Source: Candidatus Marinacidobacterales bacterium | GTDB lineage: Bacteria; Acidobacteriota; Vicinamibacteria; Marinacidobacterales; DATDRI01 | Direction of reading: 5' to 3' | Length of the DNA: 64,000 nucleotides | Assembly (NCBI GenBank): GCA_965222425.1 | Contig: CBDCTW010000005.1 | Location: 122,247 to 186,246, forward strand | In this document: positions 1 through 64,000 of the stretch, piece by piece | How the letters are laid out: each line of letters starts with the position of its first letter | Numbering within the stretch: position 1 is the stretch's first letter | Made by a program: the position numbers and the translations under genes | Notes under the pieces: generated by a model | What the model was told of the DNA's origin: nothing | What the model saw: only the letters and a program-made list of their open reading frames with translations | The model's database searches: none

Positions 1-102
1 GATGATGTCATCCACGCCCTTCTTCTCCATCTCATGGGCGACCTCGAACATTCCAAAGTTCTTGTCGATTTGAGTTGCCAATCGATTCGCGGGCCATTTC
101 AT
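1..102 (-). CDS. PLP-dependent aminotransferase (class I/II-like), first 34 codons only; runs off the window edge
   Basis: Minus-strand ATG at 102..100 preceded by GGGGAG. Translation MKWPANRLATQIDKNFGMFEVAHEMEKKGVDDII resembles the N-terminal segment of aspartate-type aminotransferases. Too short to be sure. Confidence 0.3.
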   Translation of the reverse strand, partial: MKWPANRLATQIDKNFGMFEVAHEMEKKGVDDII

Positions 103-125
103 CGTTTCTATGCTCCCCAGCTTGG

Positions 126-560
126 CTAGTGCCTAGGTGTAGACTCAGGCTCCAGCTCGAAGTACGGCAAGTGCGTTCCTTCGATCTCTTCGAACCGGAC
201 TCGCACTCTCGAGCCGATGCTTGCAGTGCGATCTCCGGCAACGATCTTGCCCACGATGCGTGGGCCTTTATCCAAATCGATCAGTCCGACGGTGTAGGGC
301 ACTTTGTCTTCAAGGTTCGGCCGAAACGCGTGGTGTACCACCGTAAAACTCCACACCGTACCGCGCCCCGAGAGCTCCTCCCACTGGTAATCACGAGAGT
401 GGCACTCCGGGCAGGCGGGCAAAGGCGGCAGGCGCACCTTGCCACAGCCGCCACAGACCTGCGCAACGAACCTCTTTTCCTGGCACGCCTGCCAAAAGGG
501 CCGGCTGTCGGGATCGGGAATAGGCAAAGAAGCGCGTTTCTCCATCTCAGTCACGTCCAA
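126..560 (-). CDS. Zn-ribbon / OB-fold protein (DUF35 family), partner of SCP-x type thiolase
   Basis: 144-aa ORF with a CGGCG...CPEC four-Cys rubredoxin-like knuckle followed by an OB-fold-like C-terminus. Overlaps the upstream thiolase-like gene by 14 nt, the typical DUF35-thiolase pair. Confidence 0.8.
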   Translation of the reverse strand: MDVTEMEKRASLPIPDPDSRPFWQACQEKRFVAQVCGGCGKVRLPPLPACPECHSRDYQWEELSGRGTVWSFTVVHHAFRPNLEDKVPYTVGLIDLDKGPRIVGKIVAGDRTASIGSRVRVRFEEIEGTHLPYFELEPESTPRH

Positions 561-1701
561 GGATCAAGCTACTATGCGTTGCAAAGATACCACCGCTTCC
601 GCTCACCAGCGCCACCTCCGCGCCCTCGACCTGCCGCTCGCCACAGGTGCCTCGAAGCTGCTTGACCGCCTCGGTCAGATGAAGGATTCCGTCCGCGTGG
701 GCCTGCGAGAGGAGCCCACCGTGAGTGTTCACTGGTAGTTTACCTCCGACCGCAGTGCCGACGCTCTCGACGTAAGGTCCGACTTCTCCCTTCTTGCAGA
801 ACCCATAATCCTCCAACTGGACGAGCGTCGTATAAGTAAAGGAATCATAGAGCTCGGCGACATCTACGTCCTTCGGTGTGAGCCCCGCCATTTTGAAGGC
901 CCGCGGCCCCGCTTTAGCCGCGCCACACTGGGTAAGCTCCGCGGAGGCCACGAAACGGTGCGTATGTTGCTGCGCGGCGCCGAGGATAATGGCGGGTCGG
1001 TTCGCGAGATCTCGAGCCCGTTCCAAAGACGTGATGATGAAGGCACCCCCGAAGTCGGAAATGAGCGAACAGTCGAACAGGCGAAAGGGCTCTGCTATCC
1101 ATCGCGATCGAAGATAATCGTCCATGGTGATCGATTTGCTCATCTGAGCGTTGTCATTCATCGTGGCGTGACGACGGGTCGTGACCGCGATAGCTCCCAG
1201 CTGCTCGTGGGTCGTACCGAACTCGTGCATGTGTCTACGTGCGAAGAGCGCGTAGGCCGGGGCCGCCTCGACGAGGCCGAAGGGCTCTTCGAAGTCTTCA
1301 TATCCCCATCGAAACTTGCCGTGAGTGGGGCGACGCTCCTTGTACTGTGACCACATCGCCTCGGCACCGACGTAGAGGACCATCTGACACAAGCCGGCCT
1401 CGATGGCTCCCGCGGCCACCGCCGCCGCTGCACACGGTGTCGCACCGCCGATATGCAGGTCGAACGCGAACGAGGGTTGGATGCCGAGTGCCCCGGCGAG
1501 CTTGATCGTATGTAGAAATTCGGGGTCTCCGTAGGGTGCGTGACTCAGGATCCCGTCGATGTCACCGTAGGACAAGCCGGCGTCTCTGACGGCATTGTCC
1601 GCCGCTTCGACGGCAAGCCGGATATTCGTGAGGTCCTCTCGCTTCCCGATGCGGGCCTCGCCGATACCGACGACCGCGCAGCGCTTACTAGGGTTGAACA
1701 C
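547..1701 (-). CDS. Thiolase-like protein (SCP-x / non-specific lipid-transfer type thiolase)
   Basis: 384-aa ORF with thiolase-fold N- and C-domains (GATPCAAAAVAAGAIEAG, ...NTHGGLLSQAH...). Co-oriented with and overlapping the DUF35 gene. Confidence 0.85.
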   Translation of the reverse strand: MFNPSKRCAVVGIGEARIGKREDLTNIRLAVEAADNAVRDAGLSYGDIDGILSHAPYGDPEFLHTIKLAGALGIQPSFAFDLHIGGATPCAAAAVAAGAIEAGLCQMVLYVGAEAMWSQYKERRPTHGKFRWGYEDFEEPFGLVEAAPAYALFARRHMHEFGTTHEQLGAIAVTTRRHATMNDNAQMSKSITMDDYLRSRWIAEPFRLFDCSLISDFGGAFIITSLERARDLANRPAIILGAAQQHTHRFVASAELTQCGAAKAGPRAFKMAGLTPKDVDVAELYDSFTYTTLVQLEDYGFCKKGEVGPYVESVGTAVGGKLPVNTHGGLLSQAHADGILHLTEAVKQLRGTCGERQVEGAEVALVSGSGGIFATHSSLILGRD

Positions 1702-1763
1702 CGAGGGAAGATATCAATAATTGTGCGGCTTATCAAAGCCTCTGGGAATCTCGGGGCAGGAAC

Positions 1764-1854
1764 TTCGAGCCGGTCGTGGCCAGCTTGGTCCCTGCGCTCC
1801 GGGCGGCGCGGATCGACCCGATCATCACTCTTCGTTACGAGTAGGAGATCGTGC
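1764..1854 (+). pseudogene. C-terminal remnant of an FtsX/MacB-type ABC permease
   Basis: Reading frame ending at TAG 1852-1854 gives ...NFEPVVASLVPALRAARIDPIITLRYE*. This is the conserved extreme C-terminus (PA-x-RAA-x-(V/I)DP...LR-x-E) of FtsX-like permeases. Nothing upstream resembles the rest of the protein. Confidence 0.45.
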
Positions 1855-2289
1855 ATCGACTCCCCAACTCCCAAATTATCGAGGGACTGGCGATCGAGCG
1901 GGCGCCCTAGCCGGGTGTCCGATTCCGGACAGGGTGACTCCCGTTCAGGGAAGCTGGTGGGATCCCGGCTGCTTTTGATCTCTCGCCATCTGGCGTGATA
2001 AACGCACCGGTCTTGGGAGCTTTGTCTCTGATCCCGGCGGCGTGCTCTCTTTCACGTCTATCTAAATCGAGCTATGCCTAGACCGCCGAATAGGTTGGGA
2101 CGGATGGGTGTCTTCGCAGTTAGCCCGCACGCAAGGCCGGTCTACACGACGGCGAAGGTCAACGGCGCTCTCGTTGACTTTGCCGACCACCCTCCCATTG
2201 GTACGCTCCCGAACCACTGCCGAGCTAAAGGCGCCCACCTGGTAGCCGTTTCCCGTTGCCGCACGTCATCGGTGGCTTGAGGCAAGGCG

Positions 2290-2835
2290 ATGGACAAAAT
2301 CGGTAAATACGAGGTTCTTGGAAAGCTCGGCGAAGGTGCCATGGGGGTGGTTTACAAAGCCCTCGACCCCTTGATGGAGCGCGTGGTCGCGATCAAGACC
2401 ATGTCCGGCGACCTAGACAACGAGCCTGAGCTCAAGACCCGGTTTCTGCGCGAGACCCGATCGGCAGGCAAGCTCTCCCACAAGAACATCATTACTATTT
2501 ATGAACTCTTCGAGGAAAACGGCCGTGTCTACATCGCGATGGAATACCTTGATGGTGAGGAGATCAAGGCCAAGATCGCACGCCGTGACCAGATTCCACT
2601 GGAGCACAAGCTGCGGTTCATGACCGAGATCTGTGAGGGGCTCCACCACGCCCACCAGATGGAAATCATTCATCGAGACATCAAGCCAGGAAACATCCAC
2701 GTCACCCGTGCCGGCCACGTCAAGATACTCGACTTCGGCCTGGCCCGTATCGCCTGTACGTCGTCTTCGAAGGCCACCCTCCGACCGTTGGGCGGCACCA
2801 CGCCTTGTTCGATCGAGAGCACCATCCGCGCCTGA
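2290..2835 (+). pseudogene. Ser/Thr protein kinase, truncated just after the DFG motif
   Basis: GKLGEGAMGVVYKA (Gly loop), VAIK, HRDIKPGN and ILDFGLARI are present. After DFG the sequence degenerates and stops (181 aa). No APE or GT-P-x-Y motif appears in any frame downstream. Confidence 0.7.
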
Positions 2836-2842
2836 AGAGTTC

Positions 2843-2871
2843 TTGACTAATCGTTCCACAATGGCTACAAT
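2843..2871 (+). promoter_or_regulatory. Sigma-70-like promoter for the TetR-trxA-panE unit
   Basis: TTGACT (2843-2848), 17-nt spacer, TACAAT (2866-2871). It lies 21 nt upstream of the TetR ATG, with GAGG before the start. Confidence 0.45.
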
Positions 2872-2891
2872 GCGGGTCCGTCGAGGTAGCT

Positions 2892-3491
2892 ATGGCGAGG
2901 CCTAGAGAGTTCGACCGCGAAGAGGTCCTGGATCACGCCATCGAGGTGTTCTGGCAGCACGGGTACGAGGGGACCTCGGTACAAGACCTGGTCGATCACA
3001 TGGGGATTAACCGGGGCAGCCTCTACGGTGCCTTCGGTGATAAGCACCGGCTGTTCCTTGCCGCGCTGCATCGTTATGAACAGACCTTCCACTCGACGAT
3101 CTTGGAGAGGTTGGCGCAAGGCGGATCGGCGATGCGAGCTGTCCGGCGCGTCTTTGAAGATGTGGTTCGAGAGTGTTCGTGCGACGAAGGTCGAAAGGGC
3201 TGCCTGATGACGAACTCCGCTATCGAGCTCGCCGCACACGATCGCGACACCGCCGCGCTGGTCGCGGCGAATTTCTCACGGCTCGAAGAGACCTTTCTAA
3301 GCGCGCTTCGCACCGCGCAGTCCGACGGCGAGCTCTGTGAAAAACAAGACCCCAGGGCGCTGGCACGTTTCCTTACCAGCAGCCTTCAGGGTCTACGAGT
3401 CATGGGGAAGGCGTGCCCGGATCGGGTGCTTCTCCGTGACGTGGTACGAGTGACTCTTTCCGTTCTGGAAGAGACTCAAGGAGATAAGTGA
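2892..3491 (+). CDS. TetR/AcrR family transcriptional regulator
   Basis: N-terminal HTH signature ...AIEVFWQHGYEGTSVQDLVDHMGINRGSLYGAFGDKHRLF. 199 aa. Confidence 0.85.
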   Translation: MARPREFDREEVLDHAIEVFWQHGYEGTSVQDLVDHMGINRGSLYGAFGDKHRLFLAALHRYEQTFHSTILERLAQGGSAMRAVRRVFEDVVRECSCDEGRKGCLMTNSAIELAAHDRDTAALVAANFSRLEETFLSALRTAQSDGELCEKQDPRALARFLTSSLQGLRVMGKACPDRVLLRDVVRVTLSVLEETQGDK

Positions 3492-3832
3492 TGGCAGAGA
3501 ATGCGAAATACGTGACCTTGACCGAGGAGAACTTCAAGAGCGAAGTGCTCGAAAGCGGAAAGCCGGTGCTGGTGGATTTCTGGGCTAGCTGGTGTGGCCC
3601 TTGCCACATGATCGCACCCGCCATCGAAGAGCTGGCTTCCGAGTTCGACGGGCAGGCTACGGTGGGAAAGCTCAATGTCGACGAGCAGCCCGGTGTCGCC
3701 GCGCAGTACGGGATTCGATCGATTCCTTCCTTGCTGTTCTTCCAGGACGGCAAGGTCGTGGATCAAGTCGTAGGAGCCGCTCGCAAGAAGGCGCTGGCCG
3801 ATAAGTTAACCCGCTTAATCCCGGTCGCCTAG
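3488..3832 (+). CDS. trxA: Thioredoxin
   Basis: WCGPC active site, about 110 aa with thioredoxin-fold order. The start (GTG 3488 or ATG 3491) overlaps the TetR stop. Confidence 0.9.
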   Translation: MMAENAKYVTLTEENFKSEVLESGKPVLVDFWASWCGPCHMIAPAIEELASEFDGQATVGKLNVDEQPGVAAQYGIRSIPSLLFFQDGKVVDQVVGAARKKALADKLTRLIPVA

Positions 3833-3867
3833 TAAGACAATTCAATGCGCAAGTATGCTGAGTCGCA

Positions 3868-4788
3868 ATGAAGATTGCCATCTACGGAGCAGGCGGCGTG
3901 GGAGGATACTATGGGGCTCGCCTGGCTCAGGCGGGGGCGGACGTTCATCTGATTGCGCGGGGAGCCCACCTTCGCGCGCTCAAAGAAGAAGGTCTCAGAA
4001 TCCGTAGTCCCAAGGGAGACGCCGAGCTTCGGCTACCCGCAACCGAGAACGCAGAGGATATCGGTCCGTCGGACTATGTCCTGTTCTGCGTCAAGTCCTT
4101 CGACACCGAGAAGGCTGCGGCCCGGTTGCCATCCCTCCTCAAAGCCGACACCGCGGTGATATCTCTCCAAAACAGCGTGGACAACGAGGAAAAGATCGGC
4201 GCTGCGGTCGGCCTCGATTACGTAATGGGCGGAGCATCATTTATCATGTCGACGATCTCCGAGCCGGGTGTCATCGAGCACGTCGGGGAGCTATCGCGCA
4301 TGGTTTTCGGCGAGCTGGACGGAAAACCGAGTGATAGAGCCGAACGGTGGCTGGCCCTGTGCCAGGAGGCAGGAATCGAAGCCGAGCTCTCCTTAAACGT
4401 TCGCTCCGTGCTGTGGAACAAGTTCGCCTTCATCTGCGCCTTCGCAGGGATGACCGCTGCGACCCGCCTTCCGGTTGGCTCGATCCGGGAAGACGAACAT
4501 GCTATGAAGCTCGCCAGGGGCACTATGGAAGAGGTCGTCGCCGTGGCTCGAGCGGAAGGCGTCGGCCTTCCAGAGGACGTGGTCGACAAGTTGCACGAAT
4601 TGGCCATGCAGCTGGACCCGGAATCCTATTCGTCCCTTCATTATGATCTGACGCACGGAAAACCGATGGAACTCGAAGCCCTACATGGCACCGCCCTACG
4701 GCTGGCGAGAAAGCACGGAATCGATACACTCCGGTTGGAGATCGTCTACGCAATACTGAAACCATGGGCGGTGCGTAACCAAGGTTGA
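3868..4788 (+). CDS. panE: 2-dehydropantoate 2-reductase (ApbA/PanE family)
   Basis: MKIAIYGAGGVGGYYGARLAQAG Rossmann start, 306 aa, ketopantoate-reductase C-terminal domain pattern. Confidence 0.75.
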   Translation: MKIAIYGAGGVGGYYGARLAQAGADVHLIARGAHLRALKEEGLRIRSPKGDAELRLPATENAEDIGPSDYVLFCVKSFDTEKAAARLPSLLKADTAVISLQNSVDNEEKIGAAVGLDYVMGGASFIMSTISEPGVIEHVGELSRMVFGELDGKPSDRAERWLALCQEAGIEAELSLNVRSVLWNKFAFICAFAGMTAATRLPVGSIREDEHAMKLARGTMEEVVAVARAEGVGLPEDVVDKLHELAMQLDPESYSSLHYDLTHGKPMELEALHGTALRLARKHGIDTLRLEIVYAILKPWAVRNQG

Positions 4789-4842
4789 TCCGGCGATCAA
4801 GCTCGCCGGTCAGGCGGTCAACGGTCTTGAGAGGAAGCCTCG

Positions 4843-5200
4843 CTATTCCCGCCGAATGACCTCGCCGGGAAACCGGCCGGTCGTCTGGCCCTCATCGTAG
4901 ACCACTTCGCCACTGACCCAGACTCGCTCGATACCGGTGGAGAAGAAATTCGCGAGCGGAAAGGGCGATTCTCCGTCCTGACCCACGACCACCGTGGTGA
5001 TCCCCTGGCTGACTGCGGCCAAAGCATCCGGGCGCTCGAAGATGTCGCTGTCCGCGTACGAGTGGGTATCGATGAAGCCCGGAGCGAGCGTCAGCCCGGT
5101 GTTGACGATGAGCGTCGACCTGGGCGCCGGTTCTCGAGACCCACAGGAAATAACGGATTAGCCCTAAGAGGCTGGCGATCAGCCCGGCGCTCGTCTTCAT
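4843..5200 (-). pseudogene. Amidohydrolase (D-aminoacylase-like) remnant: frameshift plus large internal deletion
   Basis: MKTSAGLIASLLGL (frame 1) shifts to ...VISCGSREPAPRSTLIVNTGLTLAPGFIDTHSYADSD...GITTVVVGQDGESP. This joins directly to the family C-terminus ...GIERVWVSGEVVYDEGQTTGRFPGEVIRRE*. About 110 codons remain of a family that is normally about 480-530 aa. Confidence 0.5.
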
Positions 5201-5293
5201 AGTGTCTTAATTAGAGAGGGCAGTCTGGAAGTCAAGGGATACACCGGTGTGCTCCTGCGAGGACACTGTCACCTGGATGCTCCGAGTGGCTTT

Positions 5294-5955
5294 TCATCCG
5301 AAGCGCTTGATACACAGCGCCTTATCCTTCCCGGCGGTAACTGGCATGGTTGCTGCAAAACTCAAGGACCGAAGGTAGGTCCGGCCCGGGAAGCGGGAGG
5401 GATGGCTTACACGGGGGCTCGCTCTCGTTTCCCGGCCGGCCCTTAACGTTACCCCCTCTTCTTCCACCGGCGCCCTCCCGTTCCAAATGCTACGGTGGAT
5501 CTTCCACTCACCGTCTTCCTGACGCTTCAGTATTCGAACCATGTGGTAAGTCGAGTGGACCTCTTGTCCTTCCGGAGTCCGCATGGTGCCCGAAACGGTT
5601 CCCCACTCGAACGCATAGTCGCCAACAACCTGAACCTCTTCGAAATCCTGGACGTACTCGAGGATATCCACTCCCGTCAACTGGGTGGAAATTTTCTCGA
5701 AGTTCTTGTCCAGCTCCTCCTTGCCGCGAATCCACTCGCTTCCTGGGGGCATCATGACCGCGTCATCACTCATGAGCGAGCGCAGCACCGGTGCGTCTCT
5801 CGCCTTGGCAGCGCGGCCATATCCCGTTGGTGAAGCCGCTCGATGGCCGCTAAGTCCACCTCCCGCCTATCCTCCTCTGTTGTATCGGGTTTCGCTCCGC
5901 CGCATGACATGAGTAGTCCCGCCACGATTAACCCCGCTGAAGAAAATCGCTTCAG
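5294..5955 (-). pseudogene. SnoaL-like / DUF4440 (NTF2-fold) protein, probable lipoprotein, frameshifted near the N-terminus
   Basis: The 164-aa ORF (5294..5788) carries the NTF2-like body. An upstream frame encodes (L)KRFSSAGLIVAGLLMSCGGAKPDTTEEDRREVDLAAIERLHQRDMAA (lipobox LMSC). It joins the body (AKARDAPVLRSL...) only after a 1-nt shift around 5805-5818. The start is uncertain: ATG at 5910, or CTG at 5955 preceded by GGGGAG. Confidence 0.45.
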
Positions 5956-5970
5956 CCTGCTGCTCCCCGC

Positions 5971-7047
5971 TTGCCCTTTCTTCCCGCTCTGCCTAAACTA
6001 CCCACCGTGAGCATACCAAAGCCGCCGACCGACTCTTTCGGTCGGCCGATGCGCAATTTGAGGCTATCGGTGACCGACCGATGTAACCTCCGCTGCCAGT
6101 ACTGTATGCCGGAGGCCGAGTACGTCTGGCTTCCCCGAGAAGACCTCCTCACGTTCGAGGAGATGGGCCGCCTGGTGGATGTCTTTACTGATCTCGGCGT
6201 AGAAAAGCTGCGACTCACCGGCGGAGAGCCGCTGCTCAGAAAAGACCTCCCCGTGCTCGTGAGTCTATTGACCCAAAATGCCCGCATCAAAGACTTGGCC
6301 ATCACGACCAATGGCGTACAGCTAGCCGGACAGGCTCGTGCGCTTTTCGAGGCCGGACTCAGCCGTGTGACGATCAGTCTGGATACCCTCCGCCGTTCGC
6401 GTTTCCAGGCCATGAACAACCGAGATTATCTCGACGAAGTTCAAATGGGAATCCGCGCCACCAAGGATGCGGGATTCAAGATTTTGAAGATCGACACCGT
6501 CGTCATCCGCGGAACAAACGAGGACGAACTCGTCGACTTGATCGAGTACGGCAAAGAAGTCGGCGCGGAGGTACGCTTCATCGAGTACATGGATGTCGGT
6601 GGAGCAACGAAGTGGTCGATGGAACAAGTTTTCTCTCGATCCGAAATCCTGCAGTCACTCGAGCAACGATACGGCTCAGTCGAGCGCCTGACCAAAGGGC
6701 AGGACCCCTCCGCTCCCGCCGAGAGGTATGCTTTACCCGATGGGACGGTTTTCGGGATCATCTCCTCCACGACACGCCCCTTTTGCCAAAGCTGTGACCG
6801 AAGTCGGCTCACCGCGGATGGCCAATGGTATCTCTGTCTCTACTCCCACCAGGGCATTGACTTGCGACGGCCGCTCCGGCAAAATGCTTCCGGGGAAGAG
6901 CTCCGAAGCATCATCGAGTCCAACTGGTTTCGGCGGAACGATCGCGGCGCGGAGGAACGTCTGGGGATTGCGGCGAGGGCTCCTCTCGTCGAAGCGGACG
7001 GGCTGCGAAAAAACCCGCATTTGGAAATGCATACCCGCGGGGGCTGA
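5971..7047 (+). CDS. moaA: GTP 3',8-cyclase (molybdenum cofactor biosynthesis protein A)
   Basis: Radical-SAM CNLRCQYCMP motif, FIEYMDVGG, and C-terminal CQSCDRSRLTADGQWYLCL cluster. The true start is probably GTG at about 6007. Confidence 0.9.
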   Translation: MPFLPALPKLPTVSIPKPPTDSFGRPMRNLRLSVTDRCNLRCQYCMPEAEYVWLPREDLLTFEEMGRLVDVFTDLGVEKLRLTGGEPLLRKDLPVLVSLLTQNARIKDLAITTNGVQLAGQARALFEAGLSRVTISLDTLRRSRFQAMNNRDYLDEVQMGIRATKDAGFKILKIDTVVIRGTNEDELVDLIEYGKEVGAEVRFIEYMDVGGATKWSMEQVFSRSEILQSLEQRYGSVERLTKGQDPSAPAERYALPDGTVFGIISSTTRPFCQSCDRSRLTADGQWYLCLYSHQGIDLRRPLRQNASGEELRSIIESNWFRRNDRGAEERLGIAARAPLVEADGLRKNPHLEMHTRGG

Positions 7048-7149
7048 GACCTCTTTAACTGTTGAGCCCCAATGCCTTCCGGGGATCTCCTCAACTTGTT
7101 AGCTTCTTCATACCGGAACGCTTAGCGGTTCCCTATCCTGGCGGTAGTT

Positions 7150-7988
7150 ATGACGTACCGACCGAGCGGTTGTGGAATCGGTCTCCGCAAAGAGCATTAC
7201 GATTTCGTCCTTTCCGAGCGACCGTCGATACCTTGGTTCGAGGTCATCTCCTAGAATTTTATGGGAGCGGGTGGACGTCCGCGACATATATTCTCGAGCG
7301 AGTGCGGCGTGACCGTCCGATGGCCATTCACGGCGTTTCTCTTTCGATCGGTACGGCGTCGCCGCCCGATCCCGATTACTTGAAACACCTCAAGGAGCTC
7401 GTCGGCTGGCTCGAGCCGGGCTTGGTGTCCGATCACCTTTGTTGGACCGGTATCGGTGGTCACAACAGTCACGACCTGCTGCCGCTTCCGTTCACCGCCG
7501 AAGCGGTTCGGAACGTTGCCAGGAACATTCGCGTGGTTCAAGAGACGCTAGGACGCCGGATACTCCTCGAGCACATCTCCACCTACATCGAGTTCAATCA
7601 TTCGCAAATGAGTGAGTGGGAGTTCACTCGCGCGGTGCTGGAAGCGGCCGACTGCCATCTCTTACTCGACGTGAACAACATCTACGTGAACGCGCACAAT
7701 CACGGGATCGATCCCCACCTTTACCTCGAGGGTATTCCGGACGACCGTATCCGCCAGTTTCACCTCGCCGGACACGAAGACCATGGAGATTTCGTCATCG
7801 ACACGCATGACCATCCGGCCTGCGACGAAGTTTGGGCGCTGTACCGAAAAGCAGTGGCCCGTTTCGGCCCTCAACCGACGCTCATCGAGCGCGACGCGCA
7901 TATCCCCGAGTTCCAGATGTTGCAACGAGAAGCCCAGCAGGCGCAGCTCATATTGGAGACGACCCGTGCCGTTCCCGCCATCATCTGA
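7150..7988 (+). pseudogene. DUF692-family multinuclear non-heme iron oxidase (MNIO; BufB/MbnB-like), disrupted
   Basis: From ATG 7150: MTYRPSGCGIGLRKEHYDFVLSERPSIPWFEVIS-TAG(7252-7254)-NFMGAGGRPRHI. A -1/+2 shift at about 7288-7292 then leads into LERVRRDRPMAIHGVSLSIG...DHLCW...LLEH...HLAGHED...IERD. The first ~70 residues of the ORF-track 308-aa ORF (7062..) are out of frame. Confidence 0.75.
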
Positions 7989-8808
7989 TAGCCCTCCTCT
8001 AGAAACTCTCCAGGCCGCGATGCTCGGCGAGCTAACGGGCGAGCAGACGTTTGGACCCCAGGCCCGCGCTCGCCACATCTGCAAACCTCCGCAGGGCACG
8101 GTGGAGAGCCGCTGGCACATCTATGCGTCCGGATATCTCGCCGGCATCGTCGAAGCCTTGGAGCACGACTACCCCGCGGTGAAGCGGGTAGTGGGAAGCG
8201 GTCACTTCGAGGCCCTGACCGAACGGTACTTCACCGCTCATTCACCACGGTCTTTCGATCTTCGGCACGCGGGAGACCGTCTTGCTCTTTTCTTAGAGCA
8301 AGATCCGTTGACCGAGAAGCTCCCTTTCCTACCAGATCTCGCCAAGCTCGAGCGGCTGCTTTCGGAGGCGTTCGTCGCGAAGGATCCGAAGCCTCTCCTC
8401 TGGAGCGAGCCCCAGGCGATGGCGCCAGAAGCGGTGTCCGATCTGCCGCTGGTATTGAACCCGGGGACGGCGGTCATTCGATCGGCTTGGCCGATCATCG
8501 ATATTCGCAATCTGAAGGACGAGAGCGATGAGAAGGTTTCCCTTACGGTCGAGGAATGTCCATCGATCGTCCTCGTTTATCGCTATGAGTTGCAAGCCCG
8601 CTGCCGGACCCTCGATGAAGAGGACGCCCGATTCATCGAGGTAGCGGCCGAGGGCGCGATCCTGGCGGAGATCCAAACCGCCCCCTTGAAGAACGACGAG
8701 GACGACGACAACCTCGTCACCGTCCAGAAACTCCTGGAGTGCTTTTGTCGACTGGTTGACGAAGGCCTTTTCTTGAAAGCCGGGAGGTCGCATGGTGCGG
8801 CCTTCTAA
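7966..8808 (+). CDS. DUF2063-family protein (BufC-like MNIO partner)
   Basis: In-frame GTG at 7966 with GGAG upstream, overlapping the MNIO stop. The body ...RWHIYASGYLAGIVEALEHDYPAVKRVVGSGHFEALTERYF... matches the DUF2063 N-terminal domain pattern. Sits directly downstream of DUF692, as in known MNIO operons. Confidence 0.65.
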   Translation: MPFPPSSDSPPLETLQAAMLGELTGEQTFGPQARARHICKPPQGTVESRWHIYASGYLAGIVEALEHDYPAVKRVVGSGHFEALTERYFTAHSPRSFDLRHAGDRLALFLEQDPLTEKLPFLPDLAKLERLLSEAFVAKDPKPLLWSEPQAMAPEAVSDLPLVLNPGTAVIRSAWPIIDIRNLKDESDEKVSLTVEECPSIVLVYRYELQARCRTLDEEDARFIEVAAEGAILAEIQTAPLKNDEDDDNLVTVQKLLECFCRLVDEGLFLKAGRSHGAAF

Positions 8809-9103
8809 CTCGTGGAGGATTCAACTGAAGAAGCCCAGTCCAAGATCACTTCTGGTTGCCTCTCTGGCCGGTGTTCTCGCCGTGCCGTTGGCGATGGCAA
8901 CCTTCGGCGGCACTACCGCTGCCCATGAGATTGAGGAAGTCCTTTGTTACGGCGTGAACAAATGTAAGGCTACCGGCGACTGCGGTGGCAAGGGACACTC
9001 CTGCGCCAATCAAAATGGCTGCAAGCGTCAAGAGTACCTTGACATGGACAAGGAGCTCTGCCTGAAGATAGACGGTGGACGCCTGACTTCGGGAGCAGAG
9101 TAG
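8792..9103 (+). CDS. Secreted Cys-rich RiPP precursor, bufferin (BufA / DUF2282-like) type
   Basis: GGGAGG then ATG. Sec signal ...SLLVASLAGVLAVPLAMA, then a core with six Cys: LCYGVNKCKATGDCGGKGHSCANQNGCKRQEYLDMDKELCLKIDGG. It overlaps the DUF2063 stop. Confidence 0.65.
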   Translation: MVRPSNSWRIQLKKPSPRSLLVASLAGVLAVPLAMATFGGTTAAHEIEEVLCYGVNKCKATGDCGGKGHSCANQNGCKRQEYLDMDKELCLKIDGGRLTSGAE

Positions 9104-9129
9104 GCTCAAGTACAAACTCCAAAGGAAGA

Positions 9130-9159
9130 GGCCGGCGAGGCCATAATTCCTCGCCGGTC
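9130..9159 (+). terminator. Strong stem-loop immediately after the precursor gene
   Basis: GGCCGGCGAGG-ccataatt-CCTCGCCGGTC: 9 contiguous GC-rich base pairs with an 8-nt loop. No clear U-tract follows, so it may be an attenuator or stabiliser rather than a full terminator. Confidence 0.45.
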
Positions 9160-9177
9160 TGTCCATACAAAGGATAG

Positions 9178-9786
9178 ATGATGCAGAGAATGAATGCCAA
9201 ATACGTCGTGCCGGCAGCCCTTGTCGCGAGTCTGATCATAGGCGCCGCGATTGCACAGGGCGGGTCGCTGAAGATCGATGCAGAACACTCCTCCGTCACC
9301 TTTCAGGTGACGCATCTCATGTTCACGAAAGTCGACGGTTAGTTTCGCGAGTTCGAGGGGACTTTCGACCTCGATGAAGACACCAACACGATCTCGAATG
9401 TCGTGGTGACGATCCAGACTGCCAGCGTCGATACCAACGTCGAGGCAAGAGACAAGGACTTGCGCAGCAAGCGCTTTTTCAACGTGGAGAAGTACCCTAC
9501 CCTCACCTTCAAGAGCACCGCTCCTGCCAAACTGAACGGCAAGAAGGGGAAGATGAAAGGCACCCTAACCATGCATGGTGTGGAGAAAGAAGCGGTTCTG
9601 GATGCCGAGCTTCTCGGAAAAGGCAAGGATCCCTGGGGCAATTTGAAGTATGGATTCCAAGCTACCACCGTTATCAACCGGAAGGACTTCGGTATGACGT
9701 GGAACGAGGCCCTCGAAGCCGGTGGAATCTTGGTTGGCGAAGAAGTGACGGTGAGGATCAATCTCGAGGCCGCGCCCGAATCCTGA
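9178..9786 (+). pseudogene. YceI-family periplasmic protein with one in-frame amber codon
   Basis: MMQRMNAKYVVPAALVASLIIGAAIAQG signal, then ...SLKIDAEHSSVTFQVTHLMFTKVDG-TAG(9340-9342)-FREFEGTFDLDED...VDTNVEARDKDLRS...FFNVEKYPTLTF. Otherwise a single uninterrupted frame to 9786. Confidence 0.75.
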
Positions 9787-9838
9787 GGACCGGGTGTCCA
9801 CTTGACCGAGGGTGTGCCTCCCGGTGGAGTTCGGGAGT

Positions 9839-9882
9839 GGCGCCTGGCTAGGTACCTCGAGGCAACCCCATATTTTGGCGCC
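9839..9882 (-). repeat. Single copy of the GGCGYC-AAAATA intergenic repeat family
   Basis: Reverse complement reads GGCGCC-AAAATATGGGGTTGCCTCGAGGTACCTAGCCA-GGCGCC. It has the same loop motifs (AAAATA, TTGC, CCTAGCCAGGCG) as the units at 29.8 kb. Confidence 0.55.
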
Positions 9883-9924
9883 AATCGCGAGGTGCAAGGC
9901 ACACCTTTTGTTTTTGGCCTTACA

Positions 9925-11042
9925 ATGTGCCCGATGCCGCGCTCGCTCCGCTACGTACTCTCCATCTTAGTAATCCTTCTGGTCGTCTTCTTCCTCATCG
10001 ATCTAGAACCCACTCCCCGATACCCACCTCCCGCGGTGGAGCCGGGTCCAGCGGCGATTCGAATTCACCGCGAGGCCATCGTGATCGACCTTCATGTGGA
10101 CTCCCTCCTCTGGCCACGTGATCTCGACCTCCCACCCTCTGGTGGACACGTGGATTTTTCGCGCATGCGGAAGGGGGCTTGGACGCTGCTGCTTTCACCC
10201 ACGCCACCCACTTTTTCGGCATGGCGGAGCTCAAGGCCTTCCATGATTTCTGGCCACCCGCGACTTGGATCTCTCCTTGGGAGCGGCTTCAATATCAGCT
10301 CGCACGCATGCGGGATTTCGTCGCTCAATCGGATGGCCGCGTGCGGGAGGTCGAGACCGCCGCGGCCATTCTGGAAAACCATCGACGAGGCGTTCTCTCA
10401 GTCTTTCACGGCATTGAAGGCGCCCATGCTCTGGGCACTGACCTCTCGCGAGTCGAGGACGTGAAACGCCAAGGCGTGCTCTTCATCGGGCCGGTGCACT
10501 TGGCCGACAATGAGTACGGTGGGAGCTCCCAGGGCTCGAACCAGGGGCTCACCGATCGGGGTCGGCAATTGATTCGCGAGATGAATCGGCACCGCATCCT
10601 GGTCGATCTCTCGCATGCCGGTCCGAAGAGTTTCGAACAATCACTCGCACTTACCACTTTGCCTCCCCTCGTCAGTCACGCCGGCGCGCGCGCGGTCCAC
10701 GGTACGCCGCGGAACCTCAGCGATGATCAGATCCGTGCGATAGCCGCCAGGAACGGAGTGATCGGCGTCATGCTGGCCCCACCGGCCACGGAGCAATCGG
10801 ATCTACTCGAAGTGATGGCTCACTTCCGGCATATGGTCTCCGTTGGAGGAGAGGATGTAGTGGCGCTTGGAAGTGACTTCGATGGTTTCGTGCAAACACC
10901 AATCGATGCCACCGGGCTTCCGCAGCTGACCCAGCTCATGCTCGATGCCGCGTGGAGCGAAGAAAGAATCCGCAAGATCTTGGGGGAAAACGTCCTTCGT
11001 GTGCTCGAAGAGCGGGTACACAAAGGGGTATCCAATCATTGA
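9925..11042 (+). pseudogene. Membrane dipeptidase (peptidase M19 family), frameshifted in a G-run
   Basis: The N-terminal TM anchor plus IHREAIVIDLHVDSL...GGHVDFSRMRKG (frame of ORF 9802..) continues as GLDAAAFTHATHFF...FHGIEGAHAL...ILVDLSHAG...GSDFDG (ORF 10179..11042). This requires a 1-nt shift at aaggggg, about 10171-10178. Confidence 0.75.
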
Positions 11043-11416
11043 AGCTCGTATATACCTTGGCCGCCGAAGCCACAGTTCTATTGCACTTCGCCTGGATCGT
11101 TTTCGTCGTCACCGGGGTGTTTTGGTTACGTCACCACCCACGTTTACGACGGAGCCACTTGCTTACGGTCACCTACAGTCTGGCGACCGAAGTCTTCCGT
11201 TGGATCTGCCCGTTGACTCACCTCGAGCAAGCATTGTGGAGGCGAGCCGGTTCTTCGGCCTACCAGGGAGCCTTCCTGATTCACTACGTGGAGAAGTTGA
11301 TCTATTTCCGTGCTCCGCAATGGCTCTTGGTGAGTCTAGCGGCGCTTCTACTCGCCGTCACGCTGGTGTTCTACTTCCGTCCTCTCCCGCCTCGGAGCAC
11401 CGAGCGGACGGGTTAG
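11039..11416 (+). CDS. DUF2784-like small membrane protein
   Basis: TTG at 11039 overlapping the dipeptidase stop. LKLVYTLAAEATVLLHFAWIVFVVTGVFWL...WICPLTHLEQALWRRAG..., 125 aa, 3-4 hydrophobic segments. Confidence 0.55.
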   Translation: MKLVYTLAAEATVLLHFAWIVFVVTGVFWLRHHPRLRRSHLLTVTYSLATEVFRWICPLTHLEQALWRRAGSSAYQGAFLIHYVEKLIYFRAPQWLLVSLAALLLAVTLVFYFRPLPPRSTERTG

Positions 11417-11422
11417 ACATGC

Positions 11423-12457
11423 TTAGATAGGCGAGGGTGCGAAACTGTCTTCTTCTTCCGGTAGCCGACAGGTCGACTCTGTGAAGTAGTCTTCGAACAC
11501 GTCAGTAACTTCCGGAAGTGTCTTCGAAGCGTAGATGTTCCGTCTAAGGGCTGCGCCTCCCGGGAGACCCTTCGAGATCCACCCTATCAGAGCCTTCACA
11601 CGATTCACTACCAGCTTATCCGGCAAATACTCCTTCAGACTCTGCGTGAAAAACGAGATGGCCTGCAGGTAGTCGTTTATCGTCGGAGGGGACGATTCCC
11701 TACCGCCAAGCTCGTCGCTCACTTGGCGGAACACCCAAGGATTCTCGAGGGCGCCGCGGCCGATCATGATCGCGTCCACACCGGTCTCGGCGACCATCGC
11801 ACGGGCATCTTCCGCGGAGCGCACGTCTCCATTTCCGATGACGGGAATCTTTACCGCTTCCTTGACATCTCGAATGACACGCCAGGCGGCCTTCCCGCCG
11901 TGTCGTTCACTGCGACATCGCGGGTGCACGGTGATGGCGGCGGCACCGGCATCTTCGAGCGCGCAGGCCACCTCTCGAGCGTTGATGGAATCATAATCCC
12001 AGCCAGAACGGATCTTCGCCGTCACCGGGATGCTGGCCGACTTCACCATCCGAGAAATGAGCTGGCTCGCTCGCTCCACATCACGCATCAAGGCCGCTCC
12101 TGCGCCGAGCCGCGTCACTTTGGGAACTGGGCACCCCATGTTGACGTCGACCAGGTCAGCGCCGAACTCGCCAACCATGTTGGCCGCCTCGGCGAGTCGG
12201 TCAGGATCAGTTCCGAATACCTGGACGCCTACCGGTCGTTCTTCGTGCGTCACGGCCGCGATCTCTCGTGAAGCCTGGCTACCACGAGTCAACCCCTCGG
12301 AGCTCACCATCTCGGTCACCACCAGACCGCAGCCACCGAGCCGCCTTACCAAGCCACGGAAGGCTCGATCGGTATGCCCGGCAAGTGGAGCGAGTACCAA
12401 GGGCGGATTCACCTCGAGACTATCCCCGAGACTATTGTTAATGACCAGGGGTTTCAT
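11423..12457 (-). CDS. tRNA-dihydrouridine synthase
   Basis: LAPLAGHTDRAFR, VDVNMGCPV, TVHPRCRSERH motifs. The internal ATG at 12457 (MKPLVINN...) abuts the S4 gene stop. The ORF-track N-terminal 39 aa look spurious. Confidence 0.85.
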   Translation of the reverse strand: MKPLVINNSLGDSLEVNPPLVLAPLAGHTDRAFRGLVRRLGGCGLVVTEMVSSEGLTRGSQASREIAAVTHEERPVGVQVFGTDPDRLAEAANMVGEFGADLVDVNMGCPVPKVTRLGAGAALMRDVERASQLISRMVKSASIPVTAKIRSGWDYDSINAREVACALEDAGAAAITVHPRCRSERHGGKAAWRVIRDVKEAVKIPVIGNGDVRSAEDARAMVAETGVDAIMIGRGALENPWVFRQVSDELGGRESSPPTINDYLQAISFFTQSLKEYLPDKLVVNRVKALIGWISKGLPGGAALRRNIYASKTLPEVTDVFEDYFTESTCRLPEEEDSFAPSPI

Positions 12458-12459
12458 AC

Positions 12460-12741
12460 CTACGGTTCCTCGACCCGACTCTCCTCTACTATCCTGTACA
12501 GCTTTCGGGCTTCCACCGCCGACGGAGCCCTTTCTGGAATCTGCTCGACCTCGATCGTAAGCCGCCTGTTCCAAAGCCTCAAACCGAGCCGATCTCCCGG
12601 TGCGACTTCCTTGCCCGCCCGCGCCGGCCTCCCGTTCAAGGTCACCGCCCCCTCCTCACAAAGCTCCTTGGCAAGCGTTCGACGCTTCACCAGCCGCGAT
12701 TGCCTGAGGAAGTTATCTACTCGCAATCGCGAATCCGTCAA
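12460..12741 (-). CDS. S4-domain RNA-binding protein (Hsp15/YlmH-like)
   Basis: RVDNFLRQSRLVKRRTLAKELCEEGAVTLNGRPARAGKEVAPGDRL is a canonical S4 motif. 93 aa. Confidence 0.7.
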   Translation of the reverse strand: MTDSRLRVDNFLRQSRLVKRRTLAKELCEEGAVTLNGRPARAGKEVAPGDRLGLRLWNRRLTIEVEQIPERAPSAVEARKLYRIVEESRVEEP

Positions 12742-12764
12742 TTACTGGGCCTTACCGGCCCTTA

Positions 12765-13787
12765 CTAGCTTGGGCTCTCGCCTGGAGCTTGCGCTTCCGT
12801 AGCCGGCTCAGCGGGCGCAGCGGGGTCCTTGGATTTCGGGTCCAGCTGGATCTCGATGATGGCTTGCTCCCGGAGTTTACTGATGTACTTCTTGCTTTGT
12901 TCCTGCACCTTTTCTTGATAGATGGAGTCGGCGATCGTTTTGCGGACGTCGTCGATCGGCGGGGTCTGCTCCTCCGTCCTTTCCTCCACCTTCACGATGT
13001 AGAACGCGGCACCCATGCGGAGCACCCCACTAATTTCACCCGGCGCGAGGTTGAAAGTCACCTCGTTCAGGGGCTCGGTGAGCTCACCCTTTTCGAAGAA
13101 ACCTAGATCGCCGCCCGCGTCGCGCGATGAAGAATCCGAATGAAGTCGGGCCACTTCGGCAAAGCTCGCTCCCTGTAGTAGATCTTGATGCATGCGCTTC
13201 GCTTTGTCCACGGCGTCGAACTCGGTGCTCGCCTCGAATCGCACGACGATCTCACGAAGCCGAACCTTGGCCGGCTCTGTGTATTCGGTGATGTGCTCTT
13301 GATAGTACTTTTCGATCTCTGGCTCGCTGACAGCAACCTTGTTGTCTACCTCGATGCGGCGGATCTCTTGAATCAGCAGACCATGTTCCCACTGTTTCTT
13401 GAAGTCGCTCATGCTCATCCCCTGCAGCTCCATCTGCCGGGTCAGCTCCGCGTCAGACTCGAGGTTCATCTCCTCCATGACGTTGGCCTTCCACTCTTCG
13501 AAATAGCGGGCCGGTACCTCGAGGCCCCTTTCGACGGCGAGCTGAAGGACGAGTATGTTGTCGACCATGCTCTCGAGGATGTCGGGACGCATCTCGACCA
13601 TCCGGCGTCGCTGCTCTTCCACGCTAGCGTCCGGTCCCATCTGTTCGAGGACGCGCTGGACTTCGCGATCGAGCTCGGTCTTAGTGATGATCTTACCGTT
13701 CACTTTGGCCACCACCCGCTCTATTACTTCCCGCTGTGAAGGGCCGAGCGCCCCGATTAACGTGATTGCGATGAGTGTGTGTATCAT
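12765..13787 (-). CDS. SurA-like peptidyl-prolyl isomerase (parvulin/PpiC domain)
   Basis: Signal-like MIHTLIAITLIGALG, SurA-N-like helical region, then GGDLGFFEKGELTEPLNEVTFNLAPGEISGVL...FYIVKVEER (parvulin). Confidence 0.75.
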   Translation of the reverse strand: MIHTLIAITLIGALGPSQREVIERVVAKVNGKIITKTELDREVQRVLEQMGPDASVEEQRRRMVEMRPDILESMVDNILVLQLAVERGLEVPARYFEEWKANVMEEMNLESDAELTRQMELQGMSMSDFKKQWEHGLLIQEIRRIEVDNKVAVSEPEIEKYYQEHITEYTEPAKVRLREIVVRFEASTEFDAVDKAKRMHQDLLQGASFAEVARLHSDSSSRDAGGDLGFFEKGELTEPLNEVTFNLAPGEISGVLRMGAAFYIVKVEERTEEQTPPIDDVRKTIADSIYQEKVQEQSKKYISKLREQAIIEIQLDPKSKDPAAPAEPATEAQAPGESPS

Positions 13788-13815
13788 GTTTTTTCTAGCC
13801 TCTGACGACTGATGA

Positions 13816-14796
13816 CTACTGTTCGCTGGCCGACGCGTCGTCGCGCGGCCGAATGTCATACCCATTCCGACTCATGAACGGGAAGTCCAATTGCTCGGTA
13901 TCGACCCAGACCGGGTAACGCTGCTGCAAATCTTCCATAAACAGTGCTAGCGCTTCGTCGCTCTTCTTGCGCAGCAACTCCACCCGGATGGCATCTTCCA
14001 CCTCTTTCAGTAGCAAGTCCCGCGCCGGGTACGTTTCATCGACGCGGAAAATGTGAAACCCAAAGTCCGTCTTGACGACAGGAGACAAATTTCCCTTCTT
14101 GATGGCGAACACTTCTCTCTCGAAAGATGCCGGCAGCTCGCCACGGCGAAACGCGCCGAGGTGACCACCGTTTTCGGCCTCGGGTCCTACCGAATGCGCT
14201 CGAGCCAGTTCGTCGAAGCGAGATTTGTCGGCGGTCAGCTCCGCGTGCAGCCGGTTCGCCGCCTCTTCTTCCCCGACGAGTATCTGGGAGATCGCAACCG
14301 CCTCGGGCCGTTTGTAAAAAGTGCGGTTGGCCTCATAGTAAGCGGCGATCTCTTCTTCGGTGACCGCGACGTCTTTCAAGATTTTACCATCCATGAGTTT
14401 CTTGAGCGTCAGGTGAGCCGTTAAGTCGCGCGGATTGCGACGCGGCCGCCCCTCCTGCTCAGCCCGTTGAGCTTGCGAACTCTGTCCCGCTCCCGGCACC
14501 GACACCAGCAGCTGGGCACTGAGCGCTTCGAGTTCACCTAGAGCGACTTCGATTCCTGCATCCTCGGCGGCCCGCAACAACAGCAACTCCTCGATGAGCT
14601 GTTCCAACAAAGCCGATTTCAGCTCGCCTCCGACAAGCGGAACGTCTTCCTCGCTGACCGCACGGACGTAGCCCTCGAACTCCGAACGTCTCACGACGTC
14701 GTTGCCGACCTGCGCGATGACCGGATCGGCAGGGGGCGGCGTGCAACCCATCATCACCACAAGTCCCACAGCCGAGGCCGCTTGCGGCCACCTCAC
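13816..14796 (-). CDS. PpiC-type peptidyl-prolyl isomerase, lipoprotein
   Basis: Lipobox VVMMGC, then the parvulin motif GGHLGAFRRGELPASFEREVFAIKKGNLSPVVKTDFGFHIFRVDE. Confidence 0.7.
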   Translation of the reverse strand: MRWPQAASAVGLVVMMGCTPPPADPVIAQVGNDVVRRSEFEGYVRAVSEEDVPLVGGELKSALLEQLIEELLLLRAAEDAGIEVALGELEALSAQLLVSVPGAGQSSQAQRAEQEGRPRRNPRDLTAHLTLKKLMDGKILKDVAVTEEEIAAYYEANRTFYKRPEAVAISQILVGEEEAANRLHAELTADKSRFDELARAHSVGPEAENGGHLGAFRRGELPASFEREVFAIKKGNLSPVVKTDFGFHIFRVDETYPARDLLLKEVEDAIRVELLRKKSDEALALFMEDLQQRYPVWVDTEQLDFPFMSRNGYDIRPRDDASASEQ

Positions 14797-17700
14797 GTTC
14801 TGACCTCCTCCTTCGGGCTAGTTCCTTCCATCTTAGAGTAGGGAGAGAGCTCGAGCAAAACCTCCCGCACCCGGAGGAGAATGTCGTCGGGCCCGGTTCG
14901 AGTCAGCGGCAGCTTGAGGACTCCCCCCGGCGTCATCCGTGCGTTCGGAAGCTCCTCGGCGAGCTTGACCAGGCTCGTGGGGTCGACCGGAGACGCGGCG
15001 TCGAATCGAAAAGCCAGCAGATCGTCATCGCGTTCGATCGCCACCACCAGTAAACGCTCCGCCAAGAGTCTGAGGCGAGCGTACTCGAAGAGCCTTCCGA
15101 CCGAGTGCGGAATCGTGCCGTAGCGATCGCCCATCTCCGCCGCCAACCCTTCGATGGCTTCAGCGTCGCTGGCAGTGGAAACTCGCTTGTAGACCGACAT
15201 GCGTTGATTGATATCGGCAACAAACGACTCTGGGATCTTCAGATCGATCTTGAGATTCAAGGTGGATCGAGCGAGCTCTGCCTCTTCCCCGGACAGCTCC
15301 CGAATCGTCTGCTCCAAGAGCTTGCAGTAAAGATCGAATCCCACCGCATCGATGTGCCCGTGTTGTTCGCCGCCGAGTAAATTGCCCGCGCCCCGCAACT
15401 CGAGATCCAGCGCCGCGATGCGAAAGCCGGCGCCGAGGTCGCTGAACTCGCGGATCGCGGCGAGCCGGCGCCGGGCAATGGGGGTCATGGCGTTCTCATC
15501 GGGAACGAGGAAATAGGCATAGGCTCGCCGGTTAGAGCGGCCGACGCGTCCGCGGAGCTGATAGAGCTGGGAGAGGCCAAAGCTGTCGGCACGATGGACG
15601 ATCAGTGTATTAACGAGCGGTATGTCCAGACCGTTCTCGATTATGGTCGTGCTAACCAACACGTCGAACTCCTGTCGGATGAATCGAAGCATGGTCCGCT
15701 CGAGGTCCGACTCTTTCATCTGGCCGTGGCCGACTCCGATCCGGGCCTCGGGCACGAGCCGCTGCAGAAAAGATGCCATCGAATAAATGGAACTTACCCG
15801 ATTGTGAACGAAGTACACCTGACCACCTCGCCCCAGCTCATAGCGAAGGGCCTCGGCCAAGATCTTCGGGTTCAGGCGGGTGACGTAGGTCTGAATCGCC
15901 ATCCGATCCTTCGGCGGTGTCTCGATAACGGAAAGATCGCGAATGCCAGAAAGGGACATATGGAGCGTGCGCGGGATAGGGGTAGCGGTCATCGTCACGC
16001 AGTCTACTTCCTTGCGTAGCCTCTTCAATCGCTCTTTATGCCCTACGCCGAATCGCTGCTCTTCGTCCACCACGAGAAGGCCCAGGTCTTTGAACTGGAC
16101 GTCCTTGGAAAAGAGACGGTGTGTTCCGATGACCACGTCGACGGCACCGGCGGCGAGCTTCTTGACGATCGCTTTTTGCTCCTTCGGTGTGCGAAACCTA
16201 GAGAGCATCTCCACTCGAACCGGGAAAGCGATGAAACGGGACCGGAAGGTATGAAGATGTTGAAAAGCTAAGACGGTAGTGGGCACAAGAACCGCCACTT
16301 GTTTTCCATCCATCACCGTCTTGAACGCGGCACGCATCGCGACTTCCGTCTTCCCATAACCCACGTCGCCGCAGAGGAGTCGATCCATCGGGAAAGGCGC
16401 CTCCATGTCACGCTTGACATCTTCGATAGCCTGCGCTTGATCCACCGTCTCCTCATACTCGAATTGATCCTCGAGCTCGCGCTGCCAATGAGTATCGGGA
16501 GCGCAGGAGTGACCGGGCATGGACTTGCGCGCCGCGTACAACTTCAGGAGCTCCTGCGCCATGTCCCGCATCGATTTTTTCACCCGGCGCTTGACCCGTT
16601 CCCACCCCGTACCGCCCAGTTTGTCGATACGCGGCTTCTGGCTTTCGGCGCTCGAGTACTTCTCGAGCAGTTCGAGCTTCTCTACCGGAACGTAAAGCTT
16701 GTCCGCTCCCAAGTACTCGAGAAGGACGAACTCACTACTTCCCGACTGCTCCGCAATCTGACGCAGTCCGGCGAAAACACCGATCCCATGATCGGCGTGA
16801 ACGACGTAGTCGCCGACCTTCAAGTCCCGAAAGTCGGAAAGAAAGCGACCGAGCTTGCGCGACCGCCTCCGCTCCGGCCGTGGAGGCTCGTCGAAGACGT
16901 CTCTACCCGCAAACACCGCCTGCCCGAGCGAAGGAAGAAGGAATCCATGCGAGAGATTACCGATATGAAGCACAACCGTCCCGGGCGCTTGTGACTCTTC
17001 GGAAGCCATCGTGGCGGAGATCTTCGTTTCCTCAAGAATCTCCACCAGACGTTCTGCCAGCCCTCGGTTCGCGACGAAAACGTGAACGTGTCTTTGATTA
17101 TCGAGCTGTCGTCGGATCTCGGTGAGGAAATCCTTGATCCTTCCACGAAAGGAGGGAAGCAGTTGGCTCGGAAGGTGAAGCGAGTTAGCTGCGCCTGCGG
17201 TCTGATCCATGACATCCATCTCTTGGATGGTGACCGAACGGTTGCCGAGGTGAGCGAAAAGGTCCTCTGGAGTCAGGAGAAGCTCTGCCGGCCGTGGATA
17301 AGCTGTCTCGTCGGTGGCCGCGATTTCCCCGTAGCTCTCGAGGACGCGCTCCCATTCCGACGCCACCTGCCGGGAGATTTCTGCCGGCTCCTCGACCAGG
17401 AGCATGCCTTCCCGTAAATAGTCGAAAAGCGTCGCGCGATACTCTGCGAGGTGGGGAAGAACAAAAGAAGTTCCGGGGGGAAAGCTTTCTCGCTCGAGCC
17501 TGGCCTTCAATTCAAGGTCGCTTTCCCTCTCCTCGCTCAACCGATCCAAAAGACGCTGGCGCTCGCCTTCCGTGAAGATCCACTCTCGAGCCGGATAGAT
17601 CTCGGCCGATTCGAGCGAGACGGTCGTACGCTGGCTCTCTGGGTCAAAACTCCGGATTTCTTCCAGCGTGTCACCCACGAACTCGAGCCTCAGCGGCTCG

Positions 17701-18302
17701 GTGCGCGAAGGCGGATAGATATCCAGAATCCCTCCACGTCGTGCAAAATCGCCGGGGCTGACCACGGGGTCCTCATGAAGATAGCCGGAGTCGACGAGCG
17801 TCCGCTCGATGTCACTGGGCTCGATAACTTGCCCGCCACGAAGAGAAATGATCCCCTCCGCAAAGATCTCAGGAGACGCCATTCGAAAGAGAAGTGCCGC
17901 AGCCGGTGCGATGAATAGCGCCGGTGTCTTTTGCAGTAAGGCGGCCAGCGCACGCGCACGCGCTGCCATGATGTCGAAATGTGGAGAGAGCCCGCGGTAA
18001 GGGTCAACCGAAAGCGCAGGAAAAGGGAATATCTCTCGATCGATCCTCATCGACGCGAAAAAAGCCGCCACGTCGGAGGAGACTTCCGCGACCCGCCTTT
18101 CGTGTGAAACGACCAGGAGGACGGGGCCTTGCTGTGGGGCCGCGAGAATGGCTTCGACCAACGTGCGAGCCGGCCCCATGAGCCCGCTGACTCGTCGGCC
18201 TCGTCGACCTTCAGGGGGAGTCGCGAGGTCGGAGCGGATCTCGCCAAGCCCCGCGTCCTCCAGAACGCGCGCCAGCTCGTGGGTCAGAAACATCAACTTC
18301 AC
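14793..18302 (-). CDS. mfd: Transcription-repair coupling factor
   Basis: 1169 aa. CarD/TRCF domain ([14 protein letters not shown]), DEAD-box helicase motifs ([20 protein letters not shown]), TRG and C-terminal D7 region. Confidence 0.95.
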
Positions 18303-18799
18303 CCGTCTTCTGCAAGTTTGTCCTGGCCCCTGACGACCATGTCAATGAGACTAGAAGTGGAATACCCGAGCGAGAAAGGGAGCGACAGGACGCGCCCACC
18401 CGAGGCTTCGACCGTGTCCCGGCCTACGATCTGATCGGTCGACCAATCTCCCCCCTTCACCAGAACGTCCGGCGTCAGCTCCTGAATCACTCGCGCCGGT
18501 GTCACTTCATCGAACGCGACGACGTAATCCACCGCCTCGAGGGCAGCCAAGATCTCCATCCGTTCCGCAAGCGGCAGAATGGGGCGTCCCTCGCCCTTCA
18601 GCGCGGTGACCGTTCGGTCCGCATTGACCGCCACCAAGAGTCGATCTCCTTGGGCTCCCGCCTCCGCTAGGTAACGAACGTGTCCAGGGTGCAGCAGGTC
18701 GAAGCAACCGTTCGTAAAGACCAGCCCGATACCCGCGGCGCGGAGCTTTTCCCGCTCCTCTCTCATGGCCTCCACGTCGAGGAGCTTCGCGGCGCTCAT
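18299..18799 (-). CDS. D-glycero-beta-D-manno-heptose-1-phosphate adenylyltransferase-like cytidylyltransferase (RfaE domain II type)
   Basis: [18 protein letters not shown] (HxGH nucleotidyltransferase motif). 166 aa from the internal ATG at 18799, which overlaps the Wzt stop as ATGA. Confidence 0.8.
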
Positions 18800-20115
18800 T
18801 CGACTTCCGGCGGCTTCATGACGATGCTGGAAGAGAACTCCCAACGGTGCTTCGGTCGATAGATCCCAGTATCCTTGACGCGCGAGTTCACGCGGAACGT
18901 ATGGAGGGCGCGGTGGTAGTCGAAGGGGTAACCGTCTCGTTGATGAGCGGCCACATCCAGGAAGTAGGTCCCTTCCACGAGATCCAACCGATCGAGGGCT
19001 AGCCTCACTTCCCCGTCCCCCGACAGCGAGACGGGCGTGAACTCCTCGATGTGAGTATTGGTTCCATAGCAGCAAATACCGTCGGTGTTGAAGATCCCTA
19101 CCCCGAACACGAAATCCTTGATGGTTCCGGTGCTCTTGATTTTCAACCGGATACTTACCGGCTCTCCGGTGTCAAACACGTGACGGGGCTGGCCGTTTTC
19201 TCCGATCAATGCGGCGTCGCTGATCTCCACTTCGCGAGAGCCCCAACGGCCCTTCTCCCTCTTGGAAGAACCTTCCTTGTCGGTATCGGAAACTTCCGAC
19301 TCCTGCTGCGGCTCGGCGAATTCGGCGACCGCCTGATCCTCCGCAGCAGCCATCGCTCCCTCTTCGAACGACGTGACCTGTGCCAAGTACGCATCCACCA
19401 CCTTCTTCGGATCGCCTCGCGACTGAATCTTCCCCCCGTCCAGCCACAATGCCTCGTCGGCCAGTTTCTCCACCAATCCCAGACTGTGCGTGACCAACAA
19501 GATCGTCTTCCCCCTCCGACGAAACTCGCTAATTTTGTCGAGGCACTTGTGCACAAATGCTTGGTCTCCCACCGCAAGCACTTCGTCGATGATCAGCACG
19601 TCGGGGTTCACGTGGATGGCAACCGCGAAGCCGAGCCTCATATACATACCGGACGAGTAGGTCTTGACGGGAGCGTCGATGAACTCCTCGAGGTCGGCGA
19701 ACTCCACCATCTCCGAGAAGCGCTCGGTGATCTCACGCTTGCTGAGCCCGAGCATGATCCCGTTGATGAAAACGTTCTCCCGACCCGTTATCTCGGGATG
19801 GAAACCGGCTCCCAGCTCGATGAGCGCGGAGACCCGTCCGTGGACTTCGACTTCTCCCGACGTCGCCTTGGTGATTCCGGCGAGGACTTTCAGCAACGAG
19901 CTCTTTCCCGACCCGTTCCGGCCGATGATGGCGAACGTCGATCCTTCCCATACGTTGAAGGTTACGCCGGACAAGGCCGAGAAAGTCTCTTCCGGTTTGA
20001 GGTCGTCGATCAAGCTGCCTGTGAGCAGCGCGCTCTTCAGCGTGCGGAACTGCTTGCGGTGTGCATAGCGCTGATAGACCTTCGTCAGATCGGAAACGCG
20101 GACCGCTATGCCCAT
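18796..20115 (-). CDS. Polysaccharide ABC exporter ATP-binding protein (Wzt/TagH type) with C-terminal glycan-binding domain
   Basis: Walker [10 protein letters not shown], signature YSSGMYMRL, Walker B LIIDE. The ~150-aa C-terminal beta-sandwich-like extension is typical of Wzt. Confidence 0.85.
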
Positions 20116-20119
20116 TTGT

Positions 20120-20899
20120 TCATACCTCGTCCGCGTAGGTGTCCCGCAAGCGGTCAAAAAAGGCGTACCCGACCAAGAAGGTCACGACCGATCCCACCGA
20201 CACTGCCAAGAGCCACGGCCAATGTCCGAGGCTGCCGGTAAAGAGGGTCTGATGATAACCCACCAGAATGTGGGTCATCGGGTTGTAGTTGAGCCAGCGC
20301 TGAATGTTGGGAGAGATATCCAGGTACGGGTAGATGACCGGGCTTGAGAAAAACCATAACATCATTAAATTCGCCAAAATGTTCTGAACGTCTCGAAAGT
20401 GAACGGATAGCGCCGAGAAGAAGAGACATACGCCAAGAGTGAAGACCAGTTGAATGAGAACTACCCCAGGCAAGAACACGAGCGTCGCATGGATCTTCCC
20501 GAAGTAGATCAGGAAGATGAATAGGATCGGAAGCCCGAGAAAAAACTGCACCATGTTCGAGAGCACGACGACGAACACCAGCACTTCTGCCGGGAAGAGG
20601 ATCTTCTTGATGAGGTTTCCGCTGGTAATGAGAACGTTCGAGGACTCCAGAACCGACGCGCTGAACCACGTCCAGGGGAGGATACCGGTAAAGAGAAAGA
20701 GCGGATACGGCTCGACCTGGAAGCGACCGGGCAGCACGTAGGCGAAGACGAACGTATAGATGAGTAGCTGGAGAAGCGGATTAATGAAGGACCAGAAAAA
20801 GCCCAGGACCGAACCGCGATAGCGGGCCGTCAGCTCGCGCACCACGAGGCTCTCGATGAGCACGCGATAGCGGATGAGGTTCTTGAGGTTAGTGAGCAA
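20120..20899 (-). CDS. ABC-2 type polysaccharide exporter permease (Wzm/TagG)
   Basis: 259 aa, six hydrophobic segments, ABC-2 N-terminal motif ...LTARYRGSVLGFFWSFINPLL. Confidence 0.85.
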   Translation of the reverse strand: MLTNLKNLIRYRVLIESLVVRELTARYRGSVLGFFWSFINPLLQLLIYTFVFAYVLPGRFQVEPYPLFLFTGILPWTWFSASVLESSNVLITSGNLIKKILFPAEVLVFVVVLSNMVQFFLGLPILFIFLIYFGKIHATLVFLPGVVLIQLVFTLGVCLFFSALSVHFRDVQNILANLMMLWFFSSPVIYPYLDISPNIQRWLNYNPMTHILVGYHQTLFTGSLGHWPWLLAVSVGSVVTFLVGYAFFDRLRDTYADEV

Positions 20900-20955
20900 G
20901 ATTGTAAGAGTTTAGCTCAAAGGCGAACTGCAATCTGTAGCATCCCAGCAACTCC

Positions 20956-22656
20956 TTGTCAAACCAGCAACTTAGAGGAGGAAGAGGGTCGATGCGTAAG
21001 AGCGACACACACGGCGCCTTGACCTCCGCCCGGGAAGGCGCTATACCCGACGGGAGCCAATTAGCCGAAGAGACGCATGGGGGTCCAGCCGTGAAGCTCA
21101 CTCGCAAACAGTTCCTCGAACTCTCGAGCCGGGCGGCGATGGGGGCGGCCGCCTACTCTGCTTTTCCGTTCGTGACCAACCCCGCCTATGCGCAAGATGT
21201 CCTGAGCTCGGACGGCGTCCGCCGCGCCCATCGGTACATCGCCGCGCACAAAGAGGAGCACATCGCCAAGCTACAGGCCGACCTGCGACAGGCCTCGGTG
21301 AGCTCCTGGAACATGGGTATCCGTGAGATGGCGGATCGCATGGTGGAATCGTTCCGCACGTTGGGTTGCCAGGAAGTGAAGCTCATCGAAACCAAAGGGT
21401 ACCCGGGTATCTGGGCCTACTACGATGCGGGAGCCCCCAAGACCGTCGTGACTTACATGATGTATGACACTCAACCTTTCGAAAAGGAACGGTGGATGGC
21501 AGATCCCCTGGCCGCCGAAAGAATGTCGATGGCTCCCTTCGAGGAAATCATCCTCGCCCGAGGAGCGTACAACTCCAAAGGACCGAACCGCTTCTTCTTG
21601 AACGCTTGCGAAGCCATCATCGCCAGCGGCGGTAAGCTCCCGGTCAACATCATGTTCACCTGTGACGGCGAAGAGGAACAAGGCTCTCCAAACTTCCATC
21701 AAGTGCTGGACCCTTACCGTGAACGATTGAAGACCGCGGACGCCATGCTTCAAGCCGGACCAGGGCAGCAGCCGGATGGTTCGGTCGAAATGCGCCTCGG
21801 CACCAAGGGTATTCTCTATCTCGAGCTCGAGGTGAGTGGTGTGAGATGGGGACGCGGCCCTCAAAACATGCCGATCCATTCCAGCCGCAAGGCCGTTCTG
21901 GACAGCCCGGTCTGGCGGTTGGTGGACGCACTTCGCAGCATGTACGCCCCGGCGGAGAATAAGATTCTTATCGATGGCTGGTACGACGACATCCGGCCCC
22001 CTAATGAAGAAGAGCTGATGCTTTACAACGAGCTCGTCACCCAGCACGCCGATCGACTATTCGTATCCGAATCGGAAAACGTTGAACGATGGATAAACGA
22101 TTGGTCCGACGTCGAAGCAGCCGAGCATCTCATCTTCGACACGTCATTCAACCTCGACGGCATCTGGGGCGGGTATACCGGACCGGGCTCGGCAACCATC
22201 CTTCCCGAAAAGGCCGCGGTAAAGTTGGACAGCCGCCTCGTTCCCGATCAAGAAATCGCGAAGCAGAAGCAGCTGTTCTTGGAACACTTGGAGCGACATG
22301 GCTACGACGACATCGAAGTGAAACAGCTTGGCGGAGGAGACGAATGGTCTCAGACAAGCGTCAAGGCTCCGGTGGTCCAGGCGATGTTGTCGGTCTATCG
22401 TCATTACGGCATCGAGCCCGCCATCTGGCCGCGCTCCCCGACCTCCAGCCCCAGGTGGGAGTTCACGCGGAAATTAGGTCTGCGGGACGTCAGAGGTGGG
22501 CTCGGACATGGCGGTCGCGCGCACGCGGTGGACGAGTACATCGTCATCGAGGGAAACGAGAAAGTGGCCGGGATCGTAAAGGCGGAGCAATCCTTGGTAG
22601 ATCTCCTCTTCGCCTACGCGGACTATCCGGAGGAACCTCGAGACTCGTCTGCTTAG
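20956..22656 (+). CDS. M20-family metallopeptidase (dipeptidase-like), exported
   Basis: YDTQP, ARGAYNSKGP and DGEEEQGSP motifs. N-terminal signal-like region ending ...NPAYAQD. The exact start is uncertain. Confidence 0.8.
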   Translation: MSNQQLRGGRGSMRKSDTHGALTSAREGAIPDGSQLAEETHGGPAVKLTRKQFLELSSRAAMGAAAYSAFPFVTNPAYAQDVLSSDGVRRAHRYIAAHKEEHIAKLQADLRQASVSSWNMGIREMADRMVESFRTLGCQEVKLIETKGYPGIWAYYDAGAPKTVVTYMMYDTQPFEKERWMADPLAAERMSMAPFEEIILARGAYNSKGPNRFFLNACEAIIASGGKLPVNIMFTCDGEEEQGSPNFHQVLDPYRERLKTADAMLQAGPGQQPDGSVEMRLGTKGILYLELEVSGVRWGRGPQNMPIHSSRKAVLDSPVWRLVDALRSMYAPAENKILIDGWYDDIRPPNEEELMLYNELVTQHADRLFVSESENVERWINDWSDVEAAEHLIFDTSFNLDGIWGGYTGPGSATILPEKAAVKLDSRLVPDQEIAKQKQLFLEHLERHGYDDIEVKQLGGGDEWSQTSVKAPVVQAMLSVYRHYGIEPAIWPRSPTSSPRWEFTRKLGLRDVRGGLGHGGRAHAVDEYIVIEGNEKVAGIVKAEQSLVDLLFAYADYPEEPRDSSA

Positions 22657-22787
22657 CCAACAGAAAGGAGGGGTTTTGGAACAGCACGTGAAGGTTGTCG
22701 GTGTTCTTTACATCGTCTCGGGAACGATGGGCGTCATTGCTGCCCTGATCTGTCTCATGATTCTCGGCGGGGCCGCGGGGATCGTCG

Positions 22788-22796
22788 GAATCGTCG
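22788..22796. repeat. Target-site duplication (left) of the IS256-family element
   Basis: GAATCGTCG immediately outside the left IR. An identical 9-mer lies at 24197-24205. Confidence 0.8.
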
Positions 22797-24196
22797 GGTC
22801 AAGTCTTAATTTTCCTGTCAAATCTCCGTACGGTTCCCCGCGCTCGGTTAAGCTGCTGATTTCTCCGACGTGCCTTGCGGGAGAAGCTCGTTGCGAAGCT
22901 CCTCGACTTTCCTAGCGGCGAAGACATCCATCCTCACGCCGCGCCATTTGTTTGCGACGGCCAAGAGCACAGCGAACGAGAGTTTCGTCGCGGCCTCCTC
23001 GGTGAAGAAGTGAGGAATGACCTTTGTGCGACGTTTGTGCTCTCCGAACGTGCGCTCAAGTAGATTCGACGTGCGAAGCCTTTTGTGATGCGCCGCAGGA
23101 AGGCGTAGCGCCTGAAGACACGCTTCGAGGGTCTCTTCCATGCACTTCATCGCGCTCGGGAATCGTTGACGGTACCGAGTGATCACCTCCCGACCCTTCT
23201 TCAGCCCTTGCTCGTAGCTGTTCGCATGGAACGACTCAAGGATGGCCGCCTTGAGTTCGTCGCGCACTTCCTTCGGAGCCTTGCCCAGGATGTTCTCGAG
23301 GCGGTGCTTCTGGCAACGTTGCTTGAGGCTTCGAGGGAAGACCTCTGCGATCGCTTTGAGCACTCCAGGATTCCCGTCCGTCACGATGAGTAACGGCTCC
23401 CTCATTCCTCGGGCCACCATCTCCTGCAAGAACCCTTTCCAGTTCTCGTAGGATTCTCGGTTGCCGACACCGATATGAAGAAGAACTCGCGTCCCATCAG
23501 CGCGATAGCCGGTCGCAACGAGGATGGGCTCTTTCCTCTCCGCTCCTTGGTGGTAGCGCAGGTACGTGCCGTCGAGCTCGAGATACAACAGCTTCTCGTT
23601 CGAGAGATCCCGTTTTCGAAACGCCTCGAAATCCTCCGACAGACACCGTGTGACCCGGCTCACCACCGACTTCGAGACACCCGTGCCGCTCAGCACGTCC
23701 GCGAACGTCGCCTCAATGTCACGCGTCGACATCCCGTGGACGTACATCCGCGCGATCAGTTCATCGAGTTTCTCGGTCCGGCTCACGTAGGCGTCGAGAA
23801 TCTTTGACTGAAACACCTTCTCTGTTTCTCGTACCTGCGGCACTTGCACCGTTACCGCTCCCTCGCCCGTGAGGACCCGATGCGACTCATACCCGTTGCG
23901 TCGTCCCTTCTCCTTCGTCGTTGCCGGAGCGTTCTCATAGTAATTTCGACCCAACGCCTCCGTCACCTCGCGCTCCAACGCATATTGAAGCATCATCTGA
24001 GCTCCCGACCGGACGATCTCCGAGAGATTCATCTCCCCAAATACCAGTTGTTCCTCGAACTGCTTGAGCAATCGCTGACTCGGTAGTACCTTTCCCATGA
24101 TGTATGGTTCTCCTTTTCTGTCCCCATGACGGGGACGGGTTTGAGCTTGGGGAACCATACATCGTTTTTCTTTGACAGGAATCTTAAGACATCACC
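22797..24196 (-). mobile_element. IS256-family insertion sequence, 1400 bp
   Basis: Imperfect terminal inverted repeats: GGTCAAGTCTTAATTTTCCTGTCAAA (left) versus the reverse complement of the right end, GGTGATGTCTTAAGATTCCTGTCAAA. One transposase ORF. Flanked by the 9-bp direct repeat GAATCGTCG. Confidence 0.85.
22848..24158 (-). CDS. IS256-family (mutator-type) transposase
   Basis: 436-aa ORF, probably starting at MGKVLPSQ (24098, GGAGAA upstream). DDE-type body with ...LYLELDGTYLRY..., ...LIVTDGNPG..., ...CQKHRLENIL... typical of IS256/mutator transposases. Confidence 0.9.
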   Translation of the reverse strand: MVPQAQTRPRHGDRKGEPYIMGKVLPSQRLLKQFEEQLVFGEMNLSEIVRSGAQMMLQYALEREVTEALGRNYYENAPATTKEKGRRNGYESHRVLTGEGAVTVQVPQVRETEKVFQSKILDAYVSRTEKLDELIARMYVHGMSTRDIEATFADVLSGTGVSKSVVSRVTRCLSEDFEAFRKRDLSNEKLLYLELDGTYLRYHQGAERKEPILVATGYRADGTRVLLHIGVGNRESYENWKGFLQEMVARGMREPLLIVTDGNPGVLKAIAEVFPRSLKQRCQKHRLENILGKAPKEVRDELKAAILESFHANSYEQGLKKGREVITRYRQRFPSAMKCMEETLEACLQALRLPAAHHKRLRTSNLLERTFGEHKRRTKVIPHFFTEEAATKLSFAVLLAVANKWRGVRMDVFAARKVEELRNELLPQGTSEKSAA

Positions 24197-24205
24197 GAAT
24201 CGTCG
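24197..24205. repeat. Target-site duplication (right) of the IS256-family element
   Basis: GAATCGTCG immediately outside the right IR. Removing the IS plus one copy restores the reading frame of the host gene. Confidence 0.8.
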
Positions 24206-24467
24206 CGCAGGAAGAACCGGACGCCCGCATTGCCGTGCCCATCCTCGGAGCGGTCGGACTGGGGCTATTCTTGTTCTTGCTGCTACTCTCGGCCCCCGGG
24301 ATTATCGCCGGCGTCGGTCTTCTACAGCTCCGCCCCTGGGCTCGCATCGTCACAATTATCCTCTCAGCTTTGAATCTCATGAACATACCCATCGGCACCC
24401 TGGTAGGGCCTACGGCTTATGGGTGATGCTCTCCGCGGACACCGAGAAGCTCTTCAGCCCGTCGAGT

Positions 24468-24590
24468 GGCGTCTGACCGGCGTCTGGCCACACTGATGAG
24501 AAGCACCTCCGTATGACGACGCCAAGCATGCAAGTCGTCCTGTTTTGACGCCCGGCGTGTAACAGCAACCCCGTATTTTGGCGGCCGACA
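24468..24590 (-). repeat. Two to three units of the GGCGYC-AAAATA intergenic repeat family (inverted orientation)
   Basis: Reverse complement contains GGCCGCCAAAATACGGGGTTGCTGTTAC, GGGCGTCAAAACAGGA and GGCGTC-GTCATACGGAGGTGCTTCTCATCAGTGTGGCCA-GACGCC. These are near-identical in places to the unit at 29872-29917. Confidence 0.55.
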
Positions 24591-24641
24591 GGGATCCAGG
24601 GCGCAGTATTCCGGCATAATGGACCGAGGTAGCGTGCAGGG

Positions 24642-25778
24642 TTGAAACGTTGGATACGCGGGTTGGTTGGCCTTTTGGGACTTTTCGTCCTGCTTTTCTT
24701 TCTTCTGCACACGGCACCGGGCAAGGAGCTTTCCCGCAGTGTATTTGTAAACACCGTCTCCGCACTATCGGATAGTGACGCCTCGCTGGGACACCTCGAT
24801 TATCGTCTTTGGCATGGAGAGATCACGCTTTCCGATCTAACGCTTCGGTCCGAGTCCTTCGACCTGGAAGTTGCTCGCATCGAGCTCGGTGTCTCGCCGA
24901 CTCTTCAAATTTCCGCCGACGTTCGGGGGCCTCGGCTCGACCTTCGTTTCGTGCCCGACGGCGAGATGGACGCCGAGAGCGAGCCTTGGACCGGCCTTCC
25001 GGTAAGCATCCGCCATATCCAGCTCACAGACGGTCATGTCCGTGTGGAATACGAAGATGCGAATGCCTGGTTGGAGGTGGGTGGAATCGGGATTCAGCTC
25101 GACGAAGGGCGCTTAGCAGTCGAGGGCAAAGAGCTCCCTTTGGAACCACTCGAGGCGACCTTGGAGTGGAAGGGATCGGAAATCTTGTTAGAGCAAGCGA
25201 GGGTCGGTACCGGTTCTTCCGAGGTGCGAATGCGAGGCGTGCTGAGCCCATCCCCTCTCACCGCTAGTCTCGCTCTGGACTTCCAGCTCGATGCCGAGCT
25301 GATGGGTCTGTGGGTTCCAGATTGGCACATTGCTGGACGGGTCGATGGCCGTGCCCGGCTGGAGGTGAACGAGGATCGACTTCGAGTCGAAGGGGATTTC
25401 CGCTCCGAGGACTTCGACTTTCAAGAGATCGGTACATGGAAATTCACTGGCAAGGTGAAGTTGGAGGACGGCGTCCTCGAGTTGGCGCCCGTCGCTTTGG
25501 TCGGCTATGGCGGGACCGGCGAGCTCGAAGCGCGGATTGCGCTTCGAGATAACGGAAGGAGCGAGTTTCATTACCGATTCAACAACCTCGATCTCGGTCG
25601 TTTGACGAAGACCCTCACCGGACTCGAGCCCCCCTTCAACACCCGAGTTCATAGTGAAGCCACGCTGTCGGTGACGGATTGGCAAATGGAGAATGCCGAG
25701 GGGCAAGGTAGTATCCGTCTCTTGCAGAGATCGGGAGCGAAGGAGCCCTCCCAAGCGGAGAGCTTGTCTTTTCTCTAG
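24642..25778 (+). CDS. TamB/AsmA-like membrane-anchored protein, probably only the N-terminal part (truncated)
   Basis: N-terminal TM anchor MKRWIRGLVGLLGLFVLLFFLL followed by repetitive beta-rich segments (...LDYRLWHGEITLSDLTLRSESFDLEVARIELGVSP...). It is 378 aa, whereas TamB-type proteins usually exceed 1000 aa. It ends 100 nt before a convergent gene. Confidence 0.4.
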   Translation: MKRWIRGLVGLLGLFVLLFFLLHTAPGKELSRSVFVNTVSALSDSDASLGHLDYRLWHGEITLSDLTLRSESFDLEVARIELGVSPTLQISADVRGPRLDLRFVPDGEMDAESEPWTGLPVSIRHIQLTDGHVRVEYEDANAWLEVGGIGIQLDEGRLAVEGKELPLEPLEATLEWKGSEILLEQARVGTGSSEVRMRGVLSPSPLTASLALDFQLDAELMGLWVPDWHIAGRVDGRARLEVNEDRLRVEGDFRSEDFDFQEIGTWKFTGKVKLEDGVLELAPVALVGYGGTGELEARIALRDNGRSEFHYRFNNLDLGRLTKTLTGLEPPFNTRVHSEATLSVTDWQMENAEGQGSIRLLQRSGAKEPSQAESLSFL

Positions 25779-25878
25779 CCTCCGGCGACCTCCATGGTGG
25801 AGGTACGTTCTCTCATCCACGAAGACATGTTGATCGAAATAGAAGTGGATGCAATTCAAGGCGTGCCCTAGGACGCGC

Positions 25879-28707
25879 CTAGGAATTTGGCAGACCGGCA
25901 GAAACCAGATCGAGCCGCGGTTCGCCGACGTGTCGTGCGATTTGCTCCGCCGCCTGGTCTCGCAAACGAACCATCTCGGCGAGCGAGGCGTCCCGCGCGA
26001 GAAGCGGAGCCTCCACCACAATCGCTAGCTCACTCGCGCGAGGAAGCCACGATTCGTCTCTCAGAAAACGTCGCGTTCCCACGAGCGCTATGGGCACGAT
26101 GGCCCGGCCCGACTCCGCCGCCAGCTTGAAGGCGCCCAGCTTGAAGGGGCGCAATCCCGTGGCACGCGTAAACGTTCCCTCCGGGAAAAAAAAGATCGAG
26201 CGGCCTTCCCTCATCGCATCCCCCAACTTCCCAGCGTCCCTAACACTACTTTTACGATCCCCACGTTCGACCGACAGGTGGCCGAGACGCTCGATGAGCC
26301 TTCCCATCAACGGCCAGGTCATGGCATCGCTCTTGACGACGAAGACGAAGTCGAGCGGCAGCCCCGCCAACAAAGGCAACGGGTCGATGTAACTGGCATG
26401 ATTGGAGACCAGAACAAAAGGCCCTTCCACTCGCGCCTCTAGATGTTCCAGACCGCTTACTCGAAGGCGGTATCCCGCTAAGAATAGGAAGAGTCGGATT
26501 CCGATTCGCGATAGGCGGGAGAACAGATGTCCGGGAACAAGCCAGGAAAGTGTCCAGACCGGGAGGAACAAGGCTGCGGCCACAAAGAGAACATAGGCTC
26601 CGTAGACAAACCGCCCGAGCGCGGCCAAGCCGCGACGTATGGAAAGCACGGCGACGTGAAGGGCCATTTGCCACACCAGGAGTCGGTTCCCTCGCTGCTT
26701 ACGCGAGAGTTCCCCTCTCAGATACTGGTTTCGGCAGCTCGAGCGTCTGAGCTTCCCACTGGAGGTCTTGGGGACGGTGCGCGGTGGAACGACAAGAACG
26801 TCGTCTGCCCCGATACCAAGCGATTCGGTAAGACGCTGCTGAATCATCAGAGCGATCTGTTGTTTCGCGTCGTCACCTTCGACGCGAGCTTCGGCGACCA
26901 CTACGACCTTTTCGGTTCCGAGCCGGGGATCGCTGACTCCGAAAGCAACCACACACCCGCGGCGCACTCCTTCAACATCGGCAACCACTTCCTCGATCGC
27001 CTGAGGATACAGGTTGCGTCCGGCACGGATGATAATGTCCTTGGCGCGTCCGGTGATGAAGTACTCTCCCTCGACTACGAAGGCGCGATCCCCGGAGTCC
27101 AGCCAGCCACCTGGCTTCGATATTGCCTCCGTAGCCTCTCGGTTTCGAAAGTAACGCTTCATGGTGGATGGGCCGCGAAATTGGAGCGCACCCTCGACGC
27201 TTTCCGGAAGCTCCTTGCCCTCCTCATCGACGACCCGAAGCTCACACCCAGGTAAGGGTGACCCTGCAGAGACGAACCGGAGGGCCGTCTTGTCATTATC
27301 GGAAGCGGGGGTCGCCCGCCTCTCGTTTTCAAAGGGGTCTCTGGAGATTCTCGCGATACGGGGTCCGCGGCCGATAGGAGGTATGGATAGAGCCAGAGAG
27401 GATTCCGCCAAACCGTAAACTGGAGTCATGATTTGCGGTCGGAAGCCGTAGGCAGCAAACCTTCGGTTGAACCGGTCGACGGTGTCCGCCGAGACCGGCT
27501 CGGCTCCATTGAGCGCTCCTCGCCAGCTCGAAAGATCGAGCCCCTCCAGCGCTTCCTCCCGAATTTTTCTAACGCATAGCTCGTAACCGAAGTTGGGCGC
27601 CGCGGAAAGAGTGGCCCGCCGTGAGTGGATCGCCCACAACCACCGCTCGGGTCTAGACAGAAACGTCAACGGCGACATGATTGTGATCGGGAATCCGAAG
27701 ACGAGAGGAGTCAGCCAGCAACCGATCAGGCCCATATCGTGGTAGAGAGGCAGCCAGCTAACACCCACGTCGGTCGGTTTCAAATCGAGCGCTTCGCCGA
27801 TCGCTCGAATGTTCGAGAGAAGATTCCCGTGAGAAAGTAGCGCCCCTTTGGGATCGCCGGTACTTCCAGAGGTGTACTGAATGAGTGCCGGGGCCGTCGA
27901 ATCGACCGAGAGCACCGGCGCGGCGGTTGTGCTCGATCGAAGCTCTTCGACGGTCGTAACATGATCCATGTTGGGCACCCGGCGACGCAAGACGTGACCC
28001 ACCGAGCGGCCGCGGTCGACGGTTATGAGAATGTTGGCTTGGGAATTGAGGAGGATGTCTGCCTGGCGACCCACGTACTCCCCGATCCTGTCCAGGCTGA
28101 AAGGAGGATATAGGGGGACCGGCACGCCGCCGGCCAGAAGGATCCCGGCAAACGCGGCAAAGAAGTCTCTGCTCGTTGGGAGCATGAGTGCTACGGTATC
28201 GCCACGATGAACGCCTCGTTCCATTAGCCCGCCGGCCACTTCGCGAGCTTGTCCATGGAGCTCACCATAACGAATGACCTCCTCTCTGCCGCCCTCGCTT
28301 TGAAGGTGAATATGCGCTCTTTGGGGCTCCGCCTCTGCTCGGAAACGAAGTACTTCGAGGAGAGTCTCCGCTTCGACGGAAAACGACGGACTGGCAAGGA
28401 CAGGCGTTACCGCTTCCGCTCTTGCCTTGGCGATCGGAGCCTCCACCGACAAGACGGATTGAACCAGGTCGGCGGGTGTCTCGGCCTCGGCCAACGCAGA
28501 TTCCGGAAGCTCTACACCAAAACCACTCTCCAGTCGGGAGAGGAGCTCGACTCGCTCTAGGCTTCCTAGGCCGAGATCTTTTTCGATCGAGGCATCGAGC
28601 TCCACCGCCGCGAGCGCGCGACCTCCCCGCAATTCGTCGAGGAGTTCACGCAACGCCTGCAAAACTCGTCGCTCGACGTCAGCGCGATTGAGTTTCTCGA
28701 CGACCAC
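25879..28707 (-). CDS. Three-domain fusion: acyl carrier protein, fatty-acyl-AMP/CoA ligase, membrane segment, then PlsC-type acyltransferase
   Basis: N-terminus LGLGSLERVELLSRLESGFGVEL (phosphopantetheine Ser context). Middle domain YTSGSTGDPKGALLSHGNL ...SGKLRR (adenylate-forming). Hydrophobic helices follow, then NHASYIDP and FFFPEGTFTR (acyltransferase motifs I and III). 942 aa, uninterrupted. Confidence 0.85.
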   Translation of the reverse strand: MVVEKLNRADVERRVLQALRELLDELRGGRALAAVELDASIEKDLGLGSLERVELLSRLESGFGVELPESALAEAETPADLVQSVLSVEAPIAKARAEAVTPVLASPSFSVEAETLLEVLRFRAEAEPQRAHIHLQSEGGREEVIRYGELHGQAREVAGGLMERGVHRGDTVALMLPTSRDFFAAFAGILLAGGVPVPLYPPFSLDRIGEYVGRQADILLNSQANILITVDRGRSVGHVLRRRVPNMDHVTTVEELRSSTTAAPVLSVDSTAPALIQYTSGSTGDPKGALLSHGNLLSNIRAIGEALDLKPTDVGVSWLPLYHDMGLIGCWLTPLVFGFPITIMSPLTFLSRPERWLWAIHSRRATLSAAPNFGYELCVRKIREEALEGLDLSSWRGALNGAEPVSADTVDRFNRRFAAYGFRPQIMTPVYGLAESSLALSIPPIGRGPRIARISRDPFENERRATPASDNDKTALRFVSAGSPLPGCELRVVDEEGKELPESVEGALQFRGPSTMKRYFRNREATEAISKPGGWLDSGDRAFVVEGEYFITGRAKDIIIRAGRNLYPQAIEEVVADVEGVRRGCVVAFGVSDPRLGTEKVVVVAEARVEGDDAKQQIALMIQQRLTESLGIGADDVLVVPPRTVPKTSSGKLRRSSCRNQYLRGELSRKQRGNRLLVWQMALHVAVLSIRRGLAALGRFVYGAYVLFVAAALFLPVWTLSWLVPGHLFSRLSRIGIRLFLFLAGYRLRVSGLEHLEARVEGPFVLVSNHASYIDPLPLLAGLPLDFVFVVKSDAMTWPLMGRLIERLGHLSVERGDRKSSVRDAGKLGDAMREGRSIFFFPEGTFTRATGLRPFKLGAFKLAAESGRAIVPIALVGTRRFLRDESWLPRASELAIVVEAPLLARDASLAEMVRLRDQAAEQIARHVGEPRLDLVSAGLPNS

Positions 28708-28724
28708 GGCGGCGATTCACCTTT

Positions 28725-29726
28725 TTAATCGGGGCCGAAGAGACGTTCCATAGGTAGAATGCGGACGTAGCTCGGCAGCTCGGTGTCGTCTTGGTCGTTG
28801 TCGTAACTGATGTACAAGTAACCGTCACCTTCCGCTAGGCCCTCTGTTTTTTTACCCCGGTCGAACGTGTCTTGGAGGAGCTCCACTCGACTCGCGGTCG
28901 AGTAAAACCATAGACGGTTACCCAGGAAACGGTGCGTCACGTCGTCTTCCGTGCTGGTGCCGATCAAGAGTCCTTGACGCTCCGGAACCCACAGAAGCGA
29001 CGAAACACAGAAAGGTATGCCTTCGATCATCCCGGCATCGAAGCTCACCGCCAACTCGAGCTCGGCTGGCGGCCCACCCCGTGCCGCATTTTCCAACTCG
29101 GAGAGCGAGAGGCGGTAAATGCGGGCCTGGTCGGTCGGCTCACGAAGACCCACGTAAAGCTCTGACGACGACGGGTTGAAAGCCAAGCCCTCGATCTTCA
29201 TGGCCTTCGGACGCCAGAGCCCAAGTTGTTCGAAGCTCTTATAGAGTGGAAACGTTTCCAGTCGGTTCGCGTAGGGCTCCAATCCTTCGCCCCCTTCTGT
29301 GAGCCGAAACCGAAGAAGGACGCTCGTGGCCCGCAACATGTCCTGCTCCCATCCCGAATGAGAGCCCACGGCGAAGAAGCTCTGAAACAGCTCGTCGAAG
29401 GCCAAGTCCTCGAACTTGGCGCCATCGGTGGGGAACCCTTCGAGGGCTACCGTCTGGGAGAGAATCCCCAGGCGATCGAAAACGAAGAGGGAGCTCAATA
29501 TGTCATCGACGACCACTAGTCGTCCCTGAAAGAAAGCGATCCCCGATGCCTCGAGTCTGGGTATCCGCTGGCGATTCGCGTCTCGCAACTCCAGGAGGAA
29601 TCCGTCGATGTAGTTCGGGAGACTGCCGGCCCACGCGGAAGCCGCGCCGAAAAATACTACGAGCAAGGCCCCGACGAGGCGGCGGGTCAAGGTGCATGGG
29701 GTGAGCATCGATCGCCATCGTAGCAC
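28725..29726 (-). CDS. Secreted hypothetical protein (possibly beta-propeller-like; family not confidently recognised)
   Basis: Signal peptide ...LVGALLVVFFGAASAWA. 333 aa with repeated ...EGLAF.../...GLREP... segments. No catalytic motif recognised. Confidence 0.45.
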   Translation of the reverse strand: MLRWRSMLTPCTLTRRLVGALLVVFFGAASAWAGSLPNYIDGFLLELRDANRQRIPRLEASGIAFFQGRLVVVDDILSSLFVFDRLGILSQTVALEGFPTDGAKFEDLAFDELFQSFFAVGSHSGWEQDMLRATSVLLRFRLTEGGEGLEPYANRLETFPLYKSFEQLGLWRPKAMKIEGLAFNPSSSELYVGLREPTDQARIYRLSLSELENAARGGPPAELELAVSFDAGMIEGIPFCVSSLLWVPERQGLLIGTSTEDDVTHRFLGNRLWFYSTASRVELLQDTFDRGKKTEGLAEGDGYLYISYDNDQDDTELPSYVRILPMERLFGPD

Positions 29727-29741
29727 AAGGGGACGGGACTT

Positions 29742-30047
29742 CAGATCCTGACCGGCGCCAAAATATCGAGTGCCGCTACGTGTCTGGCGTCAAAATAGGA
29801 AGTTGCTACTGGAGACCGTCATTACACGCAGGTGCTACTCGAGCGCGGCAGGACGCCTTTCGGATCCTGTAGGACGCCAAAATACGGAGGTGCTTCTATC
29901 AACCTAGCCAGGCGTGCTCGCAGATCGTGACGGCCGCCTAAATATCCCACTGCCACCATCAACGTGGTGAGGCGGAATCGCCAGATCGTGATGGGCGTCA
30001 AAATATCGCGGTGCTAATAGCAGTCTAGCAAGACGCCGGTTGACACC
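29742..30047 (+). repeat. Tandem array (about 5 units of ~60 nt, one compressed) of the GGCGYC-AAAATA repeat family
   Basis: Core units start at 29754, 29786, 29872, 29932 and 29993 (spacing 32, 86, 60, 61). Unit consensus: CAGATCSTGA-N-GGCGYC-AAAATAYSG-N-GGTGCTWC-ATCAAC-CTAGCCA-GRCGYC. Confidence 0.65.
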
Positions 30048-30069
30048 TTCTCACGCTCAACGTTAGAAT
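30040..30069 (+). promoter_or_regulatory. Sigma-70-like promoter directly after the repeat array
   Basis: TTGACA (30040-30045), 18-nt spacer, TAGAAT (30064-30069). The -35 box overlaps the last repeat unit. The STAS gene starts about 50 nt downstream. Confidence 0.45.
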
Positions 30070-30120
30070 TTCTCGTCCCACATCACAACACCTGACGTGC
30101 GCTCGAGCGGGAGGCCTTTT

Positions 30121-30479
30121 TTGATCATTGGAAAACGCTCTCGCGGTAACTCAACCATCCTAGACATCGAGGGGGCTATCGGGTTGGGAGAAAGCGCCTA
30201 GTTTTTCTCGCAAACACTGGAGAACCTCCTGCGCAACGAAACGACGCACATCGTGATCGACTTCACTAACATCAACTACATCGATAGCACGGGAATCGGC
30301 GAGCTCATTGGATACCTCTCCAAGTTCGCAGGACAGGAGAGGACCGGCAAGTGATTCTGGTCAACCCTTCCGAGCGTATCTCTAGGCTCCTCAACGTCCT
30401 TCGACTGGACAAGGCTTTCAAGATATTCCCGGACGAAGACTCGGCAGTAGCCTACGCCGAAGCGCAAGGAACTTCCTGA
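30121..30479 (+). pseudogene. STAS-domain anti-sigma-factor antagonist (SpoIIAA-like), with amber codon and frameshift
   Basis: GGGAGG, 6 nt, TTG 30121: (M)IIGKRSRGNSTILDIEGAIGLGESA-TAG(30199-30201)-FFSQTLENLLRNETTHIVIDFTNINYIDSTGIGELIGYLSKFAGQERTGK. A 1-nt shift at about 30350 then gives VILVNPSERISRLLNVLRLDKAFKIFPDEDSAVAYAEAQGTS*. Confidence 0.7.
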
Positions 30480-30649
30480 GCGCGTCGTTTTTACCTTCGC
30501 TTCCCCCGCCTTTTAGGATGACAGGACGGGCAGCAAGAGGATCGCGCACATTGATTGGTCACGAAGTAGGGCTAGACCTCGGATCTACTTCGATCGGTCG
30601 GGGGCACTGCTATTGAGAGTGACGAGATCAGCGACACCGAGGTCACTTA

Positions 30650-31334
30650 GAATTCCGGGTCTACGCGGATTCGTGTGGGTAAGTCCTGACGGAAAACAGT
30701 GTAACTCATTGTGTGGGAAAGGTATCCAGACTTCATCAGGTGCTGAAAAGTGGTCCATTTTTCGGATAGGCTAACCGAGTGAAAAATTCCCAGTCGATCC
30801 GCTCGCTGTTTGCGCTGCCAGGTTTCGTGGCTGGTGCCGGATTGAAGGGTGTATTCGATGACCGATACGCCCACGTCATCCAGCTCAAGAGGCGAAAAAA
30901 ACAGCTGTTTGCTCTTACTGTGGGCAACGGTGCCGGGGACGCTATGACAAGCAAGTGTGCCGGGTCCGCGACCTGTCGTTGGCAGGCTGGCGGATCTCTC
31001 TGGAATACGAGCGTTGGCGCGTCAACTGTCCTGGGTGCGGCGGTTTGCATGTAGAACACCTGGACTGGCTGGCGAACAACTCGCGCTACACCTAGCGTTT
31101 TGCGACGCATGTGGGCAAGCTGTGCCGGGATATGCCGGACAAGGCGGTGGCCGAGATGGAACGTCTGCGCCTCCTAGTTGAAGGGGTCAACAACAAAATC
31201 CGTGTGCTGCAACGACGCGCCTACGGCTATCGCGACGAGGAATATCTCAAGCTGAAGATCGTGGCGGCATTCCTTCCGCCATTACCCAGAAATGCCGTCT
31301 TCAACCCACACGAATCCGCGTAGACCCAGAATTC
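30650..31334 (+). mobile_element. Internally deleted, inactivated ISL3-family element (685 bp, MITE-like)
   Basis: 31-bp terminal inverted repeats GAATTC(C/T)GGGTCTACGCGGATTCGTGTGGGT at 30650-30680 and 31304-31334. The transposase N-terminus (...AVCSYCGQRCRGRYDKQVCRVRDLSLAG...RVNCPGCGGLHVEHLDWL...RYT-TAG-RFATHVGKLC...) is joined directly to the extreme C-terminus (EGVNNKIRVLQRRAYGYRDEEYLKLKIV). A frameshift lies in an A7 run at about 30893. No target duplication was seen. Confidence 0.75.
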
Positions 31335-31669
31335 CTTTCGTCCGCCGCTGCACTCTCTCCATCGGTGGAAGGGAGAAATCCGCTTTTTTGATAGATCTTT
31401 CGATCGCGGGAGTCTACGTGAAGGCGGACACCCTGCCCTCGGAAGGTGATGAAGCCGTTCTCAAGTTGCGCGTTCCGGGCAACGATCGGCTCCTCGAGAT
31501 CCAGGCGGTCGTGATTTACGTCAACCAGGACCAAAAACATCCCGTCCACAGCCTTCCCCCGGGGGCGGGATTGCGGTTCCGGAGCCTTTCCGTGGAAGAT
31601 TCCAGGCTGATCGTGGGGACGATATACGCCTACTGCGTGTCAAATCCGGTCTACCGTCAGTACTTGTAG
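31292..31669 (+). CDS. PilZ-domain protein (c-di-GMP receptor type); first 14 codons lie inside the ISL3 remnant
   Basis: PRRPRIPFVRRCTL... (RxxxR-like) and DLSIAGVYV (D-x-S-x-x-G) motifs. 125 aa. The ATG at 31292 lies within the right inverted repeat of the IS remnant. Confidence 0.65.
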   Translation: MPSSTHTNPRRPRIPFVRRCTLSIGGREKSAFLIDLSIAGVYVKADTLPSEGDEAVLKLRVPGNDRLLEIQAVVIYVNQDQKHPVHSLPPGAGLRFRSLSVEDSRLIVGTIYAYCVSNPVYRQYL

Positions 31670-31706
31670 CCCGAGCCGAGCGAGTACTAACCAATTTCCC
31701 GGCTAA

Positions 31707-32171
31707 CTAGCTAGCCGCGGCGAGCGCTAGCTTCACGGCTTCGTCGGGGGAGCTAGCTTGCACCACCCCTTCAATCTCCCAGCTGCCCAGTCCCACCACC
31801 GGCTTCCCCAAGGTCAGAGCCATCGCGATCTCGGAGAGCGTCCCGTGCTTTCCGGCCACCGCCACGACGGCGTCGGCGGTCTGTGCGACGAGGAAGTTGC
31901 GGAAGTGCCCGAGCCCGGTCGCCATCACACAGTCGATATATGCGTTGGCTTGCTCTTTGCGGACGCCAGGAAGGAGACCGAGGGTAAAACCCCCCTCAGA
32001 ACGTGCCCCCCGGGCGGCCGCCTCCATCACGCCGCCTAACCCTCCACAGACCAACACGGCGCCGGCCCGGGCAATGGCTCGACCCACTTCTTCGGCCTGA
32101 CGCGCGACAGCCTCGCCACAGTCACCGGCACCGACCACCGCGATCTGAACGCTCGCCGAAGTCACTGTCAT
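31707..32171 (-). CDS. TIGR00725-type LOG/SLOG-fold (Rossmann, lysine-decarboxylase-like) protein
   Basis: IAVVGAGD..., LVCGGLGGVMEAAARGA, ...VAVAGKHGTLSEIA... is the pattern of the TIGR00725/LOG-like family. The internal ATG at 32171 (MTVTSAS...) is the likely start. Confidence 0.7.
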   Translation of the reverse strand: MTVTSASVQIAVVGAGDCGEAVARQAEEVGRAIARAGAVLVCGGLGGVMEAAARGARSEGGFTLGLLPGVRKEQANAYIDCVMATGLGHFRNFLVAQTADAVVAVAGKHGTLSEIAMALTLGKPVVGLGSWEIEGVVQASSPDEAVKLALAAAS

Positions 32172-32419
32172 ACCTTTCGGACCCCATCCTACAGCTGTGG
32201 CTCCAGGGGGGCTAGCTTGACAATTCGGCCACTTATGGCAGAACATGAAGAAGTTATAAGTTTTTTCCTCCTTGAAGGGATTTCGTTAAACGGAGGGTCA
32301 TCAAGCCCACACGAAGTCAAACACAGTCCCACGACCGGGAGTTCACTTGCTTCTCGTCAGACACAGAGTGGGCCGTCGGCACGCTTGGTGCGTGTGGCGG
32401 AGCAGGGGAGCTGTAGGTC

Positions 32420-32956
32420 ATGGAACAAACGCTCCTCCTCAATGCCACTTACGAGCCACTCCGGGTCGTGTCCTGGCAGAAGGCCATCACGCTCCTCACC
32501 AAGGGCAAGGTGGAGGTGGTGGCGGCGTACGATCGCGACGTTCGCAGCGTCTCCATCACGTTCAAGCTGCCTTCGGTCTTGCGACTCCTTCATCACGTCC
32601 GGATCGCCAGGCGTTTTCATCGCGTGCCTTTTTCGCGCGCCAACATCTATCGTCGCGACAAGTACCGTTGCCAGTATTGCGCACGACGTTTACCCAGCCT
32701 TGAGCTGACTTTCGATCACGTCATCCCGGTCTCCAGGGGTGGCCGCAAGGATTGGGAAAATATCGTTACATGTTGCATCGACTGCAACCGGCTCAAAGGT
32801 GGCAAGATACCCCAGGAGGTGGGTCTACGCCTCGTCCGTCGGCCCAAACGCCCGACGTTTTTGCCGTCCATTCGGATAACGATCGGGCTGCGCGAGGTGC
32901 CGGAGAGTTGGCGCGACTATCTCTATTGGAACGTCGAACTCGACCACGACGGTTGA
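32420..32956 (+). CDS. HNH endonuclease (stand-alone, with conserved ~80-aa N-terminal domain)
   Basis: CQYC...DHVIPVSRGGRKDWENIVTCCIDCNRLKG is a complete HNH/Zn-finger motif. 178 aa. Confidence 0.85.
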   Translation: MEQTLLLNATYEPLRVVSWQKAITLLTKGKVEVVAAYDRDVRSVSITFKLPSVLRLLHHVRIARRFHRVPFSRANIYRRDKYRCQYCARRLPSLELTFDHVIPVSRGGRKDWENIVTCCIDCNRLKGGKIPQEVGLRLVRRPKRPTFLPSIRITIGLREVPESWRDYLYWNVELDHDG

Positions 32957-33370
32957 ACACCCTACCATTCCTTTTGATCCAGCAGGACCGGAGTCACGAA
33001 CCGCTGGGGCAGATTCTTATTCGCCAGGGCCTGCTGACCGACGAGGAGTTGAACGAGCTACTTCGACTGAAAACCAGAGAGAGCATCTACGACTGTTTCC
33101 TCTGGCCGGACGGCGATTTCGTCTTTGAGGATGACCGATTGCCAGAGGAGATGCATCAACGAAATCTCGCTCGACGGGGTTCCCGTGTGGCGCGTGTCAC
33201 TAGACGAGTTGGCCAAATTGGAGCTCGACCCTCACGAAGGGTTTGTCCTTTCTCGAGTCAACGGGAAATGGAACGTCCGCTCCATTCTCAAGATCTGCCC
33301 GATGCAGGAAAACGAGGTCTTGATCATTTTCAAGCGCCTGATGGATATCACGCTCATCGAGTTCCAGTAG
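32952..33370 (+). pseudogene. Hypothetical regulatory-domain protein (GspE-N/MshEN-like LGQIL...GLLT motif plus a PatA-N-like domain), frameshifted
   Basis: TTG 32952 overlaps the HNH stop. (M)NTLPFLLIQQDRSHEPLGQILIRQGLLTDEELNELLRLKTRESIYDCFLWPDGDFVFEDDRLPEEM continues after a 1-nt shift at about 33150 as INEISLDGVPVWRVSLDELAKLELDPHEGFVLSRVNGKWNVRSILKICPMQENEVLIIFKRLMDITLIEFQ*. Confidence 0.4.
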
Positions 33371-33388
33371 CTGTCTCTCTTCGCTAGC

Positions 33389-33637
33389 GTGAAACCGAAT
33401 TTATCCACCGACGAGCGGAGACGGGTGGAGGCTTCGTTCCAGTCAGTGGAATCTCACCAAGTCGACATTACGATCTCAACGATGGAGGTTCGGGGGTCTC
33501 AGGCCTCGGTTCGGATTGCTCGTACAGACACGATCGCCTTCAACGGCAAAAAGCAAACCAACCAATCGCGGCAGACCATGCTCTTGTCCAAGGGGCCGAA
33601 CGGTTGGGTGATCGAACAAATCGCTCAGGCACCCTGA
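33389..33637 (+). CDS. Small hypothetical protein (NTF2/SnoaL-like C-terminal half?)
   Basis: 82-aa ORF with a GTG start. ...VDITISTMEVRGSQASVRIARTD...LLSKGPNGWVIEQI resembles the last strands of NTF2-like folds. Weak call. Confidence 0.3.
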   Translation: MKPNLSTDERRRVEASFQSVESHQVDITISTMEVRGSQASVRIARTDTIAFNGKKQTNQSRQTMLLSKGPNGWVIEQIAQAP

Positions 33638-33675
33638 GCTCGTTCCGGGAATCGCTCATTCACAAAGGAAGCTTC

Positions 33676-34789
33676 ATGCGCAGACGGCTCCAACTGTTCC
33701 TAGCTTTGTGCTTCGTTCTAGGCTCGTCAAGGGCCTACGGTGACGAACCGTTCAACGTCGCGGTGACACCCGACAAGTTGGCTTTTCTCATCACGCAGCT
33801 CTACGGTCCGAATGGCCTCATCGTGGACAGCCTGAGGGCGCTTCCGAGCGGGGCCACGCACTCGGCCCACTTCAATGGTGACTTTCAAGCCGGCTTCACG
33901 CAGTTCAATACCGCCCTCGCAGGCCAGATTGTGAACGTTCCTCTTCCGTCACCTGCTTCCAGCTTCACTTACGAGTTCGACCCGACCCTTGGAGTCTTTA
34001 CGCGCACCACGCAGAGCTTCGGGCCGATTCTCGCTGAACGTTGGGAAACTATTGGTGGCAACAGATTGTCCTTCGGTTTTACCTTCCAACATTTCACCTT
34101 CGATACGGTGGAGGGCTTCGATCTCGACAGCGTGCCCGCCGTCTTTACTCACGACGGCTTCCAGCTCCGCGGCGGACGAGAAGATCTGGTCACTACCATC
34201 CATTCCATCAACGCCACCGTAAACCAATACACGACGTTTATCACGTACGGTGTCACCGACCGGTTGGATGTGTCGCTCGCGATTCCTCTAATCAGCAATG
34301 AGCTGAGGGTCATCTCGGACGCCACGATACGGAGAATCGGGACCGACGACGCCGAAATTCATTTCTTTCGCGGACAAGACGGCACGCTAGGCACTCGACG
34401 GTTGTTCACCGCATCCGGGACCGCGACCGGCCTGGGTGATATCACGGTGCGGATCAAAAGTGCGGTTACCAACGGCCTGTCGTTGGCTTTGGATCTCCGC
34501 ATCCCCACCGGCGATGAGGAGGATCTGTTAGGCTCGGGTGCCGCCGGGCTTGCGCCGTTTCTCATTTGGTCTACGAGCGCCGGAGCGTTCTCGCCGCATG
34601 TCAACGTTGGCTAGGTTCCAGAGCTTGACCTTCACTCAAGGCTCTTTCAACGAGATGAACGGTGCGGTCGGCTTCAAGCTGAACGCGGTCGAAAACCTGC
34701 TCGTCGACTTCAACCTTCTCTTCAACCTCGACAACAACGGCCTCAGGGACAAAGTAACCCCCCTTGTCGGCCTGGAGTACGCGTTCTGA
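33676..34789 (+). pseudogene. Outer-membrane beta-barrel protein (MetA/phenol-degradation-like transporter family), frameshifted before the last strands
   Basis: Signal MRRRLQLFLALCFVLGSSRAYG. Alternating beta pattern to ...FSPHVNVG, then an apparent TAG at 34612. The final strands and the terminal aromatic signal (...VTPLVGLEYAF*) are in the +1 frame (ORF 34538..34789). A 1-nt deletion in a TAY codon explains this. Confidence 0.6.
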
Positions 34790-34913
34790 GAGGCCGCACT
34801 GCAGGGTGCCTAAGAATCTGCTAAGTAGCAACCACATAGTTTGACAGCCGAGTTCGACGCGCGTCGTCTGGCCTCCAGGTACCCCAGACGCCGTTTTCCG
34901 CTACAATCACACG

Positions 34914-35969
34914 ATGTCCTCTATCTGGCCGGGAGTGATTGCGCGCTACAGGGATTGGCTCGAAATCTCCACTGAGGCGGAAACAGTAACCCTGCTCGAG
35001 GGGAACACTCCACTCATCCTCCTTCCCCGGCTCGCGTCCGAGCTGAGTGCGGAGGCGGTCTACCTGAAGTACGAGGGCCTCAATCCCACCGGCTCGTTCA
35101 AGGATCGGGGCATGACGGTGGCGATCACGGATGCCGTACACCGTGGCGCCCAAGCCGTCATCTGCGCCAGCACTGGAAACACTGCGGCGAGCGCGGCCGC
35201 CTACGCGGCGAGAGCGGGACTCCGCTGCTTCGTGGTCGTTCCCGAAGCCAACGTGGCGGCCGGTAAGCTGGCCGGCGCCCTGGCCCATCATGCCGAGATC
35301 GTGCGGCTGCAAGCGTCTTTCGACCAGGCGCTGGACCTGGTGCGGACCGCGGCGGAGCGATTACCGGTGGCCCTGGTCAATTCGCTCAATCCGTACCGCC
35401 TCGAAGGACAAAAAACTGTCGCCTTCGAGATCATCGAAGCCTTGGGGAGGGCACCCGATTGGCTGGCTCTTCCCGTCGGCAATGCCGGAAACATCACTGC
35501 CGCCTGGAAAGGCTTCCGCCAACACCACGATTTGTACGGCACCGACAAACCGAAGCTGCTGGGTGTTCAGGCGGCGGGGGCGGCACCTCTCGTTCTCGGC
35601 CATCCGGTGGACGACCCCTCGACGGTGGCGACAGCGATCCGAATCGGACGACCCGCTCGCGGAGAAGAGGCTCTCTCCGCAGCGAGCGAATCGGGAGGGC
35701 GCATCATTGCCGCTCCCGACGAAACGATCCTCGCCGCACAGGAACGACTCGCCTCGTTTGGAGTTTGGGTCGAACCGGCATCGGCGGCGGGAGTCGCCGG
35801 CCTAATTCAAGAAGCTTCCGCGGGACGCCTCGATGTCAGCGGCCAGACGATCGTCTGTATCGCGACTGGACACGGGCTCAAAGACCCCGGCATCGTCACC
35901 GACCGCTATCCCATGCCGCCTTCCATTCCCGCGGACTTCACTGCCCTCGAAAAGAAACTCGGTTCATGA
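34914..35969 (+). CDS. thrC: Threonine synthase
   Basis: PLP lysine motif GSFKDRGM, 351 aa. Translationally coupled (ATGA) to homoserine kinase. Confidence 0.9.
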   Translation: MSSIWPGVIARYRDWLEISTEAETVTLLEGNTPLILLPRLASELSAEAVYLKYEGLNPTGSFKDRGMTVAITDAVHRGAQAVICASTGNTAASAAAYAARAGLRCFVVVPEANVAAGKLAGALAHHAEIVRLQASFDQALDLVRTAAERLPVALVNSLNPYRLEGQKTVAFEIIEALGRAPDWLALPVGNAGNITAAWKGFRQHHDLYGTDKPKLLGVQAAGAAPLVLGHPVDDPSTVATAIRIGRPARGEEALSAASESGGRIIAAPDETILAAQERLASFGVWVEPASAAGVAGLIQEASAGRLDVSGQTIVCIATGHGLKDPGIVTDRYPMPPSIPADFTALEKKLGS

Positions 35970-36892
35970 AGCCGGTCATCGCTAGTGCTCCCGCGTCGAG
36001 CGCCAACTTAGGACCAGGATTCGATTGTCTGGGGCTCGCAGTGAATCTTTGCAACACCGTCAAAATGAGCCCGGCGAAGGCAGGAGTGCGCGTCGAGATC
36101 GAAGGAGAAGGTTCAGCGAGCCTGCCTCGAGGAGCCAGAAACTTGATGGTGCGGGCGGCTCGAAGGGTATTCGATCTCGTCGGCAAAGCCCCATCCGGAA
36201 TCAGCCTAAAAATAACCAATCAGATTCCTCTGGGGTCGGGTCTCGGATCGTCGGCCGCCGCGGTGGTAGCAGCGATGACGGCCGCCAACGCGATGACCGG
36301 GGGAAAACTGAAGCAGGAAGACCTATTGCAGTTGGCTTACAACATGGAGGGGCACCCGGACAATGCCGCCGCATCTCTTTTTGGTGGATTGAACCTGGTG
36401 AGCGTGGGTTCGGGAACCGCGATCGCTCGCCAAGTCCGGGTGGCGGACTTCAAGCTCGTTGTTGCCCTGCCGCTCGTCCAAATCTCGACCAAGGAAATGC
36501 GGCGAGCCTTGCCGCGTCGCGTTCCGCTGCGAGACGCCGTTTTCAACGTGGGTCGGGCTCTGTTCACGGTCGAGGCGCTAAGAACCGGTGACTATGAACT
36601 GCTGGAGCTAGCTATGGCCGATCGGCTGCACCAAAGTTATCGCTTGCGTTTTATCCCCGGGGGAGAAGCGGCGATGTCAGCGGCACGGAAGGCAGGCGCA
36701 GCGGCAGTTGCGCTATCCGGCTCGGGACCGGCCATTGTCGCCTTTGCACCCGACCGGCACGAGCGCATCGCGAGAGCCATGACGCGGACCTTCAAAGGAG
36801 CCGGGCTCGAGGTCAAGACGTTCATCCTCAACATCCATCGGCAGGGGACGCGCGTCCAACCGTCGAAGGAGAGCGCCAGCACCCGACCCTGA
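35966..36892 (+). CDS. thrB: Homoserine kinase
   Basis: SSANLGPGFDCLG and PLGSGLGSSAAA (GHMP kinase) motifs. The true start is ATG 35966. The long ORF-track N-terminal extension (35459..) is the +1 frame of thrC. Confidence 0.9.
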   Translation: MKPVIASAPASSANLGPGFDCLGLAVNLCNTVKMSPAKAGVRVEIEGEGSASLPRGARNLMVRAARRVFDLVGKAPSGISLKITNQIPLGSGLGSSAAAVVAAMTAANAMTGGKLKQEDLLQLAYNMEGHPDNAAASLFGGLNLVSVGSGTAIARQVRVADFKLVVALPLVQISTKEMRRALPRRVPLRDAVFNVGRALFTVEALRTGDYELLELAMADRLHQSYRLRFIPGGEAAMSAARKAGAAAVALSGSGPAIVAFAPDRHERIARAMTRTFKGAGLEVKTFILNIHRQGTRVQPSKESASTRP

Positions 36893-36910
36893 AACCCGCT
36901 CGGGAATCCA

Positions 36911-38290
36911 TCAGCCAAAGGAAAGCATGGGCTCGCGCTCAAGGGAGCGGGCTCGGCGTGACCAGGCAACGAGAAGAACGAGGCCAACCGCCACGAGGCC
37001 GACGCAGAAGCCTATCCAAAGTCCGATCACGCCGGCGCCTTTGACGAAGCACAACGTGTATCCGACGGGGAGTCCAACGAACCAATATCCCACCAAGGTA
37101 ACCAGCATTGGGGTTCTGGTGTCCCCCGCGCCGCGCATGATCCCGGTGGCGACTATTTGCACGCCGTCGAACAATTGGAAGAAGGCGGCCACGAGAAGAA
37201 GAGAAATACCGATCGTGATCACCGCGGCGTCGCTGGTGAAAGCTCTCAGAATATGGGATGGAAAGAGTAGAAAAACGGTGGCCGAGCACGCCATGAATCC
37301 GGCCCCGATGATTAACGCCATCCACCCCGCGCGCGCCGCGCCGACACCATCCCCCCGTCCAAGGGCGTGTCCCACCCGAACCGCCCCCGCAGATGAGACG
37401 CCGAGTGGAACCATGAAAGTGCAACTCTCAGCGGTGATAGCGATTTGATGCGCGGCGATGGACGCGGAGTCCAGTTTGCCCGCCAACGCCGTGCCCGCAG
37501 CGAACGCTCCCAATTCCAGTGTGATTTGGAGCGCGGCGGGGAAACCGAGGCTTAGTAGACGACGAAATCGCGCGGTGTCGATACCGAGCGGCGTGTGCAA
37601 GAGATCGGTTCGGTGGACGTGATCGTAGTAAAGGGCGTACCCGATGAGGCCAATCGCCAGATAGGCTCGTGAGATGCAGGTGGCCCAACCCGCTCCCTCG
37701 ACACCCATAACGGGTGCACCCAAATTGCCGAACACTAAGATCCAGTTGGCGGCTACGTTGACGAGATTGGCACTTACCAGCACCACCATGACCGGCTTGA
37801 CCAAACCCATCCCTTGAAGGTAACGGCGAAACGTGGAGTAGAGAAGAAGCGGGAGCATGCTCCAAGTAACTGCTTTCAAGTAAGGAATCGTGAGCGGAAA
37901 GACATCGGGGTTCATTCCCAAATGGGAGAGAAGCGGGATGACCGACCAAATGACGCCGGTTAGAAGCGGTGCGAGCATGAAGCTCAGGTACACACCTTGA
38001 ACCAAAGAGCGATGGCACTCTTCGATTTTCCCTGCGCCAAACGCTTGGGAAACAAGAGTATCCAGTCCTAGCAAGAGCCCGATCCCGAAGATCCCGACGA
38101 CAAGAAAGAGGGCGGTTCCCAGGCTGACCGCACCAATGGACTCGGCGCTGACGCGACCCACCATCAGGGTGTCGACCATCCCCATGGCGTTCCAACCCAG
38201 CTCGGCCGCCACCACCGGCAACGCAAGCTTCAGCATGGGCCTCAACTCCTGCTTCAGCTCGCGCAGTTTCAGGAACAGCCTTGAGCTCAT
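36911..38290 (-). CDS. MATE-family efflux transporter
   Basis: 459 aa, 12 hydrophobic segments, N-terminal ...LKLALPVVAAELGWNAMGMVDTLMVGR... typical of NorM/DinF-type MATE proteins. Confidence 0.85.
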   Translation of the reverse strand: MSSRLFLKLRELKQELRPMLKLALPVVAAELGWNAMGMVDTLMVGRVSAESIGAVSLGTALFLVVGIFGIGLLLGLDTLVSQAFGAGKIEECHRSLVQGVYLSFMLAPLLTGVIWSVIPLLSHLGMNPDVFPLTIPYLKAVTWSMLPLLLYSTFRRYLQGMGLVKPVMVVLVSANLVNVAANWILVFGNLGAPVMGVEGAGWATCISRAYLAIGLIGYALYYDHVHRTDLLHTPLGIDTARFRRLLSLGFPAALQITLELGAFAAGTALAGKLDSASIAAHQIAITAESCTFMVPLGVSSAGAVRVGHALGRGDGVGAARAGWMALIIGAGFMACSATVFLLFPSHILRAFTSDAAVITIGISLLLVAAFFQLFDGVQIVATGIMRGAGDTRTPMLVTLVGYWFVGLPVGYTLCFVKGAGVIGLWIGFCVGLVAVGLVLLVAWSRRARSLEREPMLSFG

Positions 38291-38754
38291 GCGCCCGCCT
38301 TCGTTCCCTCTCCGGCGTTTCCTCCCAGCGAACTTCGGCGAGGCCGTGCCGAAGCTTGCGCAGGCGGGCAGTCGCGAAGTATCCCGGGGGGAGTAGCTTC
38401 GAGCTCATGCCGGGACATCTGATACCTTCGAAGCAGCCCCAAGGCGGACGATTCGATGGGGGTGCTGGCGAGAGCCTGCAGCGGCCGCGCAGCACGAAGT
38501 TCCGAAGCGGCCGTCGCAATGAATGATGACGTGGGGCCCAGACGCCACTAGCAGGCTGATGAAAAACGGACCAGCCTGCGCGACCGGAGGGACCCGCGCG
38601 CGCTTGCGCGCCGACGAAGTCCGAGCCGTGGGATTGTCCGCCTCCGTCAGTTGTACCAATTGACTTCGGCGGGACCAAGCCGAAGCCTTTGGCGTAGGCT
38701 GGGGGCCCCGCGGCTTGCGCACCAATGAAAGACTAACGGCGGGCGTCCGTGACA

Positions 38755-40377
38755 CTAGAAACGGACCAGCGACACCTTTTCGATCCCGGGTATCTGAGAA
38801 ACGGTGTGGATCTCTTCTGTATCGAGGCTGCGATCAATGCTCAGAACCATGACCGCTTCGCGCGCCTGTCGGGGATCTCGACGTCCCACCGCCATACGAG
38901 AGATGTTCACCGCCATCTCGCCGAGCGCGCTGCCAACCGCTCCCACGCGTCCGGGACGATCCTCGTTCTCGACAATGAGGATGTAGTCTTCCCCGTGGCT
39001 CAACGCGCTCCGGGCGACATCCACCTCGAAGCCGTTGATCTCTACGATGTGTGGAACGCCGTGGACCAACGTGCCGCGAACGCAAGATTCGCCGTCCTGG
39101 CCATGGAGGCGAACTGAGACGAGGTTGGTATAAGGACCCGCGTCGTCCATTTTACGCTCCTCGACGTGCCAGCCACGTCTCGTCAAAACATGTTGCAAAG
39201 AGACCACGTTGACTTGCTCTTCGCTGATTGTCGAAAGCAACCCCGCGACCGCAGCCGCTTTTAGGGTCGTCGTATCGTAGTTCGCCAGCTCTCCCTGGTA
39301 ATCGATTTCAACCTGCTTCCACCCGCCGCCACCGAGCTGCGTCGCCACCCTGCCGCACATCTCCGCGACTGGTAGATAAGGACCGATAGCGGCGAGGGTT
39401 TCTGGATCCAAGACCGGCGCATTCACCGCAGCGGTAGCCGGCTTTCCAGAAAGCACCAGCACGACTTCGCGAGCCACATCCAGCGCCACCTGCTCTTGGG
39501 CCTCGACAGTGGACGCTCCCAAATGGGGAGTGGTGATGACCCCCGGATGTCTGAGCAGCGGGTTGTCTTTCTTGGGAGGCTCGTCCTCGAACACGTCGAG
39601 CGCCGCTCCAACTATTTGCTTGGACTCGAGCGACGCCAGAAGCGCGACTTCATCGATCAAGCCCCCACGGGCCGCGTTGATCAAGCGAGCGCCGGGCTTC
39701 ATTTTCTTTAGTCGTTTCTCACCGAGTAGATGCTTAGTATCCGGAGTCAGCGCGCAGTGCAAGCTCACGAAGTCCGAGCGTTCGAGTAAACTATCCAAAC
39801 TCACGAGCTCGACCCCCAATATATGGGCTCGCTCTTCGGGAACGAACGGATCGAACCCGAGCACTTCCATTTCCATCGCTCGCAGGCGACGAGCAACCGC
39901 AGAGCCCACCTGGCCCATGCCGATGATCCCCACGATCTTCCCACGGACTTCCACTCCCACGAAAGACTTCCGGTCCCATTCTCCACGGTGAAGACTGTTA
40001 TCCGCGGACACGACGTGACGGGCGAGTGCGAGCAAGAGCGCGACGGTGAGCTCGGCGGCAGAAATGGTATTGCCAGTTGGTGCATTCACCACGATGATGC
40101 CGCGCTCGGAAGCGGCTTCGATATCGATGTTGTCGACTCCGACGCCGGCACGTCCGACGACACGGAGCTCGGACGCTCGTTCCAGCGCCTGCCGGGTCAC
40201 CTGTGTTTGGCTTCGCACGATGAGCCCGTGATAGGTGGGCAGCGTGTCGACCAGATCCTGGGCGCTCATCCCGGTGCGTACGTCGACCTCGGCTGCTCCC
40301 TTCAGGATCTCGATTCCCTCGGGAGAGATCCGATCGGCGACCAGAATACGAAGATCCACCCTCAGGCGTGCTCTCAC
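38755..40377 (-). CDS. serA: D-3-phosphoglycerate dehydrogenase (long form with ASB and ACT domains)
   Basis: ILVADRIS..., GIIGMGQVGSAVA (NAD site), catalytic R/E/H pattern, C-terminal ACT domain. The start is either GTG 40377 (GTGA overlap with the upstream stop) or GTG 40359. Confidence 0.9.
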   Translation of the reverse strand: MRARLRVDLRILVADRISPEGIEILKGAAEVDVRTGMSAQDLVDTLPTYHGLIVRSQTQVTRQALERASELRVVGRAGVGVDNIDIEAASERGIIVVNAPTGNTISAAELTVALLLALARHVVSADNSLHRGEWDRKSFVGVEVRGKIVGIIGMGQVGSAVARRLRAMEMEVLGFDPFVPEERAHILGVELVSLDSLLERSDFVSLHCALTPDTKHLLGEKRLKKMKPGARLINAARGGLIDEVALLASLESKQIVGAALDVFEDEPPKKDNPLLRHPGVITTPHLGASTVEAQEQVALDVAREVVLVLSGKPATAAVNAPVLDPETLAAIGPYLPVAEMCGRVATQLGGGGWKQVEIDYQGELANYDTTTLKAAAVAGLLSTISEEQVNVVSLQHVLTRRGWHVEERKMDDAGPYTNLVSVRLHGQDGESCVRGTLVHGVPHIVEINGFEVDVARSALSHGEDYILIVENEDRPGRVGAVGSALGEMAVNISRMAVGRRDPRQAREAVMVLSIDRSLDTEEIHTVSQIPGIEKVSLVRF

Positions 40378-41492
40378 GGTGTCGATTCGGCGGGAAGCTC
40401 GTAGCCGAGCTCGGGCAGCACTTTGGTGATCGCGGTGATGGCCCGGTCCAAATCGCCATCGTTTACCCAACCCAAGTGGCCGAGGCGAAAGATGCGCCCC
40501 GCTAACGACTTTTGCCCGCCTCCCACTACGGTGTCATATTTTTCTCGAAGAGATCGCGTCAGCTCTTTCCCGTCCACGCCCTCGGGCACGGAAACGGCGG
40601 TCACGGTATTGGACGCGAACGCTTCATCGGCGAAGAGCTTGAGCCCAACTGATTTGACGCGCTCGCGGGTTTTTGCGGCGATGCGGGCGTGCCGCGCGTA
40701 GATGGCGTCCGGGCCTTCGCTCATCATCCGGTCGAGACTCACATCGAGACCGTAGATGATGGGAATGGCGGGAGTCCAGGGGGTCTGACCCTTCGAGGCC
40801 GCGTCGCGGTGGGCGCGCAGGTCGAAGTAGAAGCGCGGCATCGTCGACCGCTCCGAGGCCTCCCACGCGCGCGGCCCGATTTCAATGATGGCCAAACCGG
40901 GAGGGACCGCCCATCCTTTTTGAGATCCGCTGACGACGACGTCGATGCCCCACTCATCGGCCGGAAGAGCGATGGATCCGGTGCTCGAGATCCCATCGAC
41001 GAGGATCAGGGCGTCGCTCTCGGCCCTGATCGCTTCGCAGATCTCCCCGAGCGGGTTCGTCACCCCGGTGGAGGTCTCGTTGTGAGTGACCAGGACGGCT
41101 CGGATCCCCTTCTCCTCGCGAAGCGCCTCTCGGATCTGCTCGGGAGAAGCCGCCTTGCCCCAATCGAACTCCAATCGGCGCACGTCGGCGCCGTAAGTCT
41201 CGGCGATCGTGCAAAAGCGGTCACCGAAAGCCCCGATGGTCACTCCCAAGACGCGGTCCTTGGGACTCAAAGTGTTGACCACCGCGGCTTCGAGTCCTCC
41301 GGTGCCGCTCGCGGTGAGGAGCAAAATGTCGTTTCGGGTGCCCAGAAACGTCTGAAGCTTATCGGACACCCTCTTCATGAGCGCCGCCATTTCGGGGCCA
41401 CGGTGGTTGATCATCTGCTTGGCCAACGCGCTCAGAACTTCTGGGGGACAGGGGGTCGGACCTGGAATTCGAAGGTTCACTAGTGACTCCAA
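40374..41492 (-). CDS. Class-V aminotransferase (phosphoserine / serine-pyruvate aminotransferase type)
   Basis: PGPTPCPPEVL..., ...SGSQKGWAVPPGL (PLP-Lys context), 372 aa. Its position directly upstream of serA suggests the phosphoserine aminotransferase role. Confidence 0.8.
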   Translation of the reverse strand: MESLVNLRIPGPTPCPPEVLSALAKQMINHRGPEMAALMKRVSDKLQTFLGTRNDILLLTASGTGGLEAAVVNTLSPKDRVLGVTIGAFGDRFCTIAETYGADVRRLEFDWGKAASPEQIREALREEKGIRAVLVTHNETSTGVTNPLGEICEAIRAESDALILVDGISSTGSIALPADEWGIDVVVSGSQKGWAVPPGLAIIEIGPRAWEASERSTMPRFYFDLRAHRDAASKGQTPWTPAIPIIYGLDVSLDRMMSEGPDAIYARHARIAAKTRERVKSVGLKLFADEAFASNTVTAVSVPEGVDGKELTRSLREKYDTVVGGGQKSLAGRIFRLGHLGWVNDGDLDRAITAITKVLPELGYELPAESTP

Positions 41493-41606
41493 ACCGGTTT
41501 AGCTTCTTGGGGTTCGTTCCGCGCTTCGAGCGCAGCCAGCTCTCGCGAATAGTACCACGGCCGCGAAGGCGGACACCGACCTGCTAGACCCCAAACTTCT
41601 CAGGCG

Positions 41607-43517
41607 TTAGTAACGAAAGCCAAGCAGATTCCAGTAGTGGAGAAAGGGAATGAAAGCCAATGCCAGGATCGTGGTCAGAGAAAAATAGGCGCGCCCAAGC
41701 AGAGACGGGAGCCCTCGCTTCCAAGAGAGGCTCGTAACGACAGCAAGCACCACCGAAAGTGCAGCCGTCAGCAGTGGGAGCAAGAGCAGACCGACCATCA
41801 CCGCCGGCATCCCGTAGAGGTAGCTATAGGCATCGACGCCACGACCAAAGTAGCCGAGACCGACGAGGAAGGAGAGGTTCAAGACGCTCAGCGAGATGGC
41901 GATGAAATACGCGAGGCCACCGGATCGACTGACGGAGGGGCGTCGCGATCGCAACGAACTCAACGATCTCAACTGGCCCGCTCCGTAAAGAAGCCCTCCC
42001 CCAACGGCCGCGACAAGAAAGGCGGGAGGAAAGAATGCAAATAGCTTCTTCTGGAACGTCGGTGTTTCGTACCAGGCAAGCTTCTCATAGGCCTCGTTTC
42101 CGATGAACATGTGTGTCACTTCGCCCCGCTCGTTTTCACGAAAGGCCAGATAACCGTCATCACCGACTCCCCGGAAGAGTAGCGGCTCGACGTTCTCCCA
42201 TCGGGTCGGTTGGCGAAAGTCGTCAGGATAACGGACGCTCAGATTGTCGTCCGCCGCCGTCACCCGATACTCGGATGCGAGGGTCATTAGTTTTTCGAAA
42301 GATCGGCTCGAGAAGTAACGCAGCGAGCGGTAACTTCCCTTGAATCGTTCGACGGGTTCGGGCGAAGGCGGCGCTCGAGTCACCGCGGCGCTCGACGCTG
42401 GAAAGTAGCGATCCAAGAATTGCCTCCGGAACTCCTCGTGTAGCTCCTCCTCGAACCGGTTGGAAGCGAGGAAAAAACCGACGTTTCGTCGCGGAAGTAA
42501 GAGGAAATAGCTCGAGTAGCCACGAAGCCCCCCGGCGTGTGCAAAGACTCGCTCGCCGTTCTCGAAGCGCTCATGAAAACCGTAGGTACGGCCCGGTAGA
42601 CGCGGGTGATGCGCGAAATGGCGCCGCTGCATTTCGTCCTTGGTTTCCGAAGACAAAATGCGCGCACCATGATAGCTTCCGTCTTGGATCTGAGCGATCA
42701 GGAAGTGCGCCATGTCTGGCGCGGTGCTGCTGAGAGACGAGGCAGGGGCCACGTTGAAATAATCGTACGAGGCGGGAAGGTACTCGTCCTTCAAATATCG
42801 GTAGCCCACAGCGAGATCGGTCTTGAGTCGAGCCGGCAGCTCGAAACTCGTGCGCGTCATCCGCAACGGACGAAATATGTGCTCGTCCACGTAGGACTCG
42901 AAGGGAACTCCGGACATCTCCTCCACCAAGAGGCCGGCGAGCGCGTATCCGTGGTTGGAGTACGCAATGAGCTCCCCTGGTGGGCGGATGCGAGGAGGCA
43001 GTCGAGCTGCAATGTATTCGGGAAGCGGCAAGCGATCGACTCGACGGCGGGCGGCGATTCCGATGTATCGATCGTCGAAGCCGGCGGTATGAGTCAACAA
43101 GTGCGCGGCGGTGACCGGCTCGCGGAAGCTGTCGTCGATCTTGACGGGGTTTAGGTATCTGCCAACGTCCGCATTCAAGTCGATGCGGCCCCGCTCCACG
43201 AGCTGCAAGAGGGCGGTGGCAGTGAAAAGCTTGGAGACAGAGCCCACGCGAAAGACGGTCTTTTCGGCGGCGACCAGTGTCCCACTCTCCATGTCGGCCC
43301 ATCCGAACCCCTTCGTGAGAATCGCCTCTCCATCCTTTACGACCGTGAGAACGAGGCCCGGGATATGCAACCGATTCATCTGCGCCTCGAAGAACCGGTC
43401 CACGAAATTCTCCAGATCCCTCGGGTCGGAAAGCCGATCTTCTTCCGTTGCCGAATAGAGGCGTGAGGTGCAGAGGCACAAGCAGAGCACGATGCCGAGA
43501 GCGGACCGTACGTTCAT
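41607..43517 (-). CDS. Serine hydrolase (beta-lactamase/PBP4* class-C fold) with C-terminal polytopic membrane domain
   Basis: Signal MNVRSALGIVLCLCLC. FRVGSVSKLFTA (S-x-x-K), YSNHGY (Y-x-N). The last ~170 aa contain four or more hydrophobic helices. The start ATG 43517 overlaps the upstream stop (ATGA). Confidence 0.8.
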   Translation of the reverse strand: MNVRSALGIVLCLCLCTSRLYSATEEDRLSDPRDLENFVDRFFEAQMNRLHIPGLVLTVVKDGEAILTKGFGWADMESGTLVAAEKTVFRVGSVSKLFTATALLQLVERGRIDLNADVGRYLNPVKIDDSFREPVTAAHLLTHTAGFDDRYIGIAARRRVDRLPLPEYIAARLPPRIRPPGELIAYSNHGYALAGLLVEEMSGVPFESYVDEHIFRPLRMTRTSFELPARLKTDLAVGYRYLKDEYLPASYDYFNVAPASSLSSTAPDMAHFLIAQIQDGSYHGARILSSETKDEMQRRHFAHHPRLPGRTYGFHERFENGERVFAHAGGLRGYSSYFLLLPRRNVGFFLASNRFEEELHEEFRRQFLDRYFPASSAAVTRAPPSPEPVERFKGSYRSLRYFSSRSFEKLMTLASEYRVTAADDNLSVRYPDDFRQPTRWENVEPLLFRGVGDDGYLAFRENERGEVTHMFIGNEAYEKLAWYETPTFQKKLFAFFPPAFLVAAVGGGLLYGAGQLRSLSSLRSRRPSVSRSGGLAYFIAISLSVLNLSFLVGLGYFGRGVDAYSYLYGMPAVMVGLLLLPLLTAALSVVLAVVTSLSWKRGLPSLLGRAYFSLTTILALAFIPFLHYWNLLGFRY

Positions 43518-44842
43518 GGGCTGATCTCCGACAAGGTCTCGGCGAGAACCGAGGTCAGGGCGTCGATCTGCTCTTCCTCTATTATCAAGGGTGGCGCCAG
43601 CATGATCAGGTCTCCGTCGATGCCGTCCGCACAACCTGCCGAGCGATAAACGATCAGACCCTTAGAAAAAGCCTTCTCCGCAACTTCCTCGACGAGGCGA
43701 CGACTACGGGGGAACGGGACCTTGGTCTTTCGATCGGCGACCAGCTCGATTCCCGCAAGGAGACCAACGGCGCGTACGTCGCCTACGAGTGGAGACCGTT
43801 CGAGCTCACGGAGCCGCTCGGAAAAGTAGGGTCCTTTGGCCCAGGCCCTTTCGGGAAGTTGCTCCCGCTCCCAAATCGAGACCACCGCGTCGCAGGCGGC
43901 CGCCACCACAGGATGGTGGGAGAACGTGTACCCGTGAGTGAAGTTGCCGAACCTTTCGCGAACGGCCTCTACGAGGGAAGTCCGCACGGCGACTGCGCCG
44001 GCGGGAATGTAGCCACCGCTCAGCCCCTTGCCCATTACCACGACATCAGGTTGTACGCCGAAGTGATCCACGCCGAAGTACCGACCGGTACGCCCGAAAC
44101 CGGTCATCACTTCATCGGCAATGAGCAAGATCCCGTGACGGTCGCAGATTTCTCGCACGCGCGGAAAATACTCCGGCGGAGGGACTGCGGCGTTCCCCGC
44201 CGCGCCGAGGATTGGCTCGGCGATGAAGGCCGCCACCGCGGGATCCCGGTCGAGAACCTGCTCGAGCGCGTCAGCGCATTTCACTCCACACTCCGCGCAC
44301 GAGATCTCCCCGAAGGGGCAACGGTAGCAATAGGGAGCGGGGACGCGAGGAAGATCCGCCAACAACGGTTCGTAGGGCTCGCGTAACGAAGCGCGTCCCG
44401 ATACGGCAAGAGCGCCCAGTGTGTTTCCGTGATAGCTGGGCCAGCGACCGATGACCTTGTGCTTTTCGGGTCCGCCGAGAGCCAACTGGTACTGCCTCGA
44501 CAACTTAATAGATGTTTCCACCGCTTCTGCTCCGCCGGGTACGAGATAGACCTTGTCCAGATCTCCGGGAAGCACCTTCGTTAGCTTCGTGCTCAGACGC
44601 TCGAGGACTTCGGTGGTGAAGTGGCTCCCATGAGTGTAGGCAACCTGCGATGCCTGCCGTGCCATCGCTTCCGCAACTTCGGACCGGCCATGACCGATGT
44701 TGACCACCAGGGCTCCCCCCGAGCCGTCGATATACTGGTTGCCTCGACGGTCGTAGAGGTAGATCCCTTCGCCGCGGACGACCTTCGAGTAGGGTCGCTC
44801 CAGGTCCCGGTAGAAGACCGATCCGTTGGGGAACGTATGCAT
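43514..44842 (-). CDS. Class-III (omega) aminotransferase
   Basis: ...GGALVVNIGHG..., ...LIADEVMTGFGRTGRYFG..., ...MGKGLSGGY... motifs. 442 aa. Confidence 0.85.
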   Translation of the reverse strand: MHTFPNGSVFYRDLERPYSKVVRGEGIYLYDRRGNQYIDGSGGALVVNIGHGRSEVAEAMARQASQVAYTHGSHFTTEVLERLSTKLTKVLPGDLDKVYLVPGGAEAVETSIKLSRQYQLALGGPEKHKVIGRWPSYHGNTLGALAVSGRASLREPYEPLLADLPRVPAPYCYRCPFGEISCAECGVKCADALEQVLDRDPAVAAFIAEPILGAAGNAAVPPPEYFPRVREICDRHGILLIADEVMTGFGRTGRYFGVDHFGVQPDVVVMGKGLSGGYIPAGAVAVRTSLVEAVRERFGNFTHGYTFSHHPVVAAACDAVVSIWEREQLPERAWAKGPYFSERLRELERSPLVGDVRAVGLLAGIELVADRKTKVPFPRSRRLVEEVAEKAFSKGLIVYRSAGCADGIDGDLIMLAPPLIIEEEQIDALTSVLAETLSEISP

Positions 44843-45001
44843 GATGGAGCGCCAGTCTAACGGCGGCTGGCCCGTTTGTTCAATTGGGCCGCCGTGTTGG
44901 CCACCAACAGTGAAGTGAAGCGCGCCTCAGAGGATCCGGACAATCTGGACAGGAAGTCCCTTTCCCCCTATGATCTTCTCTCATTCAAAACGGAGGTCTT
45001 C

Positions 45002-46036
45002 ATGGCCCAGGAAGACACTTTCAAAATCACCTACGCCACCCTCTCCGCCCCCAGCGAGGAAATGCACCTCGAGTACGACCGTGCCATCGAAAAGGTCAGA
45101 AAGGGCATGGGCAACACCCACGCCATGTGGATCGATGGAAGAGAGGTCTCGGGACGGGACACCTTCGACAACCAATCTCCTGCAGACACCGGTCTCGTGA
45201 TCGGTCGTTTTCAGGACGGAGCTCCCGAGGATGCGGCCGCCGCCGTGGACGCCGCCTTCTCTGGTTTCCCGTCTTGGAGCCACACCCCGTGGGACAAGAG
45301 GGTCGAGCTCATGTTGAAGGCGGCGGACATCATTAGTGGCCGGCGGTTCGAGCTGGCCGCGCTCATGAGCTACGAGGTCGGCAAGAATCGCTTCGAGGCG
45401 CTGGGAGACGTGGAAGAAGGCGCCGATCTCATACGCTACTACTGCAAACAGATAGAAGACGCGGACGGATTCGACCGGCCGATGGGCAAACTATCCCCCA
45501 ACGAAAAGACGAGAGATGTGCTTCGTCCCTATGGCGTATGGGTGGTGATATCTCCCTTCAACTTTCCTCCGGCCCTGCCGGCCGGAATGATGGCCGATGC
45601 CCTCATCGCGGGTAACACTGTGGTCTTCAAACCGGCACCCGACTCATCCTCGACTGCGGTGCGGCTCTACGAAGCTCTGCGGGAAGCCGGGCTACCTCTC
45701 GATCACCAGCTGTTTCGTGAAGAGCTTTTCGTCCCGCTACTTACCATCGGTGAGGTCGGCTCGCTCGGCGAAGCCTTCGAGCTCGCGAACCGTACGGAGT
45801 ACGGATTGACCGCCGGCATCTTCAGCGAGGATCGCGAGGAGATCGAGCTCTTCCTCGACCGCATCCAGGCTGGGGCCACCTTCGCGAACCGCAGGAGTGG
45901 CGCGACCACCGGCGCCTGGCCGGGCGTCAATCCCTTCTGCGGATGGAAGGCGAGCGGTGCGAGCGGTAAGGGCGTTTGCGGACCCTACTACGTCCAGCAG
46001 TTCCTGCGCGAGCAAAGCCAGACTGTGTTGGAGTGA
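45002..46036 (+). pseudogene. Aldehyde dehydrogenase (1-pyrroline-5-carboxylate dehydrogenase-like) with a large in-frame internal deletion
   Basis: GGAGG then ATG 45002. The N-terminal half, up to ...GNTVVFKPAPDSSSTAVRLYEALREAGLP, is joined at about 45700 directly to ...LFREELFVPLLTIGEVGSLGEAFELANRTEYGLTAGIFS...NPFCGWKASG. The segment that carries the catalytic Glu (E-x-GGK) and Cys (G-Q-x-C) motifs is absent. 344 aa versus an expected >500. Confidence 0.65.
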
Positions 46037-46040
46037 TGGT

Positions 46041-46778
46041 ATGGTTACCCCAAAAAAAGGCGCCACTCCGGTGAGGAGCTCGGGAATTCTGTTGGCGACG
46101 TACCTGGTCGGTAGCGTACTCGCTGCCGGACAGCAAGCCCCCCGTTCGTCCCGCGTCTTCAATCCCAAGAATGCCGAACGGCTCGAGGAGCCTTCACGGG
46201 ACGGATGGCAAAAACCGGCCGAGGTCGTGATGGCTTTGAAGCTCGAGTCCGGCGACGTCGTCGCGGACATCGGAACGGGCTCGGGCTACTTCGTTCCGTA
46301 CCTATCCAAAGCTGTCGGTCCCTCCGGGCGAGTCTTGGCGGTGGACATCCAGCCCGAGATGTTGGCCTTCGTCGAGCGTAAGGTCGGCAAGCTCGGCCTC
46401 ACCAACGTGATCACGGTGCTCTCTCAGGAAGCGGACACGCGCCTGGACCCAGAATCCGTGGACCTCGCGCTCATGGTCGATGTTTATCATGAGCTGGGCT
46501 CGCCGAGCTCGTTGCTCGCGAACATCCGTTCGGCACTCAAAATCGACGGGCGTTTCGCAATTGTCGATTTCAAGCGCGAAAAAGAGGCAGCGGAGATTGG
46601 GCCCCCGCTCAGCCACCGGGTTCCGCAGGAGCGCGTGATCTCGGAGCTGAAGCGTACCGGGTTCGAGCTCGTAGAGACGCTCACCAATCTTCCCTACCAA
46701 TACTTTCTCGTCTTCTCGCACACCAACGCCGCGCCCGCCTTGACGGGCAACGAATCAACGGGGAGCACGCGACAATGA
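46041..46778 (+). CDS. Class I SAM-dependent methyltransferase, exported or membrane-anchored
   Basis: VADIGTGSGYF (motif I), VLAVDIQPEM, ...LKIDGRFAIVDF. N-terminal hydrophobic segment ILLATYLVGSVLAAG. Confidence 0.8.
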   Translation: MVTPKKGATPVRSSGILLATYLVGSVLAAGQQAPRSSRVFNPKNAERLEEPSRDGWQKPAEVVMALKLESGDVVADIGTGSGYFVPYLSKAVGPSGRVLAVDIQPEMLAFVERKVGKLGLTNVITVLSQEADTRLDPESVDLALMVDVYHELGSPSSLLANIRSALKIDGRFAIVDFKREKEAAEIGPPLSHRVPQERVISELKRTGFELVETLTNLPYQYFLVFSHTNAAPALTGNESTGSTRQ

Positions 46779-47200
46779 GTCGAGTCTTCGACCGGGCGGC
46801 CATCGAGAAGATTCTTCCGCACCGCCACCCTTTTCTCTTCGTCGACGAAGTCATCGAGCTCGTGCCAAGCGAACGCGTCGTTGGGCTCGTCCGAATCGCC
46901 GATAACGGAATCTTCCTCATGAAAGATGGGGCCGAACGGTACTTTCCCTCGACCCTTCTGATCGAAGCTATGGCCCAGGTGGGAGCGATCCTGGTACTGT
47001 ATCCTGAGGAAAACCGCGGTCGCACAATCTACTTTCGTGCCATCGACCACGCCGAGTTCCACAAGAAGGTGCCAGCCGGGGCCACCGTGCGAATCGAGGG
47101 CACGGTGCGGCGGATGCGCGGTCGCTTGGGAAACCTCCAACTGAAGGCCTTCCTCGGGGACGTCCTCGCCGCCGAGGGTGTGATGGGCTTCGCCCTCTAG
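46775..47200 (+). CDS. fabZ: 3-hydroxyacyl-ACP dehydratase (FabZ-like hotdog fold)
   Basis: ILPHRHPFLFVDEV... and ...LLIEAMAQVGAIL... are FabZ signatures. 141 aa. Confidence 0.75.
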   Translation: MSRVFDRAAIEKILPHRHPFLFVDEVIELVPSERVVGLVRIADNGIFLMKDGAERYFPSTLLIEAMAQVGAILVLYPEENRGRTIYFRAIDHAEFHKKVPAGATVRIEGTVRRMRGRLGNLQLKAFLGDVLAAEGVMGFAL

Positions 47201-47233
47201 TCGCCCCCAACTCCGTAGAGACCTCAGAGCTTC

Positions 47234-47262
47234 TTGACATCTCGTAGAGCCCGGAGTACGCT
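47234..47262 (+). promoter_or_regulatory. Candidate sigma-70-like promoter of the riboswitch-controlled operon
   Basis: TTGACA (47234-47239), 17-nt spacer, TACGCT (47257-47262). The predicted start site falls at the first base pairs of riboswitch helix P1. Confidence 0.4.
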
Positions 47263-47267
47263 TCCCC

Positions 47268-47378
47268 GACTTATCCAGAGTGGCAGAGGGATCGGGCCCT
47301 TGGATGCCACAGCAACCGGCGTAGCACGGTGCTAAATCCCGCGGGTGGTCCCCGGTGGGTCGACCTGGCAGATAAGAC
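47268..47378 (+). promoter_or_regulatory. SAM-I (S-box) riboswitch aptamer
   Basis: CTTATCCAGAGTGGCAGAGGGATCGGGCCCTTGGATGCCACAGCAACCGGCGTAGCACGGTGCTAAATCCCGCGGG...GGCAGATAAG. This matches the S-box consensus blocks: P1 CUUAUC/GAUAAG, AGAG-GG-GAGGGA, GGCCC, GCAACC, GGUGCUAAAUCC. Confidence 0.85.
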
Positions 47379-47380
47379 CG

Positions 47381-47412
47381 GGCCCTTCGGCGCTGTTGGA
47401 AGGGCTTTTTTG
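47381..47412 (+). terminator. Intrinsic terminator (riboswitch expression platform)
   Basis: GCCCTTC-ggcgctgttg-GAAGGGC followed by TTTTTT (47406-47411), 4 nt after the aptamer. Confidence 0.7.
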
Positions 47413-47523
47413 TTCTCCCGGCCTAACTGACGGGCTAGAAGCCCCAAAACACGAGGGGTAGTCCATCAAAGGAGGGGGGTGGTTTCGCCTCAGCCCGGCG
47501 CGACCTCCGGTAAAAGGAATATT

Positions 47524-48780
47524 ATGAGTTACCTCAAGGGTTTGGAATGCAAAGAGTGTGGGGCCGCCTATCCCGCCGACCGTAGTTTCTTCTGTTCGGA
47601 GTGTCTCGGTCCACTGGAAGTGGTCTACGACTACGAACGGATCAGGGCCGATACCGGGCCGGAACGCATCGCGAGCCGAGAGCCGAACCTCTGGCGCTAC
47701 CGGGAGTTGCTTCCTGTAACGGGCGAGCCCATAACGGGTCATCACTCCGGCTACACTCCCTTAGTCCACGCCAAACGTCTCGGCGAGTATCTTGGCGCGC
47801 CCAACCTCTACTTGAAAGACGATACCGTGAACCACCCTTCCCTTTCTTACAAAGACCGCGTGGTCTCTATCGCCTTGACTCGAGGAGCCGAGCTCGGCTA
47901 CCAAGTTTTCGCCTGCGCCTCCACCGGCAATCTGGGAAACTCGCTTTCTGCCCACTGTGCTCGCACCGGTTTCCCCAGCCTCATCTTCATCCCCCAAGAT
48001 ATCGAACCGCCGAAGATCACCGGTTCGTTGATCTATAACCCGCGCATCGTCGCCCTCGAGGGAAATTACGACGACGTCAATCGCCTATGCTGCGAGATCG
48101 GGGACGAGTACGGTTGGGGCTTCGTCAATGTCAACCTGCGCCCTTATTACACGGAAGGTGCCAAGACGCTGGGTTTCGAGATCGTGGAGCAGCTGGGCTG
48201 GAGATTACCCGATCACATGGTTCTACCGACCGCGGGTGGCACGCTTCTCCCGAAGGTAGCGAAAGCGTTCTCCGAGACGTTACGGCTCGGATGGGCGACC
48301 GGCGATGTTCGAATCCACTGTGCGCAAGCGGAGGGATGTGCACCGATCGTCCACGCGCTTCATCGCGGCGACGATCTCGTCGATCCCGAAAAACCGAACA
48401 CCATCGCCAAGTCGATCGCCATTGGTAACCCCGCCGACGGCCCGTACGTACTCAAGGAAGTCCGGCGAACCGGGGGGTGGGGAGAGACCGCCACCGACGC
48501 GGAGATCCTGAGCGCTGTCCACTTGCTTGCCGAAAAGGAAGGGATCTTCACCGAGCCGGCGGGCGGCACTACGGTCGCGGTCACGTTGAAGCTCATTGAC
48601 CAAGGCCGTATCGACCCCAAAGATACGATCGTCGTCGGCATCACCGGCAATGGCTACAAGGCCTTGGATACGTTCTCCTCTCGGCTCCAACTCGAGACAG
48701 TGCTACGTCCTCGACTGAGTGTCTTCCGCGAGTGGTACGAACAACACCAGCCTGTCCACGCCGCCCGCCCCTCGACATGA
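47524..48780 (+). CDS. Threonine-synthase-family PLP enzyme with N-terminal Zn-ribbon (second paralogue; function possibly not threonine synthesis)
   Basis: MSYLKGLECKECGAAYPADRSFFCSECLGPLEVVYDY (4-Cys ribbon). PLP-Lys motif variant LSYKDRVVS. 419 aa. AAAGGA then ATG 47524. First gene after the SAM-I riboswitch. Confidence 0.8.
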   Translation: MSYLKGLECKECGAAYPADRSFFCSECLGPLEVVYDYERIRADTGPERIASREPNLWRYRELLPVTGEPITGHHSGYTPLVHAKRLGEYLGAPNLYLKDDTVNHPSLSYKDRVVSIALTRGAELGYQVFACASTGNLGNSLSAHCARTGFPSLIFIPQDIEPPKITGSLIYNPRIVALEGNYDDVNRLCCEIGDEYGWGFVNVNLRPYYTEGAKTLGFEIVEQLGWRLPDHMVLPTAGGTLLPKVAKAFSETLRLGWATGDVRIHCAQAEGCAPIVHALHRGDDLVDPEKPNTIAKSIAIGNPADGPYVLKEVRRTGGWGETATDAEILSAVHLLAEKEGIFTEPAGGTTVAVTLKLIDQGRIDPKDTIVVGITGNGYKALDTFSSRLQLETVLRPRLSVFREWYEQHQPVHAARPST

Positions 48781-50027
48781 TCGGTCGGCGTGCTCGCGTA
48801 AGGAAGTACGGTGGGACTTCCGTGGGGTCGCCGGAAAGAATCCGCAAAGTGGCCCAGGACCTAGTGGACGATCACCGTCGCGGAGTTCCTCAAGTGGTCG
48901 TGGCGTCCGCCATGGCCGATACCACCGAGCAACTCCTCAACATGGCGCGGCGTGTGACCAAGCAGCCTCAAGCCCGCGAGCTGGACATGATGTTGACGAC
49001 CGGTGAACAGATCTCCATTGCCTTGTTGGCGATGGCGGTTCAAGAGCATGGGGTGAAGGCGACGGCACTCACCGGTGCCCAGTGCGGAATTCGAACCGAC
49101 GGCAACTTCACGCGCGCCCGCATTCAGAAAATCTCCACCCAGAAGATCGTGGGCATCCTCGGGCAGGATAACATCGTCATCGTTGCCGGCTTTCAGGGAG
49201 TGACTTCCGACGACGAGATCACGACGCTCGGCCGAGGCGGTTCCGATCTCACCGCGACCGCCTTGGCGGCGGCCCTGGAAGCTCCGGTTTGCGAAATCTA
49301 CACCGACGTCGACGGCGTCTTTACCGCCGATCCCCGCATCGTCCCCGAGGCGCGACTTCTCCACTGGATAAGCTATGAAGAGATGCTCGAGTTTGCGGCG
49401 GCGGGCTCCAAGGTCCTTCACCCGCGCTCCGTCGAAGTGGCCAGCCGATTCAATGTTCCGCTTCAGGTGCGTTCCTGCTTTCACGATCGTCCCGGAACCA
49501 CCATCATCAAGGAGGACGAGTTGGAGAAAGTAGCGATAACCGGTTGTACTGGAGATTCCAACGTGGCGCGGCTCGCGTTGACCCGCGTGAAAGACGTACC
49601 AGGTATAGCGGCGAACATTTCGAGCACACTCTCTGACGTCGAGATCAACATCCAACTCATCATTCAGGGGATCCGGCACGACCAGACCAACGACGTCTCC
49701 CTCATCGTCTCCGAAGACGATGCTGAGAGATCGGCGGAAGCGCTCCGCGGGATCGCCGAGAGAGTTGGTTCGGCCGAGGTTCTGATAGACACCGAGGTCG
49801 CCAAAGTCTCCGTGATCGGGTCCGGGATCGCCAGCACGCCCGGCGTTGCGGCACGCATGTTTCGAGCCCTGGCCGACGAAGGGATCAACATCGAGCTCAT
49901 CAGTAGCTCCGAGGTCCGGATCGCCTGCGTGATCCACTGCGATCGACTTCCCGACGCGGTCCGCGCCATCCACCGCGAGTTCGATCTCGAGAACTTGGAG
50001 AGGAAACGCATTGGCGACAAGCAATAA
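48777..50027 (+). CDS. lysC: Aspartate kinase
   Basis: KYGGTSVGSPERI, ...GRGGSDLTATALAAAL..., two C-terminal ACT domains. ATG 48777 overlaps the upstream stop (ATGA). Confidence 0.9.
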   Translation: MIGRRARVRKYGGTSVGSPERIRKVAQDLVDDHRRGVPQVVVASAMADTTEQLLNMARRVTKQPQARELDMMLTTGEQISIALLAMAVQEHGVKATALTGAQCGIRTDGNFTRARIQKISTQKIVGILGQDNIVIVAGFQGVTSDDEITTLGRGGSDLTATALAAALEAPVCEIYTDVDGVFTADPRIVPEARLLHWISYEEMLEFAAAGSKVLHPRSVEVASRFNVPLQVRSCFHDRPGTTIIKEDELEKVAITGCTGDSNVARLALTRVKDVPGIAANISSTLSDVEINIQLIIQGIRHDQTNDVSLIVSEDDAERSAEALRGIAERVGSAEVLIDTEVAKVSVIGSGIASTPGVAARMFRALADEGINIELISSSEVRIACVIHCDRLPDAVRAIHREFDLENLERKRIGDKQ

Positions 50028-51324
50028 AGGCTCTCCCCCCCGCTCGCGAATTGCCCTCGCCGGCCTGGGCACGGTGGGACGCGCCGTCGTGCGCCAGCTG
50101 AGAGAAGATGGCGCACGCTTGCGCGAGACCAGCGGTTCGGAGCTCGAGCTCAGCCTGATTTTCGACCGCAGCCACCACGAGAAGGATCTCTCCACTTTGG
50201 CGCCCGGCGTCGAGGTGACCGACTCCATTGACGAGTTCCTGGCGAGCCCCGCCGACATCATCGTCGAGCTGATCGGAGGGACCGACCCTGCCGATCGGAT
50301 CATTCGAGAAGGTCTGCAGAAACAAAAGGCAGTAGTGACCGCCAACAAACAGTTAATGGCCGAATCGGGAGGCCAGTACCTTGAGCTGGCAGAAAAGAAA
50401 GAAGCCTACCTGGGGTTCGAAGCCTCGGTGGCGGGAGGAATCCCCATTCTTCGCTTGTTGCGACGCTCTCTCGTCGCGGATCGTATTCTCTCCATCCGAG
50501 GAATTCTGAACGGGACGTGCAATTTCATTCTATCGGAGATGGCGGAGACAAAGCGGGAATTCGGAGACGTCCTGGCTCAGGCTCAGGAGCTCGGCTACGC
50601 CGAGGCCGATCCCTCACTCGATATCTCCGGCCGGGATACCGCCGACAAACTGACGATCCTGGCCGCCCTCGCCTTCGGCCGATGGGCCAAGCCGGGCCAA
50701 GTGACCACCCAAGGTATCTCCGAAATCGATCCGGTCGACTTCCTTTACGCCAACCGACTCGGGACGACGATCCGCATGCTGGGCGTCGCGAGCCGCGGCG
50801 AGAAGAACCTCTCGATGTGGGTAAGCCCCTTCTTGATCGATGAACAGCTTAACTTGTCGAAGATCTCTGGGGTTATCAACGCGGTCGAAGTCACCGGAGC
50901 GCGGCTCGGTTCGGCCCTCTTCAGCGGGGAAGGAGCGGGGGGTAATCCGACGGCGGTATCCGTCGTGGCCGATCTCCTAAATGCCGCTCGGTGGCGGCAA
51001 GGAAAATCGGTCTTCTCTGCCCCGCAGGCCAACAACGGCGGGGACGCAGACGATTGCACACCGGTCGAAAGTTGGCCCTTCTACATAAGGTTCTTCATCC
51101 GCGACCAGCCGGAGATCATTGCCAAACTCGCAGAGATCCTGGCTCGCCATGAGATCAACATCGATTCGGTGCTACAGGAAAGCTGGCACGAGCGAGACAA
51201 CTTACCCTTCGTCATCTCCGTCGACCCGACTCCCCTTCCCGCGCTCGAAAAAGCGCTGAGTGAGATGAGATCCCTCGACTTCATCAACACTCCGCCGTTG
51301 GCTTTGCCCATTCTGCGGCGTTAA
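50011..51324 (+). CDS. hom: Homoserine dehydrogenase
   Basis: IALAGLGTVGRAV, ...ANKQLMAE..., ILNGTCNFILS, C-terminal ACT domain. 437 aa. Confidence 0.9.
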   Translation: MATSNKGSPPRSRIALAGLGTVGRAVVRQLREDGARLRETSGSELELSLIFDRSHHEKDLSTLAPGVEVTDSIDEFLASPADIIVELIGGTDPADRIIREGLQKQKAVVTANKQLMAESGGQYLELAEKKEAYLGFEASVAGGIPILRLLRRSLVADRILSIRGILNGTCNFILSEMAETKREFGDVLAQAQELGYAEADPSLDISGRDTADKLTILAALAFGRWAKPGQVTTQGISEIDPVDFLYANRLGTTIRMLGVASRGEKNLSMWVSPFLIDEQLNLSKISGVINAVEVTGARLGSALFSGEGAGGNPTAVSVVADLLNAARWRQGKSVFSAPQANNGGDADDCTPVESWPFYIRFFIRDQPEIIAKLAEILARHEINIDSVLQESWHERDNLPFVISVDPTPLPALEKALSEMRSLDFINTPPLALPILRR

Positions 51325-51716
51325 AATTTCGGGATGGCATAGGTGCCGCGGCCCACGGCGATCACTGCACCGCTCAAATCGCGAACTTCGACGTCGGCGA
51401 CACCGATGGTCCGACCCACCTTGACGGTGCGGCCGATGGCGACGAGATCCCCCTTACGGGCCGGGCGGAGATAATCGACGCGAAGATCGATGGTCGGGAC
51501 ATTGCCCTTGGCCTTGGTGGTGATCGCGTAATCGCCGGCGATGTCGATGAGGGCGCTGACAACGCCTCCGTGCAACCAATCGGAGCCGTCTTGTCTCAGA
51601 AATTCATCACGGAAGGGCAATCGAATTTCCACGAGGCCGTCCTCGCTACGAACCGTCTCTATCCCGAGAAACCGCTGGTAAGGAGAGTCGTCTATTCGGA
51701 TTTCGTTTTCATTCAT
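51321..51716 (-). CDS. PaaI-family (hotdog) thioesterase
   Basis: ...LHGGVVSALIDIAGD... and ...TIDLRVDYLRPA... motifs. 132 aa from the internal ATG 51716, which overlaps the upstream stop (ATGA). Confidence 0.8.
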   Translation of the reverse strand: MNENEIRIDDSPYQRFLGIETVRSEDGLVEIRLPFRDEFLRQDGSDWLHGGVVSALIDIAGDYAITTKAKGNVPTIDLRVDYLRPARKGDLVAIGRTVKVGRTIGVADVEVRDLSGAVIAVGRGTYAIPKF

Positions 51717-53254
51717 TCCAGACTGCTCACTCTCTCCTTCGCCATCACACGAAGGGCGGCGCGATCCAGTTTTCCGGTACCGCCTAGTGGGAGGCGCTCG
51801 AGAAAGAAAACGTGCCGCGGATGAGCGTAGGCCGCTCCGTTTTGGAGGAAGAACGCCTTGACGTCTTCTTCCGAAGTTTGTCCCGCGACCCGCGCCACGA
51901 CGAACGCCACCGGCACCGCTCCTTTCACCGCGTGTTGCACCGGGACAACACACGCGTCTCTTAGTTGAGGATGCTTCAGGAGCATGTCTTCGACCTCCTT
52001 CGGATAAACATTCTCGACGCCGACGTTGATCATGTCGTCTTTACGTCCCAGGAAATAGTAAAAGCCGTCCTCGTCTCGGCGCATCAGATCTCCGGTGAAG
52101 AGCCAGCCATCCCGGAATCTCTCGGCCGTTGCCTCCGGCCGCTTCCAGTAACCTTTGGCCAAGCCCGGGTTGCGTGTGACCAGCTCCCCAACTTCGTTAG
52201 GCCCCACTTCGGTCGACCCGTCTTCGGCCACTAGCTTCACATCGCATCCCGGAAAAGCCATCCCACAATTTCCTCGCTTTTTGAGTCCCCAACGCGAGTT
52301 CACGATCGGTACCGGCCCACCTCAGTTAGACCGTAGCTCTCCGCCATCGGCGCCCCAAAAACACGACCGAACTCTTCTAGAAGCTCTTCGGACACTTCGG
52401 CCGAGCCGAAACGGCGTAGCGGATGGAGCTCACGTCATGCTGAGCCAAGGCCTCTTTTTCCGCCAGGATCATTTTGTACATCGCTGGCACGCCGGTCAGG
52501 TAAGTCACTCGATGTCGCTCGATGGCCTTGATCACCTGCAGCGGATCGAAGCCGGCAAGATGACGAGTGAGCCGCCGGCGAGCAAGAAGGGCTTGACCAC
52601 TCCGATCGTCGCGTTCTTGTGATAGAGAGGAACGGAGATGAGGGCTCGCTCGCTGTGGTCGGCGTGAAATGCCTTGCGCAAGATGTCGGCATTCCAAATC
52701 TGGCCGCCGTGGGTGAAAAGGACACCCTTCGGCTTACCCGTCGAGCCGGACGTGTAGGGCTGCATGCAGATCTCGTCGGGGTCGGTACGTCGACGCTCGA
52801 GGCGGTCGGGCTGCGATTCGAGAAAATGGTCATAGGACAGGAATCCATCGCCTGCCGGAGCATCAATGATGATGTGCTTCAAGCTCGGAGCGTCCTTCGC
52901 GAGTAGCCGAGCGCGGTCCGCCATATCTCGATTGGCAATGAGAACCGACGCCTTCGAGTCGTGGAGAACATAGCTCAAGGCTTCATCGCTCATGCGAGTG
53001 TTGAGCGGCACGGGGACCGCCCCGAAGCGCATGGGTCCGAAAGTGGATTCCAGGAAGCGGTAATCGTTGCTGAACATCAGCGCCACTCGCTCGCCCTCGC
53101 CCACGCCGATCTCGCGAAGGGCGTTGGCCATGCGATTACATCGAGCTTCGAGGTCTTGGAATGAGAGGACAATGTCGTCCTGGAAGACGGTGTGCTCGTC
53201 GGGGGTGAGCCGTAACGGGGCGTCGGAGATGTGTCCCAGATTATCCGGGAGCAT
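51713..53254 (-). pseudogene. AMP-dependent acyl-CoA synthetase with at least three frameshifts
   Basis: All expected blocks are present but in four frame segments. Segment 1: MLPDN...YTSGSTGKPKGVLFTHGG...LLAGGSLVILP. Segment 2: FDPLQVIKAIERHRVTYLTGVPAMYKMIL...IRYAVS. Segment 3: SAEVSEELLEEFGRVFGAPMAESYGLTEVG. Segment 4: PVPIVNSRWG...FTGDLMRRDEDGFYYFLGRKDDMINVGVENVYPKEVE...GKLDR. Shifts lie at about 52550, 52400 and 52310. Confidence 0.75.
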
Positions 53255-54320
53255 CTCCACTCTCCGGTTGGATGACAACTTTTCCGAAGACCTCGCGTTT
53301 CTCGAGAGCGATCTCTCCTTCGGCGGTGCGCTCCAGGGGCAACGCCCGATCCACAACCGGGCGGAGCTTGCCTTCGAACGCCAAGGCGACGACTTCTTCG
53401 AGCTCCTCATGAGTCCAACCGTTACTGCCCAGTAGTTTCTGCTCGCGGCGGAATAGATAACGGATGTCGGTAGGGCCGATCGGACCGGAGGTGGCACCAC
53501 AGGTCACCAGACGCCCTCCTTTGCCGAGCGCCCGAATACTGCGTTCCCAAGTGACAGCACCGACCGACTCGATCACAACCTCCACGCCACGTTTGCCGGT
53601 GAGTCGCCGGACAGTCTTGTCCCATTCCTCATTCTCGACATAATTAACGACGTCGTCAGCCCCGAACTCCCTCGCACGAGCCAACTTTTCCTCGGTGGAC
53701 GCGGTGGCGATGACCCGAGCGTTCAGGAGCTTCGCGATTTGTATCGCGGCCACCGCGACGCCACCTCCGGCGCCAAGCACTAACACCACTTCCCCAGGCT
53801 TCACTCGCCCATGGGTCACCACCATACGCCAGGCGGTCCCGTAGGTAACCGGCAAGCACGCGGCGTCGTCGAACGAATAACCCCCCGAAATCGGAATCGC
53901 TTGGTTGGCGGGGCAAGTCACATACTCCGCGAGTCCCCCGGGATCGAGCTCACCCAACATATGTGGCCGCAGGCACCGAGGTGTCTGACCCTCGAGGCAG
54001 TACTCGCACGTGCCGCATCCCCAGGTGGGATTCAGAAGCACGCGATCCCCCACCGCGGGTCGCCTGACCCCTTCTCCGACTGAGTCGACCACACCGGCAA
54101 TATCACCACCGGTAATGTGAGGCAGGGGTGTCGGCTCACCGGGCATCCCTTCGCGAACGAAGATGTCCAGAAAGTTTAGAGCACACGCCTTGATCTTGAC
54201 CCGGATCTCACCCAGCCCGGCCTTCGGTCGCGGCCACGCGGCCTCGAGCTTGAGCACCTCCGGGCCGCCGTGCTCATGGATCACGACCGCCCTCATGGTG
54301 TCGACTTCGGATACAGGCAT
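53241..54320 (-). CDS. Zinc-binding alcohol dehydrogenase / MDR-family oxidoreductase
   Basis: ...GCGTCEYCLEGQTPRC (structural Zn lobe), VLVLGAGGGVAVAAIQIA (Rossmann). Probable start MRAVVIHEHGG at about 54296. Confidence 0.85.
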   Translation of the reverse strand: MPVSEVDTMRAVVIHEHGGPEVLKLEAAWPRPKAGLGEIRVKIKACALNFLDIFVREGMPGEPTPLPHITGGDIAGVVDSVGEGVRRPAVGDRVLLNPTWGCGTCEYCLEGQTPRCLRPHMLGELDPGGLAEYVTCPANQAIPISGGYSFDDAACLPVTYGTAWRMVVTHGRVKPGEVVLVLGAGGGVAVAAIQIAKLLNARVIATASTEEKLARAREFGADDVVNYVENEEWDKTVRRLTGKRGVEVVIESVGAVTWERSIRALGKGGRLVTCGATSGPIGPTDIRYLFRREQKLLGSNGWTHEELEEVVALAFEGKLRPVVDRALPLERTAEGEIALEKREVFGKVVIQPESGDAPG

Positions 54321-54408
54321 CGAACGCTAAGAATAGTTCAAAGCCCTTCTCGAAAACAAAGTGCCCCAATCCACGAAAGAAAGGGTGGTATAACCTACTC
54401 CCACTTCA

Positions 54409-55008
54409 ATGGACAAACGTAAACATAGCAACGAGCCCTACGCGATTGCCGAGGCCATTTCGCCAGCCGAGCTCGAGGCGGAAATCAAAGAGCTCGAGCG
54501 GCTAGGCAAGTCGCCGTGGTTGGCGCGACTCCCGGGCTACTTGCGGCTCGGGGGCCCGGGTTTCATGGATGCCGCGCTCACTCTCGGCGCAGGAACGCTG
54601 ACCGCTGCGATGCTCTCGGGCGCCACCTTCGGATACAAGACGATGTAGCTCCTCTGGGTTTCCATGGGAATGGGCTGCTTCATGATGGCCGCGAGCGCGC
54701 GCTTTACCACCCGCGGGTTTCGCGTCATCGCCCTCCAGAACGAGCATCACGGCTGGATCATCGGCTCCTTGATGACCGCGCTCGTCGGTACTTCCGCGGT
54801 CGCGATTATTTTCAATTATGGCCAGTACAGCTTGGGCACTCATCTCATCGAATCGCTGACGCCATTGATGGGATTCGAGTTTCCTCGACAATACAACTGG
54901 GTGCTCTATATGGCGCTCACCAGTTGTTTGACGTTGAGCTATGGACGGGGAAAACATGGCATCCGGTTGGTCGAGAACTTCATGAAGCTCAGCATCCCGA
55001 AGTCGTAA
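54409..55008 (+). pseudogene. Nramp-superfamily-like metal transporter, amber-interrupted and C-terminally truncated
   Basis: ...LRLGGPGFMDAALTLGAGTLTAAMLSGATFGYKTM-TAG(54646-54648)-LLWVSMGMGCFMMAAS... in one frame. It ends after about 5 helices (about 200 codons), and no continuation appears in any frame. Confidence 0.55.
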
Positions 55009-55143
55009 GAGCTTTTCTGGCTGCGTTTCGATTGGGCGTCGACGTCCGAAAGGGCGTTACCGAAAAGCTCAAGGCGACTCTCGACACGGCTAAAGGGCGA
55101 GTCGAGCTTTCGTAAGCTCCTGAAACGTCACCGAGGTAGAACT

Positions 55144-55626
55144 ATGAGTCGCTCGAGTGAAGACCGAATGCTTCGAGAGCACCTCGCCAAGCTCCTGGCC
55201 GGAAAACAGGCTCATGTGGACTTCGACACCGCCGTCTCCGATCTACCTGCCGAGCTCCAGGGAAGAAAACCAAAGGGAGCATCGCACACCCCGTGGGAGA
55301 TATTGGAGCATTTGCGGATCGCGCAATGGGACATCTTGGAGTTCAGTCGCAACCCCAAGCACGTCTCCCCGAATTTCCCCGCCGGTTACTGGCCGGAAGA
55401 AGCCGCACCACCGGAGTCAGGATCGTGGGTGCAAAGCGTGGCCCTCTTTCAGGCGGATCTCAAAGCGTTTCGGGAATTCGTCCAGAACCCGGCGACCGAC
55501 CTCTACACTCCCATCCCTCATGGAGACGGGCAAACCGTCTTGCGGGAGGTGTTGGTCGCGGCCGATCATAACGCCTACCACTTGGGCGAACTGGTTTTGG
55601 TGCGGCGAATGCTCGGTGCCTGGTAG
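55144..55626 (+). CDS. DinB-family (four-helix bundle metal-binding) protein
   Basis: ...ILEHLRIAQWDILEF... and ...ADHNAYHLGELVLVRRMLG are DinB_2-type His motifs. 160 aa. Confidence 0.8.
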   Translation: MSRSSEDRMLREHLAKLLAGKQAHVDFDTAVSDLPAELQGRKPKGASHTPWEILEHLRIAQWDILEFSRNPKHVSPNFPAGYWPEEAAPPESGSWVQSVALFQADLKAFREFVQNPATDLYTPIPHGDGQTVLREVLVAADHNAYHLGELVLVRRMLGAW

Positions 55627-55780
55627 CTAAATTTCAGCTAAAGCTCGGTAAGTCGAGAGTTTAGAACAGTTTTCCAAGGCGGGAGGGAATCGGACGGAGG
55701 CCACGCGTAGGCCGTTCCTTCGTAACACCTTACAGGTCAAGGGCTTGACGGATCCACCTCCAGATGGTACAGTTTCTTTC

Positions 55781-56086
55781 GTGCCTCTTTATGAATACGA
55801 GTGCGAAAGTTGTGGCCACCGCTTCGAAATGCTGCAGAAGGTGGCCGACTCGCCGCTCACTTCATGCGTGAAGTGCGAAGGTAAGGTCGAACGGCTCTTC
55901 TCCTCCCCTGCCATTCAATTCAAAGGGACCGGGTGGTACGTCACCGACTACGCCCGCAAAGGCCAGGCTTCATCGACCGAGAGCGAAAGCTCCGAAAGCC
56001 CTTCTAAAACAAACAAATCTGAAAAGAACCGCTCCAAGAGCGGCTCTGCGGCGAGTGCTTCGAGCACGTCTAAAGAAAAAGACTAA
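55781..56086 (+). CDS. FmdB-family zinc-ribbon protein with Ser/Lys-rich tail
   Basis: (V)PLYEYECESCGHRFEMLQKVADSPLTSCVKCEGKVERLFS is the canonical FmdB CxxC...CxxC motif. GTG 55781 is the likely start. Confidence 0.8.
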   Translation: MPLYEYECESCGHRFEMLQKVADSPLTSCVKCEGKVERLFSSPAIQFKGTGWYVTDYARKGQASSTESESSESPSKTNKSEKNRSKSGSAASASSTSKEKD

Positions 56087-56183
56087 ACCAACCTAGTCTT
56101 TGCAAGTCCCCTGAGAGAGACCTTCAGGTGGACCCCTCCGTCTGTACGAGAAAAACCAGTGAGCAGTTATCAGTCAGTACTGA

Positions 56184-56732
56184 TTACCGACTCTTGATAC
56201 GGATCGCACCGCTCTTCTCCGACGCTTCGAGTACCGTGACCACATCGTCGCGCTCGACCGGACCGTAGTACCACTCGCCGGTGGAAAGAGACGCCGCTCT
56301 CACCGTTCGGTAGATATCGAGCACTGTCCGTTCACCATCGACCAGGTTGCGCACCTCGGTCTGATAAAGACGGTCCAATCCTTCGACACCACCGCCCGGG
56401 CCCCCTCGACGCATCATCTTTTCCAAACTCTCCGCCAACGACATGGTCCGCTCCGGCACTCTCTCGGCCGCCGCCTTTTCATCGGGGGAAAGCTCGCTTC
56501 TTGGAGCTTGGCCGGTTCGCTCCTCGTAGAATGCATCCACGTCTTCTTGAAGCGTCCGACCGAGGTTCTTTACTCGTACCCGGACTTGCTTCAACAACCT
56601 CTCACCGGCTCCGCCGGGGGAAACCAAGACCAGCGCAGAATCGACTGTAGCGATCTCCCGAGCGGTGGACACCGAGAGGAGCATCTCGGCATCTTTGTAT
56701 CGAGAGGAGTTAGATCCGGCCGACTCGTCCAT
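56184..56732 (-). CDS. Hypothetical protein; looks like the C-terminal part of a larger (peptidase-associated?) protein
   Basis: ...EVRNLVDGERTVLDIYRTVRAASLSTGEWYYGPVERDDVVTVLEASEKSGAIRIK resembles the winged-helix-like tail found on some aminopeptidase-like proteins. There is no recognisable N-terminal domain. Its ATG overlaps the divergent gene's ATG. Confidence 0.35.
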   Translation of the reverse strand: MDESAGSNSSRYKDAEMLLSVSTAREIATVDSALVLVSPGGAGERLLKQVRVRVKNLGRTLQEDVDAFYEERTGQAPRSELSPDEKAAAERVPERTMSLAESLEKMMRRGGPGGGVEGLDRLYQTEVRNLVDGERTVLDIYRTVRAASLSTGEWYYGPVERDDVVTVLEASEKSGAIRIKSR

Positions 56733-57431
56733 GAGTCGCGCCGACGCCCGAGTCGAGCAAAAGCTTCAGAGCCTCGATGCCGGCATCAGCTTCGATTCCA
56801 AGAAACAGCAACTCTTGATCGGGATCCGGGATGAAATCATGAAGGCCAACCCGAGAGTCAGTCTCAACCAGGCCTACGAGTACTCTCGGTTCATCCTCCA
56901 GGCATCCGACAAATACCCCTCCGTGGACCCGCTCATTTTTCTCGCGGTGGGAATCGTCGAAAGCGGCTACCACCCATCGGCTACCAGCCACGCGAACGCC
57001 AAGGGCCTCTACCAGATCTGTGGCCTTCCACCGGACGGATGTTGGCCCGAACGCTCAACTGGGAGTACTCCGACGAGATGTTGTACGACCCGGAGAAAAA
57101 CACCGAGATGGCCGCCCTCTATTTGGACATACTCTTCACCGCCTACAACGATGAACGGATGGTTCTCGCCGAGTACAACGGCGGACCGCTCAACGCCGGG
57201 TATCTTCGCGCCGGCAGCAGCCGGGCCGCGGCGGAGACAAGGGACTATGTCATGAAAGTCGGTGATGTCTACGATCGCCTCCAAAACAAGTTCGAACGAG
57301 GCATCGATGTCCGCCTCGAGCCCATGCACCGTGACGGGGAGCGGGATGGGAAATTACTCGGTAGGCCGAGCAGAACGGCCAAGAAGAGCTATCGCGAAGT
57401 CGCGGACGCTGCCGCGTCGGGCATGCGGTAG
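56731..57431 (+). pseudogene. Lytic transglycosylase (SLT domain), frameshifted and lacking a signal peptide
   Basis: ...PLIFLAVGIVESGYHPSATSHANAKGLYQI (catalytic E-S) continues after a 1-nt shift at about 57018 as WPSTGRMLARTLNWEYSDEMLYDPEKNTEMAALYLDILFTAYNDERMVLAEYNGGP. Confidence 0.65.
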
Positions 57432-57526
57432 TTGGCTCATACGGAAACGCCCGCCCATTGGGGGCCGATTGGACCTGACAGGCAAGGAGGCCGCAAGGCC
57501 TCCTTTTTTGTCTCAAGCGGAGAGGT

Positions 57527-58588
57527 CTAGCACACTCCATCGGTTCGCAGGCCTTCGACTTCGCTCGGGCTGAAGCCCAGCTCCTCGAGCAGACTCAGGG
57601 TATGCTCTCCAAGCTCCGGAGCAGGTTCACCGGAGTCGGCGGGCCGGGCGAAGGGTACCGCTAACTCGGGATCGAACATCCGCCGGTGTGAAACCTGCGG
57701 GTGCGATAGGGCTTCGCCCGGGTCTCGAACCAGCTCCACGCAGGCATCCCTGCCCTCGATGCCCTCGAAGACCGCCTGCCATTCCGCCGCGTCCTTCCCG
57801 GCCACAACCTCCGCGACTTCTTGCCGGGCAGACGGGTCACGGATGCGTTCGACCAAGTCCGGCCTTTCGATGCCCTCACAGAAAGTTTTCCAAAACTTCG
57901 GCTCCAGGGCACCCACCGACAACCACCGCCTATCGCGGGTTTCGTAAAGTCCATAGTTAGGATAATGCCCGGAAAGTACCTCGCCGATCGGACACATCGC
58001 GAGCCCCAGCAAAGAGACGACGCCGTCCAAGATGGCAAGATCGATGTAGCTTCCTTCTCCGGTCGTGCCACTCTTGTGAAGACCAGCCATTAGGGTGAGT
58101 GCTCCATAGAGCCCGCCCCCGGCGAAGTCGGCGAACTGAATCCGAGGCACCTCCTTCCGCAGCGCTCCCGCCATGGCCATGTAGTTGATGTCGTGCCCGG
58201 CCTTACTCTTATAGGGACCCTGCTGCCCGTAGCCGGTTATCGAGAGGTAGACGAGCCGGGGGTTTTGCTCCGCCAACGTCTCGTAGGCAAGCCCCAAACG
58301 CTCCATGACTCCCGGGCGGAAGCCCTCTATCAAAGCGTCCGATCGCTCCGCGAGGCGAAGGAGCAGGCGTCGCCCTTCATCCGACTTTAGATTCAGGGTC
58401 ACACTTTTCTTGCCGCGATTGAGTCGCCGGAATGCCTCTTCATCCAAACCGCGCAGGGGATCCCCACGCCCGGGCTCTTCGATTTTGATGACGTCTGCAC
58501 CGAGCTCCGACACCAACAGACTGCAAAACGGACCGGGCGCGTAATGGCTCAAGTCGAGGACGCGGGTGCCGCGAAGAAGAGAGAGCAC
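57527..58588 (-). CDS. Family III CoA-transferase (CaiB/BaiF; racemase-like)
   Basis: LRGTRVLDLSHYAPGPFCSLLVSELGADVIKIEEPGRGDP is the family N-terminal signature. 353 aa. Confidence 0.85.
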   Translation of the reverse strand: MLSLLRGTRVLDLSHYAPGPFCSLLVSELGADVIKIEEPGRGDPLRGLDEEAFRRLNRGKKSVTLNLKSDEGRRLLLRLAERSDALIEGFRPGVMERLGLAYETLAEQNPRLVYLSITGYGQQGPYKSKAGHDINYMAMAGALRKEVPRIQFADFAGGGLYGALTLMAGLHKSGTTGEGSYIDLAILDGVVSLLGLAMCPIGEVLSGHYPNYGLYETRDRRWLSVGALEPKFWKTFCEGIERPDLVERIRDPSARQEVAEVVAGKDAAEWQAVFEGIEGRDACVELVRDPGEALSHPQVSHRRMFDPELAVPFARPADSGEPAPELGEHTLSLLEELGFSPSEVEGLRTDGVC

Positions 58589-58594
58589 AGTTGG

Positions 58595-59908
58595 TCACTC
58601 CGTCTCCACGACCATGCTGAAACCCAGGCCGCCCGCCGCACACACTCCAATGAGTCCGAACCGTTGGCCCCGTCGTCTGAGCTCGTTCAGGAGACTCAGC
58701 GTGATACGCGCACCGGTCGCAGCGAAGGGATGACCTATCGCAATCGAGCCCCCGGTTACATTGAGACGATCCATGTCCACTTGTCCCAGCGGTTCCGAGC
58801 GCCCCAACCTTTCTCGAGCGAACGTTGCCGACTCGAAGGCTTGGAGCACGGAGAGAACTTGTGCGGCAAAGGCTTCGTGAAGATCGATCAGGTCCATGTC
58901 GCCGAGGGTGAGTCCGGCCCTACGAAGCGCGGTCGGAGTGCTCAGGGCAGGACCAATCAGGAGCTGATCGAAGGGATCGACACCGCAGAAGGCATAGGAC
59001 CGAACGTAACCGAGAGGGCGGTAGCCCAGGGCCTTGGCCTTTTCTTCGGACATGAGCAACATAGCCGCCGCACCATCGGTAAGTGGGCTGGAGTTGCCCG
59101 CGGTAAGGCTTCCATAGCGGCGATCGAACACCGGGCGTAGAGAACCGAGCGCCTCCAGAGAAGTGTCTCGACGGATACCGTCATCTTCTCCCAACGACTT
59201 CGTGTATCGCGGGGGGATATAGACGCGGACGAGCTCCTCGGGGAGTCTTCCGTCATCGGTAGCAGCGGCGGCAAGCCGATGACTCCGCAATGCAAACTCG
59301 TCCTGCGCTTCGCGAGAGATTCCGTTCTCCTTCGCCATCTTCTCGGCCGACTCCCCCATGGTCAATTCGGTGGAGAGCTCTGCAATCGCGGGGGCAACTG
59401 GCGCGAGATCCTTCAGACGCAGTTTTGAGAATCCCTTCAGTCGTCCGGCGAGTGTTTTTGCCTTTCGCGCCGCGAGGAGCGCGCGGGTCAAGGGTTTGGA
59501 TACCAGGATCGGTACGTTCGAGAGCGATTCGGCTCCACCCGCGATCACCGTGTCCGCCTGCCCGGATGCGATCGCCTCCGCCGCGCCTACGATCGCTTGG
59601 TTCGACGACGCACACGCGCGCGACACCGTATAGGCTTCGATAGTCGGTGGAAGCCCGGCCCCGAGGGTTGCTTCGCGCGCCAAGTTGGTCGCTTTGACAT
59701 CGGGTACGACGGTGCCGAGAACCACCTGGTCGATCTCGCGAGGATCGATCGCGCTTCGCTGAACGAGCTCCGCGGTGACCAGTCGGCCAAGATCGAGCGC
59801 CGATAGATCGGCTAGCATTCCGCCCGCTCTCGCGAACGGCGTCCGGCAGCCCGCAACGAAGGCTACCCTTCGCCCCTGCATCGAACTGGATGCGGAGCTC
59901 ACGCTCAT
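58595..59908 (-). CDS. Acetyl-CoA C-acyltransferase (degradative thiolase, FadA/FadI-like)
   Basis: ...VSRACASSNQAI (active Cys), ...NVTGGSIAIGHPFAATGARI, ...CAAGGLGFSMVVE. Probable start ATG 59908. Confidence 0.9.
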   Translation of the reverse strand: MSVSSASSSMQGRRVAFVAGCRTPFARAGGMLADLSALDLGRLVTAELVQRSAIDPREIDQVVLGTVVPDVKATNLAREATLGAGLPPTIEAYTVSRACASSNQAIVGAAEAIASGQADTVIAGGAESLSNVPILVSKPLTRALLAARKAKTLAGRLKGFSKLRLKDLAPVAPAIAELSTELTMGESAEKMAKENGISREAQDEFALRSHRLAAAATDDGRLPEELVRVYIPPRYTKSLGEDDGIRRDTSLEALGSLRPVFDRRYGSLTAGNSSPLTDGAAAMLLMSEEKAKALGYRPLGYVRSYAFCGVDPFDQLLIGPALSTPTALRRAGLTLGDMDLIDLHEAFAAQVLSVLQAFESATFARERLGRSEPLGQVDMDRLNVTGGSIAIGHPFAATGARITLSLLNELRRRGQRFGLIGVCAAGGLGFSMVVETE

Positions 59909-60180
59909 GTGTAGGAGTCTCTCACAATCGTGCCCGCCTTCGCTCGTCAATAAGGGGATAACGAGACGAGCTGCGGCGAGGCAAGCCTCGTTTCGCGCGC
60001 TAACATGAGATTAGCAAGGTGGGTGGGGGCGCTGGCTGGCCGACCGGTCGGTAGGTGGCCTAAGGCAGGGCCGGCCATTTGCCGTGGCCGAGCCCTTGTG
60101 GTACCCTCCGCCCCAGGGTTTTTTGTCGCCTCGGCGACTGCCTGGAATCCCCAAGCGCAGAGCTAGAAGGAGAAAGTTTG

Positions 60181-61098
60181 ATGAGCAAGTGGGTAGCAGT
60201 GGCGATCATGGTCCTGCTGGCCGGTGGAGCTGTGGCACAGCAGCAGCTACCACCCGGTCACAAGGAGTTTAAGGAAGGCCAAGCGGCCATCAAAAAGAAC
60301 GACATGGTTGGCGCGATCGTCGCCTTCGAGAAAGCACTGGCGGCGGATCCAGATATTTTCGCCAGTCACTACTTCCTGGGCTTCGCCTACCAGAGCAAGA
60401 AGAATTACCCCAAGACCGCCGAGCACTTTACGGCGTATCTCGACAAAGTGGGGGACAATTCCGAGGCCGCCGAGCAGATCGGTCATGCCACCCGCCAGGG
60501 CGGCCTTGCCTGGGCACGCACCAAGAACTCCGCTAAGGGCATCCCTTATTTGGAGAAGGCAGCGGCCGCCAAGCCCAACGACAAAGAGGTGCACTACTAC
60601 CTCGGGATGGCGTTGATCAGAAACGGGCAGGAGAGCAAAGCCGAGCAGCACTTTTCGAAAGTGATCCAGCTCGATCCCAGCCTGCCGCGCCCGTATTATT
60701 TCGTCGGCCGCGTCGCGTTCAACACCGAGAGCTGGGGCGAGGCGCAGCGGCTTCTCAGCAAGTATTTGGAGCTGAAGCCGGACGATAACTTCGCATCCGA
60801 CGCTCACTTCATGCTGGGCTCAATGGCGGTCCGGCAGGCTGAGGGCGCAGCGAATCCCGCCGCCCGGAACAACGCGGCGAAGACACATCTCAACAAGTTC
60901 CTAGAAATTAAGCCCAACGCACCTCAGGCACCACAGGCTCACTACATCCTTGGCAGCCTGGCGGCGCAGAGCGAAGATACCACGACGGCGAAGGCCCACT
61001 TCCAGAAGTATCTCCAGCTGCAACCTCAAGGGGCGCAGGCCGAGGAGATCAAACAGTTCTTAGCAGATCTGAGCGAGGGTGAAGAAGAAGGTAGCTAG
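60181..61098 (+). CDS. Secreted tetratricopeptide-repeat protein
   Basis: AAGGAGAA then ATG 60181. Signal MSKWVAVAIMVLLAGGAVAQQ. Six or more TPR-like units (...AIVAFEKALAADPD..., ...HYYLGMALIRNGQ...). Confidence 0.8.
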   Translation: MSKWVAVAIMVLLAGGAVAQQQLPPGHKEFKEGQAAIKKNDMVGAIVAFEKALAADPDIFASHYFLGFAYQSKKNYPKTAEHFTAYLDKVGDNSEAAEQIGHATRQGGLAWARTKNSAKGIPYLEKAAAAKPNDKEVHYYLGMALIRNGQESKAEQHFSKVIQLDPSLPRPYYFVGRVAFNTESWGEAQRLLSKYLELKPDDNFASDAHFMLGSMAVRQAEGAANPAARNNAAKTHLNKFLEIKPNAPQAPQAHYILGSLAAQSEDTTTAKAHFQKYLQLQPQGAQAEEIKQFLADLSEGEEEGS

Positions 61099-61123
61099 CG
61101 AGAACTCCGCAAGGGTTTCGCGA

Positions 61124-61178
61124 GGCCCGGTGATCTTCCTAAAAGCCTCTTCCTAAAAGAAGACCGCCGGGCCTTTTG
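61124..61178 (+). terminator. Possible terminator between convergent genes
   Basis: GGCCCGG ... CCGGGCC followed by TTTTG. The long loop contains the direct repeat CTTCCTAAAAG twice and a small inner hairpin TCTTC-ctaaaa-GAAGA. Confidence 0.35.
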
Positions 61179-61192
61179 CTATTGGGATGGGT

Positions 61193-61702
61193 TCAGGAAA
61201 TCGAACGGGAAACCGGAAACTCGCTGCGCACCACTTCAGCTTTGAGCCGCTCCCGTTCGCGGAGCACGAGGGGGGCCAGAGGAGGCTCCTCCAGCTCGAG
61301 CCTCTGGCGTTCCACGTTCCAAAGCGCACCTAGCTGAGCGTGTAGCCAGGCGAGCTCTTCGAGCGAGTACCGAGTGTCCGTGGATTCATAGCGCTGAATC
61401 CAGTGGCTCTCGTCCTCGCGAACGACGGTAAACCACAACCAGTCTATCCTCTCATTAGAGCGGCGAGATTCCTCGAAGCCTCGGATGACGGAATCTAGAA
61501 GGCCGCCGTTGCCGAGCAGCCCGTTTCGGGAGGCGATGTAACCGATACCCCGAATCAAGTAGAGAAGACACCAGCGAACTTCGGGGGTCAACGACTCCGG
61601 GTCGGCAAGCACGCGAGGAACGAGGTTATACGCCACTCCTTCCTCTTCATTGAGGAGAAGGCGATACAGATCCTCTCGGACTTGAAACTTTCGGCTCGAC
61701 AT
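61193..61702 (-). CDS. Hypothetical protein
   Basis: 169-aa ORF with coding-like composition and no overlapping better ORF. No motif recognised. Confidence 0.45.
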   Translation of the reverse strand: MSSRKFQVREDLYRLLLNEEEGVAYNLVPRVLADPESLTPEVRWCLLYLIRGIGYIASRNGLLGNGGLLDSVIRGFEESRRSNERIDWLWFTVVREDESHWIQRYESTDTRYSLEELAWLHAQLGALWNVERQRLELEEPPLAPLVLRERERLKAEVVRSEFPVSRSIS

Positions 61703-61814
61703 CGTCTTGTCAATTGAAAACCCACGGGCTTCGGCGAGAAACGGCAGTCACCGTCCTCGCGAGGCCCGTCATCTTTAGGATACCAGGAAGAAACCTTTTA
61801 AGCAGTCTTTTTTC

Positions 61815-63668
61815 TCAGCGCGCGTAGCCGAGAGCACGTAGTTTGTCAAGCTGGTCGGGGGTAAGCTCTACCGGAGGTGCGGGAGCGCCACTTTCTCGCC
61901 GCTCGCTCGCTCGAGCAAGGAAAGATTCCACTCGTTGTAAGGCCCGCTCCACCCAGATCGGCTCGCCGGCCACGAGATCGTTTCGTTCTTGAGGGTCTTT
62001 CGCCAGATCGTAGAGCTCGACCGATGCTTCCGAGCCATCGTGGTAACGGCTGGCGATGAGCTTCTTACCATTGACCCCTTGCCTCAAGGCAATTTTGTGT
62101 GAGTCGTCTACGGTGTGCTGGGTTTCGGACCAGACTTGGTCAGCAGGGTCACCTGGACCATCGGACGACTTCTCGGAGCCTCGTATGTGGCCCAAAAGGC
62201 TCCGTCCTTGGAATCCGGGGACGGCCGGGAGCCCCATGTTTTCCAGGATCGTCGGGGCCACATCGACCAGGCTTACTTGCTGCCAGACGCGCCGACCCGC
62301 CCCTTCGCTCCCGGGCAGCTTCATCAGTAGCGGAATACGCAACACTTCTTCATATAGCGTCTTCTGGTGCTCCCACGCTCCGTGTTCGAGAAACTCCTCC
62401 CCGTGATCGGAAGTAACCACCACCAAAGACTTGTCGAATATTCCCATCTCTCTCATCACCCCGAACAACCGCCCAAGTTGCCGGTCCGCGTATAGGATCT
62501 CACCGTCGTAGAGCGCCAGGATGTGCCGGAGATCCCGCGGAACGATCGAATCCACCGTCTCCTTCTTGAACTCCCACCAAACGCCGTTGGCCACGCCCGA
62601 GTAGTCGGGGTCGAAGGTCCGGTCGTAGGGCGGCGGTGGGTCGTAATGCCAGTGAGGGTCGTAGTAGTGGAGAAAAAGAAAAAAATCACGGTCGCCCCTC
62701 TCTCTCAAAAAAGAGATGGCACGCTCCGTCACCGGCTCCGCTCGCGCGTCGTAGCGATACCAGTGACCGTCGAAGCCGTGGCCGAAACCGTATTGCTTCG
62801 ATAAATAGAGGTGTGTCACCACCGCCTGTGTGAAAAGCCCATTCTGTTGAAGATGAAGCGGAAGGCTCGGCACGTCATCGGGCAGCCCGCGAAGGAGATC
62901 CACCGCTCCGTGGGATGAAGGATAGAGTGAGGTCAAAAGGGAGGCGTGCGCGGGAAGCGTCCAGGGAGCCGTGGTCACGGCATCTTCGAAAACGACTCCT
63001 TCGTTGGCGAGGGCCTCGAGAGTCGGGGTCGTCCTCCTCCCATAGCCGTAGACACTCACATGATCCCGCCGCAAGGTGTCGATGGAGACTACGATGACTC
63101 CTCTGCCCTCCCGATAGCGTGCCCGATCGTGAAGGATCGGGTCCGCAAAGAGCGCCGCAAAACCGAGTGGTCCCACCGCGTCTCCAGTTGCGTTCGCGCC
63201 GGCCTTTCCACCTTCGAAGCTCAACCAAATCTCTTTTCCCGCAAAGGGACGGAGATCCACCGACTGGTCGATCCACTGATCGCTACGCGCGGTATGAATC
63301 TCCCGCTCGAAGACAACGCTCGACGGACTCTCGATACCGGCCCTCACCACGAAGCGAGCTTTGCCGCCGGCGCCTCCCTCGTCTGTCGTCTTCGGTTTGA
63401 TGCCAATGGCGAAGGTAAGCAATGGTCTGGGGGAAAGCTTCACCCGAAACCGAACCTCGGAAGGAGTGGACGCCTCAAGGCAAGGCCTCGCGTCTTCACC
63501 CAGACTCACCGGAGAGGAGATCGCAGATTCAGAAGAGTTGGAAAAAACCACGTACGTTTGTTCGAGAAGAGAAACCGGTGGCTCGGATGGCATGGCCCGA
63601 CTGCAGGCCGGGAGCACGGTCAAGATTAGGGCGATGGAAAGGAAGCGACACGTTCCGACGTCAGACAT
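61815..63668 (-). CDS. Sulfatase-fold (alkaline-phosphatase superfamily) lipoprotein with an extra ~180-aa N-terminal domain
   Basis: Lipobox LTVLPACS. VVSIDTLRRDHVSVYGYGRRTTPTLEALANEGVVFEDAVTTAPWTLPAHASLLTS and ...VVTSDHGEEFLEHG... are metal and nucleophile-region motifs. The nucleophile position carries Thr, not the Cys/Ser-x-P-x-R of arylsulfatases. Confidence 0.8.
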   Translation of the reverse strand: MSDVGTCRFLSIALILTVLPACSRAMPSEPPVSLLEQTYVVFSNSSESAISSPVSLGEDARPCLEASTPSEVRFRVKLSPRPLLTFAIGIKPKTTDEGGAGGKARFVVRAGIESPSSVVFEREIHTARSDQWIDQSVDLRPFAGKEIWLSFEGGKAGANATGDAVGPLGFAALFADPILHDRARYREGRGVIVVSIDTLRRDHVSVYGYGRRTTPTLEALANEGVVFEDAVTTAPWTLPAHASLLTSLYPSSHGAVDLLRGLPDDVPSLPLHLQQNGLFTQAVVTHLYLSKQYGFGHGFDGHWYRYDARAEPVTERAISFLRERGDRDFFLFLHYYDPHWHYDPPPPYDRTFDPDYSGVANGVWWEFKKETVDSIVPRDLRHILALYDGEILYADRQLGRLFGVMREMGIFDKSLVVVTSDHGEEFLEHGAWEHQKTLYEEVLRIPLLMKLPGSEGAGRRVWQQVSLVDVAPTILENMGLPAVPGFQGRSLLGHIRGSEKSSDGPGDPADQVWSETQHTVDDSHKIALRQGVNGKKLIASRYHDGSEASVELYDLAKDPQERNDLVAGEPIWVERALQRVESFLARASERRESGAPAPPVELTPDQLDKLRALGYAR

Positions 63669-63678
63669 CGAGCTTGGT

Positions 63679-63972
63679 CTAGAAAGAACGCCGATGTTCT
63701 GGTGTCTCTTCGCGAAAACTAAACCCGCAGGGCTCCCACGGGTTCACGATGTTTCGGTCCCGCAGATCTCTCTCATCGATAGGGAAAGTGGTGCAGTTCT
63801 TCGGGCGACTCTTGTAAATCCCACATCGAGGAAGGCGGCTTGCCCAACCCAAGAGCGGGCAAGGAAACATGACCTTGCAGCACGCGCCGGTGCGATGACA
63901 ATTACCGACCCGTCGCGTGAGACTCTCTTCAACGTAGCGGGCCCTAAAGTTCACCAGATACAAACGCCGCAC
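63679..63972 (-). CDS. YkgJ-type (UPF0153) cysteine-cluster protein
   Basis: ...NCHRTGACCKV...CPLL...CGIYKSRPKNCTTFP... Cys-cluster pattern. 97 aa. The start is close to the window end, so it could be longer. Confidence 0.55.
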   Translation of the reverse strand: MRRLYLVNFRARYVEESLTRRVGNCHRTGACCKVMFPCPLLGWASRLPRCGIYKSRPKNCTTFPIDERDLRDRNIVNPWEPCGFSFREETPEHRRSF

Positions 63973-64000
63973 CTTGCCCCAAAGGAGAATGCCGCGTTGT

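Follow-up and report, generated by a model that had tools for sequence, protein, structure and literature searches.

A probably inactivated Buf2-type bufferin cluster and its conserved YceI neighbour in a Marinacidobacterales bacterium

Among the known MNIO-modified RiPPs, bufferins are the largest group, and they are a widespread means of copper defence. Among the described systems, the closest is buf2ABC of Caulobacter vibrioides (CCNA_02999-03001), which encodes bufferin 2 (BUF_6/12Cys) and joins a BufB-type MNIO and a DUF2063-family BufC to a 6-Cys precursor with a Sec signal (PMC11626156). Two further systems are related: the Buf1/gig operons bufA1BCD, which consist of a DUF2282 precursor, an MNIO, a DUF2063 protein and DoxX, and the Haemophilus HvfABC/oxazolin-type clusters, which combine an MNIO with an HvfC-like partner.

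The set of components known from Caulobacter recurs in the DNA studied here, a stretch of 64,000 nucleotides that we call the window. An MNIO gene (7150-7988) is followed by a DUF2063/HvfC gene (8020-8808), a signal-peptide-bearing 6-Cys precursor that ends at 9103, and then YceI. The original prediction of a bufferin-type MNIO RiPP locus in B-C-A order was borne out by profile searches with the MNIO_BufB, PF05114, DUF2063 and BufA2 models. We consider it very probable that this locus is a Buf2-type bufferin cluster that is dead, and decaying, in this population through real mutations. The family itself is already known, and the window holds a decayed copy of it. The features are listed below.

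7150..7988, plus strand: bufB pseudogene, an MNIO of the BufB type, 278 codons once repaired
7252..7254, plus strand: amber codon in bufB, Glu35 GAG to TAG; Glu or Asp in 79/79 homologues
7286..7289, plus strand: 2-bp AT insertion in the (AT)n tract 7285-7292, with a frameshift after codon 46
7572..7574, plus strand: Asn141 to His, within LLEN, an invariant MNIO motif; Asn in 78/78 homologues
8020..8808, plus strand: bufC, the DUF2063/HvfC-type partner; ORF intact, with an alternative GTG start at 7966
8792..9103, plus strand: 103-codon ORF, whose upstream ATG is in frame only in the window and the L003 clade
8825..9103, plus strand: bufA2 precursor in its ancestral extent of 92 codons, with a Sec-type signal peptide and a 6-Cys core
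8825..8827, plus strand: lost canonical bufA2 start, ATG in relatives and CTG in the window
9032..9034, plus strand: G70E, Gly to Glu in the precursor core (CKRQ-G-YLDM); Gly in 79/81 homologues
9129..9160, plus strand: GC-rich 12-bp hairpin in the bufA2-yceI gap, conserved and without a U-tract
9178..9786, plus strand: yceI pseudogene, periplasmic and YceI/lipocalin-like, a conserved BufA2 neighbour in the subfamily
9340..9342, plus strand: amber codon in yceI, CAG to TAG; CAG in L003 and AAG in L004

The MNIO gene was repaired by taking the TAG as Glu and removing two bases. Against NCBIfam NF050167 MNIO_BufB, whose cut-off is 310, the repaired product scored 364.9 bits; it reached 356 bits with Pfam PF05114 and 266.6 bits with NCBIfam HvfB, the last being under that model's cut-off of 360. 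The nearest solved structure was PDB 3BWW (DUF692, E = 1.3e-48). The BufB match speaks for ancestry only, since the gene as found is broken. From the ATG at 7150, the frame reads MTYRPSGCGIGLRKEHYDFVLSERPSIPWFEVIS-TAG-NFMGAGGRPRH, and the reading resumes in the -1/+2 frame from 7290 (ILERVRRDRPMAIHGVSLSIG ... IERD ...) and ends at the TGA at 7986-7988. The break thus lies where it had been predicted, with the TAG at 7252 and the shift 35 nt further on. All of the predicted MNIO blocks (GIGLR-EHY, WFEVIS-x-NF, HGVSLSIG, DHLCW, LLEH, HLAGH and IERD) were found, although LLEH, which had been put forward as a conserved block, is a mutated, derived form of the invariant LLEN. The codon at 7252 is GAG in the related loci L003, L004 and L005 and in 31/31 metagenome matches, and alignment to relatives showed that the two extra AT bases are missing from L003, L004, L005 and L096. 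Polarisation with L003 and L008 placed N141H on the window branch, with L001 and L002 sharing the state of the window. In addition, V223A is specific to this lineage, the position being Val or Ile in 77/77 homologues.

The bufC product scored 58.1 bits against Pfam PF09836 (DUF2063/HvfC_N; cut-off 27.2), in agreement with the family proposed for it, and 46.4 bits against NCBIfam HvfC, under the cut-off of 142. It is called as a 262-a.a. protein in L001 and L002. The proposed overlap with the MNIO stop is doubtful, because the start may be the ATG at 8020, which gives non-overlapping genes.

The precursor matched NCBIfam NF050166 Cu_RiPP_BufA2 with 54.2 bits (E = 1.2e-14), just under the curated cut-off of 60. 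The same model matched 24/24 aligned members, that is, the window and 23 relatives, with a best E of 1.7e-20, and PF10048 (DUF2282/BufA1) of the current Pfam matched none of the 24 at E up to 1. The precursor had been read as DUF2282-like and perhaps a variant bufferin class, and these counts instead point to BufA2 (Buf2 = BUF_6/12Cys). Its CYG and HSC motifs presumably resemble those of DUF2282 peptides. Older precomputed PF10048 matches are on record for many relatives of the precursor. The six cysteines (52, 58, 64, 71, 77 and 90 in the 103-a.a. numbering) are invariant or nearly so among the 24 homologues. By inspection, the N-terminus shows a basic KKPSPR, then some 17 hydrophobic residues (SLLVASLAGVLAVPLAM) and, for cleavage, an A-M-A motif, all kept in the homologues. 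The AlphaFold2 model of the precursor (24 sequences) had a mean pLDDT of 51.5, too poor for a fold search, and a search with the precursor profile found no solved structure of a BufA2-like peptide.

The predicted 103-codon ORF, with its signal-like N-terminus (...AVPLAMA) and six Cys, is indeed present at 8792-9103, but 8792 is not the original start. Alignment of the homologues put the ancestral start at 8825, where the relatives L003, L008, L009 and L004 carry an ATG after GGAGGA. Met occupies this column in the other 23/23 aligned homologues, 21 of which begin there. The upstream ATG lies 33 nt from the canonical start in the window; L008, L009 and L004 have it in a different frame. The longer ORF is therefore a by-product of the change of the canonical ATG to CTG. 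The G70E replacement in the core was also placed on the window branch.

The lesions extend to yceI. With the TAG masked, its product scored 163.6 bits against Pfam PF04264, covering profile positions 2-150 of 150, and it matched solved YceI proteins with E = 1e-32 to 1e-36 (E. coli YceI in the PDB, E = 4.6e-35). The TAG at 9340 is also present in L002, and L001 is identical there, with the same split gene calls.

The locus had been described as either inactivated or mis-assembled. The TAG and AT insertion of the MNIO gene recur identically in L001 (ERZ26167216, 99.4% identity) and L002 (ERZ25068966, 99.87%). Relative to the window, these two contigs have 64 and 17 substitutions, respectively, and are therefore separate assemblies. 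The intact state was found in L003 (96.5-98.3% identity), L096 (93.8%), L088 and L106 (~90%), L008 (89%) and L004/L005 (77%). Since the lesions are present in L001 and L002 and absent from these close relatives, recent inactivation stands and mis-assembly does not. The sequences indicate that the lesions are real, are carried by all three population contigs and postdate the divergence from a sister lineage of ~97% identity, their reality being judged from agreement between assemblies. Several of them had escaped earlier notice, namely N141H in the MNIO, the lost start codon and G70E in the precursor, and the yceI amber codon. Relaxed selection was considered as a further sign of decay and dropped: the nonsynonymous:synonymous ratio on the window branch, 21:9 in bufBCA versus 19:17 in the flanks, was not significant (Fisher p = 0.21), and the sister branch showed a similar trend.

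Could MNIO and YceI nevertheless be intact in the organism, the stops and the shift being errors of a low-coverage long-read assembly? The names of the related contigs L001-L003 end in 2x to 6x, which we interpreted as low coverage; the window alone has also lost 1 nt from a G6 run at 10169, and its acyl-CoA synthetase gene must be repaired by 1 nt at three places, all in short G/C runs. The lesions of MNIO and YceI, however, consist of two substitutions and the gain of a dinucleotide, with no homopolymer slips, and they are identical in the window and in two assemblies from different samples that differ mutually by SNPs. Moreover, the similarly named sister contig is intact within a nearly identical context, and lineage-specific replacements at invariant residues accompany the lesions. 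We thus regard assembly error as highly improbable. The case serves as a worked example of how strain-level assemblies and a sister lineage tell pseudogenisation from long-read error. Equally improbable, in our estimate, is a functional operon in which the TAG is decoded as an amino acid, through a suppressor tRNA or codon reassignment, and translation gets past the shift. The three in-frame stops noticed in the window (7252, 9340 and 54646) are all TAG, and only 64 kb are in view, so that a tRNA with a CUA anticodon could sit elsewhere; the window itself contains no tRNA. Three TAGs out of three are not unlikely by chance, because GAG, CAG and other codons common in GC-rich genomes are one step from TAG. 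We rejected recoding because the TAGs stand for two different residues, Glu and Gln, the natural bufA2 stop is itself a TAG at the alignment position where the closest homologues end, and a frameshift and the loss of an invariant Asn come alongside. No slippery heptamer occurs at the shift site (CGACATATATTC), whose origin is a simple AT gain. Treating each stop as a sense codon gave open-frame lengths that were uninformative in this genome of 59% GC, and the TAG-containing ORF at 54394-55008 had no Pfam match.

A partial function of the locus, although somewhat less remote than either of these, also seems unlikely to us. The precursor might be made from the ATG at 8792 and act as an unmodified Cys-rich periplasmic metal binder, or be modified in trans by a second MNIO/HvfC pair encoded elsewhere in the genome. 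Consistent with this, nothing interrupts the 103-codon ORF, a GGGAGG that lies 4 nt before its ATG makes a good Shine-Dalgarno sequence, bufC is still intact, and many bufferin precursor genes in the literature have no MNIO linkage (PMC12452194). Against it, a near-invariant Gly of the precursor has become Glu, the co-transcribed YceI is also broken, the window holds no second MNIO or BufA copy, and a pattern scan gave one locus only from the nearest complete chromosome, OZ245365.1. A dead and decaying Buf2 cluster remains the reading that we favour.

How an intact cluster of this type would work can be modelled on the characterised Caulobacter Buf2, from which the following scheme is inferred. 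Of the six precursor Cys, BufB and BufC would turn the central four into 5-thiooxazoles, and a disulphide would join Cys I and Cys VI. The precursor would be exported by Sec, with the signal peptide cut after A-M-A, and the resulting small periplasmic protein would chelate surplus copper, YceI being a putative conserved accessory of the cluster. The thiooxazole, disulphide and copper chemistry is that described for Caulobacter, where the mass change is -4 Da per modified Cys and -18 Da for Buf2 (PMC11626156). In the window population, this pathway would have been hit in bufB by the Glu35 amber codon, the +2 frameshift and N141H, in bufA2 by ATG loss and G70E, and in yceI by the amber codon. 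As a dead member of the Buf2 family, the window copy adds little biochemistry.

We compared gene order across 80 related loci. The position of the precursor at the end had been seen as a peculiarity, yet B-C-A is the standard order across Vicinamibacteria: the arrangement (MoaA-)B-C-A-Y or B-C-A was found in 15 loci, most of them from Vicinamibacteria and other Acidobacteriota. In Myxococcota, Omnitrophota, Planctomycetota, Binatia, Elusimicrobiota and Leptospira, ~45 loci have the order Y-A-B-C or one close to it. YceI, which had been noted as simply the next gene, proved to be a conserved cluster member that is broken here too, adjoining the precursor on the same strand in 61/80 loci. The pairing survives at least three rearrangements, Y-A-B-C, B-C-A-Y and the Leptospira form of Y-A with B-C inverted. 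MoaA was also considered as a member; its adjacency is confined to Marinacidobacterales-type loci, and we treated it as a neighbour. ORF clustering of the 80 loci, which is noisy owing to spurious GC-rich ORFs, gave no further conserved neighbour in more than 12 loci besides B, C, A and YceI.

YceI forms a barrel in the periplasm, and its ligands are hydrophobic or isoprenoid compounds. On balance, we lean towards the view that a YceI-type periplasmic lipocalin truly belongs, as a fourth component, to a large Buf2 subfamily that spans several phyla, maybe in the place that DoxX holds in Buf1. It may carry or chaperone the thiooxazole peptide, or serve as a quinone-linked redox partner. If YceI is such a component, the yceI amber codon together with the death of bufB and bufA2 amounts to the co-decay of one functional module, and the partnership offers a testable lead on the periplasmic handling of Buf2 peptides. 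The conserved YceI partnership, so far undescribed as part of the cluster, is the modestly new element of this work. The only mention of the link that we found is an anecdotal one in the published bufferin survey, for a single Legionella locus, and that survey took unknown genes only when they lay ≤10 bp from a core gene. This limit could explain why YceI was missed.

The gap between bufA2 and yceI contains the hairpin. It had been predicted downstream of the precursor, as it is, although it begins 26 nt past the stop rather than immediately after it and has 12 bp instead of 9. Its folding z-score was -3.5 to -4.1, no shuffled sequence folded equally well, and its arms (GGCCGGCGAGG / CCTCGCCGG) are also present in L008, L009 and L004. 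A terminator scan flagged the hairpin as terminator-like on the minus strand only.

Compared with the known systems, the locus is nearest to Caulobacter buf2ABC. The lack of DoxX had been regarded as an oddity, but it is usual for Buf2, and the Caulobacter operon has none either (PMC11626156); DoxX was found neither among the genes after the precursor in the window (YceI, M19 dipeptidase and DUF2784) nor in the gene tables of the related contigs. The window differs in its B-C-A order, as opposed to A-B-C in Caulobacter, in the YceI gene beside the precursor and in its inactivation; SigF/NrsF genes were not noticed in its vicinity. With the Buf1 operons, it has the enzyme pair in common and, by analogy, would share the conversion of Cys to 5-thiooxazole and the export through Sec of a small copper-binding protein; the Buf1 precursor, however, has four Cys in place of six, and its operon includes DoxX. 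The MNIO and the HvfC-like partner of the Haemophilus clusters are homologous to those of the window, whereas the HvfABC precursor is of the EGKCG type and the window precursor is not. Finally, the yceI product resembles the YceI/BcnA proteins (E. coli YceI 1Y0G, PA0423 and TT1927b) in its full-length domain and signal peptide; according to the published account, the usual partner of the genes for these proteins is a cytochrome b561 gene (PMC9113575), whereas yceI in the window is linked to a bufferin precursor.

The frames and profile matches bore out the original prediction of a broken MNIO (DUF692 oxidase) gene, a DUF2063 gene, a Cys-rich ORF, a hairpin and YceI.

Features of the locus, and a further interrupted gene in the window
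7150 to stop 7986-7988, plus strand: bufB (MNIO), broken; the frame opened by the ATG at 7150 reads MTYRPSGCGIGLRKEHYDFVLSERPSIPWFEVIS
8020-8808, plus strand: bufC, with a DUF2063/HvfC_N domain (58.1 bits) and a possible GTG start at 7966
ending at 9103, plus strand: Cys-rich precursor ORF (bufA2), between bufC and the hairpin
9129-9160: stable hairpin, between bufA2 and yceI
9178-9786, plus strand: yceI, with an in-frame TAG at 9340
51713-53260, minus strand: acyl-CoA synthetase gene, with three frame switches within ~240 nt (near 52550, 52407 and 52315)

In bufB, MTYRPSGCGIGLRKEHYDFVLSERPSIPWFEVIS is directly followed by a TAG at 7252-7254 and then by NFMGAGGRPRH in the frame translation, and the homologous reading resumes from 7290 in the -1/+2 frame (ILERVRRDRPMAIHGVSLSIG...) up to the stop at 7986-7988. 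The profile searches used an MNIO of 278 aa, repaired by reading the TAG as Glu and dropping two bases, which scored 356 bits against Pfam PF05114 and 364.9 bits against NCBIfam MNIO_BufB, above the equivalog cut-off of 310; its nearest solved structure is PDB 3BWW. The bufA2-yceI hairpin is kept in three related loci (L008, L009 and L004) and has no U-tract; an element for RNA stability or partial termination is a likelier reading than a canonical terminator.

The precursor matched NCBIfam Cu_RiPP_BufA2 with an E-value of 1.2e-14 and 54.2 bits (cut-off 60). This model was matched by all 24 members of the precursor alignment, in which the six Cys residues are invariant or nearly so, whereas none of the 24 matched PF10048 (DUF2282/BufA1) of the current Pfam at any E-value up to 1. 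Published accounts of Buf2 (BUF_6/12Cys) clusters, with Caulobacter buf2ABC as the model (PMC11626156), give them six conserved Cys and a Sec signal peptide but no DoxX (PMC11626156; PMC12452194), so the cluster is identified as Buf2-type. It is thus not a DUF2282 cluster, nor the variant or hybrid class proposed earlier, and the missing DoxX is normal for Buf2 clusters.

The breaks were compared with two public contigs from different samples, L001 and L002, whose identity with the window over ~14 kb is 99.40% and 99.87%. Both carry exactly the same MNIO TAG and the same extra AT. The yceI TAG is also visible in L002; L001 does not differ from the window at this site, and its yceI gene calls are split likewise. 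L001 and L002 have 64 and 17 substituted sites relative to the window and so represent closely related strains that were assembled independently. The sister contig L003 (96.5-98.3% identity) reads GAG at the MNIO site and CAG in yceI and lacks the AT insertion; in the more distant L004 and L005 (77% identity) the MNIO gene likewise reads GAG without the insertion, and the yceI site is AAG in L004. When JGI metagenomes were scanned for the WFEVIS-E-NF coding motif, with G or T permitted at the lesion base, GAG was found in 31/31 matches, including relatives at 94% and 90% identity that also lack the AT insertion. The lesions are thus a replacement of GAG by TAG in the MNIO gene, an AT gained by slippage in its (AT)n tract, and a replacement of CAG by TAG in yceI. 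Common to the window, L001 and L002 and absent from L003 and the other relatives, the three arose after the split from L003. That the TAG codons are instead recoded is highly improbable. In L003 itself, the precursor gene is truncated to 83 aa by an extra A in the A-run at L003:7670-7680 (window 9012), probably an error of this contig, which is named as 2x and differs from the window by many single-base indels.

The original prediction had left the choice between recent inactivation and mis-assembly; with identical lesions in L001 and L002 and intact relatives, the former stands and the latter falls. An assembly artefact might be suspected from error-like lesions elsewhere in the window. At 10163-10169, the window has GGGGG vs GGGGGG in L001, L002 and L003, a 1-nt loss (10169) that splits the Peptidase_M19 (M19 dipeptidase) gene (9814-11042) into two frames and, being found in the window contig alone, probably reflects an error in assembling the homopolymer or a private slip. 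The acyl-CoA synthetase gene requires three 1-nt repairs, with every switch looking like one base lost from a short G/C run; once stitched, the protein spans AMP-binding 8-384 of 384 and AMP-binding_C, and the stretch is either low-quality assembly or another pseudogene. However, bufB and yceI are broken by substitutions and by the gain of a dinucleotide, lesions that separate assemblies share and that differ in kind from such losses, leaving an artefact very unlikely.

A third in-frame TAG (54646-54648, ...FGYKTM*LLWVSMG...) lies in a hydrophobic, transporter-like ORF (54394-55008, plus strand) that stops early at a TAA just ahead of a DinB-like gene; its read-through translation had no Pfam match, and it is a candidate broken gene. 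An MNIO gene of a Ca. Marinacidobacterales MAG (CBDANW010000002.1, 72% identical; L014:4384-4620) also switches frame (...NFMTDG | RPRHVLEQ...), within ~10 codons of the window shift site but in the opposite direction (+1) and in another sequence context; it is either a lesion of independent origin or an assembly error, and no programmed shift common to both genes. Upstream of window 4556, L001 (L001:1-5766) is wholly divergent and carries rve_3 transposase genes, an N6_N4 methyltransferase and a glutamate symporter, which points to strain-level rearrangement through mobile elements. The window also contains an ISL3-family transposase remnant (30862-31320, plus strand), a zinc-finger/HTH N-terminus fused to the last ~28 DDE-domain residues with an in-frame stop, in a 2-kb stretch (~29.8-31.7 kb) poor in good ORFs that includes a 50-aa STAS-like fragment. 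Its sole Rfam match is a SAM riboswitch (RF00162, 71.5 bits; 47268-47378, plus strand) upstream of an ORF starting near 47431-47479.

To polarise further changes, L003 served as the sister and L008 (Candidatus Marinacidobacterales chromosome OZ245365.1) as the outgroup. The window itself most likely comes from another member of Candidatus Marinacidobacterales (Vicinamibacteria, Acidobacteriota). On the window branch, MNIO Asn141 became His (Asn in 78/78 homologues), MNIO Val223 became Ala (Val or Ile in 77/77) and a BufA Gly became Glu (Gly in 79/81); the LLEH noted as a conserved block is thus present but was ancestrally LLEN. The canonical precursor start, an ATG after GGAGGA in L003, L008, L009 and L004, falls in a column that is Met in all other 23 aligned homologues, 21 of which begin there. 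It is CTG in the window, where this start has been lost. The 103-codon ORF owes its existence only to an upstream, bufC-internal ATG that is by chance in frame in this clade; in L008, L009 and L004 that ATG lies in another frame. Residual or trans-complemented function of the precursor is unlikely. A ratio test gave no significant sign of relaxed selection (21:9 vs 19:17, p = 0.21), and the argument for decay rests on the site-specific evidence instead. As the BufB enzyme of the window cannot be made, the cluster is non-functional.

A pattern scan with one genome per species yielded 80 related loci, whose gene orders were determined by local tblastn. The order is B-C-A-YceI in Vicinamibacteria and other Acidobacteriota, with MoaA upstream only in Marinacidobacterales-type loci, and YceI-A-B-C in Myxococcota and Deltaproteobacteria, Omnitrophota, Planctomycetota, Binatia, Elusimicrobiota and others; the most distant Gammaproteobacteria loci have A-B-C without YceI. 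In Leptospira spp. (L067, L069, L073), YceI and the BufA2 precursor adjoin on one strand with bufC and bufB inverted downstream (Y-A-C'-B'), suggesting a separate transcription unit for YceI and the precursor. In 61/80 loci, YceI adjoins the precursor and shares its strand. From these genomic arrangements, B-C-A, previously read as a departure from described operons, is a lineage norm, and YceI, correctly identified as the next gene, is more than a neighbour: within this BufA2 subfamily it is a conserved member of the cluster. Among the papers searched, we found no main-text link between YceI and MNIO, DUF692 or bufferins; a YceI gene at a single Legionella locus is noted in one supplementary legend, and the published survey admitted unknown genes only if they lay ≤10 bp from a core gene.

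By analogy with Caulobacter Buf2 (PMC11626156), BufB and BufC of the intact ancestor would have turned the four central Cys (58, 64, 71 and 77; 103-aa numbering) into 5-thiooxazoles, at -4 Da each. The precursor would have been exported by Sec and cleaved after A-M-A, with a disulphide between Cys52 and Cys90, and the product would have buffered copper in the periplasm. Buf2 is a family already known and the copy in the window is decayed, making its intrinsic interest modest; what may be new is that YceI is a conserved partner and has decayed together with bufB and bufA2.

Follow-up and report, generated by a model that had tools for sequence, protein, structure and literature searches.

A previously undescribed ∼60-base intergenic repeat family with a covarying hairpin stem in a marine lineage of Acidobacteriota

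A family of intergenic repeats of ∼60 bases, which is real and previously undescribed, is present in one marine lineage of the Acidobacteriota. The two arms of each unit form a stem that is kept by Watson–Crick compensatory change in more than 90% of the units, and the loop between the arms contains boxes that have stayed conserved although change has reached saturation at every other position. With modest confidence, the units are read here as a mosaic, REP/BIME-like repeat element that requires a hairpin and acts at the level of DNA in a marine Vicinamibacteria lineage (Candidatus Marinacidobacterales and relatives). Marinacidobacterales is an order in the class Vicinamibacteria of the phylum Acidobacteriota, and to our knowledge none of these organisms has been cultured.

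The window, i.e. the whole stretch of 64,000 nucleotides that was analyzed, was compared with a sample of 79 distinct units collected from Candidatus Marinacidobacterales MAGs and from ∼40 metagenome contigs. In a pattern scan of one genome per species the matches were mostly due to chance, and the true members were confirmed by HMM. Loci of the family were found in the Candidatus Marinacidobacterales MAG OZ245365.1 (L007, L008, L030, L037, L053, L064 and L082), in the Candidatus Marinacidobacterales MAG isolate 830f3ca3 (L010, L063 and L069) and in one Vicinamibacteria MAG (L047). Synteny with the window, at 76–92% DNA identity, was observed for L037 and L010, so that the window belongs to a related genome; four exact-protein look-ups retrieved no record. 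A second pattern, which specified nothing but the boxes of the loop and four positions of the 3' arm, yielded ∼40 further family contigs in JGI and WGS metagenomes. No family copy was found in the viral contigs and plasmids that were searched, and full-text literature searches returned no description of the repeat family or of the order, nor any comparable family for Marinacidobacterales.

The 79 distinct units share a plan consisting of a leader of 12–14 nt, a 6-nt arm GNCGYC, a loop of 33–35 nt and a complementary arm GRCGNC. The leader is weakly conserved (CTCAGATCGTGAY, or variants such as GCGCAGTCACCTGTT), the loop contains, in order, CAAAATA, four variable bases, GKTGCY, 9–10 variable bases and (CT)AGCCAG, and the 3' arm G-R-C-G-N-C is followed by GGT. 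Conservation ends ∼12 nt before the 5' arm and 4 nt past the 3' arm, with a flank consensus of only c.tG.yGG on the 5' side and GGT on the 3' side. The tetranucleotide GCCA occurs three times per unit at a spacing of 16–17 nt, and GGA follows the AAAATA box in many units, yet is not conserved. Five arm haplotypes occur among the units, the commonest being GCCGCC and GCCGTC, and the orientation of the loop relative to the leader is constant. In the arrays examined the units stand head-to-tail with a period of 58–61 nt, the one exception being an abutting pair of ∼47 nt in L008. A second type of unit, type B, reads GGGCGTC-CAATAA..GGGTGCC..ACTATCGAACGCGGCAG-GACGCC. A search with a type-B model found intact copies in L037 only. 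L082 and L069 each have a type-B loop into which a type-A unit, leader included, has been inserted, at two different positions.

Several simple readings of this anatomy were rejected. The spacings of the boxes misfit a sigma-54 or sigma-70 promoter on either strand, as judged by eye, and the commonest arms, GCCGCC and GCCGTC, misfit a restriction site (GRCGYC, AcyI/BsaHI). Arms derived from a target-site duplication would be direct, whereas those of the units are inverted, and the constant orientation of the loop with respect to the leader speaks against a tiny invertible segment.

Three loci of the window carry the family. The largest is an array on the + strand (29742–30041), which the sequence-only reading of the window had described as a tandem array of five units; the units are indeed tandem and head-to-tail, but instead of five equal units there is a composite of 119 nt followed by three canonical units of 60–61 nt. 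The composite, which is the first (`long') element of the array (29742–29860, + strand), has two 5' heads (29754 and 29786) and one 3' tail. Its leader, CAGATCCTGACC, is followed by head 1 (GGCGCC-AAAATA at 29754), which is truncated past a GTGCC box, then by head 2 (GGCGTC-AAAATA at 29786) and, 3' of head 2, by a degenerate third head, GACCGTC-ATTACA. The tail is of type B (GGTGCT..GCGGCAG-GACGCC) and its arm, 29852–29857, is complementary to head 2. Unit U2 (29861–29920, + strand) is canonical, with arms GACGCC at 29873–29878 and GGCGT(g) at 29911–29916, of which GGCGT occupies 29911–29915, and with the loop AAAATA-CGGA-GGTGCT-TCTATCAAC-CTAGCCAG; it scores 59.6 bits (E = 8e-9) with the covariance model and E = 1.9e-16 with nhmmer. 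Unit U3 (29921–29981, + strand) is diverged, with arms GCCGCC (29933–29938) and GGCGG (29971–29975) and with boxes altered to TAAATA, ACTGCC and GTGGTGAG; its scores are 26.3 bits (E = 0.008) and E = 1.6e-14, respectively. Unit U4 (29982–30041, + strand), again canonical, has arms GGCGTC (29994–29999) and GACGCC (30032–30037), followed by GG and then by the −35 box of a promoter, and scores 58.6 bits with the covariance model.

The two remaining loci lie on the − strand. At locus A, a single unit (9833–9893) with arms GGCGCC/GGCGCC (9877–9882/9839–9844) and a covariance-model score of 58.5 bits is located between a gene of the YceI family (end at 9786) and an M19 dipeptidase gene, antisense to both. 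Locus B is a composite (24473–24597) that resembles the 119-nt composite of the array, and comprises two heads (24585 and 24552) together with a complete hairpin GGCGTC/GACGCC (24518–24523/24479–24484); it lies between a membrane-protein pseudogene (end at 24476) and a gene starting at 24642, antisense to both. The five arm pairs quoted in the sequence-only reading are all present in the sequence (at 9839/9877, 24479/24518, 29873/29911, 29933/29971 and 29994/30032), and its copies at 9.8 and 24.5 kb were recovered by pattern, HMM and covariance model alike. The motif GRCGYCAAAATA, allowing at most one mismatch, has seven matches in the window against 0.78 expected (none of 100 shuffles reaches seven), and all seven fall within the three loci: the array (+), 9.87 kb (−) and 24.55 kb (−). 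An nhmmer search with an HMM built from four units and an unfiltered covariance-model search gave significant window copies at the three loci only; the latter returned seven matches with E < 0.01, the next having E = 2.2. A generic search of the window for a GNCGNC arm with a complementary partner 28–40 nt away found eight instances against 3.6 ± 2.1 expected, which were the family loci and chance genic matches only. Self-comparison of the array revealed three 52-nt copies at a spacing of 60–61 nt and a 30-nt 5' part in 4–5 copies; Tandem Repeats Finder did not report the array because the units are merely 65–77% alike.

The two arms change together. Position 2 of the 5' arm and position 5 of the 3' arm form a Watson–Crick pair in 72 of the 79 units (CG 46, GC 17, AT 9; mutual information 1.02 bits), and position 5 of the 5' arm and position 2 of the 3' arm in 76 of them (CG 50, TA 26; 0.71 bits), while every other column pair has a mutual information of 0.33 bits or less. 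In alignment A1 (78 units) 94.9% of the stem cells pair. Stem cells with a double change number 54, compared with 19.4 ± 2.8 in shuffles, and none of 500 shuffles reaches the observed value; a statistical test thus gives strong covariation, and the earlier statement that paired substitutions in the arms keep complementarity is borne out. The signal is lost when the stem partner is slid by 1–3 columns. RNAalifold, run independently, predicted the arm stem alone, and neither this program nor the mutual information of all column pairs revealed further structure in the loop or involving the leader; the loop shows no covariation. As a control for any bias that selection by pattern might have imposed on the arms, the 27 units picked by neither pattern, which came to light only as neighbours, were analyzed apart; each pair is Watson–Crick in 26 of the 27, compared with 55% and 52% expected under independence. 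The few stem mismatches are symmetric, with four of the G.T type and four of the A.C type. The covariation of the arms is therefore real and strong, and the hairpin is under constraint. The folding energy of the units and of the whole array, on both strands and as DNA or RNA, is no better than that of shuffles (z-scores for units and arrays from +0.5 to −1.8). It had been proposed from the sequence that the arms represent either a hairpin, in RNA or cruciform DNA, or a dimeric protein-binding site; the hairpin was retained, whereas a dimeric site leaves the covariation unexplained.

Intergenic placement in either orientation, which had been noted for the window, extends to the whole sample: 52 of the 55 arrays or single units with a callable context are intergenic, and all four gene contexts occur among those resolved (co-directional sense, 14–16; co-directional antisense, 8; divergent, 8–9; convergent, 5). 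Elements of the single-stranded IS200/IS605 type are usually biased in orientation relative to GC skew; no such bias was seen with respect to the local GC skew, with 22 of 38 units on the G-rich strand against 16, in what is a weak test on fragments of 3–15 kb. No conserved promoter or terminator was found flanking the arrays, and the lack of conservation beyond ∼12 nt upstream indicates that the units do not have a promoter of their own. In an all-against-all BLASTP comparison of 291 predicted proteins from 47 loci, no recurrent gene was found beside the units, the only matches being syntenic orthologues, as expected for a non-autonomous element that is served in trans. The view that the motif belongs to no named riboswitch class agrees with Rfam 15, in which no family matches the repeat: at the gathering threshold the sole match in the window is a SAM riboswitch (47268–47378), and a permissive scan of 29600–30200 returned nothing relevant, with one CRISPR match (E = 5.7) that is due to chance and lies outside the array. 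The riboswitch itself is of the SAM-I type (RF00162, 71.5 bits, + strand) and lies upstream of a gene at 47479–48780.

Some further observations were made in the surroundings of the units. In some metagenome contigs (L087, L091, L100, L101, L111, L115, L133 and L140) a separate short palindrome, GGTGGGGCCCCAC(G)RGCAYTRAT, often lies directly 3' of units and also occurs alone near them; the window has no copy of it. At several loci, among them L008, L100, L108 and L010 (∼980–1000), upstream open reading frames run into antisense units and end inside them. Since the CTAG of the CTAGCCAG box is palindromic, it provides a TAG stop on either strand, and units can change the C-termini of genes or mislead gene callers. 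In L139 (1–60, viewed on the − strand) a five-unit array ends ∼30 nt from an apparent tRNA 3' end (GGATTCGAACC motif) on the opposite strand.

The family is old. Unit identity is 0.67 within the three genomes that were sampled at several loci and 0.68 between genomes, variable columns stand at the level of saturation (0.37 against 0.36) and 25 of the 48 hairpin columns are at least 85% conserved. Saturation of the variable columns together with equal identity within and between genomes points to an old family in which the boxes and the stem are under constraint. This equality, at ∼67%, and the syntenic loci in other genomes show that the family did not arise as a recent segmental duplication and support the earlier claim that more than simple duplication is involved.

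Orthologous loci illustrate both persistence and turnover. The array at the STAS locus is common to the window, its close relative L156 and L037; relative to the window, L156 shows 95% identity in the adjoining protein of 333 amino acids and L037 ∼86% DNA identity. The array has five heads in the window, three units in L156 and four units in L037. L156 lacks ∼120 nt of the composite part, and L037 has a different nested unit there. Where the window has U3, the array of L156 contains a unit that is ∼70% identical, with different yet matched arms (GACGCC compared with GCCGCC in the window). U4 is nearly identical in L156 (two differences) and in L037, where it occupies another array position, and the last unit of L037 is chimeric with mismatched arms (GGCCGCC/GGACGCC). 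The flanks are far better conserved than the array, as the aligned promoter and 5' UTR of L037 and L156 contain few mismatches. Both the STAS gene and the array are missing from L157, which is more distantly related. Locus B is common to the window, L010 and L108, the latter two having two plain tandem units, and the orthologous site of locus A in L154 contains a decaying copy. A further shared locus has two units in L100, one in L117 and two divergent units in L139. In one metagenome population, composites of two units that are 92–98% identical occur in contigs with unrelated flanks, which attests directly to copying into new loci in the recent past, while the lack of near-identical copies within the three multi-locus genomes suggests that activity there may be ancient. 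Units have thus been gained, lost, replaced, nested and copied to unrelated loci; their retention at fixed positions across species would suit a host function as well. No clean pair of empty and filled sites with exact boundaries was obtained among the loci compared, and no target duplication is visible. The locus A orthologous site in L155 (2090–2165) is occupied by an unrelated, near-perfect long palindrome, TTGAATTTCGGGGACAGGTGATTTAATTC...GAATTAAATCACCTGTCCCCGAAATTC, with no unit.

The last unit of the window array had been described as overlapping the −35 box of a promoter; instead it abuts the promoter. The sigma-70-like site TTGACA-18-TAGAAT (30040–30069, + strand) begins 3 nt after the last unit, the arm of which ends at 30037, and serves a STAS gene that starts with TTG at 30121. 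No other sigma-70-like site was found in 29600–30600. Both the site and the 5' UTR are conserved in L037 and L156 despite reshuffling of the array. The gene itself (30121–30470), which encodes a STAS-domain protein (anti-sigma-factor antagonist), is broken in the window by a TAG at codon 27 (30199–30201) and a frameshift near 30335, and is either a pseudogene or an assembly error; its orthologues in L037 and L156 are intact (116–117 amino acids).

Two probable mobile sequences were also observed near family loci of the window. An element of ∼685 bp (30650–31334) has 31-nt inverted repeats with 97% complementarity at its ends (30650–30680/31304–31334) and contains a C-terminal fragment (31111–31323) that resembles an ISL3-family transposase, as judged by eye. 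Its identity to pieces of L010, 95–97%, greatly exceeds the genome background; it is absent between the STAS and PilZ genes in L156 and is likely to be a decayed IS or MITE. On the − strand, a transposase gene of 436 amino acids (22848–24158), of the IS256 or mutator type by eye, sits inside a small membrane-protein gene (remnant 24172–24476), the flanks of which are joined without the transposase in L010; the 3' remnant of the membrane-protein gene has a 1-nt frameshift near 24404 relative to L010.

Among known systems, the family most resembles the REP/BIME class of Enterobacteria and Pseudomonas, including RIP/RIB and REPINs. It shares with this class short, extragenic, non-autonomous units at many loci, a hairpin with compensatory changes in the stem, mosaic arrays with conserved linkers and vertical persistence at orthologous positions with changing copy number. 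RIP elements consist of two inverted arms around a protein-binding region of ∼35 bp. REPs proper are imperfect palindromes of 20–40 nt with a stem of 5–13 bp and a loop of 2–20 nt (PMC3733652). The 6-bp stem of the present units is within this range, but their loop of 33–35 nt and hairpin of 45–47 nt are not. The GTAG/CGTC tag of REPs is also lacking, as GTAG precedes the arm in one window unit only (29869–29872) and CGTC occurs solely as part of the paired arm in some haplotypes. The arrays are head-to-tail, unlike the inverted pairs of BIMEs and REPINs, and in contrast to REPs the family is not depleted from divergent promoter regions. REPINs are served by a RAYT (Y1 HUH transposase) whose cognate single-copy gene is flanked by the repeats; no RAYT was found in the loci sampled. 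The family thus behaves like the REP/BIME class while departing from REPs proper in loop, tag and array layout. It does not fit MITEs either, since the arms vary and covary, no direct duplication flanks the units and identity within genomes is ∼67%; near-identical dispersed composites of the MITE kind were found in one metagenome population only. The earlier judgement that no named REP or MITE is represented therefore stands.

Other systems share some of these properties. BOX elements (boxA-boxB(n)-boxC) are modular, intergenic and predicted to form hairpins (PMC3049150). Pneumococcal BOX and Rhizobium RIME elements are similar to the present family in the variable tandem iteration of an internal module, dispersed loci and predicted hairpins, but differ in having no sequence similarity to it and another host phylum, and covariation in the present family is confined to one short stem. 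Moreover, the modules of BOX are unlike one another, whereas here a single hairpin module with its leader is iterated. Mycobacterial MIRU-VNTRs are likewise direct tandem repeats of 40–100 bp that are dispersed in intergenic regions and vary in copy number among relatives, and the present arrays qualify as VNTRs of this type, which is a descriptive class and does not imply homology. MIRUs are located within operons in a single orientation and contain small reading frames that overlap, and a covarying hairpin is not among their defining features; units of the present family are found in either orientation and in every type of intergenic region. The attC sites of integrons (57–141 nt, a range that overlaps the unit size) are also recognized as folded single-stranded hairpins in which complementarity of the stem matters more than its sequence. 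However, the R''/R' motifs RYYYAAC/GTTRRRY are absent, the arms here being GNCGYC/GRCGNC; the units adjoin one another with no gene cassettes between them, and it is the sequence of the loop rather than of the stem that is conserved. No integrase was seen in the sampled loci. A CRISPR array was rejected on the grounds that the linker of 12–14 nt is itself conserved and the `repeat' varies by 25–35%, and a type III toxin–antitoxin (ToxI-like) locus on the grounds that the array is followed by a STAS-domain gene that has a promoter of its own and that other loci have unrelated neighbours.

Under the favoured interpretation, the ∼60 bp module, when single-stranded, can fold into a G+C-rich stem of 6 bp that closes the loop of 33–35 nt with its three boxes. 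The element would act at the level of DNA, with the hairpin and loop boxes forming the target of a putative trans-acting protein that reads folded single-stranded DNA; a HUH transposase similar to RAYT, some recombinase, or a nucleoid or repair protein of the host could fill this role. A protein that binds the folded single strand would account for both the boxes and the stem. This interaction may propagate or maintain the units, unequal recombination between units may then remodel the arrays and any effects on neighbours, such as the STAS promoter, would be secondary. Against this reading, no candidate enzyme was found in the sampled loci, and a stem of 6 bp with a loop of 35 nt is energetically marginal. 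A stronger form of the same idea, which we put forward tentatively as a rather unlikely case, is that the units are the cis half of an undescribed two-part system, in which a conserved trans protein uses three boxes of a 35-nt loop, held together by a 6-bp stem of free sequence, to recognize the folded strand of DNA or, with lower likelihood, of RNA. Such a system would be a partnership of the REP/RAYT or attC/integrase kind with a new architecture and could be domesticated by the host, which would explain why the boxes and positions persist across species despite saturation elsewhere.

Three other explanations were weighed. The covarying stem would also be expected of an RNA structure that acts in cis within untranslated regions, for instance as a stabilizer of 3' ends, a processing site or a weak terminator, as proposed for REPs in mRNA, and a strictly Watson–Crick stem would allow such an RNA to work in either orientation. 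Units within 50 nt of a stop codon are about twice as often antisense (16) as sense (8–9), and the unit of locus A, 3' of the YceI gene, is flanked by a hairpin and by a stem with a T-run. On the other hand, the loop boxes are conserved and asymmetric, and yet the units occur in both orientations, a combination that fits RNA poorly and recognition of DNA well; 8–9 of the 41 resolved contexts are divergent promoter regions. There is also no excess of G.U pairs, folding energy equals that of shuffles, no T-run lies 3' of the stem, no terminator-like site is present in 29600–30600 and Rfam holds no match. As between an RNA and a DNA hairpin the evidence leans towards DNA without settling the matter, and a cis-acting RNA is considered improbable. 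The idea of an independent small-RNA gene or a protein-sponge RNA made of tandem hairpins, similar to CsrB/RsmZ or ToxI repeats, draws on the head-to-tail arrays with conserved loops and on the GGA that many units have after AAAATA. It is very hard to reconcile with array ends that have no conserved promoter or terminator, with the many loci that consist of single units in both orientations, with the poor conservation of GGA, with the lack of a toxin-like or recurrent gene downstream and with arrays that differ greatly among close relatives, and we regard it as most improbable.

An array of duplex-DNA sites, in which a nucleoid-associated protein or regulator reads the loop boxes and could influence promoters nearby, that of the STAS gene for example, would explain why the boxes survive saturation elsewhere and why the units are independent of gene orientation. 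The three GCCA motifs at 16–17 bp would recall the IHF-binding L region that separates the two inverted REPs of Escherichia coli RIP/BIME-1 elements, the array persists beside a conserved promoter in three genomes and at a few other loci the 3' flank GGTTGA(A/C) starts a −35-like hexamer with a −10-like sequence 17–18 nt downstream. This reading nevertheless leaves unexplained the covariation of two arm positions that are 40 nt apart. In addition, the flanking genes have no common function or family, close relatives differ in array content and the IHF consensus WATCAANNNNTTR is matched only partly and in a subset of units in an alignment read by eye. It is therefore given little credence as a full account of the family, and the hairpin-requiring DNA element remains the preferred reading.

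Interspersed hairpin repeats have been well studied in Proteobacteria. If a partner protein of the present family exists, the REP/RAYT or attC paradigm would be extended to a new class of structure; if there is none, the family would be one more selfish or structural repeat, which annotation pipelines should mask so that open reading frames are not called across it. In either case the arrays are natural VNTR markers for strain typing in symbiont or marine populations, and the family provides a natural experiment in which a minimal, compensated stem and a sequence-conserved loop are combined with persistent loci and a rapid turnover of their content.

Follow-up and report, generated by a model that had tools for sequence, protein, structure and literature searches.

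The riboswitch operon and the thrC-thrB pair

The window, i.e. the whole 64-kb stretch of DNA that was analysed, carries on its plus strand a SAM-I (S-box) riboswitch aptamer at positions 47268-47378, directly followed by an intrinsic terminator and by three tightly packed genes coding for a threonine synthase (ThrC)-like protein, an aspartate kinase and a homoserine dehydrogenase. Searching Rfam with cmscan, we obtained a full-length match of the aptamer to RF00162 (model positions 1-108 of 108; 71.5 bits against a gathering score of 44.4, E = 9.4e-15), which was the sole Rfam match in the 64-kb window, and a custom model (R1) gave it 95.2 bits. Given its sequence, the riboswitch would be expected to respond to SAM.

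The terminator (47380-47411, plus strand) consists of a GC-rich hairpin with arms GCCCTTC (47382-47388) and GAAGGGC (47399-47405), which folds alone at -14.3 kcal/mol, and a TTTTTT run at 47406-47411. A consensus terminator scan did not report the hairpin at 47382-47405 because its loop exceeds the scanner limit of 8, and no anti-terminator pairing was identifiable by folding. An equivalent GCCCTT-stem hairpin followed by a T-run lies 3' of the aptamer in relatives L001, L002, L087 and L085, and in a less clean form in L084, so that the hairpin and its T6 run form an expression platform upstream of a methionine/SAM gene that is kept in relatives. A first-pass annotation made from the sequence had described the canonical S-box aptamer, the GC hairpin with T6 and the close coupling of the three genes, all of which the present analysis confirms. 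The promoter that it had proposed has no support from the promoter scan: the putative -35 element TTGACA (47234-47239, plus strand) is a weak candidate only, the -10 candidate TACGCT matches three of six positions, and the site is absent from the promoter-scan output.

The first gene of the operon, which we call metM-like (47524-48780, plus strand), has AAGGA 5 nt upstream of its ATG and encodes a PLP enzyme of the ThrC fold (PALP domain, 230 bits), with an N-terminal Cys4 zinc ribbon (Cys9, Cys12, Cys24 and Cys27; CKEC...CSEC) and the PLP motif LSYKDR. Family, ribbon and motif are as first read, but the protein has 418 residues and not 419, the stop codon having been counted. Its TGA overlaps as ATGA the start codon of lysC (48777-50027, plus strand), whose 416-aa product is a monofunctional aspartate kinase with an AA_kinase domain and two ACT domains (NF005155, 522 bits; TIGR00656, 405 bits). 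A 17-nt overlap then leads into hom (50011-51324, plus strand), which, when read from a TTG start, encodes a 437-aa homoserine dehydrogenase with NAD_binding_3, Homoserine_dh and C-terminal ACT domains (NF004976, 418 bits).

A canonical pair sits 11 kb upstream of the riboswitch operon, composed of thrC (34914-35969, plus strand), which codes for a conventional threonine synthase of 351 aa (TIGR00260, 269 bits), and of the homoserine kinase gene thrB (35966-36892, plus strand; TIGR00191, 261 bits). Against bacterial ThrC entries of the PDB, the 351-aa ThrC scores 384 bits (2d1f, M. tuberculosis) and 359-375 bits (2zsj, 6cgq and 1uim), whereas the 418-aa protein reaches only 155-179 bits with the same set. 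It is thus the former that groups with characterised threonine synthases, an outcome that goes against the possibility, considered in the first pass, of the 351-aa protein being the divergent one. Pfam scans of about 55 ORFs in the window detected no homoserine acyltransferase, Cys/Met-metabolism PLP enzyme or methionine synthase; the earlier observations of a separate thrC-thrB pair, and of no visible metA/metX, metY or metB in the window, therefore stand.

Affiliation of the 418-aa protein with the MetM family

A MetM/MetO pathway has been described in Streptomyces albulus, where a SAM riboswitch reportedly lies upstream of metM (Hasebe et al., 2024, Appl Environ Microbiol 90:e01247-24, as outlined in PMC12172450 and in GapMind 2026, bioRxiv 10.1101/2024.10.14.618325). 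The same accounts bear out what had been stated in the first pass, namely that MetM is a ThrC homologue making homocysteine from O-phosphohomoserine in Streptomyces. For comparison, Streptomyces orthologues were picked by locus architecture (metM-metO type), S. albulus MetM itself not being among the sequences compared. By blastp, the S. griseoincarnatus protein encoded in a riboswitch-ThrC-like-ThiS-like locus (L072) is 50.2% identical to the 418-aa protein over 404 aa (377 bits); the 351-aa paralogue gives only 35% and 115 bits. In NJ trees, whose deep branches are weakly supported, the 418-aa protein nests among ThiS-linked and riboswitch-linked relatives, and the split of this family from canonical ThrC has a bootstrap value of 100.

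The catalytic-motif residues S108, K110, D111 and R112 and the four cysteines C9, C12, C24 and C27 do not vary in the family alignment. In addition, the substitutions G64V, T88L, N157R, R160Y, G187A and A240S (T. thermophilus ThrC numbering) occur in 158/158 family sequences, including those of Streptomyces and the window protein itself, where the corresponding residues are V113, L137, R206, Y209, A237 and S297. S155, N188 and R242 are also replaced family-wide, by variable residues. The canonical ThrCs of the comparison, which are only six, all retain the ThrC residues, bar one sequence at R242; the signature was defined in the present analysis and not taken from the literature. T88, S155, R160 and N188, which we take from T. 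thermophilus structures to be the phosphate site dictating the reaction specificity of ThrC, are not conserved in the window protein, where L, V, Y and G take their places.

The 418-aa protein passes the thrC equivalog model TIGR00260 (261 bits, cut-off 167), which does not discriminate ThrC from MetM because the Streptomyces MetM-like protein scores 271. With NF006050 (PRK08197, 'threonine synthase'), the window protein scores 291.4 bits, below the cut-off of 303, while a relative from its clade (P0068) reaches 313, and the Streptomyces MetM-like protein and P0125 reach 255 and 259; judging by these scores, some MetM-family proteins seem to be captured by this model and labelled as threonine synthases. 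Cysteate synthase was also considered and rejected (TIGR03844, 67 bits against a cut-off of 325).

Sequence similarity, signature residues and phylogeny thus place the 418-aa protein in the MetM family. They support the view that 'threonine synthase' would be a misannotation and that the protein is a predicted O-phosphohomoserine-dependent homocysteine synthase, with O-phosphohomoserine the likely substrate and homocysteine the likely product. The idea of a methionine-dedicated enzyme, put forward in the first pass, is likewise supported, all refutation tests that could be run having given favourable results.

Gene neighbourhoods of relatives and the sulfur donor

The association of riboswitch and gene is conserved. 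In the acidobacterial clade that holds the window protein (72 sequences in our sample, nine loci examined), the SAM-I riboswitch is present in 9/9 loci, and in every clade relative examined the orthologous gene is preceded by a homologous aptamer. The order metM-like-lysC recurs in L001, L084 and L168, with hom after lysC in L001 and nearby on the opposite strand in L084 and L168. In L002/L003, L087, L167 and L169, neither lysC nor hom follows, and the ThrC-like gene is the only one under riboswitch control.

Among actinobacterial loci, the aptamer lies directly upstream in 78 of 80, including 10 Streptomyces species, and a MetO-like gene lies directly downstream in 42; approximately 38, including those of Micromonosporaceae, have no adjacent MetO and keep the riboswitch. 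Of 80 metagenomic relatives, 54 have a ThiS-like gene inside the fetched locus, which in most cases immediately follows the MetM-like gene. Relatives with 59-64% identity (L085-L098) display riboswitch-thiF-metM-thiS-cysM-NIL clusters, some with ATP sulfurylase. The immediate sister clade (bootstrap 99 for the union), which includes Acidobacteriota-named proteins, contains a riboswitch-metM-thiS arrangement (L170). In a related subgroup (L105, L106, L111 and L112), hom-thrB-X operons occur without riboswitch or ThiS, in what looks like a threonine operon.

The MetO-like partner hoped for in the first pass is absent from the window. Searches by tblastn and with a 110-sequence profile HMM found no MetO/ThiS or ThiF homologue in the 64 kb, and none at up to 10 kb from the gene in eight other members of the clade, including L001, L002, L084, L087 and L167-L169, and they recovered the positive controls L085 and L170. 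Neither a MoeZ/ThiF-type activator nor a Mec-type hydrolase was found within the 64-kb window. The locus therefore lacks a feature by which MetM is defined, the adjoining carrier gene metO. The sulfur donor is most likely a protein thiocarboxylate of the ThiS/CysO type encoded elsewhere in the genome, the alternative being free sulfide.

We tentatively consider that the acidobacterial clade of 72 sequences might have dispensed with a dedicated MetO, converting O-phosphohomoserine to homocysteine with free sulfide or with a carrier that also serves cysteine synthesis; the vacated operon position would then be occupied by lysC, alone or together with hom, and SAM would thereby directly gate entry to the whole aspartate pathway. 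It is rather doubtful that the chemistry in this clade is carrier-independent altogether, the enzyme acting, after loss of the dedicated carrier, as a free-sulfide O-phosphohomoserine sulfhydrylase of the same family. Such a scenario would agree with the lack of ThiS or ThiF within 10 kb in all nine loci (0/9) when the sister clade has them, and with lysC filling the downstream carrier position in four loci. However, absence over a neighbourhood of 20-64 kb does not equal absence from the genome, and the approximately 38 actinobacterial loci without adjacent MetO likewise keep their riboswitch.

A probable methionine-branch operon and its known counterparts

We regard it as probable (roughly 0.75) that we are dealing with a methionine-branch operon repressed by SAM, whose MetM-family enzyme makes homocysteine from O-phosphohomoserine. 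At high SAM, the aptamer would fold and the GC hairpin with T6 downstream would end transcription; at low SAM, read-through would allow expression of the metM-like gene, lysC and hom. The MetM-like enzyme would exchange the phosphate of O-phosphohomoserine for sulfur, yielding homocysteine. Its substrate would be supplied by thrB at 35966-36892, presumably the source of O-phosphohomoserine for both ThrC and the MetM-like enzyme, and aspartate kinase and homoserine dehydrogenase would increase the carbon flow from aspartate towards homoserine when methionine and SAM run short.

A Microcystis homologue that is 51.6% identical to MetM and has a metO-like neighbour displayed threonine synthase and threonine deaminase activities in vitro, and methionine was not raised (PMC12172450); the function of the MetM family may therefore not be uniform. 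This ThrC activity, the passing of TIGR00260 and the hom-thrB-X operons of certain relatives would all suit a second genuine threonine synthase, with a riboswitch that really serves lysC and hom for methionine supply. We nevertheless find this very improbable: in L002/L003, L087, L167 and L169 the riboswitch governs the ThrC-like gene without lysC or hom, a canonical thrC-thrB pair is already in the window, T88, S155, R160 and N188 are replaced in the MetM-like family, relatives occur together with ThiS, ThiF and sulfate-assimilation genes, and SAM repression of threonine synthesis would be metabolically illogical. An O-phosphohomoserine-dependent analogue of cystathionine gamma-synthase (with cysteine as donor and a downstream beta-lyase needed), or an enzyme for another SAM-related product, is scarcely credible. 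In its favour, no carrier gene is nearby, gamma-replacement by a small thiol is chemically similar, and plants use O-phosphohomoserine in such a way, with cysteine as thiol donor of their cystathionine gamma-synthase, but the protein has no homology to the fold type of that enzyme, the window contains no cystathionine beta-lyase, and the closest relatives are ThiS-linked.

Since the MetM pathway was published in 2024, the methionine-branch operon is not a new route to methionine but a further example of a known one, without the usual neighbouring sulfur-carrier gene. It shares with S. albulus MetM/MetO a PLP enzyme homologous to ThrC that carries a Cys4 ribbon at its N-terminus (some 50% identical to the Streptomyces orthologues, signature residues in common), a SAM-I riboswitch directly upstream, and the availability of thrB for O-phosphohomoserine. 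It differs in having no adjacent metO and no ThiF/MoeZ or Mec anywhere in the window, in the fusion of the gene with lysC-hom, and in its phylum, Acidobacteriota. The expression platforms are also unlike: in the window, approximately 110 nt separate an intrinsic terminator from the start codon that follows it, whereas in Streptomyces locus L072 the aptamer, which overlaps a GGAG-rich stretch, ends approximately 23 nt short of the start, making translational control probable there.

Canonical ThrCs (T. thermophilus 1UIM, M. tuberculosis 2D1F) have the fold, the PLP-lysine motif and the presumed substrate in common with the window protein, at approximately 35% identity. In contrast, the latter possesses an extra N-terminal zinc ribbon of approximately 55 residues and is substituted at T88, S155, N157, R160 and N188, and its gene is under a SAM riboswitch, with a separate canonical ThrC in the same window.

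Sulfur transfer from protein thiocarboxylates is described for CysO-CysM of M. tuberculosis and HcyS-MetY of Wolinella succinogenes (Krishnamoorthy and Begley, 2011, as presented in PMC5764234). Relatives of the window protein have as gene neighbours a ThiS protein resembling CysO/SAMP1, a ThiF-type activator and, in many cases, a CysM-like enzyme, which suggests that they too work by way of a thiocarboxylate. Unlike in those systems, the acceptor would be a ThrC-like enzyme acting on O-phosphohomoserine, with another fold and substrate, and the window is without a carrier.

Finally, S-box regulons of Bacillota include hom and aspartate-pathway genes, e.g. hom1 under tandem SAM riboswitches (PMC12452182). 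There, as in the window, a SAM riboswitch with a terminator governs homoserine dehydrogenase, whereas here hom shares its transcript with lysC and a MetM-like gene, and the host is an acidobacterium. The fusion of lysC-hom with a MetM-like gene in one operon, under a terminator-type expression platform, is unusual.

Riboswitch, operon and ThrC paralogue

A full-length SAM-I aptamer lies on the forward strand at 47268-47378, where the first-pass annotation had placed it, with an Rfam covariance-model score of 71.5 bits (gathering score 44.4; E = 9.4e-15), and is the sole Rfam match across the 64-kb window. It is directly followed on the same strand by a terminator made of a hairpin (GCCCTTC at 47382-47388 and GAAGGGC at 47399-47405, with a folding energy of -14.3 kcal/mol) and six T residues (47406-47411). 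A consensus promoter/terminator scan reported neither this terminator, because its loop exceeds 8 nt, nor the promoter proposed in the first-pass annotation. Folding of the leader gave no convincing anti-terminator, and the z-score of the whole leader was unremarkable (0.54).

About 110 nt beyond the terminator, an ATG preceded by an AAGGA motif opens the gene for a ThrC-like PALP-domain protein of 418 aa (47524-48780, forward strand), not 419 aa as originally described; the rest of that description (aptamer, hairpin and T6, three genes, a thrC-thrB pair) was accurate. The stop of this gene overlaps as ATGA the start of lysC (48777-50027), and hom (50011-51324) is the third gene of the run, both on the forward strand, whereas the gene after hom is convergent. 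A canonical thrC encoding 351 aa (34914-35969) and thrB (35966-36892) are found upstream of the operon, also on the forward strand. The 351-aa protein matches the bacterial ThrCs of known structure (M. tuberculosis, Aquifex, Bacillus and Thermus) with 359-384 bits, whereas the 418-aa protein reaches only 155-179 bits against the same four. This identifies the 351-aa gene as the conventional enzyme and the one under riboswitch control as divergent, the opposite of the assignment that had been set against a methionine-dedicated role. The closest matches to the divergent protein are 81-83% identical and named Vicinamibacteria or Acidobacteriota, which makes the organism an acidobacterium; an identity as cysteate synthase was rejected (67 bits vs 325). 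Pfam scans of the other ORFs of the window identified no methionine or sulfur-carrier genes.

Relationship to the MetM family

GapMind 2026 describes MetM as a ThrC homologue, "often misannotated as such", that makes homocysteine from O-phosphohomoserine with the thiocarboxylated sulfur carrier MetO as donor, with MoeZ as sulfur ligase and Mec as maturation hydrolase. This pathway was reported in Streptomyces albulus by Hasebe et al. (2024), as described in GapMind 2026 and PMC12172450, the latter also noting a SAM riboswitch upstream of metM in that species; the Streptomyces enzyme named in the first-pass annotation is confirmed by these sources. A Microcystis homologue acts in vitro as ThrC and threonine deaminase (PMC12172450), and a MetM-type system is already included in GapMind (GapMind 2026).

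A search of 1.84 billion representatives retrieved a Micromonosporaceae protein 50% identical to the window protein, which, used as seed for a scan of GTDB genomes, gave 80 actinobacterial loci, ten Streptomyces species among them. In the S. griseoincarnatus locus (L072), a SAM-I aptamer, a 429-aa ThrC-like gene and an 89-aa ThiS/SAMP1-like gene whose product ends in GG follow one another, the same layout as published for metM-metO. This ThrC-like protein shares 50.2% identity with the window protein (377 bits), compared with 34.6% (115 bits) for the 351-aa ThrC of the window. The riboswitch is present in 78 of the 80 actinobacterial loci and a MetO-like gene immediately downstream in 42; Micromonosporaceae and several other groups have kept the riboswitch without an adjacent MetO. 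Since the Streptomyces aptamer adjoins the ribosome-binding region, whereas that of the window is followed by a terminator, the expression platform differs between the phyla, and the Streptomyces arrangement suggests translational control.

In a neighbour-joining tree of 247 sequences, whose deeper branches are weak, all zinc-ribbon ThrC-like proteins split from the canonical ThrCs (bootstrap 100), with a divergent ThrC-like sequence (L100_ThrC) branching nearest to them. The window protein emerged inside a clade (bootstrap 100) that is acidobacterial according to the names of its database matches. In a denser tree of 129 sequences, the window clade comprised 72 sequences (bootstrap 99) and was sister to 40 others (bootstrap 99 for the union), including Acidobacteriota-named proteins and P0067, whose locus (L170) has the order riboswitch-metM-thiS. 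ThiS matches also occur on contigs of the same size as those of at least 15 sister-clade members.

T. thermophilus ThrC served as the reference for an alignment of 158 family members taken from the loci and six canonical ThrCs. Relative to this small canonical sample, G64V, T88L, N157R, R160Y, G187A and A240S are fixed differently between the groups, each in 158/158 family members, and S155, N188 and R242 are likewise substituted, by varying residues; at every signature position the window protein has the MetM-family state. We take T88, S155, R160 and N188 to line the phosphate site that governs ThrC reaction specificity in the T. thermophilus structures. If this assignment is right, the substitutions are consistent with beta-addition of water having given way to gamma-replacement by sulfur. 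A sequence search of the PDB returned no MetM structure, and resemblance to the ThrC fold would not tell the MetM and ThrC functions apart. NCBIfam lacks a model specific to MetM, and its ThrC models do not distinguish ThrC from MetM. Its 'threonine synthase' equivalog NF006050 (PRK08197) scores 313 against a cut-off of 303 on P0068, a riboswitch-controlled acidobacterial protein, and 291, just below, on the window protein; judging from these scores, it probably assigns the threonine synthase name to MetM-family proteins.

Gene neighbourhoods and sulfur supply

Nine loci were covered in the window's own clade (the window, L001, L002/L003, L084, L087, L167, L168 and L169), and in all of them a SAM-I aptamer lies directly upstream of the ThrC-like gene; the terminator is also kept in relatives from this clade. 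The window and L001 share the order metM-lysC-hom; L084 and L168 have metM-lysC, with hom close by on the opposite strand; and metM stands alone in L002/L003, L087, L167 and L169. These gene orders argue against the ThrC-like gene being a mere passenger in a riboswitch operon, as the riboswitch is constant with it across the clade but lysC and hom are not. Because the riboswitch is kept where metM stands alone, it is tied to the ThrC-like gene itself rather than to lysC or hom. The first-pass finding is borne out, and its inference of a methionine enzyme acting on the ThrB product is essentially right.

Neither tblastn nor a profile HMM derived from 110 carriers found ThiS or ThiF in the nine loci; the HMM detects the positive controls with E-values of 1e-38 to 1e-47 and has no match in the window. 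A metagenome scan, with neighbours classified by tblastn, gave 80 loci with 50-72% identity to the window protein. A ThiS-like gene is present within the fetched locus in 54 of these, in most cases as the gene immediately after the MetM-like one, often with ThiF, a small NIL-domain protein and a CysM-like PLP enzyme, and sometimes with ATP sulfurylase. The loci L085-L098 (59-64% identity) display the order SAM riboswitch-thiF-metM-thiS-cysM-NIL. In L085 (9103-17339), L086 and L088-L098, from a 'Deltaproteobacteria' MAG and related metagenomic contigs, one SAM-I riboswitch heads a cluster ordered thiF-metM-thiS-cysM-like-NIL-(thiF-like)-radical SAM-sulfate symporter-ATP sulfurylase. Because a single ThiS sits between the MetM-like and CysM-like enzymes, this layout suggests that one carrier may be shared by homocysteine and cysteine synthesis.

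Another metagenomic group has the order hom-thrB-metM-like, with ThiS-ThiF downstream in L104 and L107 and a riboswitch in L102, L114, L117 and L122, and with neither in other members. In L099-L112, L120 and L123, MetM-family genes belong to hom-thrB-X or thrC-thrB-X operons, most of which lack a riboswitch and ThiS, and encode proteins 56-60% identical to the window protein with the full L88/R157/Y160 signature; these proteins may make either homocysteine or threonine. The in vitro activity of the Microcystis homologue and the threonine-like operons of some relatives call for caution in assuming a uniform function across the family.

Given the observed aptamer, terminator, operon structure and family membership, bound SAM would stabilise the aptamer and allow the terminator to form, and low SAM would let the operon be read through. 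The MetM-like enzyme would then convert ThrB-made O-phosphohomoserine into homocysteine, with LysC and Hom enlarging the homoserine supply. The most economical reading of the sulfur donor is a putative carrier encoded elsewhere in the genome; the Micromonospora carrier must likewise be encoded away from metM. Direct use of sulfide is an interesting alternative to such a carrier. The locus is a further case of the kind published in 2024, distinct in its lack of a linked MetO, its lysC-hom fusion and its terminator-type expression platform.

Implications and other features

The MetM route of 2024 would thereby extend into Acidobacteriota, in a family that appears large, spans several phyla and is almost always named "threonine synthase" by public sources. 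Markers for re-annotation are the Cys4 ribbon, the L88/R157/Y160 signature, an upstream SAM-I riboswitch and ThiS/ThiF/NIL/CysM neighbours. Pathway-prediction tools blind to the MetM-like enzyme would miscall such soil bacteria as methionine auxotrophs, and the carrier-less, lysC-linked clade offers a natural test of whether MetM chemistry requires a protein thiocarboxylate.

Elsewhere in the window, the region 7062-9103 (forward strand) begins with an MNIO-family RiPP-modifying enzyme (7062-7988; PF05114, MbnB/TglH/ChrH, 304 bits), followed by a DUF2063 protein (7783-8808) and a small ORF (103 aa, no Pfam match) whose N-terminus resembles a signal peptide and whose core is rich in Cys (CYGVNKCKATGDCGGKGHSCANQNGC). 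This arrangement presumably resembles bufferin/methanobactin-type RiPP clusters. On the reverse strand, an AMP-binding (acyl-CoA ligase-like) gene (51713-53500) is split over two ORFs, 52532-53500 covering Pfam positions 8-240 and 51713-52303 covering positions 338-384 and AMP-binding_C; its middle is absent from both frames, so it is a pseudogene with a frameshift, or else the assembly is in error. The forward-strand aldehyde dehydrogenase ORF at 44876-46036 has only 386 aa, matches its 461-position Pfam model in two segments with part of the model left out, and overlaps at its 3' end the start of the next ORF, which encodes a methyltransferase (45897-46778); the aldehyde dehydrogenase ORF may have suffered an internal deletion or a frameshift.

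The acidobacterial relative L084 has an Acido-Lenti-1 sRNA (RF01687, 13119-13164, 59 bits) just downstream of a carD-like gene, with no counterpart match in the window. A Mutator-family transposase (22848-24158, reverse strand, 258 bits) lies near a stretch of about 2 kb (29727-31700) with only short ORFs resembling transposase fragments, and L001 has Mutator-family transposase genes at 2956-4185 and 13938-15080, a few kb from the homologous operon.
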